Translations under genes and position numbers: made by a program
Shown here: positions 1 to 64,000 of the stretch, piece after piece
How the letters are laid out: every line of letters begins with the position of its first letter
How positions within the stretch are numbered: the stretch's first letter is position 1
Notes under the pieces: model-generated
Database searches by the model: none
What the model saw: the letters and a program-made list of their open reading frames with translations, nothing else
What the model was told of the DNA's origin: nothing
From: Candidatus Kapaibacterium sp.
Lineage (GTDB): Bacteria; Bacteroidota; Ignavibacteria; Kapaibacteriales; UBA961
Assembly (NCBI GenBank): GCA_017302855.1
Contig: JAFLBY010000001.1
Location: 9,208 to 73,207, forward strand
DNA length: 64,000 nucleotides
Direction of reading: 5' to 3'

Positions 1-788
1 GTGTTTGTCGATCGTGTAACTTCAATTCCGTCCAAGGTAAGAGATGCATCTAAATCACTTTTATTTGCCTTTTGATATCCAGCATTTGTTGCAGATAAAA
101 CCTGCCTTGCATCTGTATTGGGATTAAGCCCAGCCACCGTGATTCCTAAATCATTGAGCACTTCGGAATCTGTAAACGTAATGTTTTCTTCTGTACCTGT
201 TGTTTTTGAAGTAAAAGACAATCTCACGGTTGAACTTGTATCTTTGACTACGGAGGCTCTGATTTTGGAAGTCGCGTCTCCATTGATGGCTGCTGCAATT
301 TTTGTAAATGCAGTTTCATTTGTATCATCAACGCCAAATTCTGCGGAGTATGTTATTCCTAATATTTCAAAATTCTGAGTAGTACCTGCCAAAGTGGATG
401 CCGCATTTTTGTTTTTTCGGCTACTTACAAGAACATCATTTGTGGCTAACCGATTGACTTTTAGTGAATATGTGCCTGCAACTGCTGTCGTATCTGTTGA
501 TGTGCTAAGTACTGAATTATCTGAACTTGTTGTTTTACTTGCGAAGAATTTCGTGTTCGCACTGACATCGTTGAAAGATGTAAACTTCGATTGTAAGTCT
601 TCTAACCTTGTTCTAAATCCATTCAAAAATGTCTGACGATTTTCTAAATCAGTTTTTCTTTTATTGAGAGCATCAATTTGTGGCTGCTTTGTTCTTCTAA
701 AAGCAGATATAAGCAAATCAGTATTTGATTCGCTGCCGCTTGACAAGCCATTGCCTACACTAAACGCTGTTCCTAAAATATCAGACAT
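1..788 (-). CDS. fliD: Flagellar filament cap protein FliD (hook-associated protein 2), N-terminal ~263 aa; the C-terminus runs off the window edge
   Basis: My own reverse-strand translation from the ATG at 788-786 is open all the way to position 1: MSDILGTAFSVGNGLSSGSESNTDLLISAFRRTKQPQIDALNKRKTDLENRQTFLNGFRTRLEDLQSKF...DASLTLDGIEVTRSTN. This matches the FliD N-terminal coiled-coil pattern. It is absent from the ORF track because there is no stop inside the window. It lies directly downstream of fliS. Confidence 0.55.
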   Translation of the reverse strand, partial: MSDILGTAFSVGNGLSSGSESNTDLLISAFRRTKQPQIDALNKRKTDLENRQTFLNGFRTRLEDLQSKFTSFNDVSANTKFFASKTTSSDNSVLSTSTDTTAVAGTYSLKVNRLATNDVLVSSRKNKNAASTLAGTTQNFEILGITYSAEFGVDDTNETAFTKIAAAINGDATSKIRASVVKDTSSTVRLSFTSKTTGTEENITFTDSEVLNDLGITVAGLNPNTDARQVLSATNAGYQKANKSDLDASLTLDGIEVTRSTN

Positions 789-806
789 AGTTACTCAATT
801 TTGTTT

Positions 807-1163
807 TTATTCAAGAGAATGTGCTTTTGCCCACGTATCTCTTAATTCTTGAATTATTTTTATCGGAACATCGTAGTTCCTTTGCACTATACAACGCTGA
901 CAGAACTCATAAAGTCTATACAGACGCGTAGCAGGTTCTTCATAGTCAAAATTTAATGACCCCATCAACTCTATAAGTACCCGATTCATCTTATTCACAT
1001 CGTTTTTCTTACCGCTCATCAAGAACAAATCATACGTTTTCAGCGTTATTTTTTCAGGTGACCACGACAAAACCTCTTGATCCATATATGAGGGAGCGTT
1101 CCCATCTCCACCATAGAGTTTTCTTGCCGCTAGTCTTTGTGTCGCTTCTGTTGTCATGATCAA
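807..1163 (-). CDS. fliS: Flagellar export chaperone FliS
   Basis: 118 aa. The C-terminal region ...LYRLYEFCQRCIVQRNYDVPIKIIQELRDTWAKA matches the FliS family. Sits between flagellin and fliD. Confidence 0.7.
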   Translation of the reverse strand: MIMTTEATQRLAARKLYGGDGNAPSYMDQEVLSWSPEKITLKTYDLFLMSGKKNDVNKMNRVLIELMGSLNFDYEEPATRLYRLYEFCQRCIVQRNYDVPIKIIQELRDTWAKAHSLE

Positions 1164-1292
1164 TCCTTTGATTTATACATATTCCATTATCAAAATTTAC
1201 ACCAAAAGTGGTCTTTCGTGTCTTCTCTGCTCAAAAAGGGAAGTGAGTTTTAATTACCCACTTCCCTTTTCTTTTATCTCTTTTTTTAACTA

Positions 1293-2231
1293 TTACCGTA
1301 ACAACTGCAAGAAGTTCTGCGGATTCTGATTCGATTGAGCCAAAGAGGTCAAAGAAGTTTGCTGTAAGAACTGTGACTTAATTAACTCAAGTTGCTCCAA
1401 TGCTACATCAGCATCTTCAATACGAGAAATTGCAGCATTATAATTTGTTATCTGCGATTTCAATGCATCGGATTGCGAAGTTAATCGAACCGAAACACCG
1501 CCTAAGTAAGACGCGACTTTGTTTACATTGTTCAATGCTTCTGATAAACTCGTCAATGTTGACGAGATACTTGAATTACTGAAAATACCCAAGCTACTAG
1601 AACTTATCGAGTCGAGAGAAGCTAAACTCAGTCCGGTAACGCCGGCAAAATTTTGTCCCGTTGTTGAAAGCAAGAAATTACCGCCAATATTGAAATTTGA
1701 AGAGCTGACAGCGGTTGTTAAATCAACACTAATTGTCAATAGCGAGTTTGTAGCATTAAAACCAATGACGAAATCACCTGAGAAACCACCATCAAGCAAT
1801 TGACGACCTCCAAACACTGTCGAGTCAACAATAGTTTGGATTTGGTTTGTCAATCGAAATGCTGCTTTTGCTAAAGCTATTTTCTCATCAGTACCTAAAG
1901 CACCTGATGCCGCAGTTGCTGCTGCATCTTTTATTTGTGTTAACAGTGCATTAATGTTATCCAAACCATCTTGAGCTATGCTCGTTACATTTGAAGCATC
2001 GCCCACTGCATTTAATGCAGATCTCAAAGCACCATTTCTTGCTGCCAATCCTCTTGATGTGATATAGCCAGCAACATCGTCTTGTGCTGAGTTAATTCTT
2101 TTCCCTGTTGATAATCGCAATTGTCGTAGTGCGATATTAGAATTTGCCGCTTGAAGCGCATTAAATGCTGATTCAGATGGCGTATTGGTGCGGATCCTTG
2201 TTCCGCCGCTTATTGCCGATGGCATAATCAA
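1293..2231 (-). CDS. Flagellin
   Basis: 312 aa. N-terminal flagellin domain (...NALQAANSNIALRQLRLSTGKRINSAQDDVAGYITSRGLAARNGALR...). C-terminal flagellin helix (...LKSQITNYNAAISRIEDADVALEQLELIKSQFLQQTSLTSLAQSNQNPQNFLQLLR). GGAGG ribosome-binding site before the ATG. Confidence 0.85.
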   Translation of the reverse strand: MIMPSAISGGTRIRTNTPSESAFNALQAANSNIALRQLRLSTGKRINSAQDDVAGYITSRGLAARNGALRSALNAVGDASNVTSIAQDGLDNINALLTQIKDAAATAASGALGTDEKIALAKAAFRLTNQIQTIVDSTVFGGRQLLDGGFSGDFVIGFNATNSLLTISVDLTTAVSSSNFNIGGNFLLSTTGQNFAGVTGLSLASLDSISSSSLGIFSNSSISSTLTSLSEALNNVNKVASYLGGVSVRLTSQSDALKSQITNYNAAISRIEDADVALEQLELIKSQFLQQTSLTSLAQSNQNPQNFLQLLR

Positions 2232-2291
2232 ACCTCCATGTAGATTGACATAGTAAGCGGCTTCCTGCCGAAAATGTTGTTCCGCAGACAG

Positions 2292-2320
2292 TTATCGGTT
2301 TTTTGCCGCCGATACTTTAG
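2292..2320 (-). promoter_or_regulatory. Putative sigma-28 (FliA) promoter upstream of flagellin
   Basis: Minus strand reads CTAAAG-N16-CCGATAA. The sigma-28 consensus is TAAA-N15-GCCGATAA, so the spacer is 1 nt longer. Positioned ~60 nt upstream of the flagellin ATG. Confidence 0.4.
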
Positions 2321-2404
2321 TTTTATTTTTTACTATTGTGCTTGTTTTCTATATATTTGATTGTCAAAATCAACATAAATCATTTTTTAACAACAACTTA
2401 AATG

Positions 2405-3703
2405 TTATTGCTTTTTTTTCCTTAACGGTACAACCGGATATGTTTTCTTATTATCTTCACGATCTTGTCTTTTTATGACAACTATTGTAGAATCGTCTTT
2501 ATACGATCCTCCAGTTGAAAATTTTACAACAGACTCCAATATTGATCCGGCTATTTCCTTCGTTGTTTTGTGACGCAAACGCAATAGATCTCTCCCTAAT
2601 CTTTCATATCCATATTGCTCACCTTTTTTATTTTGTGCCTCAATAATCCCATCTGTGAACAATATACAAATGTCATTATTATTCATAATATAGCTTTCAA
2701 CTCGAAAATGTTGTACCGGCAAAACACCTAAAATTCCGCCGGTTGGCTCCACCGTCGCTAATGTTTTTGTTTGAGAATTGTACAGTATTGGAGCACAATG
2801 TCCTGCGTTTACATAGAGTACAACACCGTTTTCCATAGCCGTTAACTCACAATAGAATAAAGATACAAAGCGCTCATAAGGAAATGTTGCACATAATAAC
2901 TCATTGAGATTAGATATTAAATTTGAGAGCTTTGAATGATATTTTGCCCCCATTCTGAGAGCACCAGATACAAAAAGCGCTTGTATTGCTGCCGACATAC
3001 CTTTACTTGCGGCATCGCTGATTACAATTCCAACTCTGTCAGGATCAGATTCCGATTTTATATAGTCGAAATAGTCGCCTCCAACTTCTAAATCCGGTAC
3101 AGATATACCGAAAATAGAATAATGATGAAATTCTAACGTATGGTCAGGTAACAAACTTTTCTGCAATTCCGATGCTTTATCTAAGTCCTGTTTGAGCTTC
3201 CAACGTTCATGAAAACTGCGGTTGTTTCTTAGTTTATTTGTTGTTGCAGAACCAAGAACAGCAAGTAAACTTCTAAAATCATCATCAAGAACATCTGCGT
3301 GAAACGCGAGCACATACTCACACAACTTCCCTGAATGTCTGTGCATTGTTTCTCCTACACCAGTTGCGGAATACATTAATATACCGCGCGACACAAACTC
3401 TTTATCCATCTCTTTCTTTACAAGTGATTTTTTTTCTGCCACCATCAGAAAAACCGGCTGATGCTCTACCGTCACTTCATATTCTTCGGGCAACATTTCC
3501 ACATCTGATTCGGTTTGGAACACCAATTTATACGCATCATCATTTTCATTCAGTTTCCAGATTCTCCCGCCTTTTATATGCAATGTATCATAATCAACAA
3601 CAGTTCTTACAACGGCTTTTAGTAAAGACAAATCATTTTCTGACTCATTCTGAATGACACTTTGCACTAACTTATAGATGCCTCTTTGCCCAATTCTCAT
3701 CAC
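2405..3703 (-). CDS. PP2C-type serine phosphatase (SpoIIE/RsbU family) with an N-terminal sensory/regulatory region
   Basis: 432 aa. C-terminal half carries PP2C/SpoIIE motifs (GGDYFDY...VGIVISDAASKGMSAA...ILFTDGIIEA). Confidence 0.65.
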   Translation of the reverse strand: MMRIGQRGIYKLVQSVIQNESENDLSLLKAVVRTVVDYDTLHIKGGRIWKLNENDDAYKLVFQTESDVEMLPEEYEVTVEHQPVFLMVAEKKSLVKKEMDKEFVSRGILMYSATGVGETMHRHSGKLCEYVLAFHADVLDDDFRSLLAVLGSATTNKLRNNRSFHERWKLKQDLDKASELQKSLLPDHTLEFHHYSIFGISVPDLEVGGDYFDYIKSESDPDRVGIVISDAASKGMSAAIQALFVSGALRMGAKYHSKLSNLISNLNELLCATFPYERFVSLFYCELTAMENGVVLYVNAGHCAPILYNSQTKTLATVEPTGGILGVLPVQHFRVESYIMNNNDICILFTDGIIEAQNKKGEQYGYERLGRDLLRLRHKTTKEIAGSILESVVKFSTGGSYKDDSTIVVIKRQDREDNKKTYPVVPLRKKKQ

Positions 3704-3869
3704 ATTTCTTTCAATTTTGTTGTTTCATTTTTCAAATTTATGTATAATACTACAACCATTAGTATTTTTGCAAAAAACAATATTTGCCATTAGCCGTCAA
3801 GCGGTTTTTTTTAGACAATTTAGACTGATTTATACTCAGAATTTATATCATTATATAATTGAGGACACT

Positions 3870-4109
3870 ATGTTTTGGACACCGGAATTAGCTTCATATC
3901 TTGAAGACGCACCATGGCCCGCAACCAAAGAAGAACTGATTGATTATTGTAGCCGCACTTGTGCAGCACAACAGGTCATTGACAACTTACTCGAACTTGA
4001 GGACAATGACGAACTCTATGAGGGCATGGAAGACCTTTGGCCCGAATACGAAAGTGCTGTTGATGACCTCTATTTCAACGAAGACGAGGAAAACGACGAT
4101 TATTATTAA
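3870..4109 (+). CDS. Small acidic DUF2795-like protein
   Basis: MFWTPELASYLEDAPWPATKEELIDYCSRTCAAQQVIDNLLELED... resembles the DUF2795 YPAxKxELIxYA motif. The ORF track starts further upstream, but the internal Met at 3870 is the more plausible start. Confidence 0.4.
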   Translation: MFWTPELASYLEDAPWPATKEELIDYCSRTCAAQQVIDNLLELEDNDELYEGMEDLWPEYESAVDDLYFNEDEENDDYY

Positions 4110-4132
4110 CACAAAACTCACTATCATTTGTG

Positions 4133-4170
4133 CCCCATTTTCAATAGAATTTGGGGTTTTTTATTTTCTT
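4133..4170 (+). terminator. Rho-independent terminator after the DUF2795 gene
   Basis: CCCCA-loop-TGGGG hairpin followed by TTTTTTATTTT. Confidence 0.4.
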
Positions 4171-4182
4171 TCTCTTAAAAAC

Positions 4183-4196
4183 GTTTCACGTGAAAC
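4183..4196. promoter_or_regulatory. Perfect 14-bp palindrome GTTTCACGTGAAAC immediately upstream of the mnmG start; a second copy lies downstream of mnmG
   Basis: Seen directly at 4183-4196 and 6065-6078, with a CACGTG core. Flanks extend to AAAAACG on the left copy and CGTTTTT on the right copy. Confidence 0.3.
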
Positions 4197-4205
4197 ACTT
4201 TGTTT

Positions 4206-6062
4206 ATGAATTTTAACATTATTGTCATAGGCGGCGGACATGCCGGCATAGAAGCAAGCAGAATAGCAGCAAAACTAGATTGCAAAGTTGCGCTGATATC
4301 CATGGATTCACGAACCATCGGAAGACTATCATGTAATCCCTCTGTTGGCGGGACAGCAAAAGGTCATTTAGTTAAAGAAATAGACGCATTAGGGGGAATT
4401 ATGCCCACTATAGCCGACCACACCGGTTTACAATTCAAAATGCTCAATAAAAGCAAAGGTCCTGCCGTTTGGTCACCACGAGCGCAAAACGACAATGTGC
4501 TCTACCCTGTTTCTGCTCAAAAACAACTTCTTTCCAATCAGAATATTACCATTATTCCTGCAAACATTACCGAGATAATTATAGAACGACAACATGTTAA
4601 AGGCGTTCGTACCGACGAAGGAACTACAATTACAGCACCTATAGTAATACTATGCTCAGGCACATTTCTCAAAGGTCAAATGTTCACAGGGATGCACGCT
4701 ACACCCGGTGGCAGAGTCGGAGAAAAGCAAGCATACTCCATTTCCGACAAATTATCCGAACTTGGACTCGAACGCGGTCGCTTGAAGACAGGCACACCAC
4801 CTCGAATTGATATTAACTCTATAAACTTCAAAAAAACAAAGATTTCCACTGGTGACATCACACCAACTCCATTCTCTTTTAGAACAAAAAAAGTCAAAAA
4901 CAAACTTGTTTGTCATGAAACATCTACGAACTCAAAAACTCATGACATTTTACGTACAGGTTTTGAACAATCCCCCATGTTCACAGGCTTGATACATGGC
5001 TCGGGACCTCGTTATTGCCCATCTGTAGAAGATAAAATCTCTCGTTTTTCGGATAGAGACTCTCATCTTATTGTACTTGAAAGAGAAAGTTTGTTCACAA
5101 ATTCGGTCTATGTAAACGGTTTTTCAACGAGTTTACCGGCAGAAGTTCAACAAAACGCACTTTTTACCATACCCGGATTAGAACAGGCAAGGATTTTGCG
5201 GTACGGTTATGCGGTCGAATATGATTTCTTTTATCCGTATCAGTTGAAATATACTTTAGAAACAAAAAGTATAGACGGTCTGTTTTTAGCCGGGCAAATT
5301 AACGGTACATCAGGATATGAAGAGGCTGCTGCACAAGGATTGATAGCCGGAATAAACGCTGCACGGAAAGCAAAAAACATGAACGAATTTATTCTCAATC
5401 GTTCAGAAGCTTATATCGGCGTTATGATTGATGATTTGGTGAATAAAAACACCGAAGAACCTTACAGGATATTTACATCTTTAGCAGAATACAGACTTCT
5501 TCTTCGCCAAGACAATGTGTACGAACGACTATCTGATAAAGCATATTCAATGAATTTGTTTTCGTCGGAAGAGTTTGCACTGCTTGATTCTTGGCTATCC
5601 GACAAAAAAGAGTTTTTGAAGTATGCAGAAAACACAAAACTGAAACCTGATATGATTAACCCATATTTAAGCAGATGGAGTGAATCAATGGTTAATGAAA
5701 GTATTTCTGTTAAAGCTCTTTTGAAGCGTCCAACACTTTCATTAGATGTGCTTCAGTCTATATTGTTTCAAGATTCTTCCCTCAGTTTAGTTCAGCAGTA
5801 TAAAATGGATGCAGCTCAACTCGGTGAGATAGAAATCAAGTACGAAGGCTATATATCAGCACAACACAGAGAAGTAGAAAGATTCAAACACAATGAAAAA
5901 ATCACAATTTCTCCTGATTTTGATTTTCTACGTATCAATTCTTTGTCAAAAGAAGGTAGAGAGAAATTAACAAAAATTCGACCAATTACATTAGGGCAAG
6001 CATCCAGAATACCCGGAGTTTCTGCTTCTGATATTTCTATTCTGGCTGTCTATCTTCGATAA
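4206..6062 (+). CDS. mnmG: tRNA uridine 5-carboxymethylaminomethyl modification enzyme MnmG (GidA)
   Basis: [24 protein letters not shown]-binding start. ~620 aa with full-length MnmG architecture. The ORF-track start at 4200 is a TTG; the ATG at 4206 is more likely. Confidence 0.9.
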
Positions 6063-6064
6063 TT

Positions 6065-6078
6065 GTTTCACGTGAAAC
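6065..6078. promoter_or_regulatory. Second copy of the GTTTCACGTGAAAC palindrome (mnmG 3' end / 7 nt before the next start codon)
   Basis: Identical 14-mer followed by GTTTTTAT. Could equally be a weak terminator hairpin. Confidence 0.3.
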
Positions 6079-6084
6079 GTTTTT

Positions 6085-7026
6085 ATGGAACATATAAATT
6101 TAATTGGAATTGATGGCGGTGGTTCGAAGACTCGGGGAGTCTTAAAATCAGGCAACACTATTATAGCTCAAGCCCAAATGGGTACTACTCGCGTAGGTTC
6201 AATTGGTACGGGCGAATCTTGCGAAAGAGTATTGAACCTTATCAAAGATCTATGCAAAACAGCTAACATGGAATTGAATGAGGTAGAAGGAATCGTTGTA
6301 GGTTTAGCAGGAATTTGGTTAGAAGAAGAGAGAAAAAGATATGCAAACTTATTGAGAACTTTGGCAAGAAACGAAAAAACGCCCATAAACGAAGTACTAC
6401 TTACAAGTGATGCTGAAATTGCACTCGTAGGAGCTTTAGGCGGAAAACCCGGTATTATTCAAATTGCTGGAACAGGAACAATAACATTGGCAAAAAACAG
6501 TGCCGGTGAGATGTTCAGATGCAGTGGTTGGGGTATAGAGATTGACGATGAAGGAAGTGGTGCTTGGATTGGTCGTGAATGCTTGACTGCAATAGTAAGG
6601 GCTTTAGACGGAAGGGATAAAACAACTGAAATGACTGATAAAGTCGCAGAACGTTATTCCACATTCAATAAAAATAATCCACGAACTTTGGTGGCGGCAC
6701 TCAATGAAAAAAAATTCGAGTATCATGATTTCACAAAAATGGCAATGGAGTCAGCAGAAAACGGTGATGAAGTGGCTTACTCTATTCTTGAAAGAGCTTC
6801 TCAACACTTGACTGAAAGCATCAAAACGCTCCATAAAAAATTGGGAACAAAGACTTCTGATGTTTGCTTAATGGGCGGTATGCTCGAAAATGAAACAATT
6901 CTTTTGAGACTACTCAAAAAAAATCTGGATAGTAAAAGTGGTATAAAAATAAAGAAACCAATCGGCAACGCTTTGGATGGTGCTTTGTTATTAGCAGCAG
7001 ATATGGTTGAAATAAAGGAAATATAA
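6085..7026 (+). CDS. BadF/BadG/BcrA/BcrD-type ATPase (N-acetylglucosamine kinase-like)
   Basis: MEHINLIGIDGGGSKTRGVL N-terminal phosphate-1 motif of the ASKHA/BadF family; 313 aa. Confidence 0.55.
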   Translation: MEHINLIGIDGGGSKTRGVLKSGNTIIAQAQMGTTRVGSIGTGESCERVLNLIKDLCKTANMELNEVEGIVVGLAGIWLEEERKRYANLLRTLARNEKTPINEVLLTSDAEIALVGALGGKPGIIQIAGTGTITLAKNSAGEMFRCSGWGIEIDDEGSGAWIGRECLTAIVRALDGRDKTTEMTDKVAERYSTFNKNNPRTLVAALNEKKFEYHDFTKMAMESAENGDEVAYSILERASQHLTESIKTLHKKLGTKTSDVCLMGGMLENETILLRLLKKNLDSKSGIKIKKPIGNALDGALLLAADMVEIKEI

Positions 7027-8309
7027 TGAATAGTGTTACAAAACTTCTTTTCGCTCTGTGTTTCTTCGTCGCATATTCTGCATTAGCGCAAGATCCAACA
7101 CCAAAATATAATCCAACCACAGTTTCTATTGCCAGATCCTTATCAAGAGATTTGCTTGGTAACAATAGTACAGGATTTCTCACCCCTCTCGTAACAACAA
7201 GTAATGCAACTTCCAATTCTCGATTTTTTAGATCGGCTCATGTTCCGAAAAAAGTTGATAAACCATATTTTCGATTTGGTATCCACGCAATGACCGGTGC
7301 AGTTCGTGATGATCAAAAATCATTTAAACCCATAAGCCCTGTTGGTAATTCTAGTGATGAGTTAAATAAAACATTTAGTTCATTAATTGAACTTCCAGTA
7401 ACTAGAGATACATCAAAACTTATTTACGGAATAATACGATATATTTTTGCCAAGGGTTTAGAAGACCCTACAAGCGGAATAACATTTCCATCTTCATCAC
7501 CAACAATATTTGGTAAAGGTGAAGGCAATCTAACACTAGACAAAAACTACTTTAGAAAAGAGCTAGACGGATTACTAAGAATAATTCCAAACGCACAACT
7601 TTCAGAGGAACAAAGAATAAGTTTAAATAATGCGATCAATGGACTTCCCCCCGCTTTTCCCCTACCAACAGGTGGTGACATTTCTCAAGTGTTTGCGGGA
7701 GTTCCTCAATTTGAAATTGGCTCATTCTATGGAACAGAGTTACTTTTACGCTTTATTCCACCCGTGAAATTTGATAAAAACATAGGCGATTTCTCTTTTT
7801 ATGGCATTGGGCTTAAACACTCTCTTTCACAGTATTTCGATGAAGCACCATTAGATGTCGCCGTACAAGTAGTATATCAACAAACAAGCTTAGCGCAAAT
7901 AGTAGGTTTCACAAAAGCAGAGTTGAAAGCAGATGCCAATATCTATGATGCTAATCTTCAATTCAGTAAAAAATTTAAAGATATTACTCCTTGGTTTGGC
8001 GATCTTGAATTCTTTGGCGGCTATTCTTTTGAACAATTTAATATTGTCTCAACCTATACTTACACCCTACCCGTAACCTTACAAAAGGATTTGGGTCTCA
8101 GGGTTGAGAAAAATGGTGAAATAGTTGCAGACCCTGAAAATGGTTATCCGGGCGATACCGAACCCCAAGTAGCAAAAGGAACAATCGAAGATACTAACCA
8201 TAAACTGATTCTCGGTGTTGCAAAACCAATAGGTCCAGTGACAATTGCCTTCGACTACAGTATTAGTAGATTCAATTTGTTCTCTCTCGGTCTGGACTTT
8301 ACTTTCTAA
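7026..8309 (+). CDS. Secreted hypothetical protein, probable outer-membrane beta-barrel
   Basis: Signal peptide MNSVTKLLFALCFFVAYSALAQD. C-terminal ...LGLDFTF with a terminal aromatic residue. Confidence 0.35.
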   Translation: MNSVTKLLFALCFFVAYSALAQDPTPKYNPTTVSIARSLSRDLLGNNSTGFLTPLVTTSNATSNSRFFRSAHVPKKVDKPYFRFGIHAMTGAVRDDQKSFKPISPVGNSSDELNKTFSSLIELPVTRDTSKLIYGIIRYIFAKGLEDPTSGITFPSSSPTIFGKGEGNLTLDKNYFRKELDGLLRIIPNAQLSEEQRISLNNAINGLPPAFPLPTGGDISQVFAGVPQFEIGSFYGTELLLRFIPPVKFDKNIGDFSFYGIGLKHSLSQYFDEAPLDVAVQVVYQQTSLAQIVGFTKAELKADANIYDANLQFSKKFKDITPWFGDLEFFGGYSFEQFNIVSTYTYTLPVTLQKDLGLRVEKNGEIVADPENGYPGDTEPQVAKGTIEDTNHKLILGVAKPIGPVTIAFDYSISRFNLFSLGLDFTF

Positions 8310-8704
8310 TGCTTTTGTGTTTGTTTTTTATGGAGATACACAGGATAAGTAACAACAGAATCTTCGGCATTGGTATAAATGTAATAATCAACTCGCATAA
8401 CACTATCTGTTAATCGTGATACATCTATATTCAAATAAATGTAACCCAACGATGTTGGATGTATTACAGCACGACCAACACCGGCGGTTGCGCAACCACA
8501 AGAACTTTTTACCTCTTTGATAGTCATTGGTGAACCACCAGTGTTTATAACTTTGATGCTTTCACGTACAAACCTAACAGAATCAGGATAATAAACCACT
8601 GATTTTTTTGGCTTTAAATGCAATTGTGGTTTGGATTGCTCTTGCGCAATCACTAAAACTGCACCAACCAACAAAAACACACAAACAGACAGGGACTTAA
8701 ACAC
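8306..8704 (-). CDS. DUF1573-like secreted protein
   Basis: Signal peptide plus a CGC-containing beta-sandwich motif (SSCGCATAGVG); 132 aa. Confidence 0.35.
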   Translation of the reverse strand: MFKSLSVCVFLLVGAVLVIAQEQSKPQLHLKPKKSVVYYPDSVRFVRESIKVINTGGSPMTIKEVKSSCGCATAGVGRAVIHPTSLGYIYLNIDVSRLTDSVMRVDYYIYTNAEDSVVTYPVYLHKKQTQKH

Positions 8705-9443
8705 GAATCACCTCTTCAAAAACATCACTAAACTCATAAAGACCTTGTTTGCCAACGATCCATCGTGCTGCCATTAGTGCGCCTCTTGCAAAACCATCTC
8801 TGTTTTTTGCAGAATGTGACAGAGTTATTGTGTCGCAATCACTGTCAAATGATAATGTGTGCTCACCAATCACAGAACCCATTCTCTGAGACGATACATG
8901 AAGTTCATGAGGGAGAATATGGCGACCATTTACGGACTCAGTACATAGAACCGTTTTTGATTTAAATTCATCTAACACTATATTTGACAAAGATATAGCT
9001 GTTCCTGAAGGACTATCTAATTTGTGACGATGATGGGATTCATGTAAAGAGACATCATATATTTGGCTTTGATAAGCAAGCCGGCTTAACAAACTCGTCA
9101 TCGTGAAAAGGATATTCATACCTATTGAGAAGTTTGAACCATAGATAACACTTCCTTTTCCTTTTGCAACGATATCTTGTACTACCGATAGAGAATCATA
9201 CCATCCGGTCACCCCTAAAACTAATGGTGTATTGTGAGCAACAGCATATTCAATATGAGATAAAGCAGCAGAAGGAGCAGAAAAGTCAATCAGAACATCA
9301 ATATTTGACAAATCTTTATTTTTCAACAAGTTATAAATATCAAATTTTTCTACGATTGAAAGCGAAAAAGAATCTGAAAGTCGCTCCAATTCTTTCCCCA
9401 TTTTCCCATAACCAATCAAACCGACCCGTGTTGGATGTTCCAT
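8697..9443 (-). CDS. dapB: 4-hydroxy-tetrahydrodipicolinate reductase DapB
   Basis: N-terminal RVGLIGYGKMGKEL Rossmann fold. Diagnostic ESHHRHKLDSPSGTA motif. Confidence 0.8.
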   Translation of the reverse strand: MEHPTRVGLIGYGKMGKELERLSDSFSLSIVEKFDIYNLLKNKDLSNIDVLIDFSAPSAALSHIEYAVAHNTPLVLGVTGWYDSLSVVQDIVAKGKGSVIYGSNFSIGMNILFTMTSLLSRLAYQSQIYDVSLHESHHRHKLDSPSGTAISLSNIVLDEFKSKTVLCTESVNGRHILPHELHVSSQRMGSVIGEHTLSFDSDCDTITLSHSAKNRDGFARGALMAARWIVGKQGLYEFSDVFEEVIRV

Positions 9444-9445
9444 AC

Positions 9446-10126
9446 TTACTCCTCATTTTTCTTAGAATGTTGCACCTTAACTACATTACCATCAACAAGT
9501 TCAAAAAGTGCGTCAGTGTGTTTAACAAATGTGTTTCTATTGAAGGTAAACACCATAACCCCTTTTTTTTCAGGCATATACTTACTAACTATATCAAAGA
9601 AAACATCAGAAGATTTTGAGTCTAAGCCTATAGTAGGTTCATCAGCAAGAAGAAAATCAGGCTCAAAAATCGTTGCTTGGATAAGAGATAAAAGTTTCAA
9701 CTCACCAAAAGACACTTCATAAGGAAACTTTGAGCGCAAATGACTTAGCTCATACTCGGAGAGAATATCCATAGTCCTCTTTCTCGACTCATTTTCCTTC
9801 ATTCCGCAGACAAAAAGTGGTATCATGATATTTTCTTCAATAGTATAATGATGAGAGAATGCATTAGATTGACGAACAATACCTAATTTGCGTCGAAGTT
9901 CGCGTCTTTGCGACAGTTTCATAACTTTGGTACTTTGACCGTTAATATATGCTGTTCCTTGAGATGGTAATTTATCGCCTAGCAATAACTCAAACAACGT
10001 TGATTTACCGGCTCCCATGGCACCCTCGACAACAGTAAAACCATGTTCAGGAAACACCATTGAAAGCGAATCAATGACCGGTAGAACATCAAACATATAC
10101 GACACGGAACGGAATTCAAACTTCAT
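9446..10126 (-). CDS. FtsE-like ABC ATPase
   Basis: Degenerate Walker A (GAMGAGKST), ABC signature region, Walker B (LLADEPTIGLD); 226 aa. No adjacent permease gene. Confidence 0.5.
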   Translation of the reverse strand: MKFEFRSVSYMFDVLPVIDSLSMVFPEHGFTVVEGAMGAGKSTLFELLLGDKLPSQGTAYINGQSTKVMKLSQRRELRRKLGIVRQSNAFSHHYTIEENIMIPLFVCGMKENESRKRTMDILSEYELSHLRSKFPYEVSFGELKLLSLIQATIFEPDFLLADEPTIGLDSKSSDVFFDIVSKYMPEKKGVMVFTFNRNTFVKHTDALFELVDGNVVKVQHSKKNEE

Positions 10127-10137
10127 AATATAATGAC

Positions 10138-11295
10138 ATGAATAGATTTACAAACTTACTTAGTAACTGGAACAATAAACCCCAATACATCGTTGGTATC
10201 ATGACCGGAACATCTTTAGATGGTATAGACACCGCATTGTGCCGACTTCAAACCATTGATAATTCAATCACAATAGAACTATGCCACTTTATGTGTTCGG
10301 AATACCCAACTACAATGAAAGAGAACATAGTTACTTTGTTAAATGAACCAGCACCAATATCTATGTATAGCCATATACATCATGAACTTAGTAGAGTCTA
10401 TGCACAATGTATAAGAGACCTATGCACAAAGTCCAAATATGATATGAACTCAATTTCTGCAATTGGTATTCATGGACAAACTCTCTGGCATGATCCGCGA
10501 CAGAAAAACTGCACATTGCAAGCCGGCAATGGAGAAGTTCTTGCAAAAATACTATCTATCCCTGTAGTAAGTGATTTTAGAAGTGCCGATGTTGCACTTG
10601 GAGGTACGGGTGCTCCCCTGGTGCCAATATTTGACAAAGAATATTTTTCGTCCGATACCGATACGAATATAGCAATCAATATAGGAGGTATGGCAAATAT
10701 AACAGTGTTGCCACCTCGTGATTCACAAACTCCTATTGTTGCATGCGACACAGGTCCCGGCAATGTTCTCATAGACGCTCTTTGCATGAAATATTACAAT
10801 ATTCCTTTCGACAACAATGGAGAATATGCACGTAATGGCTTCATAATTCATGAGATGCTACAAGAGCTAAAAAGCCATTTATTCTATCGTACTCCCCTGC
10901 CAAAATCAACCGGACGAGAATTTTTTGGTCAAGACTATGCGGACTATCTCTGCAAAACATACGCAAATTATCCCCCTAATGACCTAATTCGCACAGTCAC
11001 AGAGCTTACTGCATGGCACATAACCGACCATATAGCAAGATTATCAAATAATCCCGGCACAATGATAGTTGCAGGCGGCGGTAAACACAACCTGTTTCTT
11101 ATGAAGAGATTGAAAGAAAATATGCCTCAACTTTCTCTGTGTTCCTCAGAATCATTCGGCATAAACAGCGATGCCAAAGAAGCTATGTGTTTTGCTTACC
11201 TTTGTTATAGAACATTATCTGGTTTACCATCCAATATTCCATCCGTCACAGGAGCATCGCGAGAAGCCATACTCGGTTCAATTTCCTTGCCTTAA
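10138..11295 (+). CDS. anmK: Anhydro-N-acetylmuramic acid kinase AnmK
   Basis: YIVGIMTGTSLDGIDTAL N-terminus typical of AnmK; 385 aa. Confidence 0.8.
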   Translation: MNRFTNLLSNWNNKPQYIVGIMTGTSLDGIDTALCRLQTIDNSITIELCHFMCSEYPTTMKENIVTLLNEPAPISMYSHIHHELSRVYAQCIRDLCTKSKYDMNSISAIGIHGQTLWHDPRQKNCTLQAGNGEVLAKILSIPVVSDFRSADVALGGTGAPLVPIFDKEYFSSDTDTNIAINIGGMANITVLPPRDSQTPIVACDTGPGNVLIDALCMKYYNIPFDNNGEYARNGFIIHEMLQELKSHLFYRTPLPKSTGREFFGQDYADYLCKTYANYPPNDLIRTVTELTAWHITDHIARLSNNPGTMIVAGGGKHNLFLMKRLKENMPQLSLCSSESFGINSDAKEAMCFAYLCYRTLSGLPSNIPSVTGASREAILGSISLP

Positions 11296-11732
11296 CAATG
11301 TGTAAGGCTGTGTATTTTATCAACACGTTTTTGATGACGACCACCTTCGAATTCAGTGGCTAAAAATGTTGTAACTATATCTTTTGCCTCGTCATACGAT
11401 AAAAACCGAGCACCCAAGGTTACAACATTACAATTATTATGCTGTCGGCACAAGGCAGCTTGTTCCTTAACAAGGCAATTAGCTGCACGTATCCCCTTCA
11501 CTTTATTGGCAGTAATACAAACACCTATGCCGCTGCCGCAAACAAGTACAGCACAATCACATTCATTGTTTTCGACCAAGTGACAAGCTGCAACTGCATA
11601 ATCGGGATAGTCTGCCGATTCTGAAGAATATGTTCCACAATCATTCACATTGTGACCTTGTTCTACTAAAAAAGAGACAATAAGATTTTTTAATTCATAA
11701 CCGGCATGATCGGCACCAATGGCAATATTCAT
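11292..11732 (-). CDS. rpiB: Ribose-5-phosphate isomerase B
   Basis: MNIAIGADHAGYELK...VLVCGSGIGVCITANKVKGIRAA. RpiB/LacA/LacB family, 146 aa. Confidence 0.85.
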   Translation of the reverse strand: MNIAIGADHAGYELKNLIVSFLVEQGHNVNDCGTYSSESADYPDYAVAACHLVENNECDCAVLVCGSGIGVCITANKVKGIRAANCLVKEQAALCRQHNNCNVVTLGARFLSYDEAKDIVTTFLATEFEGGRHQKRVDKIHSLTHC

Positions 11733-11797
11733 CGTAAGTCCTTGGAAAAATAAAAAAAACTACAGATAACTCAACTATATTAACTCACTTGAAGATA

Positions 11798-12031
11798 TTT
11801 TCCACAAAATTGCACACATTATGCTCATTTGGAGTAAAAAACACCATAATCTGTGGGGTAAACTCTCACTTTTTTTGTGGAGAACATAACTTTATCCACT
11901 TTTATGTGTAAAACATTACAATTATTCACAAAGTTTTCCACACAAATTTGGGGGGAAATTTTCTTTCTTTGTCTTTTGTACATAATCGCTTATATTACTT
12001 TTATCCACATTAGTTTTCCACATTTCCACAG
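11798..12031. promoter_or_regulatory. Cluster of DnaA-box-like 9-mers in an AT-rich intergenic region (candidate oriC or DnaA-regulated site)
   Basis: TTTTCCACA (11798), TGTGGGGTA (11852), TGTGGAGAA (11876), TTATCCACT (11892), TTATTCACA (11922), TTTTCCACA (11934), TTATCCACA perfect (12001), TTTTCCACA (12014), TTTCCACAG (12023). Confidence 0.35.
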
Positions 12032-12096
12032 GAGATAAAGTATTTTTACTATAAAAATTTAACTATTACTTAATACAAGAATAACTTTTTGCTCAT

Positions 12097-12756
12097 TTAC
12101 TCTACAAAAGTAGGAACAAAAGGAAAGCGATGAGATAAAAAACAAAGTAACTGACCATCATGGATTTCAATAGAACACATTGTCGCAGATGCTCTGTTGC
12201 GCGCCCCTTCCCTTTCCCCCAAACGAAGAAGTTCTTTGTGTAGATTCCAAACAAATCCATGTAAACTAAGAGTGCAAGATGGTTGAGGAATAAGAGAAAT
12301 AAGCTCATTTTTCACAGTGGAAAATGAAATACTTTGCATTACAGGAATAGCATAACGCTCTCCATCAAGTATAGTGAGGGACATAAGAGGACAAAATTTC
12401 ATGAACACACTCCAATTATTAAGTGTATGGTCAAGTTCCCCTCCGTGAAAGCCACAAATCAAAATGTGGTGATAATTGTTTTCAATGCAGAAACGCAAAG
12501 TTTTCTCAAAATCATTAGTCTCTTGTTCAGGAAGGTGGACAATATGGCTTTGAGGAAAAGAGGTATATACTTCTGTGCTGTCCATATCGCCAATAATAAC
12601 AGCCGGAAAGAAGCCTAACCTCTGAAGTTGTTTGGAAGCACCGTCGGCAGCAATAAAAGGTGCCGGATGCAGTGCCGCAAGTATATGAGGTGCTGGCATG
12701 TCTCCATTTAAACAAACAACGCAATCAAAAGGATTATTGTAAAACTCTAATCTCAT
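12097..12756 (-). CDS. Thiamine diphosphokinase
   Basis: AADGASKQLQRLGFFPAVIIGDMDS and ICGFHGGELDH motifs resemble TPK. 219 aa; 4-nt overlap with the upstream channel gene. Confidence 0.5.
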   Translation of the reverse strand: MRLEFYNNPFDCVVCLNGDMPAPHILAALHPAPFIAADGASKQLQRLGFFPAVIIGDMDSTEVYTSFPQSHIVHLPEQETNDFEKTLRFCIENNYHHILICGFHGGELDHTLNNWSVFMKFCPLMSLTILDGERYAIPVMQSISFSTVKNELISLIPQPSCTLSLHGFVWNLHKELLRLGEREGARNRASATMCSIEIHDGQLLCFLSHRFPFVPTFVE

Positions 12757-13820
12757 GGTTCATCAGGCAAAAAAGGAGGTTCTGAAGTAAGTAAATCAGG
12801 TAATTGTACATGATTGGTGTTTCCTATTCTATCTAAGTGAAGTAAAGTAAATTCTGAATCACGATCACGTTCATACATTGGGGTAAACTTATGTCCCCAT
12901 AAGAACTCATGCCATTTATATGAGTGAGTCTTTTGTACATTTTGCGAAAAAGTATTGTCAAAACCATTCAATAATATTAAAAACTCTGCATCAGATTCCT
13001 CAAATTCTTGTTGAGTGATACCGTAAAGAGGACTTGACTCATCCACAGGGTGATTGATAGTCCATCCTATAGTGAGGAAATTTACCGTATCGTATTCCAA
13101 AGGTAAACGGTAAAATTTACGGGAAGATATGCCATTGTTGATTTCCGTTCTTGCTAAAGTAACCTGTGCATGAACCTCGGATAGCAGATTGTTTTTGGCA
13201 TTGGCAACCCTAAACATAAAACCTCTTCCGGATTTGTGAGGGGCAACTATTGCCCGGGGACTAAAAATCAGATGAGCTACAGGACGCGAAAAACGTCCAT
13301 AGAGAAGTCCGGTGACAAGGGCAAACGATAACAAACCAAGGAAAGACTCGATAGCTGCCACACTTTGCGATAGAAAACCTCGTGGTGATATAGATCCATA
13401 TCCTACGGTTGTTATCGTGTGGGAGCTAAAGAAAAACGCCTCCATAAAATGCTCAAACATTGTCTGAGCACGTGATCCTTCCAAATACTCCGTGCCTATG
13501 AAAAAGTACAAAAGAGCAAACACGGTATTGATAATGACATAAAAGCCCGCCACAAATGCTAAAAACGTGGTCCACGAGGCTGTCATCAACCAATGGTATG
13601 AATCAAATATCTGAAAAAAGGGAATACCGGTTCGATGGATGAGAAATGTACCGTTTTTATCCATAAAACGGGTACCTTGATTGCCTGTTTGTGAACCAAA
13701 TCCAAGATTATCGGTAGTGTGAGCGCGGCGGTGTTTTTTTTTGAATGGGTTGGATACTTTCATAGTAAACCGAGTATGTTTTTCATAAGAATGAACAATC
13801 CTTGGTGTTTGTAACGTCAT
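12753..13820 (-). CDS. Inward-rectifier-type potassium channel (KirBac-like)
   Basis: Two TM helices flank a pore helix with the selectivity filter TITTVGYGSI. A cytoplasmic Ig-like C-terminal domain follows. 355 aa. Confidence 0.65.
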   Translation of the reverse strand: MTLQTPRIVHSYEKHTRFTMKVSNPFKKKHRRAHTTDNLGFGSQTGNQGTRFMDKNGTFLIHRTGIPFFQIFDSYHWLMTASWTTFLAFVAGFYVIINTVFALLYFFIGTEYLEGSRAQTMFEHFMEAFFFSSHTITTVGYGSISPRGFLSQSVAAIESFLGLLSFALVTGLLYGRFSRPVAHLIFSPRAIVAPHKSGRGFMFRVANAKNNLLSEVHAQVTLARTEINNGISSRKFYRLPLEYDTVNFLTIGWTINHPVDESSPLYGITQQEFEESDAEFLILLNGFDNTFSQNVQKTHSYKWHEFLWGHKFTPMYERDRDSEFTLLHLDRIGNTNHVQLPDLLTSEPPFLPDEP

Positions 13821-13876
13821 AAGAGAATCTTAATTGCTAATTTTGCAGACTTTTTATTCACTTACACATATAAGCG

Positions 13877-15595
13877 ATGTCCGAATCACAAGGTAAAGAA
13901 CTCACATACTCGCAGTTCATCTACAATCGTCCTTCTTTGACGGAGGTAACAACACAATATCAAGAGCTTAATGATAGGTTTGACAAAGCGCAGACATCGG
14001 AACAAGCAATTGAAATTATCAAAGAATGGAATGAAATACGTATTGATTACAGAACAAACACAAGTTTGATTGGAACAAAATTCAGCCAAAATGTCAAAGA
14101 TGAATGGGCTAAAAACGAAAAAGACTATCTTGATGAAATTGGTCCCGCTATCTCGGAAATTAAGACAAACTTTATAAAAAAAATTCTTGATTCTCCATTT
14201 GTGGAAGATATAGAAAAAGAATGGGGTAATGTATTGATTCTGCGTTTGCAAGATTCTATCCGTACATTTAATCCTGAAATTAAGCCCTTTTTAATAGAGC
14301 AAGCGCATATTGTAAAACAATATGAAGAAATCATTGCATCTGCTGAAATAGAATTTGACGGTACAACTCATAATTTGTCTTCACTCGGAAAATTATTAAC
14401 AGACACCGACAGAAATGTGCGATTGCGCGCTCAGCAAGCGAAATATGCCTATCTTGAAAAAAATGGTGAAAAAATTGATGAAATTTATGATAAATTAGTA
14501 AAAATCCGCCATAAAATGGCTGTTACTTTAGGATATAAAAATTATATTGAATTACGATACATTGAACTTGGTAGAAGTGAATATACAGCAAAAGATGTAG
14601 AAAAATTCCGCGATACCGTGTTTAACAAAATTGTACCTTTCTTGTCGGAATTGTACGAAGATCAACGCAAGCGACTCGGTGTGGACACTCTGTGTTTTCA
14701 CGATGAATCTTTAATGTTTTCGGAAGGCAACCCAACAGCACAAGGAAGTCCCGATTGGATAGTAGAAAGAGCAAAAGAAATGTATGCAGAATTATCACCG
14801 GAAACGGATGTGTTTTTCCGTACGATGATAGATCGTGATTTGATGGATTTAGTCACACGTCCCAATAAATCGGTAGGTGGATATTGCACTAATTTCCCAC
14901 GTTACGGGGTGCCGTTTATATTTTCTAATTTTAATGGTACAACCCACGACGTTGAAGTGCTGACCCATGAAGCCGGTCATGCATTCCAAGTATGGGAAAG
15001 CCGTCATCATAAAGCACCGGAATTTTATTTCCCTACCCTTGAAGCATGTGAAATACATTCTATGGGAATGGAATATATGACATGGAAATGGATGGATAAA
15101 TTTTTTGAAAAACAAACCAATAGATTTTATTATTATCATTTGGTCAAATCTTTAATGTTTATGGCGTATGGTTGTGCTGTAGATGAATTCCAACATTGGG
15201 TGTTTGACAATGTGGAAGCTACACCGCAAGAACGTAATGCAATGTGGCGAAGTCTTGAAAAAAAATATCTGCCATGGCGTAATTACGATAATATACCCTA
15301 TATGGAAAATGGTACTATGTGGCAATTTCAAAAACATATTTTTGGTATGCCTTTTTATTATATTGATTATGTGTTGGCGCAAACCTGTGCACTGCAATTT
15401 TGGGTTCGTTCCCGAAAAGATTGGGACACAGCGGTCAAGGATTATATTGCTATTTGTAAAGTGGGTGGAAGCCAAACATTTTTAGATATTATTAAAACAG
15501 GTAATTTGATTTCACCTTTCGATGAACAAGCACTTGAAATTGTCACAAAAGAAGCAAAAGAATGGCTTGCACAATGGCAAGATGATTGGAATTAA
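13877..15595 (+). CDS. pepF: M3B family oligoendopeptidase F
   Basis: 572 aa. HEAGHAFQ zinc-binding HExxH in the PepF context. Confidence 0.8.
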   Translation: MSESQGKELTYSQFIYNRPSLTEVTTQYQELNDRFDKAQTSEQAIEIIKEWNEIRIDYRTNTSLIGTKFSQNVKDEWAKNEKDYLDEIGPAISEIKTNFIKKILDSPFVEDIEKEWGNVLILRLQDSIRTFNPEIKPFLIEQAHIVKQYEEIIASAEIEFDGTTHNLSSLGKLLTDTDRNVRLRAQQAKYAYLEKNGEKIDEIYDKLVKIRHKMAVTLGYKNYIELRYIELGRSEYTAKDVEKFRDTVFNKIVPFLSELYEDQRKRLGVDTLCFHDESLMFSEGNPTAQGSPDWIVERAKEMYAELSPETDVFFRTMIDRDLMDLVTRPNKSVGGYCTNFPRYGVPFIFSNFNGTTHDVEVLTHEAGHAFQVWESRHHKAPEFYFPTLEACEIHSMGMEYMTWKWMDKFFEKQTNRFYYYHLVKSLMFMAYGCAVDEFQHWVFDNVEATPQERNAMWRSLEKKYLPWRNYDNIPYMENGTMWQFQKHIFGMPFYYIDYVLAQTCALQFWVRSRKDWDTAVKDYIAICKVGGSQTFLDIIKTGNLISPFDEQALEIVTKEAKEWLAQWQDDWN

Positions 15596-15627
15596 TTTTT
15601 TTATTATAAATTATTATTGAGATTACT

Positions 15628-16500
15628 ATGAATATTGAATTTGAACAAAAAGTATTTCCGAATCAAAGACAATCAGAGCAAGAATTGGCTGAAATAGCAT
15701 TGCATATTCGCAGGGATATTATTAAATCACTTGCTCTTGCGCAATCAGGTCACAGCGGAGGGCCTCTTGGTTCCTCTGATATTTTTGCAACAATGTATTT
15801 TGGCGGATATATGCGCTACAAACCCGAAGATATGCAATGGGAAGGGCGCGATAGATTTGTATTAAGTGCTGGTCATATGTGTCCGGTGATGTATGCTACT
15901 TTGGCAAATGCAGGGTGTTTTCCCAAAGCAGAATTAGCAACATTGCGCAAATATAATACACGTTTACAAGGTCACCCGGGACGTGATATGGGATTACCCG
16001 GTGTGGAAACATCTTCCGGGTCTCTCGGTCAAGGAATATCTATTGCTGTCGGTATGGCAATGAGTGATAAATTATTGGATAAAAATGATCGCAGAGTATT
16101 TAGTTTAACCGGCGACGGTGAATTACAAGAAGGAAGTGTGTGGGAAGCTGCTATGGCTGCTTCACATTTTAAATTAGATAATTTCTGCTGGATTATTGAT
16201 AATAATGACTGTCAAATTGACGGTAGAATAAAAGAAGTTTTGGATGTATATCCGATAGATGAAAAATGTAAATCATTCGGGTTTGATACCGTGGTTGTTG
16301 ATGGTCATAATTTTACGGAATTAATGGGTGCTTTTGATAGGTTCTTAGAAAATCAAAAAAATAACACAGGCAAACCAACAGCTATTATTGCAAAAACATA
16401 TATGGGACACGGTGTGTCATTTATGAATGATAATTATAAATGGCATGGTATGCCGCCATCGGTAGAACAAGCTCAACAAGCATTGGCTGAATTGGTGTGA
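15628..16500 (+). CDS. Transketolase, N-terminal (TPP-binding) subunit
   Basis: GHSGGPLGSSDIFATMYF, GHMCPVMYA and GDGELQEG motifs; 290 aa. Confidence 0.85.
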   Translation: MNIEFEQKVFPNQRQSEQELAEIALHIRRDIIKSLALAQSGHSGGPLGSSDIFATMYFGGYMRYKPEDMQWEGRDRFVLSAGHMCPVMYATLANAGCFPKAELATLRKYNTRLQGHPGRDMGLPGVETSSGSLGQGISIAVGMAMSDKLLDKNDRRVFSLTGDGELQEGSVWEAAMAASHFKLDNFCWIIDNNDCQIDGRIKEVLDVYPIDEKCKSFGFDTVVVDGHNFTELMGAFDRFLENQKNNTGKPTAIIAKTYMGHGVSFMNDNYKWHGMPPSVEQAQQALAELV

Positions 16501-17135
16501 CAATGACCATAAATATGAGAAATATCGTATTTGTTTTTGCCGTGATAATGTTGCTATCGTCATGTGCAGAAGAAAAAAAACCGGTGTACAGGGAATCGCC
16601 TGCCGTAGCAATACAGCCGCCCTCATCTATGCAGCAACAAACAACACAAAACAAAGAAAAAACAAAAATTGTTAAAGACGATTTTTCTCCTGTTACGGGA
16701 AAAGAATTGATGAAATGTATGCCTACGGTGGTTGGTGGTGCAAAAATTCTTACACCATCAACGGGAAGATCTGAAACAGCGTATGGTTATGAAACCAGAG
16801 CTGATATAGAAGTGATATATGGCACAGGTGTAACTGTGCGTATAGGAATAACCGATTATGCGGGACATTATTATGCCATACGTGAGCGCTATGAAGTGCC
16901 ACGTTCGGAAATAGGTGTTGAAATGACATCGTTAACATTAGGAGCGGGCAAAGGTTTTCAAATGGTAAACATCTACGAGAAATCAGCATCTATTCGTTTT
17001 GCTGTTTCTCAACGTTTTGGGATAGATATTGAAGTTCTTAAATATACCCAAGATTTTGGCTCACCTTCAAAAGTGCTGGAATTATTGGATTTGCAGTTAT
17101 TAGAAAAAATAGCACAAACAAACGTAAAAAAATAA
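16497..17135 (+). CDS. Lipoprotein of unknown function, inserted between the two transketolase subunit genes
   Basis: Lipobox LLSSC. Start overlaps the tkt-N stop (ATGA). Confidence 0.4.
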   Translation: MTMTINMRNIVFVFAVIMLLSSCAEEKKPVYRESPAVAIQPPSSMQQQTTQNKEKTKIVKDDFSPVTGKELMKCMPTVVGGAKILTPSTGRSETAYGYETRADIEVIYGTGVTVRIGITDYAGHYYAIRERYEVPRSEIGVEMTSLTLGAGKGFQMVNIYEKSASIRFAVSQRFGIDIEVLKYTQDFGSPSKVLELLDLQLLEKIAQTNVKK

Positions 17136-17147
17136 TAAGGAATTTGT

Positions 17148-18152
17148 ATGCAAGAATTAACATTACTCGGTTCTAAACCCACGCGCCACGGTTTTGGTGA
17201 AGGTTTGGTTACACTCGGTGAGAGACATGACAATGTCGTGGTTTTAGGTGGTGATATCACTGGTTCGGTTATGACATCTTTATTTAAAGATAAATTTCCC
17301 GACAGATTTTTTTCTATTGGTATTGCAGAGCAAAATGCAACCACAATAGCCGCCGGTTTGGCTTTAAGCGGAAAGATTCCGTTTTTTGCAAGTTATGGTG
17401 CTTTTTGTGCTTTGCGTAATGCCGATCAATTACGTATTTCCGTTTGCTATAATGAAGCGAATGTGAAAATTGGTGGTGGTCATGCCGGTATTTCCGTTGG
17501 TCCGGACGGTGCCACACACCAGGTTTTGGAAGAGGTTGCGTTTTTGCGTACTTTACCGCACATGACCATGATTGTGCCTTGCGATTATCTGGAAGCAAAA
17601 AAAGCAACGATAGCGATGGGTGAAAAAGTAGGTCCGGCATATATTCGTTTTGGACGCTCACCTGTGCCGCTTTTTACCACAGAGGATACACCCTTTGAAA
17701 TAGGAAAAGCACAAGTGTTCCGCGAAGGCAATGACATTGCTTTGATTGCTAATGGGGCTTTGGTATGGGAATCCATGCTTGCTGCCACAGAATTAGCAAA
17801 AAAAGGAATACAAGCACGTGTTATTAATTGTCCGTCAATTAAACCATTCGATGTAGAAACGGTTGTGAATGCTGCGCGTGAATGCGGTGCTATTGTTACT
17901 GCCGAGGAGCATCAAGTTCATGGTGGGCTTGGAGGAGCTGTTGCAGAAGTCACTGCAAAAAATGCTCCCGTGCCGGTTGAGTTTGTAGGAGTGAGAGATA
18001 GTTTCGGAGGTAGCGGCGAACCGGAAGAGTTGATGGTAAAATTCGGGCTGACATGGAAAGAAATATATGCTTCTGCATTAGTGGCAATGGAACGTCGAGA
18101 CAAAGGAAGCAGCGGCTATCGCCAAGTGAAAGATGTAGAGCAGTTTAGTTAG
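17148..18152 (+). CDS. Transketolase, C-terminal (pyrimidine-binding) subunit
   Basis: 334 aa with a transketolase Pyr domain and C-terminal domain. Confidence 0.85.
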   Translation: MQELTLLGSKPTRHGFGEGLVTLGERHDNVVVLGGDITGSVMTSLFKDKFPDRFFSIGIAEQNATTIAAGLALSGKIPFFASYGAFCALRNADQLRISVCYNEANVKIGGGHAGISVGPDGATHQVLEEVAFLRTLPHMTMIVPCDYLEAKKATIAMGEKVGPAYIRFGRSPVPLFTTEDTPFEIGKAQVFREGNDIALIANGALVWESMLAATELAKKGIQARVINCPSIKPFDVETVVNAARECGAIVTAEEHQVHGGLGGAVAEVTAKNAPVPVEFVGVRDSFGGSGEPEELMVKFGLTWKEIYASALVAMERRDKGSSGYRQVKDVEQFS

Positions 18153-18171
18153 TGCTCTTTTTTTAATACGC

Positions 18172-18214
18172 AAAAAAAATCCCTTTTCACCAATGTTGTG
18201 AAAAGGGATTTTTG
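18172..18214. terminator. Bidirectional rho-independent terminator between tkt-C and the convergent MCP gene
   Basis: AAAAAAAATCCCTTTTCAC-loop-GTGAAAAGGGATTTTTG. Confidence 0.5.
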
Positions 18215-18243
18215 ATATAATGAGCAAAAGGATATTTTTATAC

Positions 18244-19674
18244 TTAAGAAGTTATAGCTATGAGTAAACCATCTAATTTTTGAATAACTTGCTCACGCAA
18301 ATCAAACAATACATCCAATTGAGTTCTTGCTCTATCTACATCACCTCTCTCAACAGCATCCACGATTAATTTCCCTGTTTCATGTACTTTTTTATGGATT
18401 GGCTCAAGACTTGTAAATTCATGATAATTACTATAGCGTTGTGTGCCTATGGTGTAATACCATTTTCCCAAACGACAAGCATAGTGATCAGTTAATTCTT
18501 TGCTATGAACACTTGTTTTTCCTATAACCGAATCGGAAACACGTTTCACCCATGAAATATGGTCCGATTTTGCGATTGAAATTAAAATACTATCAAAATG
18601 GATTTTTGCAAAACATGTGACAGCTTCGGTATTGAAAGATGTCATTTGATCCGAAAGAGAAAATAAATTTTCGAGAGTATGTTTGTGTGATTCAAGTGAG
18701 GTGTCCAAACCAAAAAGTACGCGAGATAAATCTTCTGTGGCTATACTTTGATCTTTAGAAGCGGAACTGATTTGTGCTACGGCGGAACTCGCTTGTTCTG
18801 CAGTTTTGACAGATTCATTGAGAGAACCAACCAGAGTGTCGAAGGCAGAAAGAGTTGAATCCACAGATGAGCCACTTTCTGACACGTATGTTGTAATTGT
18901 AGAAGATTGACTTGAAATTGCTTTAGATGAATCTTGAATTTGTTTGACGGCAAGATTCGTTTTTTCAGATAGTTTTCGAACTTCATCGGCAACAACGGCA
19001 AAACCTCTGCCATGCTCACCCGCACGCGCTGCTTCAATAGCGGCATTAAGAGCGAGTAAGTTCGTTTGCGATGCGATTTGTTGAATTGTTTCCGACAAAT
19101 GATTAATGGACTCGGTCTGGCGCATAAACTCTGACATTTGTTTATCAATTTTTGTAATCGTGGTACGAACTGTGTTGAGCTCTACAGTTAAGTTTTTTAT
19201 GATACCTGCTGCATCAGCTGCTGTTTGTCTTGTGGTTTCTGTTACTTGAGAAGCATGATACGAATGGTTTGCTATTTCTTTGGCTGTTCCTGATAACTCC
19301 TCAACGGATGCTGCAAATCCTCGCATACGGTCAGCATCTTCGCTAAAGTTTTTATTGAAAAGATAACCATGTGTATTGAATTCAGTTAATAAACGTGCTG
19401 TTTGGACAGATCTTTCAATGGATAAAACGGCTGCTTGAATGTAGTTGTCTATAAGGTCTTTTATTGCAAGGGTTTGATTTTTAAGTTGATAGGGTAGTTC
19501 TTCATTGTTAAAAGACTGATCATCAAGATAATTATGAACAATATCCAGAACTGATTGTGCATGGTTATTACTTGTTGTTTCTTGTTGAGCTAAAACAGGT
19601 AAATCGGTTGATGAAGGTGGAATGTGTTCTTGTTCGACTTTTGAGGAAGAGGAACGAAAAAAAGAAAAAGACAT
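18244..19674 (-). CDS. Methyl-accepting chemotaxis protein, apparently cytoplasmic, with a C-terminal CZB (chemoreceptor zinc-binding) domain
   Basis: MCP signalling-domain core [36 protein letters not shown]-terminal H...CRLGKWY...H motif typical of CZB. No obvious TM segments. Confidence 0.8.
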
Positions 19675-19921
19675 AATTTATTGATAAAACTGTGTGACAT
19701 ATACCACAAATTTACATGTAAAAGCGAATAGAAAAAAGAACAAAAGTCAGAAAGAACAAAAGTCAGAATAGTGAACAACATAAAAAGGTAATGTTAAAGA
19801 AAAAGAAGTTTAAATTGTAGTGTTGTCGTAGTTTTGTCGTAGTGGTTAAACGAGAAATGGCAAGTATTTTGTGTTGTTTAGTTCAAAAAATTTATCAATT
19901 ACATACAAAAAAGGAAAGCCT

Positions 19922-20722
19922 ATGAAAAAAATCGTAATGTTCTGTCTGTTCGCTGCTTTAACATCTCTAACTATTCAAACAAGTTCTGCTCAGGCATTGC
20001 GGTTTGGTGCTGCGAAAAAGCTTCAGACAACAACTAACTTTACCACCATCGTTGATAATCTCACTATGGAATGTTGGGTACGATGGAATGGTACTCCGGG
20101 AGGAATTCGATTGCTTGTCTATAATGGTGATCCATCGACGAGTGGTTATGGATACTATATTAATACAAATACAGCTCAAATCCATTTTCTTGCCGGTGGA
20201 GTCATTGATGTTGGTACAGGATACAATTTGCCCGTAAATATATGGACACACCTTGCTTTGCGCCGAACAGCAGGGACATGGCATTTAATTGTTAATGGTG
20301 TCCAACAAGGGTGGACAGCCAGTAACGCACCAAATGTACCCGGTGCTCCGGGTGCTACTGTAGGAATTGATTTTCCGGGAGATATAGATGAATTGCGTGT
20401 GTGGAATATAGCTCTACCAACAGCAACCATCCTCAATAATTTTCAACAAGCTGCGAATTCTTCTCATCCAAATTTTGCAAATCTCGTGGCATATTATCCT
20501 ATGAATGAAGGTACGGGACAAACAACAGCGGATGCCATTGGAGGAAACACAATGACACTTGGCGCAACAAACGCTGTTGGGGCAGATGACCCCACGTGGA
20601 TTGCAGACTCTTCCCCTATTACTGTCCCAACTTTAGGCGAATGGGCAATGATTATATTTGCCGTACTGCTTGTTGGTACAGCTTGGTATAAAATGAGAGA
20701 AAAACAAGCGTTAACTGCATAA
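19922..20722 (+). CDS. Secreted LamG-like (concanavalin A-like lectin/glucanase, Laminin_G_3) protein with an IPTL-CTERM-like C-terminal sorting signal
   Basis: Signal peptide MKKIVMFCLFAALTSLTIQTSSAQA. LamG_3-like core (LTMECWVRWNG...WTHLALRR...DIDELRVWN). C-terminus VPTLGEWAMIIFAVLLVGTAWYKMREKQ is a motif, then a TM helix, then basic residues. Confidence 0.6.
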   Translation: MKKIVMFCLFAALTSLTIQTSSAQALRFGAAKKLQTTTNFTTIVDNLTMECWVRWNGTPGGIRLLVYNGDPSTSGYGYYINTNTAQIHFLAGGVIDVGTGYNLPVNIWTHLALRRTAGTWHLIVNGVQQGWTASNAPNVPGAPGATVGIDFPGDIDELRVWNIALPTATILNNFQQAANSSHPNFANLVAYYPMNEGTGQTTADAIGGNTMTLGATNAVGADDPTWIADSSPITVPTLGEWAMIIFAVLLVGTAWYKMREKQALTA

Positions 20723-20810
20723 GTTGAATACTATTCCTCATAGTAAAAAGGTATAGAAATTTAATTCTATACCTTTTTTATTTTGAAACAGTAATACATA
20801 GCTTAATTAT

Positions 20811-21380
20811 ATGGCAAATATCAAAAAAACAAACAAACCGGCTCAATCAATACAAGGAAAAATTATAGAGATAGTACAAAAAAACAAATCCCAATTGTTT
20901 TTTATCTTGACTGTAGGGATTGTTATGGTTATCTATTATAGTATTACGGGAACTCAGTGGTTCCGTCAAGATATGTTGCCAAGTTATCTACAAATACTTG
21001 CCCGGATTACTTCTGCATTGTTAAATATCATGGGAGAAAAGGTTTCTATAATACGCACAGTGGTCCAATCTCCTTCTTTTTCTATGGATATTGCGTATGG
21101 ATGTGATGCCCTTGAGCCGATAACTCTATTTTCTGTTGTTGTGCTATGTTTTCCTGCAAAAATATATGGACGCATTATGGGTGTAATATCAGGTGTCTGT
21201 TTGCTGTTTACACTGAATATTATTCGCTTGCTATCGCTTTATTATGCCGGTACATATTCACAGGAATTGTTTGAGTTATTCCATATTGAGATATGGCAAC
21301 CTGTTTTTATTATATGTGCTTTGGTGATGTTTTTGTTGTACGTGGGAATTATAAGAAAAAAAGGATGGAGTAATGTTTAA
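20811..21380 (+). CDS. Small polytopic membrane protein, possibly an exosortase/archaeosortase-family transpeptidase (short XrtF-like form)
   Basis: 189 aa with ~5 TM helices. Contains Cys in AYGCDALEP, followed ~40 residues later by NIIR inside a TM helix. This resembles the Cys...N-x-x-R arrangement of exosortases; inference only. Confidence 0.3.
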   Translation: MANIKKTNKPAQSIQGKIIEIVQKNKSQLFFILTVGIVMVIYYSITGTQWFRQDMLPSYLQILARITSALLNIMGEKVSIIRTVVQSPSFSMDIAYGCDALEPITLFSVVVLCFPAKIYGRIMGVISGVCLLFTLNIIRLLSLYYAGTYSQELFELFHIEIWQPVFIICALVMFLLYVGIIRKKGWSNV

Positions 21381-22017
21381 GACTATAGGGATATTTGTCG
21401 GAAAATTCTTTGCATGGTATGTATTTTTTATATTGATATTGTTTTTAGGATTTAACAAGCCATTTGCGGGGATGTTTCGATCAGTGGGAACAATGGTTTT
21501 TAAGACAATGTGGCATAATGTGGATGTGCAATATAAACCATCATATTCTGCACAAGGGATAGCGGCTCGTTTGAGGGATAACGATACACAAATCCAAATA
21601 ACAAATCACAATCTTCGTTTGCCCAATGGTTATCCACCAATGGGAAGTGTGGGGACTAATTCACGTTTACAAGCATATTTGCCAATAGCAATGATGATTG
21701 CTTTATCATTGTCTTTGCCTTTGGCTTTAAAAAGAAGTATGTTTATTATGGTAATAGGATTGGTGCTTCTTTGTATGTGGATATTGTTCTTACTTGGTTT
21801 TGTTGTTGTAGTATATGGTGAATTATCCGGTATTGGTTGGTATGGTTTTTCTCAAGAGTCGAAACAAAGTATGCAGGAAATATTAGAAATTATTCTTATG
21901 AATCAAATAGGTTTATCATATGTAATTCCTTTTGTACTGTGGATCATTATCATAGTATGTACAGGTGATTATCGTCAAATAGTAATGTTGTTGACGGAGA
22001 AAGAGAAAAGTATATAG
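21373..22017 (+). CDS. Polytopic membrane protein, possible partner of the upstream exosortase-like protein
   Basis: 214 aa with 4-5 TM helices; start overlaps the previous gene. Confidence 0.3.
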   Translation: MFKTIGIFVGKFFAWYVFFILILFLGFNKPFAGMFRSVGTMVFKTMWHNVDVQYKPSYSAQGIAARLRDNDTQIQITNHNLRLPNGYPPMGSVGTNSRLQAYLPIAMMIALSLSLPLALKRSMFIMVIGLVLLCMWILFLLGFVVVVYGELSGIGWYGFSQESKQSMQEILEIILMNQIGLSYVIPFVLWIIIIVCTGDYRQIVMLLTEKEKSI

Positions 22018-22170
22018 TCATTGTATGAACATTCTATGCAAAAAACTTAATTGTGAAATAATATAAAAACTCAGAATAATGTCATTGTGAATACATAGTT
22101 CTGAAACTCAAAATTTCCAAGTTTGCACTTCAATGTTCCTTAAAAACCCACATACCTAAAGACAAAACAC

Positions 22171-25100
22171 TTAATTCTTTATCAATGTTTGTGATAGTTG
22201 TTTGCCCTGTTCTGTTATGATGTTGATAATATAATTCCCCGTTGCTAAGTTCTCCGTGTTAATTGGTTTAGTATATGACGAATTTCCTTGTGAGACGATT
22301 CTCCCCTCTACATCAATTATTGTATAGCTGAAATTACCTTCAAGATTATCAGGGGAACTTACGGTAAATGAATGTGATACAGGATTGGGAAATACTTGAA
22401 CGAGATTATCTTGTACATCAAAATCATGCAGTGCGCTTATGACCGCTATATTAAAATCTTTCCAAACAGGTGTCTTTTTATATACATCTTGAGTTCCTTC
22501 GGGTACATATAAAATTACATTCGGTATAGTAACATTTTCAAAAACATTGGCGTTTATTTCTAAAGGCATTTTCCAATGTACCGTTACCGATGCCAATGCC
22601 GAACAATCAGAAAATGTTCTGTCACCAATGCTTGTCACAGACTGGGGAATGTTTACCGAAGTCAAGCCCTTGCACCCTGCGAATGCCTCTTCTTCAATAC
22701 CTGTAACATCATACGTAATAGAGGCATTTGTTATAGATGTCGAAACATTTCCATTGCCTGAAATTGATGTGGAGTTTACTGTTGCCGGAATATTTGCATT
22801 GCCAATAAACGAAGAATTTTTTGCCACCGCCACAGTAGGTGGAATTAATGATGTCACTGTGTAAGAGATATCATCATTTGTAAATTTTTGCCCAAAAACT
22901 TCGATTTTAAAATCTTTCCAAACGGGCGTAGTGCTGTAACGTTTTCTGGCTGTATCCGGTACATATAATGTTACTGCCGATAATATTACATCGTTAAAAA
23001 TATTGGCATTTATTGCCAAGGGGGTTATCCAATTCACGGTTACCGATGTCAAACCGGCACCTGCGAATGCTTGTTGCCCAATATTCATTACAGAATTAGG
23101 GATGTTAATCGAAGTCAAACTGCTACACTTTGCAAATGCACTTGCACCAATACTCTTAATAACATTAGGAATGCTTACCGATGCCAAATTGCTACACTCT
23201 GCGAATGTAGTTGCACTAATAATCGTTACAGAGTTAGGAATTCTTACAGAAACCAAGCCCTTACAATTTTTGAATGCGGCTGCACCAATACTCGTTACTG
23301 AATTTGGAATGCTTACAGAAGCCAAGCCCGTACAATTTTCAAATGCATTAGATCCAATTCTCGTTACGGAATATGTAATTGATGCATTTGTAACAGTCGC
23401 CGGAATGTTTGCACTTCCGACAAAGGAAGTATTCAATCCTACCTCTACAGTAGGCGGACTTGATGATGTAATTGTATAATTGATGTCATTAACAGAGAAA
23501 GTTTGTTTAATTACTTGTATTTTAAAATCCTTCCAAACAGGTGTAGTTCTATAAGCGTTTTGAGTTTCGATCGGCACATATAAAGTGTCCATTGATAATG
23601 GACCTGTAAATACATTGGTACTGATTTCCAAAGGTTTTGTCCAATTAACAGTGACCGATGTCAAGCCGGCATCTAAGAACGCACCTTCTTTAATATACTT
23701 AACAGTGTTAGGAAAGATTACTGACCTCAAACTGGAACAACCTTTGAATGCATCATAACCAATACTAATAGCAGATTTAGGGATATTTACAGAATGTAAG
23801 CGAAAACAGTTTTCGAATAAGCCGTCACCAACCCTCGTCACATGATCAGGAATATTGATCGAAGTCAATCCGTCACAACCGGAGAATGCATAATCACCAA
23901 TACTGATAACCGCATCAGGAATATTAATCGAAGTCAATCTGTAACAACCGGCAAATGCACCGTCACCAATACTTGTAACCGCATCAGGAATATTGATCGA
24001 AGTCAATTCTCTACAACCGGCGAATGTACTTTCACCAATACTTGTAACTGAAATAGGAATACTGATTGAACTCAACCTCCAACACTCTGCGAATACACGG
24101 CTTTCAATAGTTGTGATCGAATTAGGAATGGAAAGAGAAGTCAATCCGGTACAATATGCGAATGTACTTTCACCAATACTTGTAACTGAAATAGGAATAT
24201 TGATTGAAGTCAATCTGGTACAACTGTGGAATGCACTGTTTCCAATAGTGGTCACTGAATTAGGAATGGTAAGAGAAGTCAATCCGGTACAATATGCGAA
24301 TGCACTGTTTCCAATATTCGTCACCGAATTACCCAAAGTAACCGAAGTTAAGCCTGTACAATGTGCGAATGCAGATTCACCAATATTCGTCACCGAATTA
24401 CCCAAAGTAACCGAAGTTAAGCCTGTACAAACATTAAAAGCAGCCTCACCAATATTCGTCACCGAATTACCCAAAGTAACCGAAGTTAAGCCTGTACAAT
24501 GTGCGAATGCAGATTCACCAATATTCGTCACCGAATTACCCAAAGTAACCGAAGTTAAGCCTATACAATGTGCGAATGCAGATTCACCAATATTCGTCAC
24601 CGAATTACCCAAAGTAACCGAAGTGAATCCGGTACAATTTTCGAATGCTGATTTTCCAATAGTATTTACCGAATGAGGAATAATAATTGAAGTCAAGCTG
24701 GAACAACGTGAAAAAGCGTTATCACCAATACTCAATACTGAATTACCCAAAGTAACCGAAGTGAATCCGGTACAATTTTCGAATGCTGATTTTCCAATAG
24801 TTTTTACTGAAGAAGGAATAATAATCGAAGTCAAGCTGGAACAATCTAAGAAAGCGGCATCACCAATACTCGTTACTGAATTACCCAAAGTAACTGAAGT
24901 CATACTGTCGCAACCTTTGAATGCATAATCACTAATCTTGATAACAGAATTAGGAATGTTCACCGAAGTCAAACCTGTACAGTTTTGGAATGCATAACCT
25001 CCAATACTTGTGACCGAACTCGGAATGATAACCGAAGTCAAACCGGAACAACCTGAGAAAGCGGCATAACTAATACTCATTACCGAATTACCAATGTTCA

Positions 25101-26040
25101 CCGAGGTCAGATCTTTACAATTGTTGAATACATTGTCACCGATATATGTAACAGAATTGGGAATATCTAATGAAGTTAATCCGGCACTTGCGAATGCATA
25201 CGCCCCAATAGTTGTCAAGGAATTAGGAAGGTTAATAGATTTTAATCCGGCTCTTACGAATGCATACCTCCCAATAGTTGTGACCGAACTCGGAATATTT
25301 ACTGAAGTCAATCGTTGGCATTGTTCGAATACACTTTCTTCAATAGTTTCTACCGAATTTGGAATGTCTATTGAAGTCAAAGCGGTACAATATGCGAATG
25401 TACGGCTTCCAATAAATGTTACCGAATTAGGAATACTTACAGAAGTCAAGCTGATACAATTTATAAACGCACTCCCAGCAATAGTTGTGACCGAATTAGG
25501 AATGCTGATTGAACTCAACCTCCAACACTCTGCGAATACACGGCTTTCAATAGTTGTGATCGAATTAGGAATGGTAACTGAAGTCAAGCCGGTACAACCT
25601 GAGAAAGCGGCATCACCAATACTCATTACCGAATTAGGAATGGTAATTGAAGTCAAACTTGAACACCCGTAGAATGCACGATTTCCAATATTTTTTACCG
25701 AATTAGGAATGTTTGCTAATCTCAAGCTTTCACAATTAATGAAGGCATGATCACTAATATTTTTTACCGAATTAGGAATGATAACATATATCAATGCTTT
25801 GTTATATGCGAATGCACTACTTCCAATACTCGTTACACCATACGTAATTGATGCATTTGTTACAGTAGCCGGAATATTTGCCATGCCGGTAAAAGAATAA
25901 TGCGTAGCTACTTCTACAGTAGCCGGATTCATTGATGTTACTTTATAATTAATGCCATCAACTTTGAATTCTTGCCCAAAGACATTGATGTGGGACATAA
26001 TGATTGCTAACAAGGCAAGGCAAAAAATTTTCATATTCAT
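22171..26040 (-). CDS. Very large BspA-type leucine-rich-repeat surface protein with a T9SS C-terminal sorting domain
   Basis: 1289 aa. Signal peptide; dozens of IPNSVTSIGxxAFxxCxxLTSV repeats; three FxVDGINYxVTS modules. C-terminal VFPNPVSHSFTVS...GNYIINIITEQGKQLSQTLIKN matches the Por/T9SS CTD. Confidence 0.8.
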   Translation of the reverse strand: MNMKIFCLALLAIIMSHINVFGQEFKVDGINYKVTSMNPATVEVATHYSFTGMANIPATVTNASITYGVTSIGSSAFAYNKALIYVIIPNSVKNISDHAFINCESLRLANIPNSVKNIGNRAFYGCSSLTSITIPNSVMSIGDAAFSGCTGLTSVTIPNSITTIESRVFAECWRLSSISIPNSVTTIAGSAFINCISLTSVSIPNSVTFIGSRTFAYCTALTSIDIPNSVETIEESVFEQCQRLTSVNIPSSVTTIGRYAFVRAGLKSINLPNSLTTIGAYAFASAGLTSLDIPNSVTYIGDNVFNNCKDLTSVNIGNSVMSISYAAFSGCSGLTSVIIPSSVTSIGGYAFQNCTGLTSVNIPNSVIKISDYAFKGCDSMTSVTLGNSVTSIGDAAFLDCSSLTSIIIPSSVKTIGKSAFENCTGFTSVTLGNSVLSIGDNAFSRCSSLTSIIIPHSVNTIGKSAFENCTGFTSVTLGNSVTNIGESAFAHCIGLTSVTLGNSVTNIGESAFAHCTGLTSVTLGNSVTNIGEAAFNVCTGLTSVTLGNSVTNIGESAFAHCTGLTSVTLGNSVTNIGNSAFAYCTGLTSLTIPNSVTTIGNSAFHSCTRLTSINIPISVTSIGESTFAYCTGLTSLSIPNSITTIESRVFAECWRLSSISIPISVTSIGESTFAGCRELTSINIPDAVTSIGDGAFAGCYRLTSINIPDAVISIGDYAFSGCDGLTSINIPDHVTRVGDGLFENCFRLHSVNIPKSAISIGYDAFKGCSSLRSVIFPNTVKYIKEGAFLDAGLTSVTVNWTKPLEISTNVFTGPLSMDTLYVPIETQNAYRTTPVWKDFKIQVIKQTFSVNDINYTITSSSPPTVEVGLNTSFVGSANIPATVTNASITYSVTRIGSNAFENCTGLASVSIPNSVTSIGAAAFKNCKGLVSVRIPNSVTIISATTFAECSNLASVSIPNVIKSIGASAFAKCSSLTSINIPNSVMNIGQQAFAGAGLTSVTVNWITPLAINANIFNDVILSAVTLYVPDTARKRYSTTPVWKDFKIEVFGQKFTNDDISYTVTSLIPPTVAVAKNSSFIGNANIPATVNSTSISGNGNVSTSITNASITYDVTGIEEEAFAGCKGLTSVNIPQSVTSIGDRTFSDCSALASVTVHWKMPLEINANVFENVTIPNVILYVPEGTQDVYKKTPVWKDFNIAVISALHDFDVQDNLVQVFPNPVSHSFTVSSPDNLEGNFSYTIIDVEGRIVSQGNSSYTKPINTENLATGNYIINIITEQGKQLSQTLIKN
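24311..24655. repeat. Five near-identical 69-bp tandem repeats inside the LRR gene (one 23-aa LRR unit each); more diverged copies continue to ~24900
   Basis: The unit ccaatattcgtcaccgaattacccaaagtaaccgaagttaagcctgtacaatgtgcgaatgcagattca recurs at 69-nt period. Confidence 0.6.
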
Positions 26041-26708
26041 ACAACGAATAACTGATACCTACTTCCAGATAATTTTACGTCGCTGTTTCGGTAATTCCGA
26101 CTATGTATTTGTCTAAACAAAAAACTGGAAGCTCAACATTACTTTCTTTGCAATACCGATAACATGTTCTCAACAAGAACAATTCCACATTGTGATGGAA
26201 AGTAAGCTATTCTTATCGTTTAACCGATATAAGTCCCAATAATCAATGCAATCTAAATCATAGAAAGTTCGCTTGTCTGTTTTCTCAATAGTTTGAGCAA
26301 AGCACTCAGTCGAAAATATAATTATGAGAAGGACTGCACTGTTTATAGTTTGCCTACGCTTGTTGTTCGCGTGGACGCATTGTGCTTTCCCGTATCGCGA
26401 AACTACAAAACTTTAGCAACACAGTCAAAAATCTAACGATAATGTTGTAAACAACAAAACATTTTGTGCAGCATAGCATCATTATATGCGCTTGTTGTCA
26501 TTGAGTAAAGCTTATTTGTTTTGGATAAATTTGTCGTAAAAATTGTTTGAAGCCGGGTGTCTATAAAAATTGTTAAAATTACGTAGTTTGAAAAGTATGG
26601 TGTTGCGCTTATGGTTTCAGTGTTTCAGATTTCACTACATTAAGAAAATCTCTTCAATTGCCTTTGAGTATTCCTCAATAGACAGAGTTATAATAAAAGC
26701 ACGTATTA

Positions 26709-27794
26709 TTATTGTCTCAAAAAATCAGCGAGTAGTCTGTGAAAATGATGTGTTCCTTGTTCGCGATTCACAGAAAATCTTCCTGTTGAATACACTCTTG
26801 ATTTGAGACCTTTATATACATTTTCCACCACGAATTCATCTTCGCGCTCTACTTTGTCCAACATTGCTCCCGCCCCCGAATGCAATTTGCTCTCATCATA
26901 GAGATATGTAATAAAGCTAACTTTTGTTTTATCAATGGTTATTGGTTTCACGATATTGATAGATAAACCCCAAGGATAAAAATTGAACATCATATTCGGG
27001 AATATCCAATAATAATAAGCGGCAATGGATTTACCATAATCGGGATGTCCTTCAGGCAAAATGAAACATTCCTCACCATCTTTTGCATATCCGATTTGCA
27101 CATTGAAATAATCATATAATTCTGTGGTATATAGCCCATAATCCAAAACTGAGTTCAAATCCTGATGCACGTACGGAATATGAAATCCCTCAAGATAATT
27201 GTCGCAATACAATGCCCAATGCGCATTCACAAGATATTCTTTTCCTAAAGTCGGTTTATGAATAAATTCATCCAGAGGCAAAAAACCAATGCGTTCATTC
27301 ATGATGGAAAGAATATTACGCAGTTCGAATCGGGGAGAAATTCCCGTAAATAAAAATGGACCCCATTCCACCAAATCAAATTGATGTAAATTATCGCATG
27401 GTCTGGGGAAATTCTCAGTCAAAGAAAATTCAGGCATGGATACAAATGTTCCATCTTGTTTGAATCTTCTGCCATGATACATACACGTGAGAAATTTGGC
27501 TGATCCGGGGTTATGCACCACGATATTTCCACGATGAGTACATACATTGGAAAGACATCGAAGAGTGTCATCCGCAGAACGAATTAAAACCATTGGCTCA
27601 TTCAAATAACTATCTAATAGATAGAATGGATACGTGCTATTCGGTAAACTATTTAGACGTTTATCCCCAATCCATTGCCATGATGAGGCAAATATTCGAT
27701 CTTTCATACTCTCAAATATAGTGGTATCATGATAAAATGAGCCGGGCAATGTTTCGGCTTTGCTGATATCCGGGTCTATGTAGAGTTGTTTCAT
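26709..27794 (-). CDS. Rieske [2Fe-2S] non-heme-iron oxygenase, alpha-subunit-like (PaO/CMO/KshA-type)
   Basis: CTHRGNIVVHNPGSAKFLTCMYHGRRF Rieske motif; C-terminal catalytic domain with EGFHIPYVHQD. Confidence 0.7.
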   Translation of the reverse strand: MKQLYIDPDISKAETLPGSFYHDTTIFESMKDRIFASSWQWIGDKRLNSLPNSTYPFYLLDSYLNEPMVLIRSADDTLRCLSNVCTHRGNIVVHNPGSAKFLTCMYHGRRFKQDGTFVSMPEFSLTENFPRPCDNLHQFDLVEWGPFLFTGISPRFELRNILSIMNERIGFLPLDEFIHKPTLGKEYLVNAHWALYCDNYLEGFHIPYVHQDLNSVLDYGLYTTELYDYFNVQIGYAKDGEECFILPEGHPDYGKSIAAYYYWIFPNMMFNFYPWGLSINIVKPITIDKTKVSFITYLYDESKLHSGAGAMLDKVEREDEFVVENVYKGLKSRVYSTGRFSVNREQGTHHFHRLLADFLRQ

Positions 27795-27942
27795 TGTTCT
27801 CTCTCGAAAATAATTACCGTCACCGTAGGATTAAATATGCGAAAATGTCAGGAGCGTCGAAGTCCCTAAGGGGTTTTGCACACTTGTTGCCTTGAAGTAA
27901 AGAGTTTATCTTCTTCAAAACTACAAAACTTTGGCAACTAAA

Positions 27943-28797
27943 TTACTTTTGCAAATTTTGGGAGTATTGGTCAAGGAAATGACGTTCGGATTCAGTGAGG
28001 GCATCGTATCCAACTTCAATCATTCTGTCAAGGATGAGATTTAATTGTTCTTCATCCGTAAAATCTTCTTCTCTAAATTCTGTGAACATTGATGGTGTTT
28101 TGGATGATATCGTGCCGGTAATGCTAACAGGTTCAAGCTCTTCATCGGGCGGAGGTGCAATGACCGGTAATGTTGTTGATTGAATAATGCTTTGCTTTTT
28201 TACGGATGAGCGTTTATTAGACCAACTCAAAGCTATGCCGAGGCAACCACCGATAATACTTTGTGAGAACTGACGATAGAACAAAAATGATTCGGATGTC
28301 AGAAGATAAGCACCGGAGAATATAAGTCCTATGATTGCTAAAAGTGTAGCAAACACGGGAACAGGTATGCGATAACCGACAAACACTTCTGCAATGTGAC
28401 GCGGAAATAAAGCCACATACATTCCTAAAGTGAAAAATGAAATAAGCGTGGTGCCATTAAGTGGATTGGGGTCAGAAGGAAGAAATAACATAAAGCCCAA
28501 TGCTTGCAACACTGTCAGCATGGTTAACAAGAGAGGAAACTTGAAGCGAGGGAATACGGTTTCAACCTTGTCGCCGGCGAAAAACATGACAGACATAAAC
28601 ACAAGCAATTCACCAACAGATTGTCCGGAAAAAGGATAGGTGAATAATCGCCAAATGTCATAATGATGGAGAACCGCATCGGAACTGAGTTGAAGCAGAG
28701 GAACAATGTGAGTGCCTTTGCTAATAATGTCGAGCAAAAACGTCATCCCGACAATGAGAAGGAGTTTATGCGAAAACGATATACCGATGGGTTTCAT
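27943..28797 (-). CDS. Rhomboid-like polytopic membrane protein; the catalytic GxSG motif is not evident
   Basis: YDIWRLFTYPF motif typical of rhomboids and 6 TM helices. The expected Ser position reads LNGTTLISF. Soluble acidic C-terminal tail. Confidence 0.35.
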   Translation of the reverse strand: MKPIGISFSHKLLLIVGMTFLLDIISKGTHIVPLLQLSSDAVLHHYDIWRLFTYPFSGQSVGELLVFMSVMFFAGDKVETVFPRFKFPLLLTMLTVLQALGFMLFLPSDPNPLNGTTLISFFTLGMYVALFPRHIAEVFVGYRIPVPVFATLLAIIGLIFSGAYLLTSESFLFYRQFSQSIIGGCLGIALSWSNKRSSVKKQSIIQSTTLPVIAPPPDEELEPVSITGTISSKTPSMFTEFREEDFTDEEQLNLILDRMIEVGYDALTESERHFLDQYSQNLQK

Positions 28798-28914
28798 TAC
28801 TGTTTTATTCTCTATAAAAAATAGGTGATTACGTTAATGACACCGTAATCACCCAAAAGTTTCAACACATGATGATAGCGGAACAGCAATGGCTGTGCCG
28901 AAACCATTATCGGA

Positions 28915-29451
28915 TTATGAAAGTGAATCTAAAACCTTATCCACTTCTTGGAGATTGACTTTTTCATAAAACACTTCATTTACCGCAATCATTGGTGCCC
29001 CACCGCAAGCTCCCATACATTCCACTTCTTCGAGAGAGTACTTACCGTCGGGAGTTCTTTGATTATGAGAGATGCCGTATTTACCGGACACATGGCGATA
29101 TATGTCTTCACCGCCGCGCAACATGCACGAAATATTCGTACATACTTGGATATGATAATTGCCCATAGGTTTTTTAAAATACATTGTGTAAAAAGTTGCT
29201 ACTCCTTTTACATGTGCAGTGGGCAAATCAAGCAATTGACCAATGTATCGCATAACATCTTCGGACAACCAGCCCCATTTTTTTTGAGCCATCCACAAGA
29301 CGGGCATGATTGCCGCTTTGGGTTCGGGATACTTTGATTTGTGCAATTCCACCTGTTGCAATTCTTCAGGAGTAAATGTAATGTCCATGAGGAAAATCCT
29401 TTGTCGGTAGTAAAAACGATTGTGTGAAAGATACCCGCCAAAGGCGAGCAC
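28915..29451 (-). CDS. NuoE-like thioredoxin-fold [2Fe-2S] ferredoxin (24-kDa subunit family), standalone
   Basis: CTNISCMLRGG...CMGACGGAPMIAVN cysteine pattern; 178 aa. Confidence 0.65.
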   Translation of the reverse strand: MLAFGGYLSHNRFYYRQRIFLMDITFTPEELQQVELHKSKYPEPKAAIMPVLWMAQKKWGWLSEDVMRYIGQLLDLPTAHVKGVATFYTMYFKKPMGNYHIQVCTNISCMLRGGEDIYRHVSGKYGISHNQRTPDGKYSLEEVECMGACGGAPMIAVNEVFYEKVNLQEVDKVLDSLS

Positions 29452-29654
29452 ACTTTATTTCTATGGCAAAAATACGAAACACGATTATATAGACTTTCCA
29501 AAAAAGAGTATGCAGCGTCCTAAAATTGTCATAATCTCTGCCGACTTGGTAGTTTTGTGTAAATTTTGAGGACAACACTTTGTTGATGAATGAAGACTGC
29601 CTCGGATTTGTTGTGAAGAGTTTTTGTTTTCTAATCTTTTACTTTTGCTGACTT

Positions 29655-30521
29655 ATGGTTCGTGATCTCAATGACGCATCGGTGTTACGGCTTATACAAA
29701 TAGCTCTTACCGAAGATATTGGAACCGGTGATATTACTGCCGAAAGCATCTTTGATATTGATGCTATTGCAAGTGCTTCACTTCTTGCCAAAGAGAGTGG
29801 CATAATCTGTGGTTTGAAAATTGCCGAACTGACGTTCCGAAATTTTACCATTGATATGAACTGGCGAACATTTTGTAATGATGGTGATTATGTGGAAAAA
29901 GGAAGTGTTATTGCCCAAATTGAAGCCCCAAGCCGTGTTTTGCTTTCCGGGGAAAGAACAGCCCTTAATTTTTTACAAAGGATGTCGGGGGTTGCTACCC
30001 AAGCCAATAGATATGTTCGTGCTATCGAAGGAACGGGGTGCCGAGTATTAGATACACGAAAAACCATCCCCGGTTGGCGTTTGCTTGATAAATATGCTGC
30101 GAAAATTGGTGGCGCAACGAATCATCGCTATGGTCTTTACGATATGGTGATGATAAAGGATAACCATATCACGGCTGCCGGCAGTATTGAAAAAGCCATT
30201 GAGATTGTGATTAAAGAAACTTCGAATTATCCCTTACCTATAGAAGTGGAAACTGCCACATTAGGCGATGTTGCGAGGGTATTGCAAGTTGGCGGCATCA
30301 CGCGAATTATGTTCGATAATTTTAGCGTTGCGAATGTTCGCGAAGCCGTGAAGATGGTGGAAGGGCGTTTTGAAACAGAAGCCTCCGGCGGTATCAATCT
30401 TCAAACCATTCGCGATTATGCGGAAACAGGAGTAGATTTTGTCTCTGTGGGAGCTATTACCCATTCTGCCCCTGCTCTGGATATTTCGATGAACATTATT
30501 GTGTCACGACAATTTTATTAA
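29655..30521 (+). CDS. nadC: Nicotinate-nucleotide pyrophosphorylase (quinolinate phosphoribosyltransferase)
   Basis: LLSGERTALNFLQRMSGVAT and the rest of the NadC fold; 288 aa. Confidence 0.85.
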   Translation: MVRDLNDASVLRLIQIALTEDIGTGDITAESIFDIDAIASASLLAKESGIICGLKIAELTFRNFTIDMNWRTFCNDGDYVEKGSVIAQIEAPSRVLLSGERTALNFLQRMSGVATQANRYVRAIEGTGCRVLDTRKTIPGWRLLDKYAAKIGGATNHRYGLYDMVMIKDNHITAAGSIEKAIEIVIKETSNYPLPIEVETATLGDVARVLQVGGITRIMFDNFSVANVREAVKMVEGRFETEASGGINLQTIRDYAETGVDFVSVGAITHSAPALDISMNIIVSRQFY

Positions 30522-30527
30522 TAAAAC

Positions 30528-31325
30528 ATGGAACTGTCTGTTGCTCTTATACAGCAATCACCACTTTGGGCTAATCTGGAGTATAATTGCCAAATCATAC
30601 AACAAACTATTCACCAAACGGACGCAGATATTCTTGTATTTCCGGAATTGGCGACTTCGGGTTATTTTTTTACATCCAAAGAAGATTTGATGCCCCATAG
30701 CATTGATGTACATAGTGATATTTGTAAGACATTTCATACAATGGCACGCGAGAAAAATGCAATTATCGTGATTGGTTTTGCGGAAAGGGACAAAGATACA
30801 CTCTATAATTCTGCCATGCTTCTTTTTCCGCACGAAGAAAAACCTATCGTCTATAGAAAAACCCATTTGTTTTACAAAGAATTTTTATGTTTTTCACCGG
30901 GAAATACCGGTTTTTTTGTTGTGGAAGATACAGCCAAAGATATACGAGTGGGAACAATGATCTGTTATGATTGGCGGTTTCCTGAAAGTGCTCGGACCCT
31001 TGGTTTACGAGGCGCAGATATTATTGTATGTCCGTCTAATTTGGTAACGGATGTATGGCATATAGCCATGCCGTGCAGAGCTTTAGAAAATAAAGTATAT
31101 ATGGCGGTGGCTAATCGTTATGGCACAGAAAAAGTGGGCGATGAAGAACTTACTTTCAAAGGAGAAAGTGCTTTATGGGGTTATAATGGTGCGATAATGG
31201 CAAAAGCATTACCTCATGGTGATGCCATTGTCTATGGTAGTATTCAACCGGAACTTACACGCTCTAAAAGCTTTAATTCTGTCAATGATATTTTCAGAGA
31301 TCGCCGACCGGAAATGTATGTGTAA
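30528..31325 (+). CDS. Carbon-nitrogen hydrolase family protein (nitrilase/amidase superfamily)
   Basis: FPELATSGYFF (Glu), RKTHLF (Lys) and MICYDWRFPE (Cys) catalytic-triad context. Confidence 0.75.
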   Translation: MELSVALIQQSPLWANLEYNCQIIQQTIHQTDADILVFPELATSGYFFTSKEDLMPHSIDVHSDICKTFHTMAREKNAIIVIGFAERDKDTLYNSAMLLFPHEEKPIVYRKTHLFYKEFLCFSPGNTGFFVVEDTAKDIRVGTMICYDWRFPESARTLGLRGADIIVCPSNLVTDVWHIAMPCRALENKVYMAVANRYGTEKVGDEELTFKGESALWGYNGAIMAKALPHGDAIVYGSIQPELTRSKSFNSVNDIFRDRRPEMYV

Positions 31326-31328
31326 TAA

Positions 31329-32618
31329 ATGTATTTTTGTTGTAGAGTTATGAATAGCCGAGAGAAAATATGCTTACAATGTGGAACAACATATAAGGTA
31401 TATGATGGCTTTACAGAGTGGTGCGAATTCTGTGATTGGAATTTGAACAGCAATGATGAACCCGAGCAATTAGATATGTATGAGAAAATTGTTAGGAAAA
31501 TAGGCGATAAATACAGTAAAAAACTGTTTGCTACATTAATGGAAACAGATATAGAAAAATATAAACACAGAAATACTCTTGTTGCAACAACAACAGTTGT
31601 GATGGCTTTGTTGGTAGTTCTGGTTTGGTTGTCTTTGGTTATTAGCTCTGTTTTGTTGTTGCTTTTGTTCCCGAATATTTTCGCCATCTTGGGTTCTGTG
31701 ATGTGTTTGCTTCTCGTTATTTATTTACGCCCCAAATTTTCTAAAAAGCCAAAAGATGGTATTACAAAACAAGAAATGCCTGCATTGTGGGAATTTGTTG
31801 AATCATTAAATGAGAAATTAGGAGGAAAGCCGATAGATTATCTTGTTGTCAATGCTGATTTCAATGCATCAATGGGATATGTCGGAATACAAAGAAAAAA
31901 AGTATTAACATTAGGTTATCCACTTGTTTCTCTTTTGTCTAAACAGGAATTTGTTGATCTTGTTGGTCACGAACTTGCACATAATGTAAATCAAGACCCG
32001 GCTCGTGGTTTCTTGCATTATTATGTATTCACAAATGTTTGGGCATGGTATTATTTTTTATCACCCAAAGGCATAATGCAAGGTAGTGATGTTAACTATA
32101 TATTCAAAATAGCTTCTATTCCTTTTTATGTTTTAATGTGGTGCGCTTCCAAAACAGCTCTTGGTTTTCTGTTTGTGTACTACTGGATGATACACTATGA
32201 CTCACAAAAAGCAGAGTATTATGCTGATTATTTGGGAGCTTGTATGGGAGGTAGCGAGGATTCTGAAAAGTCTTTGTACAAGATAAGTTATGGTCTTTTC
32301 TTGCAATATGTTCAACAACAAGCTGTTGTAGCACCGAATGGTAAAACTATTATACAACGATTAAAAGAAATGATAGAAACAATCCCCGAAAAAGAAATTC
32401 TACGTTTGCAAAAATTAGCAACAAGGAAATCTTCGCGGGTAGATTCTTCACATCCTCCAACGACATATCGTATTGAGTTTGTAAAAAAGTTTGCTCCTAA
32501 GGTCGGTTTGTTTCAACTCACTCAGGAACACTTTCACAAAATCTGTGAAGAGTTGGCACAACAAGAAGAAAAAATAAATATAAAATTGATAGATGAGTAT
32601 AAATGGTACATTTCATAA
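31329..32618 (+). CDS. Membrane metallopeptidase (M48/M56-like HExxH) with an N-terminal zinc-ribbon
   Basis: CLQCG...CEFCDWN zinc ribbon, TM segments, then VGHELAHNVNQD. The true start may be Met at 31350. Confidence 0.45.
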   Translation: MYFCCRVMNSREKICLQCGTTYKVYDGFTEWCEFCDWNLNSNDEPEQLDMYEKIVRKIGDKYSKKLFATLMETDIEKYKHRNTLVATTTVVMALLVVLVWLSLVISSVLLLLLFPNIFAILGSVMCLLLVIYLRPKFSKKPKDGITKQEMPALWEFVESLNEKLGGKPIDYLVVNADFNASMGYVGIQRKKVLTLGYPLVSLLSKQEFVDLVGHELAHNVNQDPARGFLHYYVFTNVWAWYYFLSPKGIMQGSDVNYIFKIASIPFYVLMWCASKTALGFLFVYYWMIHYDSQKAEYYADYLGACMGGSEDSEKSLYKISYGLFLQYVQQQAVVAPNGKTIIQRLKEMIETIPEKEILRLQKLATRKSSRVDSSHPPTTYRIEFVKKFAPKVGLFQLTQEHFHKICEELAQQEEKINIKLIDEYKWYIS

Positions 32619-32639
32619 GTTCTTTTTTTAATCAACACT

Positions 32640-33404
32640 ATGATAAAAATACATAACCTTCATAAAGCATTTGGACAAAAACAAGTATTGAACGGCATAG
32701 ATTTAACCATCAGCGATGGTGAAACTATTTGTGTTATTGGTAAATCGGGGTGCGGTAAAAGTGTCTTGCTCAAACATGTGGTTGGTCTGCTTGATGGCGA
32801 TCAAGGTCATGTGGAAGTGGATGGGAAAAATGTTGTGAATTTCACCAAAGAAGAATTGTTTTCTTTACGCCGTCGTGTGGGATATGTTTTTCAAGGCGCT
32901 GCTTTATTTGATTCACTTACTGTATTTGAAAATGTCATTATCAGCCAATGGGAACATGGCGAACGCGATACCATAGCTTTAACAAAAGAGGCGCAAAGAG
33001 TATTGAGTGCGGTGGGATTATTACCTGCTTCATCGGCAGAAGGTTTTGCAAAAGAATGGGCAATATTGCGCGATAAAAAACCCTCCGATTTATCCGGTGG
33101 AATGCGTAAACGTGTTGGTGTGGCTCGTGCTTTGGTTGGCAGTCCCGATTATGTGTTTTATGATGAACCCACAACCGGTTTAGATCCCGTTACTTCAGAG
33201 CAAATAGATAATTTAATTGCCGAACTTTCTTCTACATTCAACATGACATCCGTTGTGATTACCCATGATATGTTTTCTGTGTTTAAAATTGCCAATAGAG
33301 TCGCCATGCTCGATAAAGGTAAAGTCCGTTTTGAAGGTAGTGTGAAAGAATTATTAGATTGTAAAGATACTGTTGTCGTCGAATTTTTAGAACGATATGT
33401 TTGA
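32640..33404 (+). CDS. ABC transporter ATP-binding protein (MlaF/MkL-like)
   Basis: Walker A GKSGCGKS, signature LSGGMRKRVGVARAL, Walker B VFYDEPTTGLD. Confidence 0.7.
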   Translation: MIKIHNLHKAFGQKQVLNGIDLTISDGETICVIGKSGCGKSVLLKHVVGLLDGDQGHVEVDGKNVVNFTKEELFSLRRRVGYVFQGAALFDSLTVFENVIISQWEHGERDTIALTKEAQRVLSAVGLLPASSAEGFAKEWAILRDKKPSDLSGGMRKRVGVARALVGSPDYVFYDEPTTGLDPVTSEQIDNLIAELSSTFNMTSVVITHDMFSVFKIANRVAMLDKGKVRFEGSVKELLDCKDTVVVEFLERYV

Positions 33405-33453
33405 TATAACACACAGAAATATTGTGTACTCACTGATGTTCTAATCTTTATTG

Positions 33454-34338
33454 TCAATCACAATTCTTTGATTCATTATGAATATGTAGAAAATCTGCAA
33501 TAGCGTCCGCAACAATATCGGGTTCTTCCTCTTGTGGAAAATGCCCGCAATTTTCTAATTTTATAGTTGTTGAATTAATAAAACCACTTTGGAATTTGTC
33601 TAAATATTTAGGGATAATAACAGGGTCTTTCATTCCCCATATACATAATGTAGGCTTATTGGCAATACTCTCTTTTTTATTCCACAATTCTTGAAACCAG
33701 TCCTGATCATTGAGCAATGATTGTGCAAAAGCCAAAGTGCCATTGCGTTCTGTTGAGCTTGCAAATGGTTTGGTGTAATGTTTCAAAATATGTTTTGTCG
33801 GTTTTTTGTCACCATACACTGTTGGTAAAACAAATCTCGGTGAAAAATTGAGATACCTGTATAAAAAAGGCAAAAGTGGATTACGAAGAATTTTGCTGAA
33901 TTTCTTAAAGTGAGGGTCATCGGCGCTGCTCCAAAGCCACGAATTGAATATGACGATGTGTTTTATAAGATGTGGGTATTTTATGGCAACATTGAGTCCT
34001 ATAGGTCCGCCAAAATCTTGTACAATAAGTGTAATATCGGTTAATTCTTTTTTTAGAATAAATTGTTCCAAAGTGTTACTGTGATTTTGTGTAGAATAAT
34101 CGTAATGCTCCGGTTTATCAGAAAGCCCAAAACCGATATGATCAATGGCAATGCAACGAAAAGAAGATGAGAGTTTTTTTATGCATTTTCTGAAATCGAA
34201 ACTCCACGATGGTGTTCCGTGAACGAATAATAAAATATTGCCCTTCCCTTCATCAATATAATGCAGTTTATGACCATTTGTTTTTGTAAAGTGTGATGTG
34301 AAAGGATATTCTTCTCTGTCAAGCCATGAAACATTCAT
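33454..34338 (-). CDS. Alpha/beta-hydrolase (haloalkane dehalogenase-like fold)
   Basis: LLFVHGTPSWSFDF ... IVQDFGGPIG nucleophile-elbow context; 294 aa. Confidence 0.7.
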   Translation of the reverse strand: MNVSWLDREEYPFTSHFTKTNGHKLHYIDEGKGNILLFVHGTPSWSFDFRKCIKKLSSSFRCIAIDHIGFGLSDKPEHYDYSTQNHSNTLEQFILKKELTDITLIVQDFGGPIGLNVAIKYPHLIKHIVIFNSWLWSSADDPHFKKFSKILRNPLLPFLYRYLNFSPRFVLPTVYGDKKPTKHILKHYTKPFASSTERNGTLAFAQSLLNDQDWFQELWNKKESIANKPTLCIWGMKDPVIIPKYLDKFQSGFINSTTIKLENCGHFPQEEEPDIVADAIADFLHIHNESKNCD

Positions 34339-34413
34339 ACAGCATTGCTTTTATGTGAATAATCACAAAGTTACGGTACAAAACAATATAGTATCTTGGT
34401 ATAAACCAAGATG

Positions 34414-35010
34414 TCAAAATCGTACTGTGCGCAATAATTTACTGAAATTGGTTGCATCAATTCCCAGATAGGAGGCAATGTATTTGTGAGGAACCATCGT
34501 AAGCAAATGAGGGCTGCGAGAGCAAAAAGCTGAGAATCGTTGCTCCATTGTCAGTGTGTGTAATTCCCTGTGGCGTTGCAGAATACCTATAAGAATTTTT
34601 TCGGTTGCTTTGCGGAATAATCGCTCAATAGAAGGGTAACGGTCAAACAGTATTTGCAAATCATCAAAAGAAAGTGCAAGCAAGGTACTGTCTGTGACAC
34701 ATGTTAAACAACACGGTGACGGTTGTTGAGTGAGAAAAGATTCGGGTATGGCACAAAGACTTGGCGGGTAAGTAAATGCAAGTACAAGAAGTTTTTTTTC
34801 ATCCTCATAGTAAGACATTTGTGTACCGCTTTGCACAAAATAAAATTCTTTCTGTCTATGACCCTGCAACACTATATCCTCGCCTTTTTTGTATAATCGT
34901 GTTTGTAATGATTGAAAAAGTGCATGAAATATATGGTCATCCAATGGGTGAATGACAGAAAGAAATTGTCTGTATATATCCTGTGTTGAGTCCATACTGT
35001 TTTTTGGCAT
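34414..35010 (-). CDS. Crp/Fnr-family transcriptional regulator
   Basis: cNMP-binding beta-roll followed by a C-terminal HTH (ASYLGIDATNFSKLLR). Confidence 0.7.
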   Translation of the reverse strand: MPKNSMDSTQDIYRQFLSVIHPLDDHIFHALFQSLQTRLYKKGEDIVLQGHRQKEFYFVQSGTQMSYYEDEKKLLVLAFTYPPSLCAIPESFLTQQPSPCCLTCVTDSTLLALSFDDLQILFDRYPSIERLFRKATEKILIGILQRHRELHTLTMEQRFSAFCSRSPHLLTMVPHKYIASYLGIDATNFSKLLRTVRF

Positions 35011-37055
35011 TATTGCATAAGAATATATGCGCTTATGGGTGGAATAGTTAGTGACCCCGAATAATATTCAAGACATTGCGACGATGATTTTTCTGCATCG
35101 GTAAAACAAGCCCACTCCCCTTCCTGTAAAGTATAAAACCACTCTTGTTCGGGGTGAGTGTTGATAATAATCAAACACTCTGCATAAGGATTGGGCTGAT
35201 CGGATACTAAACGTACCGTCATTTGATGTGGTGTTCCTTGATATGACAAAGAAATATTTGCTCTTGGGCATTGACCGAAAAAGAAAGGCATTGCCGTGCG
35301 GAGAGAAAATAATCCCTGATAATATTTCCACAGTGCTTGGTTGTAGTCTCGATGAGTATAGTTGAGATAATTGGTCGCATTATCTTTGTTGTAGCTGTTG
35401 TGGTCAAGAGTTAGCATTGAGGGGTCTTGCACAGCATCGTCCCATGCAATGATTTTACTCCGCCCATATTCTTGCCCTTGGTGAATCATTATACAGCCCT
35501 GCGAAATACATAAAAACACCGCCGCTAATTTATGATACGATTGTTGCCGCGATGTGAGTTTTGCATGTGCTTCAACATTTTCAATACGTGCATGATAGTT
35601 ATATTCTCCAATGGCAATACGGATAAAATCACCAAGAGTCATATCATCATGCGATTCAAGATAATTTATGGAAAAATCGGGTGATGGAAAAATAAATCCG
35701 TCTTGTTGTAATGTACCTGTCATATAAGCGAGTAATGATTCGGGGGTATGATGGTGAAAATAATGTCCGAAAACAGCACCTTGACCATTATATGGATTTT
35801 GTCCTTTTATTCCATTCCGAAAAATATCATTCCACGCTTTCCATCCCAAAGAAGCATATCGCTCAATATCGTAACTACCACCACCCCACGGTTCTGCAAT
35901 GATTATGACATTCGGCTTTATGGCGCGAGCTGTTTGGGTAATTAATCGGCACGTTTCTGTGTCAATCATTGCCGCTAAATCAAAACGAAAGCCATCAACA
36001 TTATATTCTTCCAACCAAAAACGCACACTGTCAATAATAAGCCGCCGCGCCATGGGGCTTTCAGTAAAAACATCATTCCCACACCCGGAGTTCCCGATAA
36101 ATTCCCCATTCTCATTACAACGGAAATATAAAAACTTATCACAGTATTTCAGTGGGTTTTCATCATAATGCGATACATGATTATACACCACATCAAGTAT
36201 GACGGCAATCCCTTCTTTATGGAGAGTTTTGATCATGGTTTTTAGTTCATGGACAGATTTTCCCTCCGTACCGCTATATTCCCCCGCGACAATGCTGCCA
36301 TCGCTTGCATAATATGATTCGGGTGCAAAGAAAAAACTTGTCATATAACCCCAATGATTGCGGGAATATGGATTCCATGTATTGACAAGTCCTAAGTGTT
36401 CTTTAACGGACGCATCATTATACGGAGGTTCTATATTGGCAAATTCATGTATGGGCAATAATTCAACAGCATTGATTCCCAATTCTTTTATAGAGGAAAG
36501 ACCTCCTTTTTTACCGTATTCCACAAAACCGGTATATGTTCCCTTTGCTTGTATTTCTGCACTTGGGTGCATGGTCATATCACGAATATGACATTCATAG
36601 ATAATAAGTTCTCTGTGATCGGCAGGTGGAGAAAATGTATCATCCGACCAATCGAAATGCGTATCAAGAATAATTGATTTTGCCCTATGGCTATATGTAT
36701 TATGTGTGACGACGGCTTGGGAATACGGGTCGGCAATGATGATGGAGCCATTAAAATGTTCCGGCTTTTCTTCAGGTCCGCATACACGATACCCATAGTA
36801 ATGTTGAGTCGGTTTTGTCATTGAATATTCCCATACACCTTGTTCATCGCGTACCATAGGAAACTCCACCCCTTGTGTATCGGTATAATTGTCGAACAAT
36901 ACAAGAGAAACCCGAAATGCTCTCGGTGCAAAAAGTCGGAACATACTATCTGATGCGATGATTGAGTACCCAAGTGTTTTATCGGAATAAAGATTGCGTG
37001 CTTCTTGGAGGGTAAATGGCTGTGTTAACATCATTTTTTGTGCTTTTTTATCCAT
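35010..37055 (-). CDS. GH13 pullulanase / debranching-type alpha-glucanase
   Basis: GH13 regions VYNHVSH, GFRFDLAAMID and IAEPWGGG, with N-terminal CBM48-like and pullulanase N-domains. 681 aa. Confidence 0.75.
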   Translation of the reverse strand: MDKKAQKMMLTQPFTLQEARNLYSDKTLGYSIIASDSMFRLFAPRAFRVSLVLFDNYTDTQGVEFPMVRDEQGVWEYSMTKPTQHYYGYRVCGPEEKPEHFNGSIIIADPYSQAVVTHNTYSHRAKSIILDTHFDWSDDTFSPPADHRELIIYECHIRDMTMHPSAEIQAKGTYTGFVEYGKKGGLSSIKELGINAVELLPIHEFANIEPPYNDASVKEHLGLVNTWNPYSRNHWGYMTSFFFAPESYYASDGSIVAGEYSGTEGKSVHELKTMIKTLHKEGIAVILDVVYNHVSHYDENPLKYCDKFLYFRCNENGEFIGNSGCGNDVFTESPMARRLIIDSVRFWLEEYNVDGFRFDLAAMIDTETCRLITQTARAIKPNVIIIAEPWGGGSYDIERYASLGWKAWNDIFRNGIKGQNPYNGQGAVFGHYFHHHTPESLLAYMTGTLQQDGFIFPSPDFSINYLESHDDMTLGDFIRIAIGEYNYHARIENVEAHAKLTSRQQSYHKLAAVFLCISQGCIMIHQGQEYGRSKIIAWDDAVQDPSMLTLDHNSYNKDNATNYLNYTHRDYNQALWKYYQGLFSLRTAMPFFFGQCPRANISLSYQGTPHQMTVRLVSDQPNPYAECLIIINTHPEQEWFYTLQEGEWACFTDAEKSSSQCLEYYSGSLTIPPISAYILMQ

Positions 37056-37165
37056 ATAGGGCTCGAAAATACAGCCAAAAAACCATATTGTGGGCGAAGA
37101 CAGTGTGACAAAGCAAATTGTTTTGTAATTTTGGGCAGCAGCATTTTTGTAAAAACATCATACGT

Positions 37166-37867
37166 ATGCCGAATATTGTACAGTATCGTCTGCCGCAAGA
37201 CAGCAACCTTCATATCATTGCCATAGAAGCCGGACCGGTGATGACATGGTGTTATCTGTGTGTGGATGAAAAAAATAAATGTGCCGTCTTATTTGATGCG
37301 CCATTCGGTTCCATGGCTATCATAGACGAAATCATCGAAGAACATGGTTATATGCTTGAGGGGCTTTATCTGACTCATTCTCATTGGGATCATACCGCCG
37401 AGGCAGCACTCTTAAAGCAAAAACACGATATTCCTGTTTATATTCATCCCGATGATAATTATAGACTTGTATCACCAATGGAACATACTCTCTGGGAATT
37501 ACCTTTTGAAATACAACCTATTGAGAATGCACAATTTCTCCGAATGGACGACAAAGTACAATGCGGAAAATGGTTGTTTTCTATGCGTCATGTTCCCGGG
37601 CATACTGAGGGCAGTGTTTGTTTTTATGATGCACAAGCCCACATTCTCATTGCCGGTGATACGCTTTTTGCTGGGAGTATAGGGCGCACTGATTTACCCG
37701 GTGGGAATCATCAACTTTTACTCACATCGCTTCGTGAACAAGTGTTAACCCTTGATGATGCAACGGTTGTTTTGAGCGGGCATGGTGAAGCAACAACCAT
37801 AGGTCATGAGCGACTCAATAATCCATATATTGGACAGCAAGCCACTCAATTTTTTGATGAAATGTGA
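37166..37867 (+). CDS. MBL-fold metallo-hydrolase
   Basis: THSHWDHTAEA (HxHxDH) plus downstream His/Asp ligands. Start set at the internal Met (37166) that gives the canonical MBL N-terminus. Confidence 0.7.
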   Translation: MPNIVQYRLPQDSNLHIIAIEAGPVMTWCYLCVDEKNKCAVLFDAPFGSMAIIDEIIEEHGYMLEGLYLTHSHWDHTAEAALLKQKHDIPVYIHPDDNYRLVSPMEHTLWELPFEIQPIENAQFLRMDDKVQCGKWLFSMRHVPGHTEGSVCFYDAQAHILIAGDTLFAGSIGRTDLPGGNHQLLLTSLREQVLTLDDATVVLSGHGEATTIGHERLNNPYIGQQATQFFDEM

Positions 37868-37877
37868 TGTGAACACA

Positions 37878-38414
37878 ATGAAAATGAACAATTTTTCATA
37901 TTTCCGTAATAGTGCGCTTCATTTAGTTTCCATAATTTGCATCTTGATAACCTGTCTTTTCTATTTTGGATGCTATTCGTTTACGGGTGGTGGCAATCTT
38001 CCGCCCCATTTGAAAACAGTAGTTATACAAATAACGGCAGACAATAGTGGGCAGGGAATTCCACAATTCAGGGATGTTTTGACCCAATCGCTTATCGAGC
38101 GATTCAGAAATGACAATACATTGACATTGGTAGAGCAAAAAGGTGATGCGAAATTACTAACGACCATTACCGCTATCAGTGAAGCAACAATCAATTTGCG
38201 TCAAGGCGAAGTTGAAAGTGAAAGAAAAGTCAATGTAACGGTTAAAGCAGAATTGTACGATGCTGTAAAAAAGAAAAATTTCATAAGTAAGGATATAACA
38301 AACACACAGTTGTTTGATGTGTCGGGCGGTATTCCGGCAAAAAATGAAGCCGTGAATAAAGCATTACGACAAATATCCGAGGATGTGTTGCTTGCCGTTA
38401 TTTCCGGCTGGTAA
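37878..38414 (+). CDS. Lipoprotein, possibly LptE-like
   Basis: Signal and lipobox (FYFGCYS). ~170-aa mature part with LptE-like size; weak similarity only. Confidence 0.3.
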   Translation: MKMNNFSYFRNSALHLVSIICILITCLFYFGCYSFTGGGNLPPHLKTVVIQITADNSGQGIPQFRDVLTQSLIERFRNDNTLTLVEQKGDAKLLTTITAISEATINLRQGEVESERKVNVTVKAELYDAVKKKNFISKDITNTQLFDVSGGIPAKNEAVNKALRQISEDVLLAVISGW

Positions 38415-38533
38415 CTATGTGAAGAACATACAAATGGAACTCTTGTGATAAACGCAAGGTGCGGTTATCAAATTTTTATAAAAAATGAAGAGTTTTTTTT
38501 TAACCAACTGAAAGGTATAGGTGATCTTTCCAA

Positions 38534-39994
38534 ATGGAAGGTGCGTTATTACTTCTCTACATTCTTTCCCTCACAATTTTGTTTGCATTCGGATTGCACG
38601 GTTTGGTGATGATTTACTATTATCACAAAACAGCAGGCAATGTCCGCAACACCCCTCCCCAACAGTTATCGGATGATTTGCCTGTGGTAACAGTGCAATT
38701 GCCGATGTATAATGAAGTCTATGTCGTAGAGCGTCTTGTGAGTGCTGTCTGCGATATACGCTATCCCAAAGACAAACTTGAGATTCAAGTTTTGGATGAT
38801 TCTACTGATGAAACGGTGGAAGTTACTCGTCGTTTGGTAGAAGAGTATGCGGCTCAGGGCTTCGACATTAAACATATTCATCGTATTGACAGAACAGGCT
38901 ACAAAGCCGGTGCTTTGAAGCATGGCTTGGCTATGGCTCGCGGTGAATTTGTTGCCATTTTCGATGCGGATTTTGTGCCAAAACCCGATTTTCTTGAAAT
39001 GACGGTGCCACATTTCCAAAACGATAATGTGGGAATGGTGCAAACACGTTGGGAGCATCTCAATGAAGATTATTCTTTCTTGACTCGGGCACAAGCTTTG
39101 GCTTTGGACGGTCATTTTGTTATTGAACAGCAAGTGCGCAATAAAGCAGGTTTCTTTATCAATTTTAATGGCACTGCCGGTATATGGCGCAAAAAAACTA
39201 TCGAAGATGCCGGTAATTGGCATTCCGATACTCTTGCCGAAGATCTTGACCTTAGTTACCGTGCCCAATTAAAAGGATGGAAATTTGTGTTTCTCAATGA
39301 TGTGACTTCTCCGGCTGAATTACCTGCCGACATCAATGCACTCAAAACACAACAATTCCGCTGGACAAAAGGGGCTGTGGAAACAGCAAAAAAACTCTTA
39401 CCCGCAGTATGGAAATCCGATATGCCTTTCAAGGTCAAAATGGAATGTACTGTCCATTTAACCAGCAATATTGTGTTTCCGTTTATTATTATGGTTGCCA
39501 TGCTCAATGTTCCCTTAGTAATAATCAAAAACAATGTGGCGGGCTATGATGCTTACTTTACTTTAATGTCTGTTTTTGTATTGGCTTCTATCAGTACATT
39601 CTTGTTTTATCTGTATGCTCAAAAAGCCATCCATTTGGATTGGCAGCGTCGTTTAATGTTATTCCCCGTTTTTATGGCAGGCAGTATGGGCTTTGCTGTC
39701 AATAATTCAAAAGCGGTTTTTGAAGCATTAACAGGAAAAAAATCGGAATTCAAACGTACTCCCAAATACAAAATCGTTACGAATAATGATGATTGGAAAA
39801 AGAAAAAATATGTTCAACGTAAAATTGGTGGCGGAGTAATTATCGAATTATTATTTACACTCTATTTTATTGGTGGAATTGCAACATCCGCAATGTATTT
39901 GGAAATTGCTGCTATTCCTTTCCAATTAATGTTTTTAACAGGATTTGGCACCGTTGGCGGCTTATCATTGCGCCATGCTCTTTCTCGTACATAA
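38534..39994 (+). CDS. GT2 processive beta-glycosyltransferase (cellulose-synthase superfamily)
   Basis: DDSTDET, FDADF, TED-like AEDLD and QQFRW (QxxRW) motifs; N- and C-terminal TM helices. Confidence 0.7.
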   Translation: MEGALLLLYILSLTILFAFGLHGLVMIYYYHKTAGNVRNTPPQQLSDDLPVVTVQLPMYNEVYVVERLVSAVCDIRYPKDKLEIQVLDDSTDETVEVTRRLVEEYAAQGFDIKHIHRIDRTGYKAGALKHGLAMARGEFVAIFDADFVPKPDFLEMTVPHFQNDNVGMVQTRWEHLNEDYSFLTRAQALALDGHFVIEQQVRNKAGFFINFNGTAGIWRKKTIEDAGNWHSDTLAEDLDLSYRAQLKGWKFVFLNDVTSPAELPADINALKTQQFRWTKGAVETAKKLLPAVWKSDMPFKVKMECTVHLTSNIVFPFIIMVAMLNVPLVIIKNNVAGYDAYFTLMSVFVLASISTFLFYLYAQKAIHLDWQRRLMLFPVFMAGSMGFAVNNSKAVFEALTGKKSEFKRTPKYKIVTNNDDWKKKKYVQRKIGGGVIIELLFTLYFIGGIATSAMYLEIAAIPFQLMFLTGFGTVGGLSLRHALSRT

Positions 39995-40030
39995 ATAGAG
40001 ATACTTGCCTATTTCTTCAGAAAAACTCTT

Positions 40031-40068
40031 GCTGCTTTTTGTGGCAAGAGTTTTTTTGTTTTTCTGCT
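40031..40068 (+). terminator. Rho-independent terminator after the GT2 gene
   Basis: ACTCTTGC-loop-GCAAGAGT followed by TTTTTTTGTTTTT. Confidence 0.45.
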
Positions 40069-40243
40069 TCATTATTTTCATTGTGATGATGCCATTTGTC
40101 GGGATGAAAAAATCCCGTCATTATGTCATCATACGAGAAAAAATACATCCACCCCGTCCTTCGGACACTCCCTCAAAACGGGAATTTTGAAATTCAGCGC
40201 GTCATGGAATCCCGCAGGGATGACATTATACTAGCAAATCTTT

Positions 40244-40273
40244 CCAAAAAACCTTCCCCTCCATCGGAGGGGT
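40244..40273 (-). terminator. Rho-independent terminator (minus strand) downstream of the CTD remnant and STAND gene
   Basis: CCCCTCC-gat-GGAGGGG hairpin followed on the minus strand by GGTTTTTTGG. Lies in a locally GC-rich segment. Confidence 0.4.
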
Positions 40274-40336
40274 GTCCGCAGGACGGGGTGGGTTCATTCC
40301 ATCAGACGCAGTCTGACGGGGTGGACGCATTTATCA

Positions 40337-40567
40337 CTACCTCACCACCATAAACAGAGCTTTTTGTCCTGTGGCGGGAATGCGTGCACAATACATACCT
40401 GTCTGCGATCTGCTTATGTCTATCGAATGTTCATATCCCTGATACATAAGCGAACCCTGCATATCGGCAATGAAGACCAAGGCATTATCTGTACCGGTAG
40501 GCGTGTGGTTGTGATGTGTTGGTATTTTAAACTTCTTGGTCATGGAGTTTGTTGGAATTAATTTCAA
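40337..40567 (-). pseudogene. Orphan T9SS C-terminal sorting-domain remnant (3' fragment of a disrupted secreted-protein gene)
   Basis: The 76-aa ORF ...ALVFIADMQGSLMYQGYEHSIDISRSQTGMYCARIPATGQKALFMVVR matches the T9SS CTD pattern. It has no upstream cargo domain, and its 5' end overlaps the STAND gene stop in another frame. Confidence 0.35.
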
Positions 40568-43500
40568 ACATCGATAACTCCAAGAAATTTATAAAACTTT
40601 CATAGAATGAATAGAAATTAGTTTCTATTTTATAATCATTTATAAGTTTCAGTGTGTTTCCGGGAAAAAAATACAAACTATGAAAATAGTTGATAGTGTT
40701 CACTTTTCCAACAATAGCATTAAATAAAATTGGTTTTATGCTTCTTTTAACTTCTTTTTTGGGAAACAACTGAAATAGTTTTAAATCCGACAACGAAGAG
40801 TGTAATCCATCAGAATAAGATGCTACTTCATCTGGCTTTAATTTCAGTTCGGAAATTATTTTTTTGTCATTTATAGTAAGTATTCCGTTGTTTAATCGTG
40901 ATTGACTATCTTGTCTGTATGAGTTGTTGTGATCTGAATATTCAGTATAAGGAATTCCAATGTTCTTAAGAGACTTTGTTTTTTTATTCCGTTTTGAAAT
41001 ACGAACTCTGAATTTGTTAACTTCTAATATGTCTCTAAACTGATTACATCTATTTGAACTGAGAATGTTTTGAATATCATTAAAATCTATTTGCCTATCA
41101 TATATGTTATGTTGAAGTAATCTTTCTATTGATAGATTAAAAATACTATCTGGAAAACAGTTAATATGATTTGTAGGTAAACTAAACCAAGATACTTCTA
41201 ATTTGTTAATATCAAAATACTTTACCAAGATGTCAATTATACTCGTGGAATGTTGTTCAATATATTCTTCTAAAAGATGACGTACTCCCTTTTCTGATAA
41301 AGTCTGAATAGATGCTATTAGTTTAATAGATTCTATTTCTTTAACAAGACCCTTTTCTTCAAAAACTGAAAGTATGGTGGGGATAAATAGAACAGAATAA
41401 TCCTTTCTTTGATAGTATTTTGTCCAAAAAGTAGAAATGCTCGAGATATCAATGGTTTTATTTAAATGCAAGTTCAGACGAATATAATTTAATATTTCAA
41501 TCCATAAGTCAAAACTACCCAATTGACTGTTTTTAATGATAAAGTCTGCTAGTGATAAATTTAAGTAATCGTTTGTTCTTGCAACATGGCCAAGTGCCAG
41601 TATGTTGCGTCTCGCATCTTTTAATATAGACTTTGCAAATGCAGCGGGAATACGTTTCTTTTCAAGAAATTCTCGTAAATATAATAAGGACTCTTCATCT
41701 TCAGTATAAAAGTATTTATTAATAGTCATTTTTAAGTCTAAATAATCAGATTGTAGTTTTTCGTGGATGAATAAATTTTCCAACACAAAGGTCATTTTTT
41801 CGACGAATTCATAGTTGTCGTTAGATTCTATCAAAGCTTCAATTTCTATATTAGATAGTGCAGATTTGTGTGCGTTAAAAAAGGTATCTTCTTTTGTTGT
41901 TTCGTCTAATAAATTTTCAAAAAAACTGTTTGTATTATAATGGTCATTACTAGAAAGATTAAGCAACAATGAGATATTCCCCGTTTTAATAAAGTAAAAC
42001 ATACCAAAAAGATAGTCTGAGCTTGTAAAGTCTTTCTCTGTATATCCATGAAATAACAATGATTTTATATAGGTGTATAAAAATTTATTGTTAGTTGAAA
42101 TATAATCCCTTGATATTATATTGATAATTAATGATAAATCATAATAATCTTTCACATCTAAATCATTGGGTGAAAGTTCAAACAATGATCCTCTAAGTTG
42201 TCCATAGAATGATTGGATAGCCTCAAAATCTACAGTACCACTAACAAGAACTTTAAACTCAGAAATGTTTGAGAATCTGAGAATGATTTCTCGTTTCATT
42301 TCCATATCTAGATAGAAGAAATCAAACCTTGTAAGAAATGCAACTTCTGAGTTAAGGATTGAGTTGTAAACAATCATTTTTACTGTCTTTTGTCGTTCAG
42401 AATAATCAATGTTTTGGTTACGTAAATAAGTATTAAAGCTGTCGTGCAATAAAGAAACTCTGTTTAGCTTCTTTTCAAATAAATAAGGGTACTCACTTAT
42501 AAATTCTGAAACACTAACTCCTAATTCTTTACCTAAAAATTTTTCTATTTCATGGTGCATGATAAAAGAACGACAACAAAGAAACAATGTCAATAAAGAT
42601 TTTGTGTTTACCTTGTCTTTAAAAATTTCATCATAATACTCGTCTATAGTCTTTAACGTATTTAATTCAGGTAGATTGTTGTGTTCTTTATAATGTTCTG
42701 CCAAATATTTGACTAAAATAGGATAACCATCTGTAATCGAATATATGCGACTACAAACATCGTAATCGGTAATGTGAAAAAGTTTATCAAGAACCTTTTT
42801 TGTTTGCTCCTTGTTCCAATTAATAAGTTCATGTTTACTCCACTCCCATTGATGTTTCAATGGTCTGGTTAAAACTATTGTTTTACACTTTGTTTGTAAT
42901 TTTTGGATAAAGTCAATGATTTTTTTTAACTCTTTGCTATCGTAGTTTTCAACGTGGTCAATCCCGTCAATTATGACTATTTTGTTTACCTCCCATAATT
43001 TTGATAAAACTTCATTCTCATTCCTGTTAACTTGATCATTAAACAGTTTCTTCGAAAAGTCAAAGATAAAATTTGAAAACTTTAGCCTTTGATTATACTC
43101 TTTATCTTGGCTTGAAATCCAAAATCTGTAAATTATATTGTTTGGATATTCTTGAGTCAGACTATTGACAAGATGGCTTTTGCCAACTCCAGGTTTGCCT
43201 TCTATTACTATAATATTTTCAACAAATAGATGATTTCTTCCGACATCAATTGTTTGTTCGGTCAAATTGGTATCGAAAACGAGAATTGTTGGCAAATCCT
43301 TTCTCGCTATTCTAAATTTCCGCTCATCTAAACATGAATTAAAAAATCTGTTTATAATAAGTTCCCTTTCTTGGTTCAAATTGTATAAATTGGAAATTCT
43401 CTCATCAACATTTTCTCTGTTTAAAGAAACAATGTAAACATTGTTTGAAATATATGCAGGAATTCCGAATATTTCACAATTTGGCGAAATCTCGATTTGT

Positions 43501-43781
43501 TTAAAAAATATAATATTAGTGAATTGTGACAATAAATGTTTTTTGTTTTTTATAATTACTGAGTTTTCTTTGAATCGAAGAGAGTTAAGAGAAATGTCAT
43601 CAATATCTTTAATCTGGATGCAAAATTTTTCGTTAGTAGATGTTACTATTAAATCATCAAAGTGATTGTTAGCGTTTACTTCCATTTCAATTGAATCAAT
43701 ACTACGTTCAACATCCATTTTTGCTAAAAACAAAGATGTTATTTGTTTTTGATATGTGTATCCTGTATAAGCGTTTTTCAT
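40527..43781 (-). CDS. STAND-class P-loop NTPase (NACHT/NB-ARC-like), Avs-like candidate antiviral sensor: N-terminal PD-(D/E)xK-like domain plus long C-terminal helical-repeat region
   Basis: Walker A GKPGVGKSHLVNSL, Walker B KIVIIDGIDHV and TIVLTRP motifs. ~190-aa N-terminal domain with FDDLIV...EKFCIQIK (D...QxK). ~700-aa alpha-helical C-terminal half. Confidence 0.7.
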   Translation of the reverse strand: MKNAYTGYTYQKQITSLFLAKMDVERSIDSIEMEVNANNHFDDLIVTSTNEKFCIQIKDIDDISLNSLRFKENSVIIKNKKHLLSQFTNIIFFKQIEISPNCEIFGIPAYISNNVYIVSLNRENVDERISNLYNLNQERELIINRFFNSCLDERKFRIARKDLPTILVFDTNLTEQTIDVGRNHLFVENIIVIEGKPGVGKSHLVNSLTQEYPNNIIYRFWISSQDKEYNQRLKFSNFIFDFSKKLFNDQVNRNENEVLSKLWEVNKIVIIDGIDHVENYDSKELKKIIDFIQKLQTKCKTIVLTRPLKHQWEWSKHELINWNKEQTKKVLDKLFHITDYDVCSRIYSITDGYPILVKYLAEHYKEHNNLPELNTLKTIDEYYDEIFKDKVNTKSLLTLFLCCRSFIMHHEIEKFLGKELGVSVSEFISEYPYLFEKKLNRVSLLHDSFNTYLRNQNIDYSERQKTVKMIVYNSILNSEVAFLTRFDFFYLDMEMKREIILRFSNISEFKVLVSGTVDFEAIQSFYGQLRGSLFELSPNDLDVKDYYDLSLIINIISRDYISTNNKFLYTYIKSLLFHGYTEKDFTSSDYLFGMFYFIKTGNISLLLNLSSNDHYNTNSFFENLLDETTKEDTFFNAHKSALSNIEIEALIESNDNYEFVEKMTFVLENLFIHEKLQSDYLDLKMTINKYFYTEDEESLLYLREFLEKKRIPAAFAKSILKDARRNILALGHVARTNDYLNLSLADFIIKNSQLGSFDLWIEILNYIRLNLHLNKTIDISSISTFWTKYYQRKDYSVLFIPTILSVFEEKGLVKEIESIKLIASIQTLSEKGVRHLLEEYIEQHSTSIIDILVKYFDINKLEVSWFSLPTNHINCFPDSIFNLSIERLLQHNIYDRQIDFNDIQNILSSNRCNQFRDILEVNKFRVRISKRNKKTKSLKNIGIPYTEYSDHNNSYRQDSQSRLNNGILTINDKKIISELKLKPDEVASYSDGLHSSLSDLKLFQLFPKKEVKRSIKPILFNAIVGKVNTINYFHSLYFFPGNTLKLINDYKIETNFYSFYESFINFLELSMFEINSNKLHDQEV

Positions 43782-44061
43782 TAATTACAAATAATATTAA
43801 CTTCTTTCATTACTTAAATTTCTTCTTCGGTCAGTTCGTAAAGTTTCTGAACTAATGTGTCAATTTGGTCTGTTTAAGTCATCTGTGCTTCCGATGGCGG
43901 TAGATCTCACACAGCGAAGTAAACCACCGTTTGTTTCTCCAAAACTACAAAACTTTGAAAACTCAGACAAATATGAAGTTCTCATATTTCATTATGATAT
44001 AGCGTATCCTTGCTTTGCAATTCAATGACTGTCACCCTTTTCATACAAGAGGAGTGTTGAA

Positions 44062-44084
44062 TAAAAAAAGGGGCTTGCGCCCCT
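44062..44084 (-). terminator. Rho-independent terminator of the sugar-nucleotide operon
   Basis: Minus strand GGGGCGCAAGCCCC followed by TTTTTTT, immediately after the gmd stop. Confidence 0.55.
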
Positions 44085-44087
44085 TGT

Positions 44088-45233
44088 TTATCCTGCATCA
44101 CCTATAATATCTTTGGCGGTGCCATGTTCTGTCCAATCAAACCCTTTATTCTTAATGGCATCAATACCGCGCCGCGATGTACTAAGTCCGCAACTCATCA
44201 TATCATGGTCGGTCATAATTTCCACTAATTCCTTAAATGTGACACGCGGTTGCCATCCTAAAATTCTTTGCGCTTTGGAAATATCCGCTTGCAGAAAATC
44301 CACTTCGGTCGGGCGAAAATATCGCGGGTCAATTTCCACGATAACTGTGCCCGGAGCTATAGAATACTGTGGGGCGGCACTGCGTACAATTCCTTGTTCG
44401 TGAATACCTTCTCCCCTCCACTCTATTTCCACACCGACATAAGCAAAAGCCATTTCCACAAATTCACGGACGGTATGGCTTTCACCTGTCCCGACAGTAA
44501 AATCATCGGGCGTATCATGGGCAAGAATTAAGTGCATCATTTCCACATATTCCGGTGCAAAACCCCAATCACGTTTGGCATCAAGATTTCCCAAATAAAG
44601 CCGATTTTGTTTACCCGAAAGAATATGCGCTACGGCACGAGTAATTTTTCTTGTTACGAAAATTTCGCCGCGCCGCGGACTTTCATGATTGAATAAAATA
44701 CCATTGGAACAAAAAAGATTATAGCCCTCACGATAATTAACAACTAACCAATAAGCATAGAGTTTGGCAGCGGCATAAGGGCTTTGCGGTTGGAATGGTG
44801 TGGTTTCCGATTGTGGCGGCATTGCCGAGCCGAATAATTCGGAGGTTGATGCCTGATATAATTTGGTACGAATACCGCTGCGGCGAATTGCTTCCAAAAT
44901 ACGTGTTGTGCCCAACCCCGTGACATTACCCGTATATTCCGGCATATCGAAAGAAACACGCACATGGCTTTGTGCCCCCAGATGATACACTTCATCGGGT
45001 TGGATATTATACATTATTTCGGTCATAATGCCCGGATCGGATAAATCACCATAATGAAGTCGCAGCCGCGCGCCTTTTTCATGCGGATCAAGGTAAATAT
45101 GATCAATGCGATGGGTATTAAATGTACTGGCGCGGCGAATAATGCCATGCACCTCATAGCCCTTAGCAAGAAGAAATTCCGCCAAATAAGAGCCGTCTTG
45201 TCCCGTAATACCCGTAATTAATGCTTTTTGCAT
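44088..45233 (-). CDS. gmd: GDP-mannose 4,6-dehydratase
   Basis: [34 protein letters not shown]; full-length Gmd, 381 aa. Confidence 0.9.
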
Positions 45234-45235
45234 GA

Positions 45236-46627
45236 TTATTTTTTACCTTCACCCAATAAACGTACTTTCTTTTTCGCGCCTTTTACTTTTTTACATGCAT
45301 TGCGTGTGTCAATCACGACTTTACTGTGTTTGACAATCATCTCATAATCGAAAGAAGTATGGTCCGTGGTGATGACGGCAATATCGAATTTTTCAAGCAT
45401 TTGCGGCGTGAGTTTTTTCTCCGATTTTACTTTTTTGCCATGAATTTCTGTTTCGGGAATATATGGATCATAATAGCTGATATTTTTCATACCGTCTTCA
45501 AGTAATAATTCCGCAACTTTTAAGGCGGGAGAATGGCGTAAATCATCCACATCGCGCTTAAATGCCATGCCGAGTAAAAGAATTTTTGCTTTTTCCATTG
45601 TCACAGGTTGCCGTGCAATTTCACGCTCAATCATGGAACGCACATAAAAAGGCATGGACTCATTCACTTCGGCAGCAAGTGTGATAAAGTTGGTCACAAA
45701 ATCCACTTCCCTTGCCATCCATGATAAATAATAGGGGTCAATAAGAATACAATGCCCGCCAATGCCCGGTCCCGGGAAAAATGGCATAAAACCAAAAGGT
45801 TTGGTAGAAGCGGCTTCCACTACTTCCCATATATTTACACCAATCCTATCACATAATTGTGCTAATTCATTCACCAAAGCAATATTCACACTGCGGAAAA
45901 TATTTTCAAGTAATTTTTCCATTTCAGCAACTTCGGGAGTGCTGACAGCAATGACTTTATCAATAATAAGTTCATTGACAGCCACAGACAAAGCAGTGCA
46001 TGATGCGCTTACGCCACCCACAACAATAGGAGTATTACCCGTATGCCATGTTGTATTGCCCGGATCAATTCTTTCCGGTGAAAAAGCCAAATAATAATCT
46101 TTGCCTGCTTTTTTGCCCATGCGTTCCAAAATCGGCTGCACATATTTTGTCGTTGTACCCGGAAACGTGGTGCTTTTTAGAATAACAATATGTCCGTCGC
46201 GCAAATATTTGGCAACTTCTTCGGTTGAATGAACAATATGGGAAATATCCGGTTCTTTATTGGGGGTAAATGGCGTGGGTACGCATATATAGATGACATC
46301 ACATTCCCCGCAAACAGAAAAATCCGTCGTTGCGCTTAATGTCTTATTGGCAATGCACTGCGCCACATTCTCGGAGCTGATGTCTTGGATATAATTGTGC
46401 CCTTGTTGCAAAGCGGAGATTTTACGATTGTCAATATCAATACCGATGGTGCGAATGCCTTTCATCGCAAATTCTACGGCAAGTGGCAAGCCGACATATC
46501 CCAAACCAACCACACCGATGACGATGTCTTGGGAGCGAATACGAGAAAGAAGTGTGGTGGGGTCTGAGGAATACACCATTGCTTCGGAGGTGCTTTTCTT
46601 GAGTGAAGAGTGAGTTTTCTTTGCCAT
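45236..46627 (-). CDS. Nucleotide-sugar dehydrogenase (UDP-glucose/GDP-mannose dehydrogenase family)
   Basis: [22 protein letters not shown]-binding start and catalytic Cys region GGHCI. The ORF track extends to 46714; the internal Met at 46627 or 46579 is more plausible. Confidence 0.8.
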
Positions 46628-46974
46628 TGTGAGTATGAGTAATTGAATAAAATTGCTGTTGTAATAACAAGTGCCGTGCCATTGACGATGCACTATGACG
46701 AAACTTACAGTCAAAATTACTTAATTGCTTTGATTGGTTTGATAGAAAAGAGGTAATGGACAGGTACGAAGTCGCCAAAAATGCTGCAGAAAGTAATTGT
46801 GATGAAGAATGTGATTGATTTGAGTCAGTGTTCTTTCTTTGCTAATACGCAGATGTAAGATAATGCAGAAAAAGAAAGCACTTCCGTCCCGTCGCCACCC
46901 CTTCTAAAGGTATATTAGCGACGACGGGTTGACGCTTGTCATATATGTATCACATGATCTGTTTGGTCAATAGA

Positions 46975-47910
46975 CTATAGCGATTGAGATTTCAGACTTT
47001 CAATCATCGTCCTGATACCTTGTTTCGGAGCTGTGGCAGTGATGCCGAAACGTTGCTCAAATTTGGAACTGTCGAACATATAATCTTGCTCATATTGATA
47101 CATCATCTCAGGAAACTCTTTCAAAGAAGGAATAAATATCCCAAGCATTTTTATCATCCATAATGGCAAGTGTTGAATATCGGGTTTGACTTGCAGTTCT
47201 TCCGCTATAAGGTGAATCCATTGCAAAGTAGTTAAACATTCTTTTGTTGTCGGCACATGCCATACTTGATGAAAAGCATCGGGAGTATTGCCAAGTAAAG
47301 CTGTTGCCTTTGCCGCATCGGGCGTATAAGTAAAGGTATGGATTTTATTGACATTGCCAAAAGACTGTGCCTTTTTCCCTTTCAGCAAATTATCAACCAC
47401 CATAATACGAAGAGCACTGGTTTTATTGTCGGGTCCATAAAAATCGGCAGAGCGAGCAATTAATGCATTAAGAGAATTGTTCTCTACCTCTTTCATAATC
47501 ATTTCATGAATCCGCTGCCGTATCATACCTTTTTTGCTTGGAGCATTGATGGGTGATGTTTCCACCATGTGCGGTATAGCGGATGAGTCATACATATAGA
47601 CATTATCAAAAAACACCAGCTTTGCATTATGGTTTTTGCATGCCTGAATAACTGCTTGCATAAATGGAACCCATATTTGTTCCCACACATGCAATCTATA
47701 CTCAAAACCAACAGTTACATACACAATCTCACTGCCTGCCACTGCTGAGTCAATACTGTTTGTATCATGAAGATCGGCGGGATATAATTCATCCGAGTCA
47801 TTTACTTTTTGGGGCTTTCTGCTTACTAATCTGATATGGGGAGTGTAATGAGATAACTCTTTTGCTAAAGGTATGCCGATAGCACCGCCTGCACCGAGTA
47901 TTGTTTGCAT
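46975..47910 (-). CDS. NAD-dependent epimerase/dehydratase-family (SDR) protein
   Basis: MQTILGAGGAIGIPLAKEL Rossmann start; 311 aa. Confidence 0.6.
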   Translation of the reverse strand: MQTILGAGGAIGIPLAKELSHYTPHIRLVSRKPQKVNDSDELYPADLHDTNSIDSAVAGSEIVYVTVGFEYRLHVWEQIWVPFMQAVIQACKNHNAKLVFFDNVYMYDSSAIPHMVETSPINAPSKKGMIRQRIHEMIMKEVENNSLNALIARSADFYGPDNKTSALRIMVVDNLLKGKKAQSFGNVNKIHTFTYTPDAAKATALLGNTPDAFHQVWHVPTTKECLTTLQWIHLIAEELQVKPDIQHLPLWMIKMLGIFIPSLKEFPEMMYQYEQDYMFDSSKFEQRFGITATAPKQGIRTMIESLKSQSL

Positions 47911-47969
47911 ATATAGTCCTTACTATGTGAAATTATTAACTGTCAGAATCCCGAAAAGATATATAATCC

Positions 47970-49034
47970 TTAGGCTTCAATCAATTCATTTACTTCTTCA
48001 TTCATTACTTCTTCATTCATTACTTCTTCATTCATTACTTCTTCATATACACAACTGTTTACCAAAGCATTTGCAATGTGCCACATTAAGACAGGTGGAA
48101 CAGCATTGCCAATTGCTCTGTATTGTCTATTCTCTGAAACACTGTCTAACGTAAATGTTAGCGGAAAAGATTGAATGTTTGCTGCTTCTCTTGGTGTAAA
48201 TCTTCTGTAACGTTCACCAACCATTAATACAGGGTCCGTTCCATTCAAACTGACTTTTGCAAGATGTGCACTGATTGTGTTACAGGGCTGTTCTAAATCT
48301 TGTACTCGTCCTTTGTTCATCTTTTCTCTTACTCGCAACATTCCATCAATGGCTCTTTGGCTGAAAAACCATTTTTCATCTTTGTGAGCTTCTTTATCAA
48401 TAACCTGTTTTAATTTTACTTTTGAACCGTTCAATGTGTTTGGTCTTGGAAATCTAAAATTAAAATAATCGTCAAAATCTCTGAAGCCAACAATAAAAAT
48501 GCGTTCGCGTTTTTGAGGAATACCAAATTCTGACGCATTTAACAGCTTAAAATGAATGTGATAACCTGCTTTCTCAAATTCGTTTACAATCATAGGGAGT
48601 GCTTTTCCTTTGTTTGCAGAAAGTAAACCTTTAACATTTTCTCCAATGAAAAAACGTGGCTGTTTTTCTTTCAGAATTTTTACCATCTCAAAAAACAATT
48701 TTCCTCTATCGTCTTTGTAGCCTAATCTGGGTGGGTTCTGTGCACTGATAGAAAATGATTGACAAGGAAAACCACCTAACAGAATATCGTGGTCAGGAAC
48801 TTCGTTTGGTATGATAGCTCTAACGTCTTTTATCTCACATTTATGCTCAAAATTATCGTTGTAAATTTTTGTTGAGTAACTATCGTTATCGACGGCATAC
48901 ACAACCTCAAAAGGTAAGGCAGCGTAATGATTGTCAAGAAAATCGAAATTTCCTTGAATACCTAAATCCATTCCTCCACAACCACAGAAAAGAGATGAGA
49001 CCTTTAATTTGTTATTTCCAGCAGTTTGTGCCAT
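47970..49034 (-). CDS. DNA (cytosine-5)-methyltransferase (M2 of the RM operon) with a C-terminal EEVMN peptide-repeat tail
   Basis: Motif I LFCGCGGMDLG, motif IV GGFPCQSFS, ENV motif. C-terminus (EEVMN)x3-4. Confidence 0.85.
   Translation of the reverse strand: MAQTAGNNKLKVSSLFCGCGGMDLGIQGNFDFLDNHYAALPFEVVYAVDNDSYSTKIYNDNFEHKCEIKDVRAIIPNEVPDHDILLGGFPCQSFSISAQNPPRLGYKDDRGKLFFEMVKILKEKQPRFFIGENVKGLLSANKGKALPMIVNEFEKAGYHIHFKLLNASEFGIPQKRERIFIVGFRDFDDYFNFRFPRPNTLNGSKVKLKQVIDKEAHKDEKWFFSQRAIDGMLRVREKMNKGRVQDLEQPCNTISAHLAKVSLNGTDPVLMVGERYRRFTPREAANIQSFPLTFTLDSVSENRQYRAIGNAVPPVLMWHIANALVNSCVYEEVMNEEVMNEEVMNEEVNELIEA
47985..48050. repeat. 15-bp tandem repeat (ttcattacttcttca, 3 perfect copies plus 1 variant) at the 3' end of the methyltransferase gene
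   Basis: Seen directly; in-frame, 5 aa per unit. Confidence 0.6.
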
Positions 49035-50446
49035 TGTCCTGATATTTTAGAAAATTCAACAACTAAGTTTTTATCAACTTTTAAATTACCTAATTTGAAT
49101 TGTTTAAATGGGTTTTGAATAATAAAGATGTTCTTGCTCTTATCGTTAATTACCAAGTAATAGACAAAATAACTGTCCCCTAATGTTTCTGCACTGTCCC
49201 ATTCGTTAGGCGTGAGTTTGAAACGATTATTGTTAATTGCTTTTCGTGATTTAGTTGTTTTTACTTCAATATATCGTTTTTTTTGAGGTATTTCGATACT
49301 TTGTAGGTCATATCCAACACCAAGAGGTGTCGGGATTTTGTTTATTAAGTGTTGACGGTTTGAACCACCTCTTGTTCTCAAATATTCATGTGCTAAAATT
49401 AACGTTTCACCATAATCCCCAAATATTTTTGTAGGTACTTTTCTATCTCCTTTGATGCGTGAGTAATACTCTTGAATAAGAGTAGATATGTTCTGTACTT
49501 CTTGTTCTTCTAAATGAGGGGCAAACGCTTCAATATTATCAAAGTTATTTACATAATCAAACCAAAGCTCTTCTAGTTTTCCAATTTCAGAATTTTTTGT
49601 TTCTTCTTCTAAATTGTAATATCTGTCATACTCACCAAACCATGTATTGTTTTGCAAGTGAAAGTTAATTGCTTCTATGTTTTTGTGATTCAGATAATAA
49701 TAATAACCTGTTCCTTTATGGTGCAAAAGATTGGCTAAAACCATGTAATCCAAAATGTCGCCAGCGTACCGATTAGTATCACCTTTTGATGGAAATTCGC
49801 CTGTTCGTTCGTTTCTTAATGCTTCGTAATTATATTCGTATTCCACTTTGTCTTTTCTGTTCTCTAGAATGAGATTTACAACTTCGTTTGCTTGCCTTTT
49901 TCCTGTTGTAACTCGAAGGTCGAAGTAAGCGCATTGCGTGAGTTCTTCTACTGTTAAGCTAAATGGTTTTCCTGTAATTTTTTCTCCCTCAACAAATAAA
50001 TTAAGTATGAATTGACAAGGTCTAAATTTTATACCAGCTTCAATTTGCTTAATTGTATTTTGAGATTTAATGTGTCCACCTGGGTATTGAAATGAAAACA
50101 AAAAGTAATTAAAAAATTCATCCAAATATTGATTGTTTGCAAGCCTCTTTGCTGTTAAGCCGGGTTCGGAGAAACCGTTCTTTTCTTGAATAAAACCAAA
50201 CAACGCTGAAATTTCAGTCCGCCAATTATCTATTGTCTTTTGTGCTGCTGTTGTGTTTTTTTTAAAACCAAACAATACCTTGTTTAATTCATTTTTAAAA
50301 TTGTTTTTTGATAAAACGGGCATTTCTGAAATTGTTGTTGCTACATACAATAAAACTTCTTCTACGTCATTTTTGAAACGTGGTCTTACATGATGTAATC
50401 TAAAAAAATACTCATCAGGTATTCTGTATGATTTTATTCTGCTCAT
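49004..50446 (-). CDS. Putative type II restriction endonuclease (C-terminal DUF3883-like PD-(D/E)xK domain)
   Basis: 480 aa. C-terminal ...GYDLQ...KKRYIEVKTTKS...FKLTPNEW...YFVYYLV is a D...EVK nuclease core. Sits between two m5C methyltransferase genes with overlapping start/stop. Confidence 0.5.
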   Translation of the reverse strand: MSRIKSYRIPDEYFFRLHHVRPRFKNDVEEVLLYVATTISEMPVLSKNNFKNELNKVLFGFKKNTTAAQKTIDNWRTEISALFGFIQEKNGFSEPGLTAKRLANNQYLDEFFNYFLFSFQYPGGHIKSQNTIKQIEAGIKFRPCQFILNLFVEGEKITGKPFSLTVEELTQCAYFDLRVTTGKRQANEVVNLILENRKDKVEYEYNYEALRNERTGEFPSKGDTNRYAGDILDYMVLANLLHHKGTGYYYYLNHKNIEAINFHLQNNTWFGEYDRYYNLEEETKNSEIGKLEELWFDYVNNFDNIEAFAPHLEEQEVQNISTLIQEYYSRIKGDRKVPTKIFGDYGETLILAHEYLRTRGGSNRQHLINKIPTPLGVGYDLQSIEIPQKKRYIEVKTTKSRKAINNNRFKLTPNEWDSAETLGDSYFVYYLVINDKSKNIFIIQNPFKQFKLGNLKVDKNLVVEFSKISGQWHKLLEITN

Positions 50447-51480
50447 AAGTATTTCATAATTTCATTTGCTAACACAGCTGCTAATATTGGAGGAACAGCA
50501 TTGCCTACCTGTTTGTATTGGCTCGTTTTACTTCCTAAAAAAATGAATGAATCTGGAAAGGATTGTATTCTCGCACTTTCTCTAACAGTAGGCACACGAT
50601 TGTATTTGTAATGAAAATGATGTCTGTGTCCTGTGTCAATAGTAAAACTTGGCTTCTTGCTGTTTAGTCTCGTCCAAGCAATATTTACATTCCTTGTTTT
50701 TCGTAATTCTTTAGGCAAGTCTTTATAGTTTCCGCCATCGGGAACTAATGAAATAATATGTGTTGTTTGCTCACTATGGTTAGTTGTTTCGTGATTGTAA
50801 ATACCCTTTGACCCTTCTCTAATTAATCTTTGATAATGAGATTTAGGTTTAGTTGTATATTTTGTCCCGTTTTCTAACGAATTTTTAGGCAAATCTGAAA
50901 TTGCATCTTTCGTATTTATAGGGGTTTTAGTTGTTGGTTCTGGGAAAACAAACTCTTTGTTGCTCTTTGTTCCAATAAAGAAAGCACGTTTTCTATTCTG
51001 CGGAACTCCATAATCAGAGGCTAATAAAATTTTGTAAACTACGGTGTAACCAAGTTTTTCAAAATCACTGAGAATTGTCTCTTTTACAATACCTTTTCCC
51101 ATAGAAATAATGTTTGGCACATTTTCCATTACAAACGCCTTAGGCTTGTAAAAACTAACAAAACTCAAAAATGATTTGTAAAGTTGATTGCGCTCGTCAT
51201 CAATTATTCTTTTTCCTGCAATAGAAAAACCTTGACAAGGAGGACCTCCAATAATCACATCTATACTTTTTATTCCTGTTTTTTTTGAAATTTCTTTCGC
51301 TGTCTCCGTAAATAAATCGGCTACAATTCCTTTTGCATTTTTGTGAGTGTTTTCAAAAGTTACAATCGCATCTTTCCAATTGTCAATTCCCAAAAGTACA
51401 TCATAGCCAGCTTCGATGAATCCATAAGAAAGTCCACCGCAGCCACAAAACAAGTCTATTACTGTTGGCTTCTTTTTCAT
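50443..51480 (-). CDS. DNA (cytosine-5)-methyltransferase (M1 of the RM operon)
   Basis: IDLFCGCGGLSYGF, GGPPCQGFSIAGKR and ENVPN motifs. Confidence 0.85.
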   Translation of the reverse strand: MKKKPTVIDLFCGCGGLSYGFIEAGYDVLLGIDNWKDAIVTFENTHKNAKGIVADLFTETAKEISKKTGIKSIDVIIGGPPCQGFSIAGKRIIDDERNQLYKSFLSFVSFYKPKAFVMENVPNIISMGKGIVKETILSDFEKLGYTVVYKILLASDYGVPQNRKRAFFIGTKSNKEFVFPEPTTKTPINTKDAISDLPKNSLENGTKYTTKPKSHYQRLIREGSKGIYNHETTNHSEQTTHIISLVPDGGNYKDLPKELRKTRNVNIAWTRLNSKKPSFTIDTGHRHHFHYKYNRVPTVRESARIQSFPDSFIFLGSKTSQYKQVGNAVPPILAAVLANEIMKYL

Positions 51481-51499
51481 TTTCTAACTTGATAATGTC

Positions 51500-51808
51500 T
51501 CATTTTGTGTTCATATTCTTCAAATAGTTTACCTTTTCTTCTGCAACCACCAATGTTTCGGTAGGGCAGTTATAAGCATACATCTTTTTTGCAAATTGAT
51601 CTCCAAAATATTCAATCTTTAATCTTTCAATATCAAGACTAAAAACTATTGCTAATTTGGTTAATCGCTTTTCGTCAAACTCTCTCTTCCCATTTTCGAT
51701 TTTGCTAAGATTTGCAGAATCAAGGTCAAGACGGAATGCAAGTTGCGTTAAAGTCAAGCCATTGTCTGTTCTTAGTTTCTTGATGTATTCACCAAAAGTT
51801 GCCTTCAT
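51500..51808 (-). CDS. XRE-family HTH regulator, candidate RM controller (C) protein
   Basis: FGEYIKKLRTDNGLTLTQLAFRLDLDSANLSKIENGKR HTH_3. First gene of the C-M-R-M operon. Confidence 0.6.
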   Translation of the reverse strand: MKATFGEYIKKLRTDNGLTLTQLAFRLDLDSANLSKIENGKREFDEKRLTKLAIVFSLDIERLKIEYFGDQFAKKMYAYNCPTETLVVAEEKVNYLKNMNTK

Positions 51809-51826
51809 AAGATTATACCTCGAAAC

Positions 51827-51843
51827 TTGTCAATCATTGACAA
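51827..51843. promoter_or_regulatory. 17-bp palindrome TTGTCAAT-C-ATTGACAA 19 bp upstream of the controller gene (candidate C-box operator)
   Basis: Seen directly; perfect inverted repeat around a single central base. Confidence 0.45.
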
Positions 51844-52002
51844 ATTTAACAATAGTTTTTGGTTAAACAATCTCTATTGATTCTGCTCTCCTGTGTTCTA
51901 TCACCTATGTTTGTCTAACTGTGCTGTTCTTTCGGATGACCAATCTATTCATATTATACCCCTCAATAACCATTTGCCCCAGAAAGCGGCTCATTTCTAT
52001 TA

Positions 52003-52096
52003 TCCATCGGAAGAAATAGGGCTTTGTTTCGGTCATCTTCGCCGCCAATCGGAAGAAAAGTAGTTTCGTTTCGGTCATCTTCGCCGCCCATCGCCT
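52003..52096. repeat. Imperfect ~44-bp direct repeat x2 (core tttcggtcatcttcgccgcc)
   Basis: Seen directly. Confidence 0.5.
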
Positions 52097-52242
52097 TGTA
52101 TGAATCAGATTCTCTTTTGTATAGGGTAAAAAGGGGCTGAGATATATCGAAAATGCAATGAGATGAGGCAAAGTTTTGGCTTTATGAACCGAAAACTGCC
52201 TGTTTTGCCCTAAAAACGCGGAAAGTTGTATAAGAAATGGCG

Positions 52243-52557
52243 GTTTCCTGCTCAATTCAAGTGGTTTCCTGTTCAATTCAAGTGGTTTCCTGTTCAATTC
52301 AAGTGGTTTCCTGTTCAATTCAAGTGGTTTCCTGTTCAATTCAAGTGGTTTCCTGTTCAATTCAAGTGGTTTCTTGCTCAATTCAAGTGGTTTCCTGTTC
52401 AATTCAAGTGGTTTCTTGCTCAATTCAAGTGGTTTCCTGTTCAATTCAAGTGGTTTCCTGTTCAATTCAAGTGGTTTCCTGTTCAATTTAAGTGGTTTCC
52501 TGTTCAATTTAAGTGGTTTCCTGTTCAATTTAAGTGGTTTCCTGTTCAATTTAATGA
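52243..52557. repeat. Tandem array of about 14.5 copies of a 21-bp unit (ggtttcctgttcaattcaagt) with a few point variants (cttgctc; caattta)
   Basis: Seen directly. The array is head-to-tail with no spacers, so it is not a CRISPR array. Confidence 0.9.
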
Positions 52558-52796
52558 GGTTTTGCAGCATCCGATGAAGGTTTTGATACATTTCATTCGC
52601 TCTTTATGGTATATGGTCGAGGTTTTTGTGTATCCGAGAGGGGCTTCAGGGCATTTGTCTGCGTTTTTTATGAATATGATTAAGAAGATTCCTCACACAA
52701 TGCGGTTTTTTGTGCATTTGAGCGGAAGGATGAGCCATTCGTTGCAAGAGTTTGTGCATCCGAAGCAATCGTTATTGCTTGTTTTGATGTGTTTTG

Positions 52797-53720
52797 TTAT
52801 GATTGCTGCGTATTGAGTATAGCCCTAAGAGAGTCATGTTGTTGTTGGGAAATCATTGCATAGCTGTATGCGATGGTCGCGGTGGCATTGCTGAAGTATT
52901 TGTATGAAGTCTGAATGTCGGTAGTATCTGCCAGAGCATCAATGTGATGACTGACGGTATGGGTATCGCCGCGAGAGATGGGTCCGGTCAAGGGAGGAAT
53001 GTCCGCGTCGAGTGTGTTGAGGCAATTTTCTACTGCGGTGAGAATGATGGGTGGTAAAAAGAGTTCGGGTTCTATGCCTGCTTGGTTTGCTAATGATTTT
53101 GCATGGGTTATTGCTGCCACAAGAAAGTTCGATGCCGCCACTGCCGCGGCGTGGTATTGTGCTTTGTGTTGGCGGGTATAGTCGCTAAGAATGATGGGAT
53201 TGCCGCCCAAAGCCATGACGAAAGCGGAAAGTAAGTCTTCGCTGTCGCTCATGCAATCAATGCCCCATGCGATGTCACGCAAGACGGTATCGGTTTCGCC
53301 CGTGAAGGTTTGGAAGGGATGAATGGCAGCACAGATCGCGCCGTTCATCATACATTCGGTTAAGGGTTCTATGCTGTATGCGCCGGAACAATGCACGATG
53401 GTACATCCGGCGAGAGATGCTCCAAAATGCGCTGCCACATCGGCAGACACTGTCTCAATGGCACTATCAGGCACGGCAAGGATAAGGAGTTGGGGCGGAT
53501 GGGGTATATAGTCAAGTTCTTGGAGTAAGGGGATTTCCGTTGGCAATATGGAGGTAAGTTGCTCCAAACGCGCACCGGAACGAATCAGCATCCATTCAAG
53601 TTTGTGCATTTTTGCAGTTGCCATTGCTAATGTTGTCCCCAATTTTCCACCACCGATAATGCCGACGGTCGGTACTGTGTCAGCGGAGCCAAAGACCCCA
53701 CCCCCTGCATAGTGTGCCAT
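52797..53720 (-). CDS. Rossmann-like / DUF2520-domain protein (predicted NAD(P)-dependent oxidoreductase)
   Basis: VGIIGGGKLGTTLA dinucleotide-binding start; 307 aa. Confidence 0.45.
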   Translation of the reverse strand: MAHYAGGGVFGSADTVPTVGIIGGGKLGTTLAMATAKMHKLEWMLIRSGARLEQLTSILPTEIPLLQELDYIPHPPQLLILAVPDSAIETVSADVAAHFGASLAGCTIVHCSGAYSIEPLTECMMNGAICAAIHPFQTFTGETDTVLRDIAWGIDCMSDSEDLLSAFVMALGGNPIILSDYTRQHKAQYHAAAVAASNFLVAAITHAKSLANQAGIEPELFLPPIILTAVENCLNTLDADIPPLTGPISRGDTHTVSHHIDALADTTDIQTSYKYFSNATATIAYSYAMISQQQHDSLRAILNTQQS

Positions 53721-53723
53721 AAC

Positions 53724-55181
53724 TTACCTTTCGTTTACTTCAAGTGTATATCCTTCTTTTGTATCTTTCAGTGTATATCCTTTTTCTGCAATGGCAGCAC
53801 GCAAACTGTCGGCTTCGGCAAAGTTTTTGTCTTTTTTTGCTTGGAGTCTGCGTTCGGCAAGTGCAATAATCTCATCGGGAATGATGATATGTTCTTGCGG
53901 CTTTGCTTCTATGTTCCACACGCCGAATATGTCATTGATAGTACGAAATTCCTCAATAAGAGCCAATTTGCTTTCGGCTGTCAATGTGGCGGGATTGGTA
54001 TTGTTGATAAAGCTGAAGAGAATCTCAAGTGCTTTGGGTGTGTGAAGATTATCAGCCAAAGCGGTTGCCACATCGTGGAATACAGTTGCCGAAGCATCGC
54101 CATTGATGCGGGTGTCGAAGAGCGCATAGACAAAATCTTGGACACGTTTTCTGGCTTTTTGCACAGCATCCAAACCGCTGAATGTGAAGTTTATCACAGA
54201 GGAATAATGTCCCGAGAGCATGAGGAAGCGAATATCGAGCGGATCATACCCTTTGTCGGTGATGTCACGCAAGGTATAGAAGTTGCCGAGCGATTTACTC
54301 ATTTTTTTGCCTTCTACTTCCAAGAATTCATTGTGGCACCAATAGTTGGCAGTGTCCAAACCATAGCCGGCTTTGCTTTGGGCTATCTCATCTTCATGAT
54401 GGGGAAATCGCAAGTCCACGCCGCCTGTGTGAATATCTAAGGGTAATCCGAGAATGTCTTGCCCCATAGCGGAACATTCGATATGCCATCCGGGACGACC
54501 GGGGAGATTGTAACCATTATAGGGGAAATCCCAGTATGGTTCATTGTTCTTACGTGCTTTCCAAAGGACAAAATCACTGACACTTTCTCTGTCATACTCA
54601 TCGGCATCAATGCGCACTCCGGCTTTGAAATGCTCTGTATCAACGGTAAAGAGTTTGCCATAATGCTCTTGTGCCATCCAATCGCCCAAGGCGAAATAGA
54701 CATTGCCCTCAGAAACATAGCCATAGCCATTGTCAATGATATTGCGTATGAGTTGTTGCATCGGCTCAATATAATCCGTTGCGCGGGGCATGGTATGGAA
54801 ATGCGCCGTTTGAATACCGACGCTTTGTATGTCTTCAATGAATTTTTGAGCAAAATATTCCGTAAAGAGTCGAAGATTATGGTTGGGGTCATCGGATTGT
54901 ATTCCCATGTCATTTAGCCATTCTTTACTGCCTATTGCGCTGTCACGTATTGTTTTGTCATCAATATCGGTGATATTCATAACCCATTGTACATCGTACT
55001 TGCCCACAATGCGCAAGACTCTTTGCAGCAGATCGGAAAATAAGAATGAGCGAATATTGCCGATGTGAATATAATTATAGACCGTGGGTCCGCATGTATA
55101 TACTTTTACTGTTGAGCCGCCGGAAACGGATTGGAAATCTTCTATTGTTTTGGATAAAGTGTTAAATAATCGTATGGTCAT
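53724..55181 (-). CDS. cysS: Cysteine--tRNA ligase
   Basis: CGPTVYNYIHIGNIRSF (HIGH region) and KMSKSLGN motif; 485 aa. Confidence 0.9.
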   Translation of the reverse strand: MTIRLFNTLSKTIEDFQSVSGGSTVKVYTCGPTVYNYIHIGNIRSFLFSDLLQRVLRIVGKYDVQWVMNITDIDDKTIRDSAIGSKEWLNDMGIQSDDPNHNLRLFTEYFAQKFIEDIQSVGIQTAHFHTMPRATDYIEPMQQLIRNIIDNGYGYVSEGNVYFALGDWMAQEHYGKLFTVDTEHFKAGVRIDADEYDRESVSDFVLWKARKNNEPYWDFPYNGYNLPGRPGWHIECSAMGQDILGLPLDIHTGGVDLRFPHHEDEIAQSKAGYGLDTANYWCHNEFLEVEGKKMSKSLGNFYTLRDITDKGYDPLDIRFLMLSGHYSSVINFTFSGLDAVQKARKRVQDFVYALFDTRINGDASATVFHDVATALADNLHTPKALEILFSFINNTNPATLTAESKLALIEEFRTINDIFGVWNIEAKPQEHIIIPDEIIALAERRLQAKKDKNFAEADSLRAAIAEKGYTLKDTKEGYTLEVNER

Positions 55182-55207
55182 GATAATGTTGAATAGTATC
55201 GAGAAGT

Positions 55208-55444
55208 TTAATGAATGATGAATGAGAAAACGAATGATTGTGTTGTATTGGTAATGCGTATAAAGTAAAGTCCGGAGCTAAGTCCCGCAGTGCTGATAGT
55301 TGTGACAGTGTCCGTACATCGTGTAGAAGACAGTGAATTACCGACAAGTGAATATAATTCTGCCTTCATGCCTTGTGCGCCATGAAGATTGAGATTATTG
55401 TTGATATAGTCATAGGCAATGCTTATGTCTTGAGTGGGAATATC
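55208..55444 (-). pseudogene. Out-of-frame T9SS C-terminal sorting domain belonging to the upstream metalloprotease (frameshift or error at ~55445)
   Basis: My own translation of the adjacent minus-strand frame gives DALLFPLEDIPTQDISIAYDYINNNLNLHGAQGMKAELYSLVGNSLSSTRCTDTVTTISTAGLSSGLYFIRITNTTQSFVFSFIIH, a good T9SS CTD match ending at the cysS start. Confidence 0.5.
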
Positions 55445-55445
55445 T

Positions 55446-57740
55446 TCAAGAGGAAACAGCAGCGCATCCTATTTGATTGGTGACACGCACAGAATATATG
55501 CCATTGTTTGCAGGTACGAAACGATTGCCCGTTGCATTGGGAATAGGATTTCCGTCGAGCAACCATTGAATGATTCCGGTAGCATTAACGGAAAGAGTGT
55601 CGCCTTTGCGGGCAATGACGGGTTTGATATTTTCTAAGACTGTTACTGTGACGGTATCACGCCCGATGCAACCATTTTTATCGGAAACGATAACGGTATA
55701 GACAGTTGTTGTTGTGGGTTTTACTCTGGCGACTGCGTTAGTACGTCCGGACACAATACTTGCTGCGGGTGACCAAGAGAATGTATAGGGGCTTGTTCCT
55801 CCCGAGATAATGTCTGTGCCACCGATGGTAAGAGTGGAGTCTTTGCAAATGGTGAACGAGGGTATGGTTGCAATGCGTGGAGCATCATAGACAGTAATAT
55901 AGTTTTTGCGAATAACGGTATCTGCCCATTCGCCATTATTTGCAATTAAGCGAACAGAATACTGACCGGGCTTGGTGAAAGTGGTTGTAGGATTTTCTTT
56001 AAAATCATCATTTGCACCATCGCCATCGGTATCCCATAAATAAAATTCCGGTGAATTAACCGATAAATTTTTGAAGTCCACCGTCAAAGGTGCGCAACCT
56101 TCTATCGGGGTTTTGGTGTCATGTGAGAACCATGCTTTGGGGTAGTCCGCGCTGCATTGATCTGTGGGTATGCGGCTGAATTTTTCGACTGCACTGCAAC
56201 GCAAAGCTATACTGCTATCATTAATCACAATACCTGCGGGTATATCGGTGAAGGCATTGAGCGAACGGCGGAATGTACTGGTATCAATAGCAAAATTCAT
56301 TACTTTGCTTGGGTCAATGATGTGTCCAAGTTGATGTGCATGACCTAACTCATGGGTTATAATTGATTCAAGGTCATATTTACCAACGGAATCTAATTCC
56401 GTTGAATAATTCCAATTGATGTCCTTATTAATAACCATATCCATTTCGATAATGGTGAAATAACGCATTTCATCAGACCCTAAGCATGGTTGATTTACCC
56501 AAATACTGCTTGTATAAGCAAGTACACCAACAAAAGGCATAGGACAACCGACGCTCGATAAAGCAACGGTGTTGATATTGTCATTTTTTGCACAATTTGC
56601 AGTTGAGGTTTCATCGCTATAGCTGAAATTTATGCCAGTGCCGCAACGCCATGTCTCCAAAGAGCGTTTAAAGACATTAACGGCTTGCGTGTTTTGTTTG
56701 AGTGCAAAACTCGGGCGAAAGGTATAGCCGCCAAAACCATTTTGATTAATGAAGTGCGGTCGAAACGTTTCATACACAGGCGGGTTGGTTTGATTTGTCT
56801 GGTATGTACGGCTGTTCACGGAAGAAATCACGGTAAGAACTTGGGTACTTGTGACACTCAGCCCGGATTCGCGTTTGACACGGACAAGACCTGTGCCGGC
56901 AGATACATTTTTCGTTTCGTTTAAGGTGTACCAATCTCCCCCGGGTACAATAACTTTGATGATACCCGGTTGCCAAAGAATAATATGATTAGGAGGTACG
57001 CTTATCCATGTTTGTCCCCCATCATCGGCATTTTTGAACTCAACGGTCGCTTGATTACGAAAAGTGCCGAAACTTACTCCATCCTCTAAGAAAATGGTCA
57101 ATGTATCTTTAAGTCCACCGCGAACTAAAGTTGGGGTGATGCTGATTATGTCCGCTGCCACAGATTGATGCGTTTGCTCATCTTTATGAGGGATTGCAAT
57201 AAAATCGTCAGCGTTAAAAGAAGATACAATGTTTTCGTTGCCGCCTATATGGTTTCGTATGGGGATATAGAGTTCATGAGAAATATCTGTATAGCGGTGA
57301 AACATATCGGAGGCAAAGCCCTCATGTTTATGATAGGTAACAAGCGATTGTTGAGCAGCAAAGGCATAAAAACGAGGTATGGATGATGAGGTTTGCAAAT
57401 CGGGTCGATGCGATACCATAAACAAACCGGTTTGTCCATTATGCGCGGTAAATGTTGGTTCGACTACTTGAAAAGTGCCATTGTAAAAACCACCCGGGCT
57501 TATGACCTCTACTTCGGATGCAGCAACCGTACCTTTGAATACTTTGTGAACAGTTACACGGAACACCGTATAAATGGTATTGTCTAACGATAATGAGTAA
57601 GAAGAAATAACCGTTCCTTCTATAACAATATCAGCCATGCCAACACGTAAAGAAAGTGGTAATTTGACCATATCACTATGGGAGAATGCTGTGCCCAAAG
57701 TAGCGGCAAATAACAAAGCAATAAACAGGAGCGTTTTCAT
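55446..57740 (-). CDS. Secreted metzincin-family zinc metalloprotease with Ig/PKD-like domains; the T9SS sorting domain lies downstream in another frame
   Basis: Signal peptide; HELGHAHQLGH (HExxHxxGxxH); C-terminal beta-sandwich domains. Confidence 0.7.
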   Translation of the reverse strand: MKTLLFIALLFAATLGTAFSHSDMVKLPLSLRVGMADIVIEGTVISSYSLSLDNTIYTVFRVTVHKVFKGTVAASEVEVISPGGFYNGTFQVVEPTFTAHNGQTGLFMVSHRPDLQTSSSIPRFYAFAAQQSLVTYHKHEGFASDMFHRYTDISHELYIPIRNHIGGNENIVSSFNADDFIAIPHKDEQTHQSVAADIISITPTLVRGGLKDTLTIFLEDGVSFGTFRNQATVEFKNADDGGQTWISVPPNHIILWQPGIIKVIVPGGDWYTLNETKNVSAGTGLVRVKRESGLSVTSTQVLTVISSVNSRTYQTNQTNPPVYETFRPHFINQNGFGGYTFRPSFALKQNTQAVNVFKRSLETWRCGTGINFSYSDETSTANCAKNDNINTVALSSVGCPMPFVGVLAYTSSIWVNQPCLGSDEMRYFTIIEMDMVINKDINWNYSTELDSVGKYDLESIITHELGHAHQLGHIIDPSKVMNFAIDTSTFRRSLNAFTDIPAGIVINDSSIALRCSAVEKFSRIPTDQCSADYPKAWFSHDTKTPIEGCAPLTVDFKNLSVNSPEFYLWDTDGDGANDDFKENPTTTFTKPGQYSVRLIANNGEWADTVIRKNYITVYDAPRIATIPSFTICKDSTLTIGGTDIISGGTSPYTFSWSPAASIVSGRTNAVARVKPTTTTVYTVIVSDKNGCIGRDTVTVTVLENIKPVIARKGDTLSVNATGIIQWLLDGNPIPNATGNRFVPANNGIYSVRVTNQIGCAAVSS

Positions 57741-57900
57741 ACTACACTCGCATAATAAGTGGAAAAAGAAAAATTCAAAGAACGAAATTACTAATATTTT
57801 ACGCCTGTTATATCATTTTTCACGTATTGACGGTATTTTAGGGCTATTGGCGGAGTCTTTGGACAGATTTCAATAACTAAAACCGCAGGAAATACAGAAG

Positions 57901-59265
57901 ATGAAAATACAAGAGCAATACACAGTTAATATGCTAATAACGATGGTCAAAGCACCGTTACATATATCACGCATATCATTTCTTATAAGTGTGGTCTTAG
58001 TCGCTTTGCTCATGCGACTGGGACTGGTGGGATTCGTAGGACAAATACGAGGTACACAGATGTACGAACCATTACAGATAGCTAAAAATATTACAACAGG
58101 ATATGGTTTTTCCTTACATTGGCAATATGAATCAAGTATTCCGGAACGACATAAACTTATGGAAGAAGTATCGGCACCGCCTTATGGCACGACATTTATT
58201 CCCCCGATAGTACCATATATCTATTCATCTATTATTACGATAATGGGATGGAACGATACAACGCTCTTCGTGATAATGATAGTGCAGGCGTTTATAGGGG
58301 CATTGTTACCTTTTTTTGTGTATTATGCCACGCTTCAGTTTTTTGATGACACAGCGTCTCGTTATGCTGCTATACTTAGTTTGCTGTATTTTCCCGTAGC
58401 CATGACTGCCATTACATTTAGTGGGTCTGTTTTGTATTCTCTGTTCGGTGTGGCATTATTATGGTCAATAGGAAAAATGCGACACGCAAAAACATCCACG
58501 TATTTTTTCGCTTTTGGGGTTGTGTCCGGGTTACTAAGTTTGACCCGCAGCGAATGGTATTATATCTTTTTTATTCTTGTTGCAATAATTGTGTTCTATA
58601 GGTCTATATTCTTTGAAAAACCATACTATGCTCGCAAATTATCCGTTGCCGTATTGATGTTTTTTATGACAACAGGGTGGTGGACTACCCGTAATTATCA
58701 AGAGTTTGGCAGAATCATTCCGGTAACAGGGCATCCGTGGCGAGAAATGTGGCGCGGTTTTAACTTATATTCAACGGGGTCGGGAACGAATGCTCAAGGA
58801 TTGAGTATATGGGAACACAGAGCCGAGTATGAACATATACGGAAACAATTGGATGCCATTCCTATGGACGTGTCCTTTGAGGAAAAAGCCGATCAGATAT
58901 ATAAAAACGAAGTATTGACTTTCTGGAGGCAGCACCCTTCTGAGTCTATTGTGTTAATGATAAAAAAAATAGTAATGTTGTGGACTATTGACATATATTA
59001 TGACAAAGCAAATCATGTGTTATATATATTTCCACAGCTATTGCTTTGTGCATTAATCTTTATAGGGTATGTTAATGTTTTCCATAAGGATAAAAGAAGT
59101 GTTATTCTGTGGGGTACATTGTTTGTATGCTTATCATCTGTGTTTTCGTTGACATACATTTTACCACGATATCAAAGTTATATATTCCCGATGTTTTTAC
59201 CATTGTGTGGTCACGCAATACAGATTCTATACTCTAAAATTATGGCGATGAGACTTAACCCTTAG
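57901..59265 (+). CDS. Polytopic membrane protein, possibly a GT-C-fold glycosyltransferase (ArnT/PMT-like)
   Basis: 454 aa with >=10 TM helices. Located in a cluster with GT87-like and GT4 genes. Confidence 0.3.
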   Translation: MKIQEQYTVNMLITMVKAPLHISRISFLISVVLVALLMRLGLVGFVGQIRGTQMYEPLQIAKNITTGYGFSLHWQYESSIPERHKLMEEVSAPPYGTTFIPPIVPYIYSSIITIMGWNDTTLFVIMIVQAFIGALLPFFVYYATLQFFDDTASRYAAILSLLYFPVAMTAITFSGSVLYSLFGVALLWSIGKMRHAKTSTYFFAFGVVSGLLSLTRSEWYYIFFILVAIIVFYRSIFFEKPYYARKLSVAVLMFFMTTGWWTTRNYQEFGRIIPVTGHPWREMWRGFNLYSTGSGTNAQGLSIWEHRAEYEHIRKQLDAIPMDVSFEEKADQIYKNEVLTFWRQHPSESIVLMIKKIVMLWTIDIYYDKANHVLYIFPQLLLCALIFIGYVNVFHKDKRSVILWGTLFVCLSSVFSLTYILPRYQSYIFPMFLPLCGHAIQILYSKIMAMRLNP

Positions 59266-60521
59266 AATCCTTTTCATGTATAATGTTCTGATTATAATAT
59301 GTGTGTATTAATGGTATGGCAAAAAGAAAAAGTAAGAACCAACGCGAAAAATATAAATGAAAAAACATATCGGGAAGACGTGATTGTAAGCGTAATAATG
59401 CTTCGTCACCTATTTTAGGTATGCATAAAGCAATAAGTATAATCATTGTCAGATATAACAACAATGAGCTCTTATTGTGCTGTGATAATCCGATGCTGTA
59501 TAAAATGCCGAGAATTGGTAAACATAAAACATACACATATTCCCATCCCAAAGGACTTAAAAGAGGCATACTTGCTATTATCACAGAACAAACAAAAAAA
59601 CTGTAAAAAGAGTGGTTGTGCTTTAGCAAAGATCGAACAGCCCAAATGATGCCGGATATTTGGGTTAGAAGTACCATTGCTTTTACCACAGGTGCAATGC
59701 GCACAATAGTCCAAGAACCTGCATTAAATTCAGGTGTAAGAATACGCATGACTATGCCGGAAAATGATTGATTAAACCCACTTAAACAGGTGTAATCGGA
59801 AAGCAAGGGCATATATTTGGTAAAATAAAATATGTATAATGAAGGAGGAATAAGTACTAATGATATAATCTGAATCCCTACAAAAGCAGCCATAATACTG
59901 AGTACTTGTTTTGTTCGCTGTGGAGATATTGTGTTCTGAAACACAAGTGCAATAAGAGGCGCAAGCAAATACCGGATAGAGTTTAAACCCAAAACCGCAT
60001 GAAATAAAGACAGCCGACAGAGTGTATCTTTTGCGCAACATAAATAAAACAGATATAATGCATAATAATACAATAATGCCATTGATTTGAGCATGTTTGG
60101 CGTTTTGAGTGACAGGGGCTAATCCGGCGCATAACAGTAAAAACCATAGCTGTTGTAAGCGCGAAATGTGGAATTGTGAATACGTTCGTACAAGTATGAG
60201 TGTTATATATCCGACGGCAACACAACAAGCTGTGTTCAGTAAAGAAAAAAGTATATAGGAAACAGAAAAAGGCAGTAAAGATAATGGATAAAAGAGTAGC
60301 ATAGAAAAGGGAGGATAATTAAAAGACCCGCCTTTTGCATCCGGTGCCGACAAAGCATACACAGAGTTTTTGTCTATAGAAAAATGTTGTGCAGCTTGGT
60401 AATAGACAGAGTAATCCGTGTAAAGTTCTTGCCCGCTAAGTATGGGAATATAATATTTTTGTGCTGTATAGAAAAAACCATAGAGTATCGAAAAAAAAGT
60501 AATGATAACGGTGATGAACAA
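59255..60521 (-). pseudogene. GT87/DUF2029-like membrane glycosyltransferase split into two overlapping ORFs (59772..60521 and 59255..60094) by an apparent frameshift
   Basis: The N-terminal ORF has YPPFSMLLFYPLSLLP and GFGFKLYP motifs, then degenerates. The second ORF continues with TM helices in another frame. Overlap 59772-60094. Confidence 0.45.
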
Positions 60522-60599
60522 AAAAATGTGATTAAATTTCGATTTTCGATTATGAATTTATTAAACATTTTTCTCTATGGAATATGAGGAAAGCGTGAT

Positions 60600-61790
60600 T
60601 TATAACGATTGTACTACATTAATCACTCTTTGAGCATTGTGCTTCCATGAATATGTTGTCACAGCGTCATATCGGGCATTTTTACCGAGAATATGACACA
60701 ATTCAGGCTCTTGAGTTAAACGAATAATGGCATGAGCTAAATCCACGGGGTTTCGTTGTTTAACAAGCACGCCATTGTGCCCATCTTTAATGATGTCCGC
60801 AATTTGACCCACGGCAGAAGCAATGATAGCTTTTCCCATCCCCATATATTCAAATAATTTGGTGGGAGAGCCAAAGAACAGTGTCCCGTCGGTGTTTTCT
60901 GTGTGCGGACTTAATAAGATTTGACATAATGATAAATAAGAAGGCACAAGATGATGAGTCACGGTACCGAGTAAAGTGACATGGTTTTGCATATTGTTTT
61001 CTGCAATTATTTTTTCAACATTACCGCGTAATTTTCCGTCCCCGATAAGCATAAAATGAATATTGGGATTTTCGCGTACAGCATGAACCACAGAGTGAGC
61101 AAGAACTTCCACGCCGTGCCATTCGCCAAAAGTACCGACAAAACCACAAAGTGTTTTGCCTTCCCAACGTTGCTGTAATTCAGCCGATAAAGAAGCAAAA
61201 AACGCATTGCTGTCAATGTTATCGGTAAATGTGTGGACATCAACTCCGTTAGGGTTAACATGTATTTTTTCCGGAGGAAGATTAAACAATCGTACTAAAT
61301 CTTGTTTAAGAACTTCCGAGACGACCATAATTGCATCGGCAGCATGAAAATGAACATCTTCGCATCGGCGTAGGATATCGTCAAAAAATAAATTTGCCCA
61401 GTTTTTTTTCCACCACCATTCACTATTGTTTGCTTCAAGAATAAAGGGAATGGAATGTTTTTTAGCAATATTCGATGGTGTATAAACAAACTCGCTATGG
61501 CGTTGATAGAGAAAATCCGGTTGAATTTCCCGCAGTAATGGCGGCAATTTTTTTTGCAAGGTGTTATTGTATGCCAAGCATGGTATCTCAGGGAAATTTT
61601 TGTATAAAAAAGGGTAAGGGATATGGCGAAAATCATATTTCCCCGAAGGATAACATTGAGCGGAAGCGGTGAAGGTCATTTCATGTCCAAGTTCTATCAT
61701 GCCATCCAAGAAACCTCCTATATGAGAGAAAGACCCGCCTGTGTTGAGATGTCCGAAAAAATCGGTACGTAAAAAAATGCTCTTCATGAA
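60600..61790 (-). CDS. GT4 family glycosyltransferase
   Basis: C-terminal EYMGMGKAIIASAVGQIADIIKDGHNGVLV (the E-x7-E region). The ORF track extends to 61859; the MKSIF start at 61790 is more plausible. Confidence 0.75.
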   Translation of the reverse strand, partial: FMKSIFLRTDFFGHLNTGGSFSHIGGFLDGMIELGHEMTFTASAQCYPSGKYDFRHIPYPFLYKNFPEIPCLAYNNTLQKKLPPLLREIQPDFLYQRHSEFVYTPSNIAKKHSIPFILEANNSEWWWKKNWANLFFDDILRRCEDVHFHAADAIMVVSEVLKQDLVRLFNLPPEKIHVNPNGVDVHTFTDNIDSNAFFASLSAELQQRWEGKTLCGFVGTFGEWHGVEVLAHSVVHAVRENPNIHFMLIGDGKLRGNVEKIIAENNMQNHVTLLGTVTHHLVPSYLSLCQILLSPHTENTDGTLFFGSPTKLFEYMGMGKAIIASAVGQIADIIKDGHNGVLVKQRNPVDLAHAIIRLTQEPELCHILGKNARYDAVTTYSWKHNAQRVINVVQSL

Positions 61791-62278
61791 AGTCCTCCTC
61801 TTTTTTCTGTGCGTGCTCTGAGGCGCAGCCGTATCCATGCTTGGGCAACAATGCCGCAAGAAGCCACTATCTCGGTTGCGAGAATAAATGACTCGACAAA
61901 GATAGTGTGCAATGGGGAGTAAACGGATCGTTCCCCTGTTTCATCAGCAAGGTAGCCGGATGTTTTTCCGGCAAGGAGCAACACACCTTTGAGAATTTGA
62001 TGATAGCGTTGCAATGACAGCTTCTTCATGCCAAAGACCACCGTATGTGCCGGAGTGGATCGTATGAATTTGACAGTAGAGCGCAAAGATAATAACTGCT
62101 TTTCCGAAAAAGGGATAACAAGAGTGTCATGGGGTAATTTGTGGGCAGCAATTATGCTTTTGCTGTCGCCCGATATAAGAAAAAGAGTGGTGGACATGCG
62201 CATCAAAAATGAAGAAAACGATAAAAAAATCAGACGCAAAATAGGTAATAGGATTGAGCAAGCAATACATCCGAGCAA
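61784..62278 (-). CDS. Hypothetical protein
   Basis: 164-aa ORF upstream of GT4; no recognisable motif. Confidence 0.2.
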   Translation of the reverse strand: MLGCIACSILLPILRLIFLSFSSFLMRMSTTLFLISGDSKSIIAAHKLPHDTLVIPFSEKQLLSLRSTVKFIRSTPAHTVVFGMKKLSLQRYHQILKGVLLLAGKTSGYLADETGERSVYSPLHTIFVESFILATEIVASCGIVAQAWIRLRLRARTEKRGGLS

Positions 62279-62372
62279 TGAAAGGTCTATACGCTACAGC
62301 CGTTTTGCGTAAATTTGCGCTACTATGCCATGCAAAAGGGCATAATTTCATGAGTTCAAAAGCAAATTCACT

Positions 62373-63830
62373 ATGATTGAGAATTACGAAGCTATAATAG
62401 GATTAGAGGTACATGCGCAATTGCTGACGGCAACAAAAGCATTCTGTCGTTGTTCAACATCCTACAGTTTATCGCCGAATGCCCATACTTGTCCCGTATG
62501 TCTTGGGCTTCCGGGTGCATTGCCTGTATTGAATCGTAACGTAGTGGATTATGCAATCAAAATGGGGCTTGCAACCCATTGCTCTATACGAGAGTATTCG
62601 GTGTTTTCGCGTAAGAACTATTTCTATGCGGATTTACCGAAAGGATACCAGATATCGCAGTATGAAGATCCGATTTGTCATCATGGATATATAGACATAG
62701 AAGTGGGTGAAGAAGGCGCGACCAAACGCATTGGTATTACCCGTATTCACATGGAAGAGGATTCCGGGAAATCAATCCATGATGTTGATATTGATACCCT
62801 TGTTGATTTGAATCGCAGTGGTGTTCCGCTTATAGAAATTGTGAGTGGGCCTGACATGCGAACGGCACGGGAAGCATATCAATATCTCAATCAAATACGA
62901 CAGATTGTTATGTATTTGGGGATTTGTGACGGAAATTTAGAAGAAGGCTCTTTGCGCTGCGATGCGAATATCTCGGTGAGAAAAAAAGGTGCGACCGAGT
63001 TTGGAACTAAGATAGAAATCAAAAATCTTAATTCATTTCGTAATGTAGAAAAAGCCATAGAATACGAGATTAAGCGACAAGTTGAAGCAATTGAACAGGG
63101 TGAAATATTAACGCAGGAAACGCGAATGTGGGATGCGGGGACACATCAAACGAAAAGTATGCGTTCCAAAGAATTTGCGCATGATTATCGTTACTTCCCT
63201 GAGCCGGATTTGGCGGGAGTAAATGTGACGGATGCAATGATTGAGAATATTGGCAATACAATGCCGGAGTTGCCACTTGCTCGCAAGAAACGCTTTGTGA
63301 ATGAATATGGGTTGCCGTGGTATGATGCCGGCATTCTTACTGAATCACAACACTTAGGGACATACTTTGAAGAATGTTGTCAATCATTGACTCAGCAAAC
63401 AAAAGACCGCTATAAATTGGTGAGTAATTGGATTATGACAGAGGTGTTGCGATATCTTTCCGATAAAGGGGTTGGTATCGAACAGTTTCCTGTTACATCT
63501 TCATATATTGCCGAACTTGTAGAGCTTTTTGCGGCAGAGTTGATAAGCAGTAAGATTGCAAAGGATATATTTCCGGAGGTGATTGCCGGTGAATCACCCA
63601 AGAGTGTTGTCGAGCGCAAGGGATTGCTGCAAATTTCCGATGAAAGTATTATACTTGCAGTCGTTGAGAAAATTCTTGCAGAGCAAACCGACAATGTAAC
63701 AAAATATCACGAAGGCAAAAAAAATCTGTTTGGACATTTTGTCAGCTCGACTTTGAAGGAGTTGGGAGGAAAAGCAAACCCAAGAATTGTAACAAAATTG
63801 TTGCAAGAACGGCTACAAGAGGTAAAGTAA
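62373..63830 (+). CDS. gatB: Asp-tRNA(Asn)/Glu-tRNA(Gln) amidotransferase subunit B
   Basis: MIENYEAIIGLEVHAQL...CPVCLGLPGALPVLN; full-length GatB. Confidence 0.9.
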   Translation: MIENYEAIIGLEVHAQLLTATKAFCRCSTSYSLSPNAHTCPVCLGLPGALPVLNRNVVDYAIKMGLATHCSIREYSVFSRKNYFYADLPKGYQISQYEDPICHHGYIDIEVGEEGATKRIGITRIHMEEDSGKSIHDVDIDTLVDLNRSGVPLIEIVSGPDMRTAREAYQYLNQIRQIVMYLGICDGNLEEGSLRCDANISVRKKGATEFGTKIEIKNLNSFRNVEKAIEYEIKRQVEAIEQGEILTQETRMWDAGTHQTKSMRSKEFAHDYRYFPEPDLAGVNVTDAMIENIGNTMPELPLARKKRFVNEYGLPWYDAGILTESQHLGTYFEECCQSLTQQTKDRYKLVSNWIMTEVLRYLSDKGVGIEQFPVTSSYIAELVELFAAELISSKIAKDIFPEVIAGESPKSVVERKGLLQISDESIILAVVEKILAEQTDNVTKYHEGKKNLFGHFVSSTLKELGGKANPRIVTKLLQERLQEVK

Positions 63831-63891
63831 ACAAAGGGTTTAGACAGATACTAAATTTTTGAAAAATAAAGAAATAACGAAAGGAGACATT

Positions 63892-64000
63892 ATGCCGCCA
63901 CTTCCAAAAACAGAATATATCTGGATGAATGGAGACTTTGTCGCATGGGACGATGCTCGAATCCATGTCCTCTCTCATGTTGTCCATTATGGATCAAGCT
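63892..64000 (+). CDS. Branched-chain amino acid aminotransferase, N-terminal 36 aa only (gene runs off the window)
   Basis: AAGGAGA ribosome-binding site, then [36 protein letters not shown], a typical BCAT N-terminus. Confidence 0.45.

Follow-up and report, generated by a model that had tools for sequence, protein, structure and literature searches.

Bacteria carry a well-known class of immune receptors, the antiviral STAND (Avs) proteins. In a 2026 census, STAND proteins were sorted into 589 clades and Avs sensors into at least 90 families; the 684 sensor clusters of this census were defined by a Foldseek TM-score of at least 0.4 at 80% coverage (Lee et al., Nature 2026, PMC13581612). The Avs representatives tested experimentally in that survey came from Proteobacteria and Myxococcota, mostly from Enterobacteriaceae. 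One of them, SeAvs7, is a Cap4-STAND-bilobed TPR protein of 1523 residues that senses the major capsid protein. It is autoinhibited in the apo state, opens upon ligand binding, forms tetramers in an ATP-driven manner and cleaves dsDNA with its Cap4 domain. The Cap4-STAND-TPR proteins Avs3 and Avs7 both work by the mode that is proposed below for a different protein (PMC13581612).

Nucleases of the Cap4 type are also known from systems with other switches. In CBASS, the Cap4 effector is switched on when its SAVED domain binds a cyclic oligonucleotide, and in Lamassu the effector LmuA is switched on by release from an SMC-like complex, whereas in the protein described here a fused STAND NTPase would be the switch. 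Lysine K57 is essential in LmuA of V. cholerae (bioRxiv 10.1101/2025.04.02.646746). A further group for comparison is the bacterial NACHT (bNACHT) proteins; the NACHT signature in Walker B is D[GAS]hDE (Koonin & Aravind; Kibby et al., bioRxiv 10.1101/2022.07.19.500537).

In this study, we analyzed a STAND gene in a 64,000-nucleotide stretch of DNA (the window) from Candidatus Kapaibacterium sp. The gene is a complete ORF (1084 amino acids plus stop, ATG start) at 40527..43781 on the minus strand, where all its parts given below also lie. A preliminary description of the window had located the ORF and its motifs correctly. The product is 100% identical to GenBank MBN8572316.1, a protein from a metagenome-assembled genome (MAG) named 'ATP-binding protein [Candidatus Kapabacteria bacterium]', and its AlphaFold model is confident (pLDDT 86.6 over the full length, 84.8 for the N-terminal domain). 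The G+C content of the gene is ~0.30, and the values across 40-44 kb are 0.29-0.33, below the roughly 0.36-0.43 of the surroundings. A terminator-like hairpin (44068..44085, minus strand) follows the GDP-mannose dehydratase gene, which suggests a separate transcript for the STAND gene; a second such hairpin (40256..40272, minus strand) lies ~255 nt past its stop codon.

The N-terminal domain (residues 1-165, 43287..43781) is a predicted effector with a PD-(D/E)xK nuclease fold of the Cap4/DUF4297 type. Its predicted catalytic core (residues 23-59, 43605..43715) holds the conserved acidic residues and the (E/Q)xK lysine of a Cap4 nuclease, here as QxK. In an alignment of 40 family sequences with 43-84% identity to the query, D43, Q56 and K58 are invariant and E32, E34, D42 and D59 reach 90% conservation or more; D23, ahead of the D42-D43 pair and the Q56-I-K58-D59 string, also falls within these limits. 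These data agree with the earlier proposal of a PD-(D/E)xK-like D...QxK arrangement before the P-loop, which was based on the strings FDDLIV (residues 41-46) and EKFCIQIK (residues 51-58). K58 is as far from the N-terminus as K57, the lysine that is essential in V. cholerae LmuA, and the nuclease domains of LmuA and HamA are the two best matches to the N-terminal domain outside CBASS. The window's own domain matched no family in a Pfam search, including PF14130 (DUF4297; gathering threshold 26.2 bits). In 16 of 30 relatives, PF14130 aligns co-linearly (protein 3-82 to profile 5-86) with scores of 13-19 bits, below this threshold. A low-confidence linker (residues 166-187, 43221..43286; pLDDT below 50 at residues 168-180) joins the nuclease to the NTPase.

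The P-loop nucleotide-binding domain of the STAND NTPase (residues 188-320, 42822..43220) contains the Walker A motif GKPGVGKS (residues 195-202, 43176..43199), in which G195, K196, P197, G198, G200, K201 and S202 are invariant in the family alignment. Walker B (IVIIDGIDH, residues 268-276, 42954..42980) has a NACHT-like D-G-h-D signature with invariant D272, G273, D275 and H276, and the sensor-1 region TIVLTRP (residues 301-307, 42861..42881) contains the invariant pair R306-P307. Thus, hallmark residues in all three strings on which the preliminary description had based its STAND core (GKPGVGKS, KIVIIDGIDHV at residues 267-277, and TIVLTRP) do not vary across the family. The helical and winged-helix domains that complete the module (residues 321-458, 42408..42821; AlphaFold2 secondary structure) add two invariant motifs absent from that description, a GxP motif (G352-Y-P354) and an MHD-like H446-D447; in the winged-helix region, a beta-hairpin (435-444) precedes a helix. 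Together, Walker A and B, R306, GxP and H446 define an NBD-HD-WHD STAND NTPase, whose structural neighbors are Avs3, Avs4, MalT, NLRs and Apaf-1.

All Pfam NTPase matches of the Kapaibacterium protein are below curated cutoffs; NACHT (PF05729) reaches 23.8 bits against a gathering threshold of 26.7 bits. Among the 40 relatives, PF05729 matches 33 weakly (best E-value 1.1e-5), and the NACHT-related NPHP3_N model matches every one (best E-value 8.3e-9). NCBI or UniProt records call several members of the family 'NACHT domain-containing protein'. The family Walker B, D272-G-[IL]-D275-H276, fits four of the five positions of D[GAS]hDE. The tripartite layout, the NACHT-like D-G-h-D Walker B and the (T/S)RP sensor-1 are common to this family and the bNACHT proteins (bioRxiv 10.1101/2022.07.19.500537), but the last residue of the signature is acidic in bNACHT and an invariant His here. 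The bNACHT models of PADLOC do not match the Kapaibacterium protein.

When the full-length model was compared with solved structures by Foldseek, SeAvs3 (Salmonella enterica Avs3, PDB 8DGC) was the best match, followed by an archaeal STAND, with EcAvs4 ranked fourth in the structure listing, and MalT and plant NLRs also present. SeAvs3 has 2028 residues compared with 1084 here, and the match spans the NTPase and the nuclease but not the terminase-binding sensor (TM-scores 0.12-0.18). The protein has the three parts of an Avs protein, i.e., an N-terminal effector (1-165), a STAND NTPase (188-458) and 626 residues beyond it, where an Avs sensor has at least 400. The Avs layout read from the sequence in the preliminary description is therefore supported by fold matches, by invariant motifs and by the defense-hotspot setting described below. 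The gene product is very likely a single-protein phage sensor in which a Cap4-type DNA nuclease, a STAND ATPase acting as the switch and a large helical sensor are fused.

Sequence searches gave a different picture. No family member matched the Avs1-5 models of PADLOC-DB v2.0.0 at E-values of 0.1 or below (40 members searched), and PADLOC matches were limited to weak P-loop ones (mad8 and MkoA); as a positive control, the Avs2 models recognized two proteins neighboring the homologs at an E-value of 2e-64. Hence, the check with Avs1-5 profiles suggested in the preliminary description did not place the family, but Foldseek with the full model still finds SeAvs3 and EcAvs4, and the wording 'divergent or undescribed' is fair with respect to current models. 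The family profile did not retrieve SeAvs3 from PDB sequences at E-values of 1 or below. Sequence searches of solved structures, whether with the protein itself, with a profile of the full length or with one of the N-domain, yielded just the P-loop match 1YE8 and chance matches, and an NCBIfam search gave P-loop matches alone, far below threshold.

Past the STAND module, an all-helical, solenoid-like region of ~25 helices is the predicted sensor (residues 459-892, 41106..42407; AlphaFold2 model, mean pLDDT of 10-residue blocks mostly in the low 80s to mid 90s). No Pfam family, neither TPR nor another repeat model, fits this region, and solved structures in PDB gave no specific match to it. The protein ends in a mixed alpha/beta domain (residues 893-1084, 40530..41105; AlphaFold2 model), its least conserved part. 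Of the ~700 residues of helical repeats proposed earlier, the helical character holds for 459-892, but repeats were not evident and the last ~190 residues are mixed alpha/beta. That the C-terminal region senses a protein is an assumption, because the predicted sensor resembles no solved Avs sensor. The region might instead sense a nucleic-acid state or a small molecule, e.g., DNA ends, replication intermediates or modified DNA, in a defense nuclease of the same architecture. Such sensing would have parallels in Lamassu and Hachiman, where nucleases of the same Cap4 type, LmuA and HamA, respond to DNA states; the missing TPR match and the separate alpha/beta domain also fit it, and Lee et al. 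(PMC13581612) allowed that non-protein molecules may be sensed by some STANDs. We regard this as unlikely, since all Avs families with a known trigger sense a protein (PMC13581612). The mean column identity of the sensor is near that of the NTPase (0.61 vs 0.70), which fits recognition of a conserved fold but favors neither idea over the other.

The genomic setting was examined as well. In strains whose flanks are 98-99.7% identical, a Shedu sduA ORF stands exactly in place of a cassette formed by the STAND ORF and 21 nt upstream of it (40524..43802, minus strand); in strains whose gmd gene is identical, Shedu SduA or a secreted BNR protein fills the slot. Directly upstream of the STAND gene is a remnant (43799..43870, minus strand) of an MmeI-like type IIG RM gene, encoding its C-terminal tail (…LYELTEEEI*; tblastn E-value 1e-4, junction alignment). 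In a relative, L001, this RM gene is intact 16 nt upstream of an 84%-identical STAND gene. As judged by these sequence comparisons, the type IIG RM gene beside the STAND gene has been lost here and its 3' remnant kept. A 260-bp stretch upstream, present with both the STAND and the Shedu allele, was considered as a shared 'leader', and this idea was rejected because the stretch is the C-terminal tail of the deleted RM gene. A metagenome scan with a 21-mer found the same species only, plus one unrelated locus in which the motif lies ~440 nt downstream of an MmeI-like gene. The RM operon that had been described as adjacent (M.C5, BpuJI-like REase and M.C5, 47970-51480) is in fact 4.2 kb away, beyond three sugar-nucleotide genes, but the Shedu allele and the type IIG remnant do mark a defense hotspot.

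Neighbors of the homologs point in the same direction. Homologs are flanked by AbiE, SIR2-HerA, HEPN, integrases and IS elements. In ~60 genomes, the nearest neighbors include type IIG RM, GajA, Avs2, AriA and PglX/DrmMI-like proteins; with the Shedu slot, these neighbors associate the family with defense genes. The proximity of some homologs to integrases or IS21 elements, together with weak NCBIfam matches to the IS21 helper IstB, could be taken to indicate a non-immune AAA+ ATPase with a nuclease (of the Cdc6/Orc, TnsC, MuB or IstB type) of a mobile element or in a housekeeping role, acting in transposition, replication or DNA repair. This explanation is very improbable. Neither the window nor L001 has a transposase or integrase linked to the gene, no partner gene is conserved, and Shedu occurs as the alternative allele at this site. 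In addition, the GxP motif, the His-Asp pair of the winged helix and the NACHT-like DGxD and TRP motifs are STAND-specific and invariant, and in Foldseek Avs3, the archaeal STAND, Avs4 and MalT all rank above every ORC match. Carriage by plasmids or phages was likewise rejected, as PLSDB and INPHARED contained no match. The 64-kb window contains no tRNA that could mark an integration site. The ~360-aa proteins encoded directly upstream in two other loci (L004 and L008) were considered as conserved partners and rejected; the two are not related and belong to no Pfam family, which indicates a single-gene system. Finally, the deletion of the adjoining type IIG RM gene, of which the tail alone is left, might suggest that the STAND gene is itself a decaying or inactive relic of a defense island, but this is the least credible possibility, as the ORF is intact and identical to the GenBank MAG protein, all catalytic and nucleotide-binding residues are conserved and the whole chain is modeled with confidence.

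Taken together, the gene probably encodes a single-polypeptide antiviral STAND receptor of the Avs type, similar to NLRs. By analogy with SeAvs3, EcAvs4, SeAvs7 and LmuA, its resting state would be an ADP-bound monomer in which H446 of the winged helix contacts the nucleotide and the nuclease is held inactive. The C-terminal sensor would bind a ligand from the phage, most likely a conserved fold of a phage protein, and binding would open the NTPase for ATP binding and oligomerization, probably to a tetramer. Upon oligomerization, the Cap4 domains may then come together as an active dsDNA nuclease, whose indiscriminate cleavage of DNA would abort the infection.

The family is discrete, with fixed length and architecture, and is captured neither by PADLOC Avs models nor by Pfam thresholds. 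It occurs mostly in Bacteroidota, with a patchy distribution in Bacillota, Spirochaetota, Cloacimonadota, Chloroflexota and archaea; in Proteobacteria, a 2.9-kb MAG fragment assigned to Pseudomonadales by binning is the sole match. Unlike in many Avs families, no shuffling of effector or sensor was seen. We tentatively suggest, as a reading somewhat short of even chances, that it is a distinct Avs lineage outside Avs1-24 with a fixed Cap4-NACHT-like-helical-alpha/beta architecture. Its sensor fold might have a new trigger, either a part of a Bacteroidota or archaeal virus or a non-protein signal received through the alpha/beta domain, and it may have spread horizontally between phyla and to archaea without domain shuffling.

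If antiviral, the family would supply Bacteroidota, several further phyla and archaea with a tractable pattern-recognition receptor encoded by a single gene. Bacteroidota include the fish pathogen Flavobacterium psychrophilum, for which phage therapy is being pursued. Since current defense-annotation models miss the family, defense inventories of these genomes under-count it. The gene-for-gene replacement of STAND by Shedu in near-identical strains is also a natural experiment in the turnover of defense cassettes at a fixed chromosomal slot.

With regard to known systems, the published description of SeAvs7 (PMC13581612) offers a close parallel; the structure of SeAvs7 was absent among the PDB matches. 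SeAvs7 has the same domain order, with a Cap4 domain of ~200 residues, an NTPase with a conserved winged-helix histidine and a helical sensor. The SeAvs7 sensor, however, occurs with 20 or more different effectors and in Dsr1 as well, whereas the Kapaibacterium family keeps to one architecture. The protein is very likely an unnamed member of an established class of receptors, and it leaves the concept unchanged. What appears new, from sequence comparison, is an uncharacterized family without a matching Avs model; the Avs class itself, its Cap4-STAND receptors and their mechanism are already known.

The candidate Avs-type STAND gene is a minus-strand ORF (40527-43781) of 1084 codons with an ATG start, and it contains all strings quoted in the preliminary description: FDDLIV (residues 41-46), EKFCIQIK (51-58), GKPGVGKS (195-202), KIVIIDGIDHV (267-277) and TIVLTRP (301-307). 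The gene is AT-rich (G+C 0.29-0.33 across 40-44 kb versus roughly 0.36-0.43 in windows around it). Terminator-like hairpins are located 3' of the upstream GDP-mannose dehydratase gene, gmd (44085-44068), and ~255 nt beyond the STAND stop codon; the gene therefore looks like a separate transcription unit. Its product is 100% identical to a MAG protein, GenBank MBN8572316.1, whose sole label is "ATP-binding protein [Candidatus Kapabacteria bacterium]".

Structural comparison of the N-terminal domain gave matches to Lamassu LmuA (9ux8_C, score 9.7), Cap4 of A. baumannii (6vm6, 9.4) and E. cloacae (7yib, 9.1), Hachiman HamA (8zue, 8.6) and SeAvs3 (8dgc, 7.1). The domain of the window protein itself has no Pfam match. 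Among 30 relatives, the sole Pfam family matched repeatedly by this domain was Cap4_nuclease (PF14130), in 16 proteins, at 13-19 bits, below the 26.2-bit cutoff. Each alignment runs co-linearly from the N-terminus (protein 3-82 corresponding to profile 5-86), and the sequence-level support for a Cap4-type domain is weak but consistent. Invariant residues are G7, Y8, Q11, D23, R26, E34, D43, Q56, K58 and D59. Since D43, Q56 and K58 are invariant, the "D…QxK" arrangement pointed out earlier marks the conserved core, and K58 is as far from the N-terminus as K57, which is essential in V. cholerae LmuA (bioRxiv 10.1101/2025.04.02.646746). Judged by these residues, the Cap4-type nuclease core is intact.

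In the NTPase, all Pfam matches of the window protein are sub-threshold: AAA_18 (29.3 bits vs 29.4 cutoff), NACHT (23.8 vs 26.7), NPHP3_N (22.5 vs 24.8), AAA_16 and nSTAND3. The matches are consistent among 40 relatives, all of which matched NPHP3_N (best E 8e-9), 37 AAA_16, 34 nSTAND3, 33 NACHT and six NB-ARC. Walker A, Walker B (I-I-D-G-x-D-H) and sensor-1 ((T/S)-R306-P) are invariant, as are G352-Y-P354, the GxP motif of the helical domain, and the pair H446-D447, which follows closely on the winged-helix hairpin at the position of the "MHD" histidine; by these motifs, the STAND switch is intact. Walker B and (T/S)RP resemble the NACHT motifs; in the D[GAS]hDE signature that defines the NACHT clade, the last position is an invariant His in the present family.

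The large C-terminal region is predicted, in an AlphaFold model, to consist of ~25 helices (residues 459-892) and a mixed alpha/beta domain (893-1075). Of the proposed helical repeats after the NTPase, helicity is confirmed, and TPR-like repeats found no support: Pfam repeat models did not match the C-terminal part, and solved structures gave no specific match to it. In bNACHT01, C-termini diversify rapidly (bioRxiv 10.1101/2022.07.19.500537). Here, in contrast, C-terminal conservation is just slightly below that of the NTPase, with mean column identities of 0.61 (helical part), 0.54 (alpha/beta domain) and 0.70 (NBD).

A mechanism can be proposed by analogy with SeAvs3, EcAvs4, SeAvs7 and LmuA, and in part with what Gao et al. 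reportedly described in 2022. The resting protein would be an ADP-bound monomer whose nuclease is kept inactive. Upon binding of a phage ligand by the sensor, the NTPase would swap its nucleotide and the protein would oligomerize, probably as a tetramer; paired Cap4 domains would then form an active dsDNA nuclease, and DNA cleavage would abort the infection. The weakest link of this scheme is what kind of trigger the sensor would bind. Sensing of a DNA state or a small molecule is an improbable, though real, alternative to sensing of a phage protein. The C-terminal conservation would fit a sensor whose target is itself conserved.

A word-indexed search returned 638 homologues; the complete ones listed are mostly 1050-1100 residues long, align end to end and are labeled "hypothetical", "AAA family ATPase", "NACHT domain-containing" or, once, "DUF2075". 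When a 40-sequence family profile was run exhaustively with HMMER against 1.84 billion cluster representatives, only 341 proteins passed E <= 0.001, of which 164 passed E <= 1e-30. Of the best 150 matches, the long ones are co-linear with essentially the whole profile and the others resemble contig-truncated fragments, so the family is discrete, with a single fixed architecture. These 150 gave no sign of the exchange of effectors or sensors that is reported for Avs7. With one genome scanned per species, 118 relatives were found, most of them in Bacteroidota (Flavobacterium, Pedobacter, Chryseobacterium, Arenibacter, Tenacibaculum and others); those in Bacillota, Spirochaetota, Cloacimonadota, Chloroflexota and two archaeal MAGs are 29-36% identical over the full length. 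From Proteobacteria, these searches yielded only one MAG fragment, of 2.9 kb and binned to Pseudomonadales, and no homologue was found in PLSDB plasmids or INPHARED phages.

The 118 nearest neighbors, from about 60 genomes, include type IIG RM, GajA, Avs2, Argonaute-associated REase, AriA and PglX/DrmMI-like proteins (PADLOC), as well as resolvases, integrases, SMEK_N, ResIII and BrxL (Pfam). Distant homologues adjoin AbiEi/AbiEii, SIR2-HerA, HEPN/NTase, integrases and IS21. No neighbor is conserved, which makes this a single-gene system. A gene for a Upx-like restriction endonuclease of 1202 aa (PF28173; 5221-8829 in contig L008, 1950-5558 in L009) is found in Arenibacter two genes 5' of the STAND orthologue; an unannotated 357-aa protein is also encoded there, all genes are on the same strand, and the three may form a compact defense operon.

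The STAND gene resides in a defense hotspot. In contigs with 100% identical gmd, the interval from gmd to a GT2 glycosyltransferase gene holds one occupant each: the STAND gene, a Shedu gene (418-aa SduA_C protein; L011, L014 and L016) or, in other strains, a gene for a 797-aa BNR/Por-secretion protein. The flanks of the window and L014 are 98-99.7% identical, and homology ends at window 40523 and 43803 (window 40524-43802 corresponding to L014 5332-6599), ~4 nt 3' of the stop codon and ~21 nt 5' of the start codon. The STAND ORF plus 21 nt and the sduA ORF have thus been swapped with near-codon precision. The ~530 bp from the GT2 gene to the STAND stop codon (40005-40523) contain no convincing ORF and are kept in every allele, 40303-40497 even in the BNR type; candidate roles are those of recombination flank, regulatory region and small-RNA locus.

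In L001, a contig with an 84%-identical STAND gene, an intact gene for a 1454-aa MmeI-like type IIG RM enzyme (5621-9985) lies directly upstream and stops 16 nt before it. In the window, 43799-43870 (minus strand) encodes …LYELTEEEI-stop, the last ~24 codons of this gene (tblastn E 1e-4), the rest of which has been deleted. The scar is common to Shedu-carrying strains, so this loss predates the STAND/Shedu exchange. A 41-aa ORF (43860-43985) is probably spurious. In an unrelated metagenome contig (L017, 6679-7140), …LYDLTEEEI-stop occurs ~440 nt 3' of the stop of an MmeI-like gene (DUF7149/DUF7814/Eco57I/TaqI_C), suggesting a second specificity-domain tail that was truncated or split off.

The RM operon cited earlier as context is present (47970-51480) but lies 4.2 kb off, beyond three sugar-nucleotide genes, and is weaker evidence of context than the occupants of the gmd-GT2 interval. 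It places a BpuJI-like endonuclease (BpuJI_N/NOV_C; 49004-50446) between two C5 methyltransferases (M.C5; 47970-49034 and 50443-51480), and this three-gene system sits on a 4.0-kb insertion (47933-51933) that is strain-specific, being missing from the sister strains L010, L011 and L016; in L016 there is instead, a few kb from the site, a Vsr/Bse634I/C5-MTase cassette. At the 3' end of the first methyltransferase gene, a 15-bp tandem repeat (47984-48046, 4.1 copies) codes for a repeated EEVMN tail, and copy-number change could alter or phase-vary the C-terminus. Adjoining the insertion is a 21-bp tandem repeat, GGTTTCCTGTTCAATTCAAGT (52242-52551, 14.8 copies, 96% matches), present in L010 and L016 and not in L011. 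The long ORFs that this array yields on either strand (51905-52591 and 52226-52816) are probably no real genes. A 42-bp repeat is located at 52006-52093.

The Avs-like reading of effector, STAND ATPase and sensor was right in substance. PADLOC Avs models, which recognized the Avs2 neighbors as a positive control, matched neither the STAND protein nor its 40-member family, in line with the suggestion of a divergent or undescribed member. The finding is less surprising than first judged. Lee et al. counted 589 STAND clades, 198 of them defense-associated, and 684 sensor structural clusters, 90 of them prominent, and assigned triggers to Avs7, Avs8 and Avs10-21 (Nature 2026, PMC13581612). The present family has GenBank members and was probably swept into this census. 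Characterized Avs representatives come from Proteobacteria, and the Cap4-STAND-helical receptors Avs3 and Avs7 have been characterized in detail (PMC13581612). The Cap4-STAND kind is already well established, and within it the STAND protein family is new and uncharacterized.

What the first reader, a model, noticed from the sequence alone, without database searches (positions are those of the whole stretch)
47970..51843. C-M-R-M type II restriction-modification operon with two m5C methyltransferases and a palindromic C-box
Four overlapping minus-strand genes make up the operon. The first is an XRE-family HTH regulator. The second is an m5C methyltransferase (FCGCGG, PCQ, ENV). The third is a 480-aa protein with a C-terminal DUF3883-type PD-(D/E)xK (D...EVK). 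The fourth is another m5C methyltransferase. Two methyltransferases flanking one endonuclease often accompanies asymmetric (type IIS-like) recognition sites. A 17-bp near-perfect palindrome TTGTCAAT-C-ATTGACAA sits 19 bp upstream of the HTH gene, which is the classic position and shape of a controller-protein operator.
Basis: partly seen in the sequence, partly recalled or inferred. Interest (0 to 1): 0.5.

Follow-up and report, generated by a model that had tools for sequence, protein, structure and literature searches.

The report
BpuJI-type restriction-modification operon with controller
This is an ordinary, horizontally acquired bacterial anti-phage restriction-modification gene cassette of the already characterised BpuJI type (one DNA-cutting enzyme, two protective cytosine methylases), preceded by a small regulator gene with its own conserved palindromic binding site.

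Summary
Window 47970-51843 (minus strand) holds four co-directional genes. They are a 102-aa XRE/HTH_3 protein, a 345-aa m5C methyltransferase, a 480-aa nuclease and a 354-aa m5C methyltransferase. A perfect 8+1+8 palindrome ends 18 nt before the HTH start codon.

Its N-terminus matches Pfam BpuJI_N (E 2.4e-114) and the BpuJI recognition-domain structures 2VLA/5HLT. Its C-terminus matches NOV_C/DUF3883 and carries the YD...EVK triad that is catalytic in BpuJI. The published BpuJI system has the same M-R-M layout.

The cassette is a low-GC island in a Candidatus Kapabacteria MAG. It recurs at 64-85% endonuclease identity across Bacteroidota and in Pasteurellaceae.

The palindrome is a real operator. 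TTGTCA-N5-TGACAA sits at the same position in 56 of 76 distinct upstream regions, with 22 different spacers. It travels with the HTH gene in front of at least five unrelated kinds of R-M system. It overlaps the Bacteroidota-type -7 box and the predicted transcription start, so I infer autorepression of the whole operon.

The recognition sequence is unknown.

Verdict: a new member of a known kind, of low interest.

The parts
51868..51870 (-). Predicted -33 element (TTG) of a Bacteroidota-type sigma-A promoter, 19 nt upstream of the -7 box
   Evidence: the only TTG-N19-TAnnTTTG combination on the minus strand of the cassette. TTG is conserved at this position in the consensus of 76 distinct upstream regions.
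51841..51848 (-). Predicted -7 box TAAATTTG (consensus TAnnTTTG). Its last three bases are the first three of the operator.
   Evidence: TA..TTTG conserved. PMC9723704 places TAnnTTTG at -12 to -5. The motif is about 4-fold enriched on the sense strand upstream of this host's genes.
51827..51843 (.). Operator (C-box): perfect palindrome TTGTCAAT-G-ATTGACAA. The conserved core is TTGTCA-N5-TGACAA. It spans about -7 to +10 of the predicted transcription start (about 51836) and ends 18 nt before the ATG.
   Evidence: unique exact copy; exact arms at the same position in 56 of 76 distinct upstream regions with 22 different spacers. Same spacing to the ATG in all.
51812..51817 (-). TATAAT hexamer 3 nt before the start codon. 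It is specific to this window and replaces the T.CAAG element conserved in relatives. Significance unknown.
   Evidence: consensus ...TTaaaattTaCAAG.aaATG versus window ...TTTCGAGGTATAATCTTATG.
51500..51808 (-). Controller (C) protein gene, 102 aa. It has an XRE/HTH_3 domain (residues 9-61) plus a C-terminal extension of about 40 aa.
   Evidence: HTH_3, E 9.8e-11. (PADLOC HTH_VI 9e-12, Control_protein 4e-7). (best solved relative C.AhdI, E 2.5e-4). (73-89% identical copies head several kinds of R-M system).
50443..51480 (-). M1, a 345-aa C5-cytosine DNA methyltransferase. Its stop codon overlaps the R start (ATGA).
   Evidence: PF00145, E 1.2e-76, profile 2-324/324; TIGR00675.
49004..50446 (-). 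R, a 480-aa BpuJI-family restriction endonuclease
   Evidence: (PADLOC REase_II, residues 12-454, E 8e-25), (2771 relatives; annotated only as 'DUF3883 domain-containing protein').
49559..50428 (-). R N-terminal DNA-recognition domain (residues 7-296, BpuJI_N; two winged-helix subdomains in BpuJI)
   Evidence: PF11564, E 2.4e-114. (2VLA/5HLT, E 5e-15 with the single sequence, 2e-18 with the profile). BpuJI N67 aligns with invariant N74. BpuJI Q208 aligns with invariant R226.
49124..49384 (-). R C-terminal PD-(D/E)XK nuclease domain (residues 355-441, NOV_C/DUF3883). Candidate catalytic residues are E347, D380, E394 and K396.
   Evidence: PF13020, E 7.6e-13. (positions). (all invariant in 36 homologues). 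PMC1874659: BpuJI YD348...E367VK369 is catalytic by mutagenesis.
47970..49034 (-). M2, a 354-aa C5-cytosine DNA methyltransferase. Its start lies 31 nt inside the R gene. It is only about 30% identical to M1.
   Evidence: PF00145, E 1.9e-74; M1 versus M2 cross-hits of 28-31%.
47984..48046 (-). 15-bp tandem repeat (4.1 copies) encoding the lineage-specific EEVMN tail of M2, beyond the catalytic domain
   Evidence: Homologues align only to residue about 338.

Best explanation
This is a horizontally acquired type IIS restriction-modification operon of the BpuJI family, headed by a controller (C) protein gene.

Shown:
- The gene content and domain content.
- Homology of R to BpuJI over both domains, with intact catalytic residues.
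- Conservation of the four-gene cassette across many Bacteroidota.
- Conservation of the palindrome upstream of the C gene.

Inferred mechanism:
- One Bacteroidota-type promoter (TTG-N19-TAAATTTG) drives C, M1, R and M2 as one transcript. M1/R and R/M2 are translationally coupled through overlapping stop and start codons.
- M1 and M2 each methylate a cytosine on one strand of a short asymmetric site.
- By analogy with BpuJI, R is a dimer. Its N-terminal winged-helix domain reads the unmethylated site. This releases the autoinhibited C-terminal PD-(D/E)XK domain (E347, D380, E394, K396), which cuts nearby DNA.
- The C protein binds as a dimer to TTGTCA-N5-TGACAA. The half-site centres are 11 bp apart. 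The site covers the -7 box and the predicted transcription start.
- C therefore represses its own operon. Expression is high on entry into a naive cell and is then throttled to a low steady state.

The recognition sequence is not known. CCCGT, the BpuJI site, is the only precedent. The recognition domains have diverged, and one of the two known DNA-binding residues differs (Gln to Arg).
For: Domains:
- HTH_3; PF00145 twice, full length; BpuJI_N E 2.4e-114; NOV_C E 7.6e-13.
- PADLOC REase_II covers R residues 12-454.
- the only solved relatives are the BpuJI recognition-domain structures.

Published BpuJI system (PMC1874659):
- bpuJIR is flanked by two m5C methyltransferase genes.
- The site is CCCGT.
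- The YD...EVK triad is catalytic.
- The C-terminal domain is autoinhibited until cognate DNA is bound.
- The triad is present and invariant here.

Cassette:
- 13 of 15 genome loci have C-M1-R-M2 in the same order with the same overlaps. R is 73-84% identical in those 13 loci.
- GC is 0.31-0.36 inside the cassette against 0.39-0.52 in the flanks.
- an Acinetobacter plasmid keeps M-R-M at 36% R identity.

Operator:
- the arms are exact in 56 of 76 distinct upstream regions, 22 different spacers occur, and the 18-nt distance to the ATG is fixed.
- the same C and operator module (73-89% identical) precedes 27 window-like cassettes, 2 distant BpuJI-like cassettes, 26 other m5C systems and 16 non-m5C cargoes. 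Examples of the other cargoes are Eco57I/MmeI-like, NgoFVII-like and AlwI-like.
- four loci with a 35%-identical C carry a different palindrome, AATCA-N5-TGATT.
- PMC2632904: known C operators typically end 17-18 nt before the start codon, and single-palindrome classes exist.

Promoter:
- this is the only complete promoter match on the minus strand of the cassette.
- the -7 box lies at -12 to -5. The start therefore falls near 51836, at the palindrome centre.
- the motif is enriched upstream of host genes.
Against: - There is no biochemical evidence for any step.
- The R recognition domain matches BpuJI only distantly (E 5e-15 over about 275 residues). Q208 of BpuJI, which is needed for DNA binding, aligns with Arg226, so specificity cannot be transferred.
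- CCCGT is not avoided in the host (53 observed, 46 expected).
- The C protein resembles solved C proteins only weakly (C.AhdI, E 2.5e-4).
- No second operator is present. The proximal T.CAAG element conserved in relatives is missing in this window, so regulation here may differ.
- Promoter and transcription start are predictions. Use of TAnnTTTG by a Kapabacteria host rests on 12 hits in 43 upstream regions.
- The AlphaFold model of R was too poor (pLDDT 48.5) to confirm the nuclease fold.
- If all four genes share one repressible promoter, it is unclear how restriction is delayed relative to methylation at establishment.
Confidence: 0.75

Rival explanations
1. The gene content is the same, but the C protein works as in the classical C.PvuII, C.AhdI and C.Esp1396I circuits. 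The C mRNA is leaderless. Binding at the palindrome first activates a weak promoter located just upstream of the ATG. A second, weaker site then represses it, which delays expression of the downstream genes.
For: - The operator ends 18 nt before the ATG. This is exactly the spacing reported for leaderless C genes (PMC2632904).
- In this window a TATAAT hexamer lies 3 nt before the ATG.
- In some relatives a TAnnTTTG-like box lies 7 nt before the ATG (L009, L013).
- Relatives have a second conserved ACAAG element 14 nt downstream of the right arm. It could be a weak second site.
Against: - For a start at the ATG, the palindrome centre would lie at about -27, between the -33/-35 and -7/-10 elements. 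That is a repressing position, not an activating one.
- No conserved second palindrome lies upstream.
- The TATAAT is unique to the window. It is too close to the ATG (3 nt) for a start at the A.
- The proximal box is present in only a minority of relatives.
- A complete TTG-N19-TAnnTTTG promoter is conserved further upstream.
- Leaderless mRNAs are rare in flavobacteria (5.5%).
Confidence: 0.15
2. The cassette is an inactive remnant, or only a methylation module. R is no longer a functional restriction enzyme, and the methyltransferases persist as orphan or epigenetic enzymes.
For: - R-M cassettes of this family do decay. The R gene is frameshifted in L022 and L023.
- The host shows no avoidance of CCCGT.
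- The 5' leader of the window copy has diverged from the family consensus.
Against: - All four ORFs are intact and full length relative to their Pfam profiles.
- The catalytic residues E347, D380, E394 and K396 and 170 other positions are invariant across 36 homologues.
- The promoter and operator are intact.
- The identical protein is found in at least 20 assemblies.
Confidence: 0.07
3. The HTH protein is a generic XRE repressor, such as an antitoxin or a prophage-type regulator, that merely sits next to the R-M genes. The palindrome is then incidental promoter sequence.
For: - HTH_3 is a very broad family.
- The NCBIfam hits are to RstR, HipB and similar families, all far below their cut-offs.
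- Similarity to solved C proteins is weak.
Against: - Of 71 loci carrying a 73-89% identical HTH gene with enough downstream sequence, 55 have an m5C methyltransferase gene downstream.
- Four of the other 16 loci were sampled. They hold Eco57I/MmeI-like, NgoFVII-like or AlwI-like R-M genes immediately downstream on the same strand.
- The palindrome arms are conserved while the spacer and flanks vary.
- A divergent C variant has a different palindrome.
Confidence: 0.03

Closest known systems
BpuJI restriction-modification system of Bacillus pumilus RFL1458 (type IIS, 5'-CCCGT; Sukackaite et al. 2007, PMC1874659; recognition-domain structures 2VLA and 5HLT)
   Same: - The endonuclease has the same two-domain build: a BpuJI_N recognition domain plus an AHJR-like PD-(D/E)XK domain with a YD...EVK triad.
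- The endonuclease gene is flanked by two separate m5C methyltransferase genes.
- The DNA-binding residue N67 is conserved as N74.
   Different: - The recognition domains match only distantly (phmmer E 5e-15).
- BpuJI Q208 is replaced by an invariant Arg, so the target sequence may differ.
- A C gene and operator precede the cassette here. Whether BpuJI has one is not stated in the paper.
- The host is a Bacteroidota-related Kapabacteria MAG, not a Bacillus.
Controller (C) proteins of type II R-M systems: C.AhdI (1Y7Y), C.BclI, C.Esp1396I, C.PvuII; single-palindrome classes C.EcoRV and C.EcoO109I (motifs 7, 8, 10 of Sorokin et al. 2009, PMC2632904)
   Same: - It is a small XRE-type HTH protein encoded at the head of an R-M unit.
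- A palindromic operator lies upstream of its own gene and ends 18 nt before the start codon.
- The module is portable between unrelated R-M systems.
- The best solved-structure match is C.AhdI.
   Different: - The match to C.AhdI is weak (E 2.5e-4).
- The protein is longer (102 aa), with a C-terminal extension of about 40 aa.
- There is one palindrome instead of the paired OL/OR boxes with a GTG spacer.
- The operator overlaps a Bacteroidota -7 box and the transcription start, which predicts repression only.
- The gene directly downstream is a methyltransferase, not the endonuclease, so C controls M and R together.
RptR, a small repressor at the head of type I R-M / DarTG defence islands in Gammaproteobacteria (PMC12255303)
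   Same: It is a precedent for a small regulator that acts purely as a repressor of the promoter of a whole R-M operon. It is conserved together with its binding site.
   Different: No relationship to RptR was tested here, and RptR was not named among the solved-structure matches listed. Its binding site differs (TAGCTA direct repeats). It is associated with type I systems.

Membership tests
BpuJI family of type IIS restriction endonucleases | N-terminal BpuJI-type DNA-recognition domain (two winged-helix subdomains) | tested here: met
   PF11564, E 2.4e-114, residues 7-296 over profile 1-278/278. 2VLA/5HLT at E 5e-15 with the single sequence and 2e-18 with the profile.
BpuJI family of type IIS restriction endonucleases | C-terminal AHJR-like PD-(D/E)XK nuclease domain with catalytic YD...E-V-K | tested here: met
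   PF13020, E 7.6e-13. Y379-D380...E394-V395-K396 are present and invariant in 36 homologues. The motif is defined by mutagenesis in PMC1874659. The fold itself is not confirmed because the AF2 model was poor.
BpuJI family of type IIS restriction endonucleases | Endonuclease gene flanked by two separate m5C methyltransferase genes | tested here: met
   The same arrangement is reported for BpuJI. It is kept in 15 genome loci and in one plasmid at 36% identity.
BpuJI family of type IIS restriction endonucleases | Recognition of an asymmetric site (CCCGT for BpuJI) and cleavage at variable positions nearby | not testable with these tools
   Only indirect hints are available. N67 is conserved, Q208 is changed to Arg, and CCCGT is not avoided in the host.
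R-M controller (C) proteins | Small XRE-type HTH protein encoded within, and co-directional with, an R-M gene cluster | tested here: met
   (HTH_3); close homologues head at least five kinds of R-M system.
R-M controller (C) proteins | Conserved palindromic operator (C-box) just upstream of its own gene, typically 17-18 nt from the start codon | tested here: met
   TTGTCA-N5-TGACAA lies 18 nt from the ATG. The arms are exact in 56 of 76 distinct upstream regions with 22 spacers. The spacing norm comes from PMC2632904.
R-M controller (C) proteins | Two adjacent dimer sites (activating OL, repressing OR), as in C.PvuII-like motifs 1-4 | tested here: not met
   Only one palindrome is conserved. 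Relatives have a possible weak proximal half-site, which is absent from the window. This places it with the single-palindrome classes, not the C.PvuII-like class.
R-M controller (C) proteins | Detectable sequence relationship to characterised C proteins | tested here: inconclusive
   C.AhdI is the best PDB hit but only at E 2.5e-4. C.BclI and C.Esp1396I are at about 0.009. PADLOC Control_protein models score 4e-7 to 1e-4.
R-M controller (C) proteins | Binds the operator and regulates R-M transcription | not testable with these tools
   This needs EMSA or footprinting and reporter assays.

The most novel reading that the evidence does not exclude
Two readings remain open.

First, the C and operator pair may be a portable regulatory module adapted to Bacteroidota. 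Its operator is built into the -7 box and transcription start of the phylum-specific sigma-A promoter. It would then act only as an autorepressor of complete R-M operons, methyltransferases included. This control logic differs from the activator-repressor, endonuclease-delaying circuits that define textbook C proteins.

Second, the Bacteroidota branch of BpuJI-like enzymes, with Arg in place of BpuJI Gln208, may recognise a site other than CCCGT.
Probability: 0.45. Interest if true: 0.3.

Novelty: new member of a known kind. Interest (0 to 1): 0.15.

Why it matters
The value is mostly for annotation. NCBI labels this endonuclease and its many relatives only as 'DUF3883 domain-containing protein' or 'NO VEIN domain-containing protein'. 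It is in fact a BpuJI-type type IIS restriction enzyme with two cognate m5C methyltransferases.

The comparative data also define a widespread controller and operator module in Bacteroidota. Its operator is TTGTCA-N5-TGACAA, overlapping TAnnTTTG. The module could be used to recognise R-M systems and to predict their regulation in this phylum.

If the specificity differs from CCCGT, the family could supply a new type IIS specificity. None of this changes current understanding of R-M biology.

Tried and rejected
1. AlphaFold2 of R with 36 homologues gave pLDDT 48.5 and pTM 0.31. This is too poor for fold searches. The homologues available to the tool are all at least 69% identical.
2. A profile search of PDB with that alignment found nothing for the C-terminal domain.
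3. K-mer avoidance in the 59 kb of host DNA shows no depletion of CCCGT (53 against 46) or CCCGC (45 against 45), and no clear asymmetric 5-mer candidate. The target site could not be inferred.
4. Literature and supplement searches for CCCGT/BpuJI methylation data in microbiomes, and for FauI (CCCGC, Flavobacterium aquatile; a lead from memory only), gave nothing usable.
5. I looked for an 'empty site' in sister strains. All Logan contigs break at the tandem repeats that flank the cassette, so no insertion junction could be defined.
6. There are no flanking direct repeats, tRNA genes or Rfam families at the cassette borders.
7. A 28-nt inverted repeat links the promoter region and the C coding region (23/28 in the window). 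It is only weakly kept in 74 homologues (mean 13.8/28 against a background of 8.6). I treat it as not established.
8. A 15-nt identity with the operator lies inside gatB (63377). It is explained by the codons Cys-Gln-Ser-Leu. The same 12-mer arises from the PCQSF motif of M2. I treat it as chance.
9. The sigma-70 promoter scan found no more sites than in shuffled sequence, and no terminators.

Full report
**What is there.**
The minus strand of window 47970-51808 carries four co-directional ORFs.
- C: 51808-51500, 102 aa.
- M1: 51480-50443, 345 aa.
- R: 50446-49004, 480 aa.
- M2: 49034-47970, 354 aa.

M1/R overlap by 4 nt (ATGA) and R/M2 by 31 nt. C and M1 are separated by 19 nt, so 'four overlapping genes' is slightly overstated. 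The palindrome lies at 51843-51827. It reads TTGTCAAT-G-ATTGACAA on the coding strand, is a perfect 8+1+8 palindrome, and ends 18 nt before the ATG.

**Identity of the proteins.**
- Pfam gives HTH_3 for C (E 9.8e-11) and full-length C5-cytosine methylase profiles for M1 (1.2e-76) and M2 (1.9e-74).
- For R it gives two domains: BpuJI_N over residues 7-296 (E 2.4e-114) and NOV_C/DUF3883 over residues 355-441 (E 7.6e-13).
- A PADLOC type II restriction-enzyme model covers residues 12-454 of R.
- The only solved relatives are the BpuJI recognition-domain structures 2VLA and 5HLT. They score E 5e-15 with the single sequence and 2e-18 with a family profile.
- In the BpuJI paper the endonuclease gene is flanked by two m5C methyltransferase genes, and the enzyme recognises 5'-CCCGT. 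Its C-terminal domain is a PD-(D/E)XK nuclease related to archaeal Holliday-junction resolvases. The YD348...E367VK369 triad is essential. The domain is autoinhibited until the N-terminal domains bind cognate DNA (PMC1874659).
- The window protein has Y379-D380...E394-V395-K396 and an upstream E347. All are invariant in 36 homologues.

**Distribution.**
- The R protein is 100% identical to a protein of a Candidatus Kapabacteria MAG annotated only as 'DUF3883 domain-containing protein'. There are 2771 relatives at E<=1e-5, and the top 120 are all 69-85% identical. They come from Flavobacterium, Elizabethkingia, Sphingobacterium, Chitinophagaceae and others.
- In 15 genome loci the M1-R-M2 core is syntenic with the same gene overlaps.
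  - Nine loci carry a 72-89% identical C gene.
  - Four carry a 34-36% identical C variant.
  - Two Pasteurellaceae loci and one Cytophagales locus have no C.
  - R is frameshifted in two loci.
- An Acinetobacter plasmid keeps M-R-M at 36% R identity.
- In the window the cassette has GC of 0.31-0.36 against 0.39-0.52 in the flanks. This fits horizontal acquisition.
- By 2008 the BpuJI family already had 73 REBASE members (PMC2441816).

**The palindrome is an operator.**
- A metagenome scan with the C protein returned 80 further loci.
- Across 89 loci, which give 76 distinct upstream sequences, the consensus is aaaAaaa.TTg...aa.tAAAA.atTT...TAaaTTTGTCAat.ATTGACAAGTTaaaattTaCAAG.aa-ATG.
- The arms TTGTCA/TGACAA are exact and at the same position in 56 of the 76. 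Twenty-two different 5-nt spacers occur. This is the pattern expected of a dimer-binding site with half-site centres 11 bp apart.
- Seventy-one loci have enough downstream sequence to classify:
  - 27 have the window-type cassette.
  - 2 have a distant BpuJI-like R.
  - 26 have other m5C methyltransferases, for example a fused m5C/Eco57I-type methylase.
  - 16 have cargo without an m5C hit. Those sampled include Eco57I/MmeI-type fusion enzymes, an NgoFVII-like PLD nuclease and an AlwI-like nuclease.
- The regulator and its site therefore move together between unrelated R-M systems. This is the hallmark of C proteins.
- The four loci with the divergent C variant carry a different palindrome of the same geometry, AATCA-N5-TGATT.
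- The 18-nt gap to the start codon equals the typical spacing reported for C operators. Single-palindrome C-box classes are known (PMC2632904).
- The best solved relative of the protein is C.AhdI, but only at E 2.5e-4.

**How it probably works (inference).**
- The conserved TTG and TAnnTTTG elements, 19 nt apart, match the Bacteroidota sigma-A promoter. Its -7 box occupies -12 to -5 (PMC9723704).
- In the window this is TTG 51870-51868 and TAAATTTG 51848-51841. It is the only complete match on the minus strand of the cassette.
- The motif is about four-fold enriched upstream of host genes, with 12 sense hits against 5 antisense hits in 43 upstream regions.
- The predicted start, near 51836, is the centre of the palindrome, so the operator spans about -7 to +10.
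- I therefore favour simple autorepression of one C-M1-R-M2 transcript. The classical low-C activation followed by high-C repression of a C-R unit seems less likely. The latter remains a rival (15%) because of the leaderless-type spacing and a window-specific TATAAT 3 nt before the ATG.
- A pure-repressor precedent at the head of R-M operons exists in RptR (PMC12255303).

**Specificity.**
- The target site is unknown.
- BpuJI N67 and Q208 are required for DNA binding (PMC9240713).
- In the alignment they correspond to invariant N74 and invariant R226. One contact residue is kept and one is changed.
- Host k-mer statistics show no avoidance of CCCGT.
- Two m5C enzymes imply a cytosine on each strand of the site.

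**What failed.**
- The AlphaFold model was poor.
- The profile search found no PDB hit for the nuclease domain.
- No insertion junction, flanking repeat, tRNA or Rfam element was found.
- An apparent promoter/coding inverted repeat and an operator-like 15-mer in gatB do not hold up.

**Verdict.**
This is a BpuJI-family type IIS R-M operon with a controller protein and a conserved single-palindrome operator. It is a new member of a known kind. Interest is low. The modest open points are the recognition sequence and the repression-only, promoter-embedded operator logic in Bacteroidota.

Noticed in passing
window 40527-43781 (-): A 1084-aa NACHT/AAA (STAND-like) ATPase ORF lies in a 27-30% GC island and has no PADLOC hit. 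In sister-strain contigs (L106-L109) the same slot after the GDP-mannose dehydratase gene holds a 418-aa Shedu (SduA_C) gene instead. This looks like a variable defence slot.
   Followed up: partly
window 52242-52551 and 52006-52093: A 21-bp tandem repeat (14.8 copies, 96% matches) and a 42-bp repeat (2.1 copies) lie just upstream of the cassette promoter. They have no Rfam match. All short-read assemblies of this organism break here. Function unknown.
   Followed up: partly
window outside 47900-52650: Several palindromes are strongly under-represented in host DNA. GGCC is 10 observed against 184 expected, GATC 166/357, CTAG 24/133, CATATG 4/41 and GTATAC 0/20. This suggests pressure from other R-M systems.
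   Followed up: no
L113 4595-5757, L114 1979-3177 (sister strains; equivalent to window about 53720): Sister strains carry Vsr (very-short-patch repair) and HNH_2 genes between cysS and the DUF2520 gene. They are absent from the window. The neighbourhood varies between strains in m5C-related genes.
   Followed up: no
L009 about 650-760, L011, L012, L016, L018, L022, L026-L032, L047 (88-98 nt upstream of the C start): A conserved C/A-rich non-coding element of about 150 nt ends in CCCACCCACCACCC. It precedes the C promoter in 14 of 93 loci from several genera and with both C variants. It occurs as a single copy per locus, has no tRNA or Rfam match, and is absent from the window. In L012 it lies between two R-M cassettes.
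   Followed up: partly
window 51863-51836 vs 51665-51638: A 28-nt inverted repeat (23/28) links the promoter/operator region and the C coding region. It is only weakly kept in homologues (mean 13.8/28 against a background of 8.6).
   Followed up: yes
window 63377-63393 (+), inside gatB: TTGTCAATCATTGAC, 15 nt identical to the operator, lies within gatB codons Cys-Cys-Gln-Ser-Leu-Thr. It lacks the right arm. It is most likely a coincidence at the codon level.
   Followed up: yes
window 47984-48046: A 15-bp tandem repeat adds an EEVMN x3 tail to M2 beyond its catalytic domain. The repeat is in frame, so it is not a frameshift switch. Homologues lack it.
   Followed up: partly

Follow-up and report, generated by a model that had tools for sequence, protein, structure and literature searches.

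Bacterial intergenic variable-number tandem repeats (VNTRs), such as mycobacterial MIRU and Wolbachia VNTR-105/141, are non-coding arrays of head-to-tail units of tens of bp, with strain-variable copy number, whole-unit changes, diverged terminal units and no demonstrated function. Other short direct repeats bind proteins. The iterons of theta plasmids (R6K gamma ori, 7 × 22 bp; pPS10, 4 × 22 bp; P1 incA) are 17–22 bp long, lie two helical turns apart (21–23-bp spacing in classical iterons), number 3–9 copies and combine a conserved core with a variable linker and extra degenerate copies nearby, while partition centromeres (F sopC, 12 × 43 bp; R1 parC, 10 × 11 bp) are long tandem arrays binding many copies of one protein. 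CRISPR arrays are regular, short, non-coding direct repeats that break short-read assemblies and are accompanied by spacers, cas genes and a leader. At the RNA level, CsrB/RsmZ-type RNAs are protein sponges, with many short repeated motifs in a non-coding gene and GGA conserved in hairpin loops, and ToxI is a repeat RNA antitoxin (type III) with units of 34–48 nt and a toxin gene following.

We analyzed a repeat block between the controller (C-protein) gene of a restriction–modification (RM) cassette and a DUF2520 gene in a 64 000-nt stretch of a Candidatus Kapaibacterium genome (hereafter, the window). The block is a bacterial non-coding VNTR or minisatellite: its 21-bp unit, within the 10–100-bp range of such loci, is repeated head to tail, is polymorphic by whole units and lies outside protein-coding genes. 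Unlike known VNTRs, it is a single-copy locus common to clades only ~55–60% alike in housekeeping proteins, with 83–86% flank identity; it occupies three gene contexts, and the 0.9–1.1-kb element is strictly 21-bp phased through ~40 units. A CRISPR array was rejected: the units abut, so there are no spacers, and there is neither a leader nor, in the flanking ORFs scanned (47–57 kb), any cas gene. A literature search found nothing relevant.

Architecture of the 21-bp periodic block

The original prediction described a 21-bp unit repeated about 14.5 times, with three variant positions, and both statements hold. Tandem Repeats Finder (TRF) reported a period of 21 with 14.8 copies at 52242–52551 (96% matches, score 564), and the unit had 15 matches at ≤3 mismatches, all within the core array (expected 0.01; Table 1). 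Variants in the window array occur at unit positions 7, 10, and 17, and the final unit is truncated, ending ...TTTAATG; the plus strand is T-rich. Unit variation hits 10 of the 21 positions, matching the expectation for ~14 random events, and clusters at positions 6–10 and 17, with GGTT and CAAT...AAG fixed. The predicted duplication upstream is real, with a length of 42 rather than 44 bp (52006–52047 vs 52048–52089, 83% identity; TRF period 42, 2.1 copies; repeat family D2). Four copies of a related, GGTTTTTGTGCATCCGA-like motif were likewise recovered (at 52558, 52621, 52705, and 52747; expected 0.30), all in the right flank, with start-to-start spacings of 63, 84, and 42 bp instead of the 47–84 bp first given. 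These spacings are multiples of 21 in the array register (+1), in agreement with the proposed relationship to the 21-mer.

Table 1. Features of the periodic block (window positions; no strand assigned).
Feature	Position	Description
Left flank of periodic block	51934–52223	Delimited by autocorrelation, blastn against L087 and junction alignment
Tandem duplication in left flank	52006–52093	42 bp (2 × 21); TRF and repeat search
Left-most degenerate unit	52224–52241	AGTTGTATAAGAAATGGC; left breakpoint of the L130 deletion
Core array	52242–52556	15 head-to-tail units of GGTTTCCTGTTCAATTCAAGT, homogenized
Right flank	52557–52747	Nine decayed 21-mers in register, consensus ~nGGTTTTtgtGCATccGag; autocorrelation, alignment of eight sequences
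Tail	52748–52796	Last two or three degenerate units; abuts the DUF2520 stop codon (52797)

A 21-bp period also runs through both flanks, which the original prediction had missed. At lags of 21, 42, 63, and 84 nt, autocorrelation z-scores in the window flanks were 3.2–6.7 (left 3.2–6.7, right 4.7–6.3) and reached 8 in relatives, compared with −0.2 to 2.3 in one coding control (51500–51808) and 1.2 to 2.6 in a second (DUF2520). Since decayed units in this register account for both the 42-bp duplication and the four copies of GGTTTTTGTGCATCCGA, positions ~51934–52800 form one periodic block: a single non-coding tandem array of ~40 units of 21 bp in various stages of decay. The phase is maintained over these ~40 units, even between units just ~45% alike. 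GC content is 0.45 for 52001–54000, exceeding the window mean. The tail contains a hairpin (AAGCAAT-CGTT-ATTGCTT, 52764–52781) followed by GTTTTGATGTGTTTTG on the plus strand; a consensus terminator scan did not call it, owing to too few G-C pairs, and it may end a plus-strand transcript or that of DUF2520. An assembly artefact is ruled out, since 16 other independent assemblies span the array, some of them on long contigs (135 kb, 1.0, 1.13, and 4.0 Mb). Logan short-read contigs break within the array, which explains the breaks of short-read assemblies at this locus.

Copy-number turnover, loss and probable spread among lineages

Comparison across strains bore out the suspicion of a hypervariable VNTR. 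Core-array copy number ranged from 12 to 21 in 17 spanned assemblies (the window and 16 others), which fall into two deeply divergent clades: lineage A, the Kapabacteria lineage of the window (15 and 20 copies), and a clade of lineages B (13 and 21) and C (12, 15, 16, 16, ~17, 18, 18, and 20) to which Ignavibacteria bacterium UBA2373 and a contig of 4.0 Mb belong. Array lengths were multiples of 21 in all but one long-read contig, which has indels. Strains with near-identical flanks still differed (12–21 copies), and the lineage C strains did so despite HtpG proteins that are identical or one residue apart (P0124/P0125). The 42-bp left-flank duplication is polymorphic as well, with two copies in the window and L087 and one in L130. 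The sole exception to arrays of at least 12 copies is a complete loss in L130, a near relative (CysS 97% identical; locus on an 827-kb contig). It lacks window positions 52224–52747 through an in-register deletion of ~524 bp (~25 units), whose junction (...GCGGAA/GAGTTCGTGCATCCGA...) fuses position 52223 to 52748 between homologous AGTT positions 525 bp (25 × 21) apart; the tail is still present in this allele. Copy number thus changes fast, by in-register gain and loss of whole units, and the same process duplicated the 42-bp piece and, in L130, collapsed ~25 units to one. The block can be lost, as L130 demonstrates.

Relative to L087, the left flank differs at 22 of 290 positions, a rate at least as high as the synonymous one (gene pS ~0.043). 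The right flank and tail (52557–52796) differ at 5 of 240, all 5 within the 191 nt of the right flank, where divergence is about half the synonymous rate, a borderline deficit (5 seen vs ~10 expected). Overall, these sequence comparisons suggest near-neutral evolution of the block.

The two clades share an identical unit and identical variant types across lineages A, B, and C, in three mutually unrelated gene contexts. Of the unique parts, the right flank is the best conserved in an alignment of eight sequences: it is 83–86% identical between the window and lineages B and C (31–33 substitutions over 191 nt, zero indels), and nhmmer matched only known instances. The proximal left flank (~52143–52223) is ~70–75% homologous to other lineages, with homology to L004 beginning at 52143, and the distal part (51934 to ~52142) is lineage-specific. 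Orthologues of A and C appear at most ~60% identical, and housekeeping proteins ~55–60%, as judged from source and contig-length signatures in hit lists rather than from identified orthologues. L087 (lineage A) and L019 (lineage C) come from one metagenome, and intermediate relatives (L131, L132, and L133–136) lack the element at the syntenic sites; in L147, it was not seen on a scaffold that carries two N gaps. A pattern scan of metagenomes yielded arrays, among the matches listed, only in L019, L087, and L089, most rows being single chance matches. Based on the three unrelated contexts, the 83–86% right-flank identity set against orthologue identities of at most ~60%, the shared metagenome and the absence from intermediate relatives, we infer that the core (~52143–52747) was transferred horizontally between deeply divergent Kapabacteria/Ignavibacteria of shared bioreactor-type communities. 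REP-like repeats directly adjoin the element in lineages B and C. At the boundaries of B-vs-C homology, which are fuzzy and fall within these repeats, neither terminal inverted repeats nor target-site duplications were seen.

A proposed satellite DNA and alternative readings

The reading that we favor, with a probability of roughly 45%, is a dispensable satellite, gained by horizontal transfer, whose units turn over in register through slippage or unequal recombination. Such a block would most likely have no sequence-specific cellular function and represent neutral or selfish satellite DNA, persisting because the array is regenerated again and again by replication slippage and unequal recombination. 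Physically, it would mainly produce a DNA tract in constant phase, because each 21-bp unit spans two turns of the helix, and strong curvature is predicted for this tract.

Several observations run counter to the satellite reading. Bacterial genomes show deletion bias, so it is unexpected that two clades should both keep ~0.6 kb of DNA with no function over ~15% sequence divergence. Between the clades, the right flank accumulated its 31–33 substitutions without an indel, at about half the synonymous rate (borderline). The 21-bp phase extends over ~40 units with the same unit consensus in both clades, and spanned arrays all have at least 12 copies, bar the one complete loss. The distance between A and B/C, moreover, derives from hit lists and not from identified orthologues.

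An orphan protein-binding DNA array, iteron- or centromere-like, is possible but somewhat unlikely. Each 21-bp unit would be one candidate site, in which a conserved core (TCAATTYAAGYGGTT), straddling the boundary of two units, alternates with a 6-bp linker of variable sequence; with every site facing one side of the helix, the tract would be coated and bent by a protein of the host or of a mobile element. Such an array might act in titration or as a decoy, in handcuffing, in segregation or in organizing the nucleoid, and it may be the relic of an integrated replicon. The proposal of mobile-element iterons or another protein-binding array was part of the original prediction, and unit length and exact two-turn phasing do fit classical iterons: the block consists of direct repeats within 17–22 bp in helical phase, with flanks in the same phase. 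The phase kept over ~40 units, the indel-free right flank and the spread of the element between two clades that retain it also agree with such an array, as do copy numbers of at least 12 and a position only ~40 kb from the putative oriC of the window genome. The concentration of variation at positions 6–10 and 17, with GGTT and CAAT...AAG fixed, would suit binding sites, yet the variant spectrum fits random mutation. Similarly, predicted curvature reaches its window maximum here but is generic to any 21-bp repeat (shuffled 21-mers yield comparable curvature).

A search for Rep or iteron-binding genes, using Pfam on neighbors and precomputed Pfam for called genes, found no Rep, ParA/ParB or other DNA-binding gene within ~10 kb in any of the three contexts. 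The original prediction held that absence of the motif elsewhere would argue against an iteron or binding-site role; outside the window, it does occur in other genomes, solely as a single-copy element. In contrast, unit and flank were absent from PLSDB, INPHARED, and IMG/VR by plasmid and phage BLAST and IMG/VR pattern scans, collections in which Kapabacteria elements are few or lacking. The stretch from 45543 to 54002 contains no DnaA box, and the deletion in L130 also weighs against a binding role. An iteron-type origin is not supported, because no adjacent Rep gene, DnaA boxes or AT-rich unwinding element, nor any occurrence in the plasmid and phage collections searched, was found; compared with the 3–9 iterons of plasmids, the array has 12–21 units and is chromosomal and single-copy. 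A partition centromere is likewise not supported, because genes for a partition NTPase or centromere-binding protein (parA/parB, parM/parR, and tubZ/tubR) are lacking in every context; in addition, the unit has no clear dyad, and the array is not always retained. If real, an iteron or centromere array of this orphan type, maintained on the chromosomes of distantly related bacteria, would have no counterpart among the elements described to date. The broader notion of a gene-less module, of DNA or RNA, that has a function and is exchanged horizontally is unlikely. Its 12–21 phased putative sites would recruit a conserved host protein or titrate a mobile-element initiator or partition protein, and they would be selected to remain long and in phase.

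Distinctly less probable is an unstructured non-coding RNA, in which transcripts of either strand would carry the repeats as a multivalent sponge for an RNA-binding protein or small RNA, or in which the right flank would yield a small RNA of ~180–210 nt. In lineages B and C, the element stands alone between convergent genes, and the right flank is its most conserved part. A sigma-70-like site (TTGATA-16-TATGGT, 52583–52610) is kept in other lineages, but promoter-like sites are at chance level (3 vs 2.5 expected), as is the Bacteroidetes-type promoter pattern, which has no match in the block. A plus-strand hairpin and T-run (52764–52796) has an analogous hairpin and T-run in lineage C; the consensus scan called no terminator. 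Several plus-strand pairs vary solely from G-C to G-U, yet covariation did not exceed that of shuffles (146/500), nor did folding (z-scores +1.1 and −1.1). On both strands of the right flank, RNAalifold, single-sequence folding and pair counting gave nothing above controls. Rfam returned zero matches, both for the whole window at the gathering threshold and for 51850–52850 at E-values up to 5, and the block is deleted in L130. The minus-strand unit contains ACAGGAAAC, resembling the CsrB CAGGA(U/A)G repeat in its CAGGAA. A CsrA sponge was nonetheless ruled out, because GGA overlaps unit position 7, the most variable one, and is lost in ~27% of units; it is also gone from the flank motifs of B and C, and there are no hairpins presenting GGA, in contrast to CsrB/RsmZ. 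A type III toxin–antitoxin system (ToxIN-like) was rejected as well: the units are shorter than those of ToxI, and the sole downstream ORF has no family, no homologues and a low pLDDT, with no toxin following.

A repeat-encoded or small protein is very improbable. The two long ORFs (51905–52591, minus strand; 52226–52816, plus strand) are translations of the repeat, as the original prediction stated in finding no convincing gene between the C-protein gene and DUF2520; the protein would consist of FKWFPVQ heptads running into MKVLIHFIRSL... in the plus frame, or of LNRKPLE heptads in the minus frame. The plus frame is nearly stop-free over 570–740 nt (0–1 stops in A, 1–2 in C, and 3 in B), which follows from descent from a stop-free 21-mer; TAG separates array and ORF in B and C, and TGA stops lie inside the B array. 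An open stretch as long as that of the right flank arose in just 3.6% of shuffles, and the flank has no indel. Substitutions, however, are spread over codon positions as 10/7/12, with no third-position excess, and pN/pS (0.58–0.66) is no lower than in other frames (six frames). Gene callers do call ORFs in the block (P0001), but in B and C, a TAA stop interrupts the N-terminal end of the minus-strand ORF, whose C-terminal tail lacks conservation. There were no Pfam, PHROG or NCBIfam matches; a word-indexed search of 5.8 billion clusters returned only the element, an exhaustive profile search recovered, among 1.84 billion protein representatives, nothing beyond the ORF cluster of the element itself, and AlphaFold gave a mean pLDDT of 56. 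The block is non-coding.

That the block is a regulatory or binding array of the adjacent RM/defense island, or else oriC, can be practically dismissed: it is long, non-coding and repeat-rich and adjoins the C-protein gene and its C-box palindrome (51823–51847), but L087 and L130 have the locus and no cassette (47933–51933), no RM genes lie near the element in B and C, 7–8 DnaA boxes cluster at the cumulative GC-skew minimum (~11.8–12.0 kb) with none in 45543–54002, where TTATCCACA at ≤1 mismatch was not found, and the block is deleted in L130. The empty-site comparison rules out the first, since a C-protein operator should travel with its cassette, and DnaA boxes, skew minimum and deletion rule out the second. 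As L087 has the array without the cassette, the latter is a later insertion with its right edge at 51934 (blastn against L087; junction alignment). The block is therefore independent of the RM cassette, which inserted alongside later, and the tie to the defense island first proposed does not stand.

Implications for Kapabacteria genomes

The locus is a clean, highly discriminating VNTR strain marker for Kapabacteria populations in bioreactor metagenomes. It is also a worked example that a repeat block beside a defense cassette need not belong to that cassette. A gene-less 0.6-kb satellite common to lineages with ~55–60% identical housekeeping proteins is unusual. Either non-coding satellites may spread and survive in bacteria more easily than expected from deletion bias, or the array may have a phased DNA-binding or RNA role absent from current databases.

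A 21-bp-periodic block beside an RM cassette

The description of 51809-52796 in the original prediction matches the sequence. Tandem Repeats Finder reported a 21-bp unit, GGTTTCCTGTTCAATTCAAGT, in 14.8 copies (96% matches, score 564) and a second tandem repeat with 2.1 copies of a 42-bp unit; the duplication proposed earlier therefore stands, but its length of 44 bp does not. At ≤3 mismatches the 21-mer matched 15 times, always within the array, against 0.01 expected. The four degenerate motif copies claimed before were recovered as four GGTTTTTGTGCATCCGA-like matches (52558, 52621, 52705, and 52747; 0.30 expected), whose starts lie 63, 84, and 42 bp apart, all multiples of 21. Printed out in a 21-nt register, the right flank consists of decayed units in series (nGGTTTTtgtGCATccGag), and the left flank is likewise periodic. 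Autocorrelation at lags of 21, 42, 63, and 84 gave z = 3.2–6.7 for the two flanks in the window, with values reaching 8 in relatives, compared with −0.2 to 2.3 in a coding control (51500-51808) and 1.2 to 2.6 in a second one, DUF2520. The register print-out and the flank autocorrelation therefore define a single block of ~0.86 kb with roughly 40 units, 15 of them homogenised.

A natural deletion was found in L130 (from an 827-kb contig), whose CysS protein is 97% identical to that of the window (synonymous divergence 0.16). It still has the left flank and the block's final 49 bp, with window position 52223 joined to 52748. The deletion spans 524 bp, the homologous AGTT positions are 525 bp (25x21) apart, and the 42-bp unit is present in one copy instead of two. 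This loss is consistent with recombination of the outermost decayed units in register and, together with the missing 42-bp copy, indicates that the block behaves as one array whose core is dispensable.

Judged by sequence, the genes left of the block form a BpuJI-like type IIS RM cassette with two C5 methyltransferases, an endonuclease, and an HTH C-protein; the adjacent palindrome is likely the C-box. Contig L087 aligns to window 46562-47932 (98.9%) and resumes at 51934; relative to it, the cassette (47933-51933) is a clean 4.0-kb insertion replacing ~86 bp of the empty site. In L130, the epimerase gene directly follows DUF2520, and the cassette is absent. It was inserted later than the array. 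Because both contigs carry the locus without the cassette, the array is not part of an RM or defence island, contrary to the tie suggested originally.

Several neighbouring features were also recorded. At the C-terminus of the 354-aa methyltransferase, the coding sequence contains a short tandem repeat (EEVMN EEVMN EEVMN EEVN). The cysS-DUF2520 gap is 3 bp in the window; in strains sharing the DUF2520 protein (L001 and L002), it is occupied by an insertion with genes for a Vsr endonuclease and an HNH_2 protein and with a 47-aa ORF. The CysS of the window has an identical counterpart that NCBI assigns to a Candidatus Kapabacteria MAG. The DNA of a large secreted protein, whose L001 orthologue matches Peptidase_M10, PKD, and Por_Secre_tail, is only ~83% identical between strains, against 98–99% for the flanking cysS and DUF2520, which suggests a recombination mosaic or a diversifying surface gene. 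A low-GC region (0.29–0.33 vs ~0.38), which contains a 1084-aa ORF and adjoins nucleotide-sugar genes, may have been acquired horizontally as a surface-polysaccharide region.

Positions of features in the window and in compared contigs
Feature	Sequence	Position	Strand	Remark
AnmK	window	10138-11295
Intergenic gap	window	11735-12096		between RpiB-like ORF and thiamin pyrophosphokinase
DnaA-box cluster	window	11798-12022		within 225 bp
Low-GC region	window	40001-44000
1084-aa ORF	window	40527-43781
Second C5 methyltransferase, 354 aa	window	47970-49034	minus	left of block
Coding tandem repeat	window	47970-48050
BpuJI-like endonuclease	window	49004-50446	minus	left of block; BpuJI_N
C5 methyltransferase	window	50443-51480	minus	left of block
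HTH C-protein gene	window	51500-51808	minus	left of block
12-bp palindrome	window	51823-51847		C-box candidate
42-bp tandem repeat	window	52006-52093
21-bp tandem repeat	window	52242-52551
DUF2520	window	52797-53720		right of block
cysS	window	53724-55181		right of block
Large secreted protein	window	55446-57740
Genes between cysS and DUF2520	L001	8595-9897
Genes between cysS and DUF2520	L002	1979-3317
Second 21-bp array	L004	3562-3647		lineage B left flank
REP-like repeats	L004	2400-2900 and 3760-4060
REP-like repeats	L128	~6660-7000
REP-like repeats	L147	5861-7777

Distribution across three lineages

A search for the 21-mer elsewhere, proposed with the original prediction, uncovered arrays in other genomes and metagenomes. 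Among species-representative genomes scanned, Ignavibacteria bacterium UBA2373 (L004) carried the unit; a metagenome scan gave arrays in L019, L087, and L089 among the matches listed, and further contigs (some as long as 1.0, 1.13, and 4.0 Mb) were reached via the neighbouring HtpG and via P0001, a database protein called from the spurious right-flank ORF. Three lineages carry the element, each in a distinct gene context: A, that of the window (epimerase - element - DUF2520-cysS; 15 copies in the window, 20 in L087), B (argB-argE-argH - element - 175-aa ORF-gatA-tatA; 13 in L004, 21 in L089), and C (DUF559 - element - htpG; 12, 15, 16, 16, ~17, 18, 18, and 20 in eight assemblies whose HtpG proteins are identical or differ by one residue). 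This spread within every lineage bears out the hypervariable VNTR suggested earlier. Short-read assembly contigs from Logan terminate within the array. One Logan contig (L152, SRR28640826, 45 kb, identical CysS) stops only 32 nt past the DUF2520 stop, the other Logan contigs 272 nt past it; given this earlier end, SRR28640826 may contain both strains that have the block and strains that lack it.

Lineage A can be aligned with B/C only over window 52143-52745 (approximate), with 83–86% identity and 0 indels over 192 nt in the right flank and ~70–75% identity with indels in the proximal left flank. Left-flank amplification differs by lineage: the 42-bp duplication in A, a second 21-bp array (ATATCAGCAAAACGATTGTTC, 4.1 copies, 96% matches) upstream of the main one in L004 of lineage B, and a ~126-bp duplication at the corresponding place in C.

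Among the best 120 CysS matches, clusters above 63% identity comprised A itself, the lineage of L130, and three Logan-only clusters. Lineage C occurs abundantly across JGI, NCBI, ENA, and Logan, and one of its contigs is 4,002,048 bp long; no CysS with the source signature of this lineage occurred among these 120 (to 56% identity, with one outlier at 52%). The HtpG list is empty between 59% and 79% identity, and no cluster at 79–81% has the source combination of lineage A (ncbi + lgn). From these lists, orthologues in A and C probably share ≤ ~60% identity, yet the right flanks of the element are 83–86% identical. Arrays of the lineages have unit types in common, including the double variant GGTTTTCTGTTCAATTTAAGT, and L087 (A) and L019 (C) come from one and the same metagenome. 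Bioreactor sludge is the label of one record. At syntenic sites the element is absent after DUF2520 in L131 and L132 and in L133-136, where dnaJ follows htpG; in L147, a scaffold with two N gaps, it was not seen after htpG, where 1.9 kb of REP-like repeats stand instead. With the element missing from intermediate relatives, its distribution is patchy and fits transfer rather than vertical conservation. REP-like intergenic repeats (CCCCGACGGGAAGG, ATCCCnnnGGGATTnAAnGTTTATAGAAA) are plentiful in lineages B and C and in the 93%-HtpG relative, and form the tandem junk region after htpG in L147; the full pattern is absent from the 64-kb window.

Candidate roles of the array

The most economical reading, to which we assign a probability of roughly 45%, is that of a minisatellite that is non-coding and dispensable, was acquired horizontally, and gains or loses units in register by slippage or unequal recombination. 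Gene pS for the window against L087 is 0.029–0.065 (mean ~0.043). The left flank (22/290 differences, 0.076) looks neutral, and the right flank plus tail (5/240, 0.021) is constrained at most weakly. Variants within units touch 10 of the 21 positions, about the expectation for 14 random events. Under a wedge model, 10 of the 12 most curved 315-bp window segments lie in the block, with predicted end-to-end/contour ratios of 0.15–0.33 against a mean of 0.85; shuffled-unit arrays were about equally curved, so the predicted curvature is generic to a two-turn period.

Strict phase over the entire block, the indel-free right flank, a unit consensus identical in two clades, and the lack of short arrays would also suit two functional readings. 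An orphan iteron-like array bound by a protein is the stronger of these, if unlikely. An unstructured RNA is more doubtful: Rfam gave no match to the block, the folding stability of the right flank did not exceed that of shuffles (plus-strand z = +1.13, minus-strand z = −1.09), and covariation in its consensus structure was within control level. The minus-strand unit ACAGGAAAC resembles the CsrB repeat, but its GGA overlaps position 7, the second most variable of the unit, and is missing in 27% of units.

That the array encodes a low-complexity repeat protein, as the original prediction also entertained, is highly improbable and effectively excluded. In its favour is a nearly open plus frame, with an equally long opening in 3.6% of shuffles, although descent from a stop-free 21-mer predicts such a frame. 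Against it, the long ORFs had 0 matches in Pfam, PHROG, and NCBIfam; a word-indexed protein search returned P0001 alone, and a profile search across 1.84 billion representatives added only two junk repeat ORFs. Between-lineage substitutions fall evenly on codon positions (10/7/12), and pN/pS in the ORF frame (0.58–0.66) is equalled in other frames. In B, the array contains TGA stops; in both B and C, a TAG separates it from the MKVLIHF ATG, and the minus-strand ORF contains a TAA. The tail of that minus-strand ORF is unconserved. The mean AlphaFold pLDDT of the product is 56.

Elsewhere in the window, 7–8 DnaA boxes (≤1 mismatch, one perfect) cluster in one intergenic gap, including 11798, 11876 (minus strand), 11892, 11922, 11934, 12001 (perfect), and 12014. 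The cumulative GC skew has its minimum and sign change exactly there. No dnaA gene lies beside the gap, which we regard as a putative chromosomal replication origin. With this cluster and skew minimum, and no DnaA box (≤1 mismatch) between 45543 and 54002, the array was rejected as oriC; an origin and an RM-linked element, even taken jointly, have almost no chance of being right and are effectively excluded. As a minisatellite, the locus belongs to the bacterial VNTRs, and its distribution across clades is unusual.
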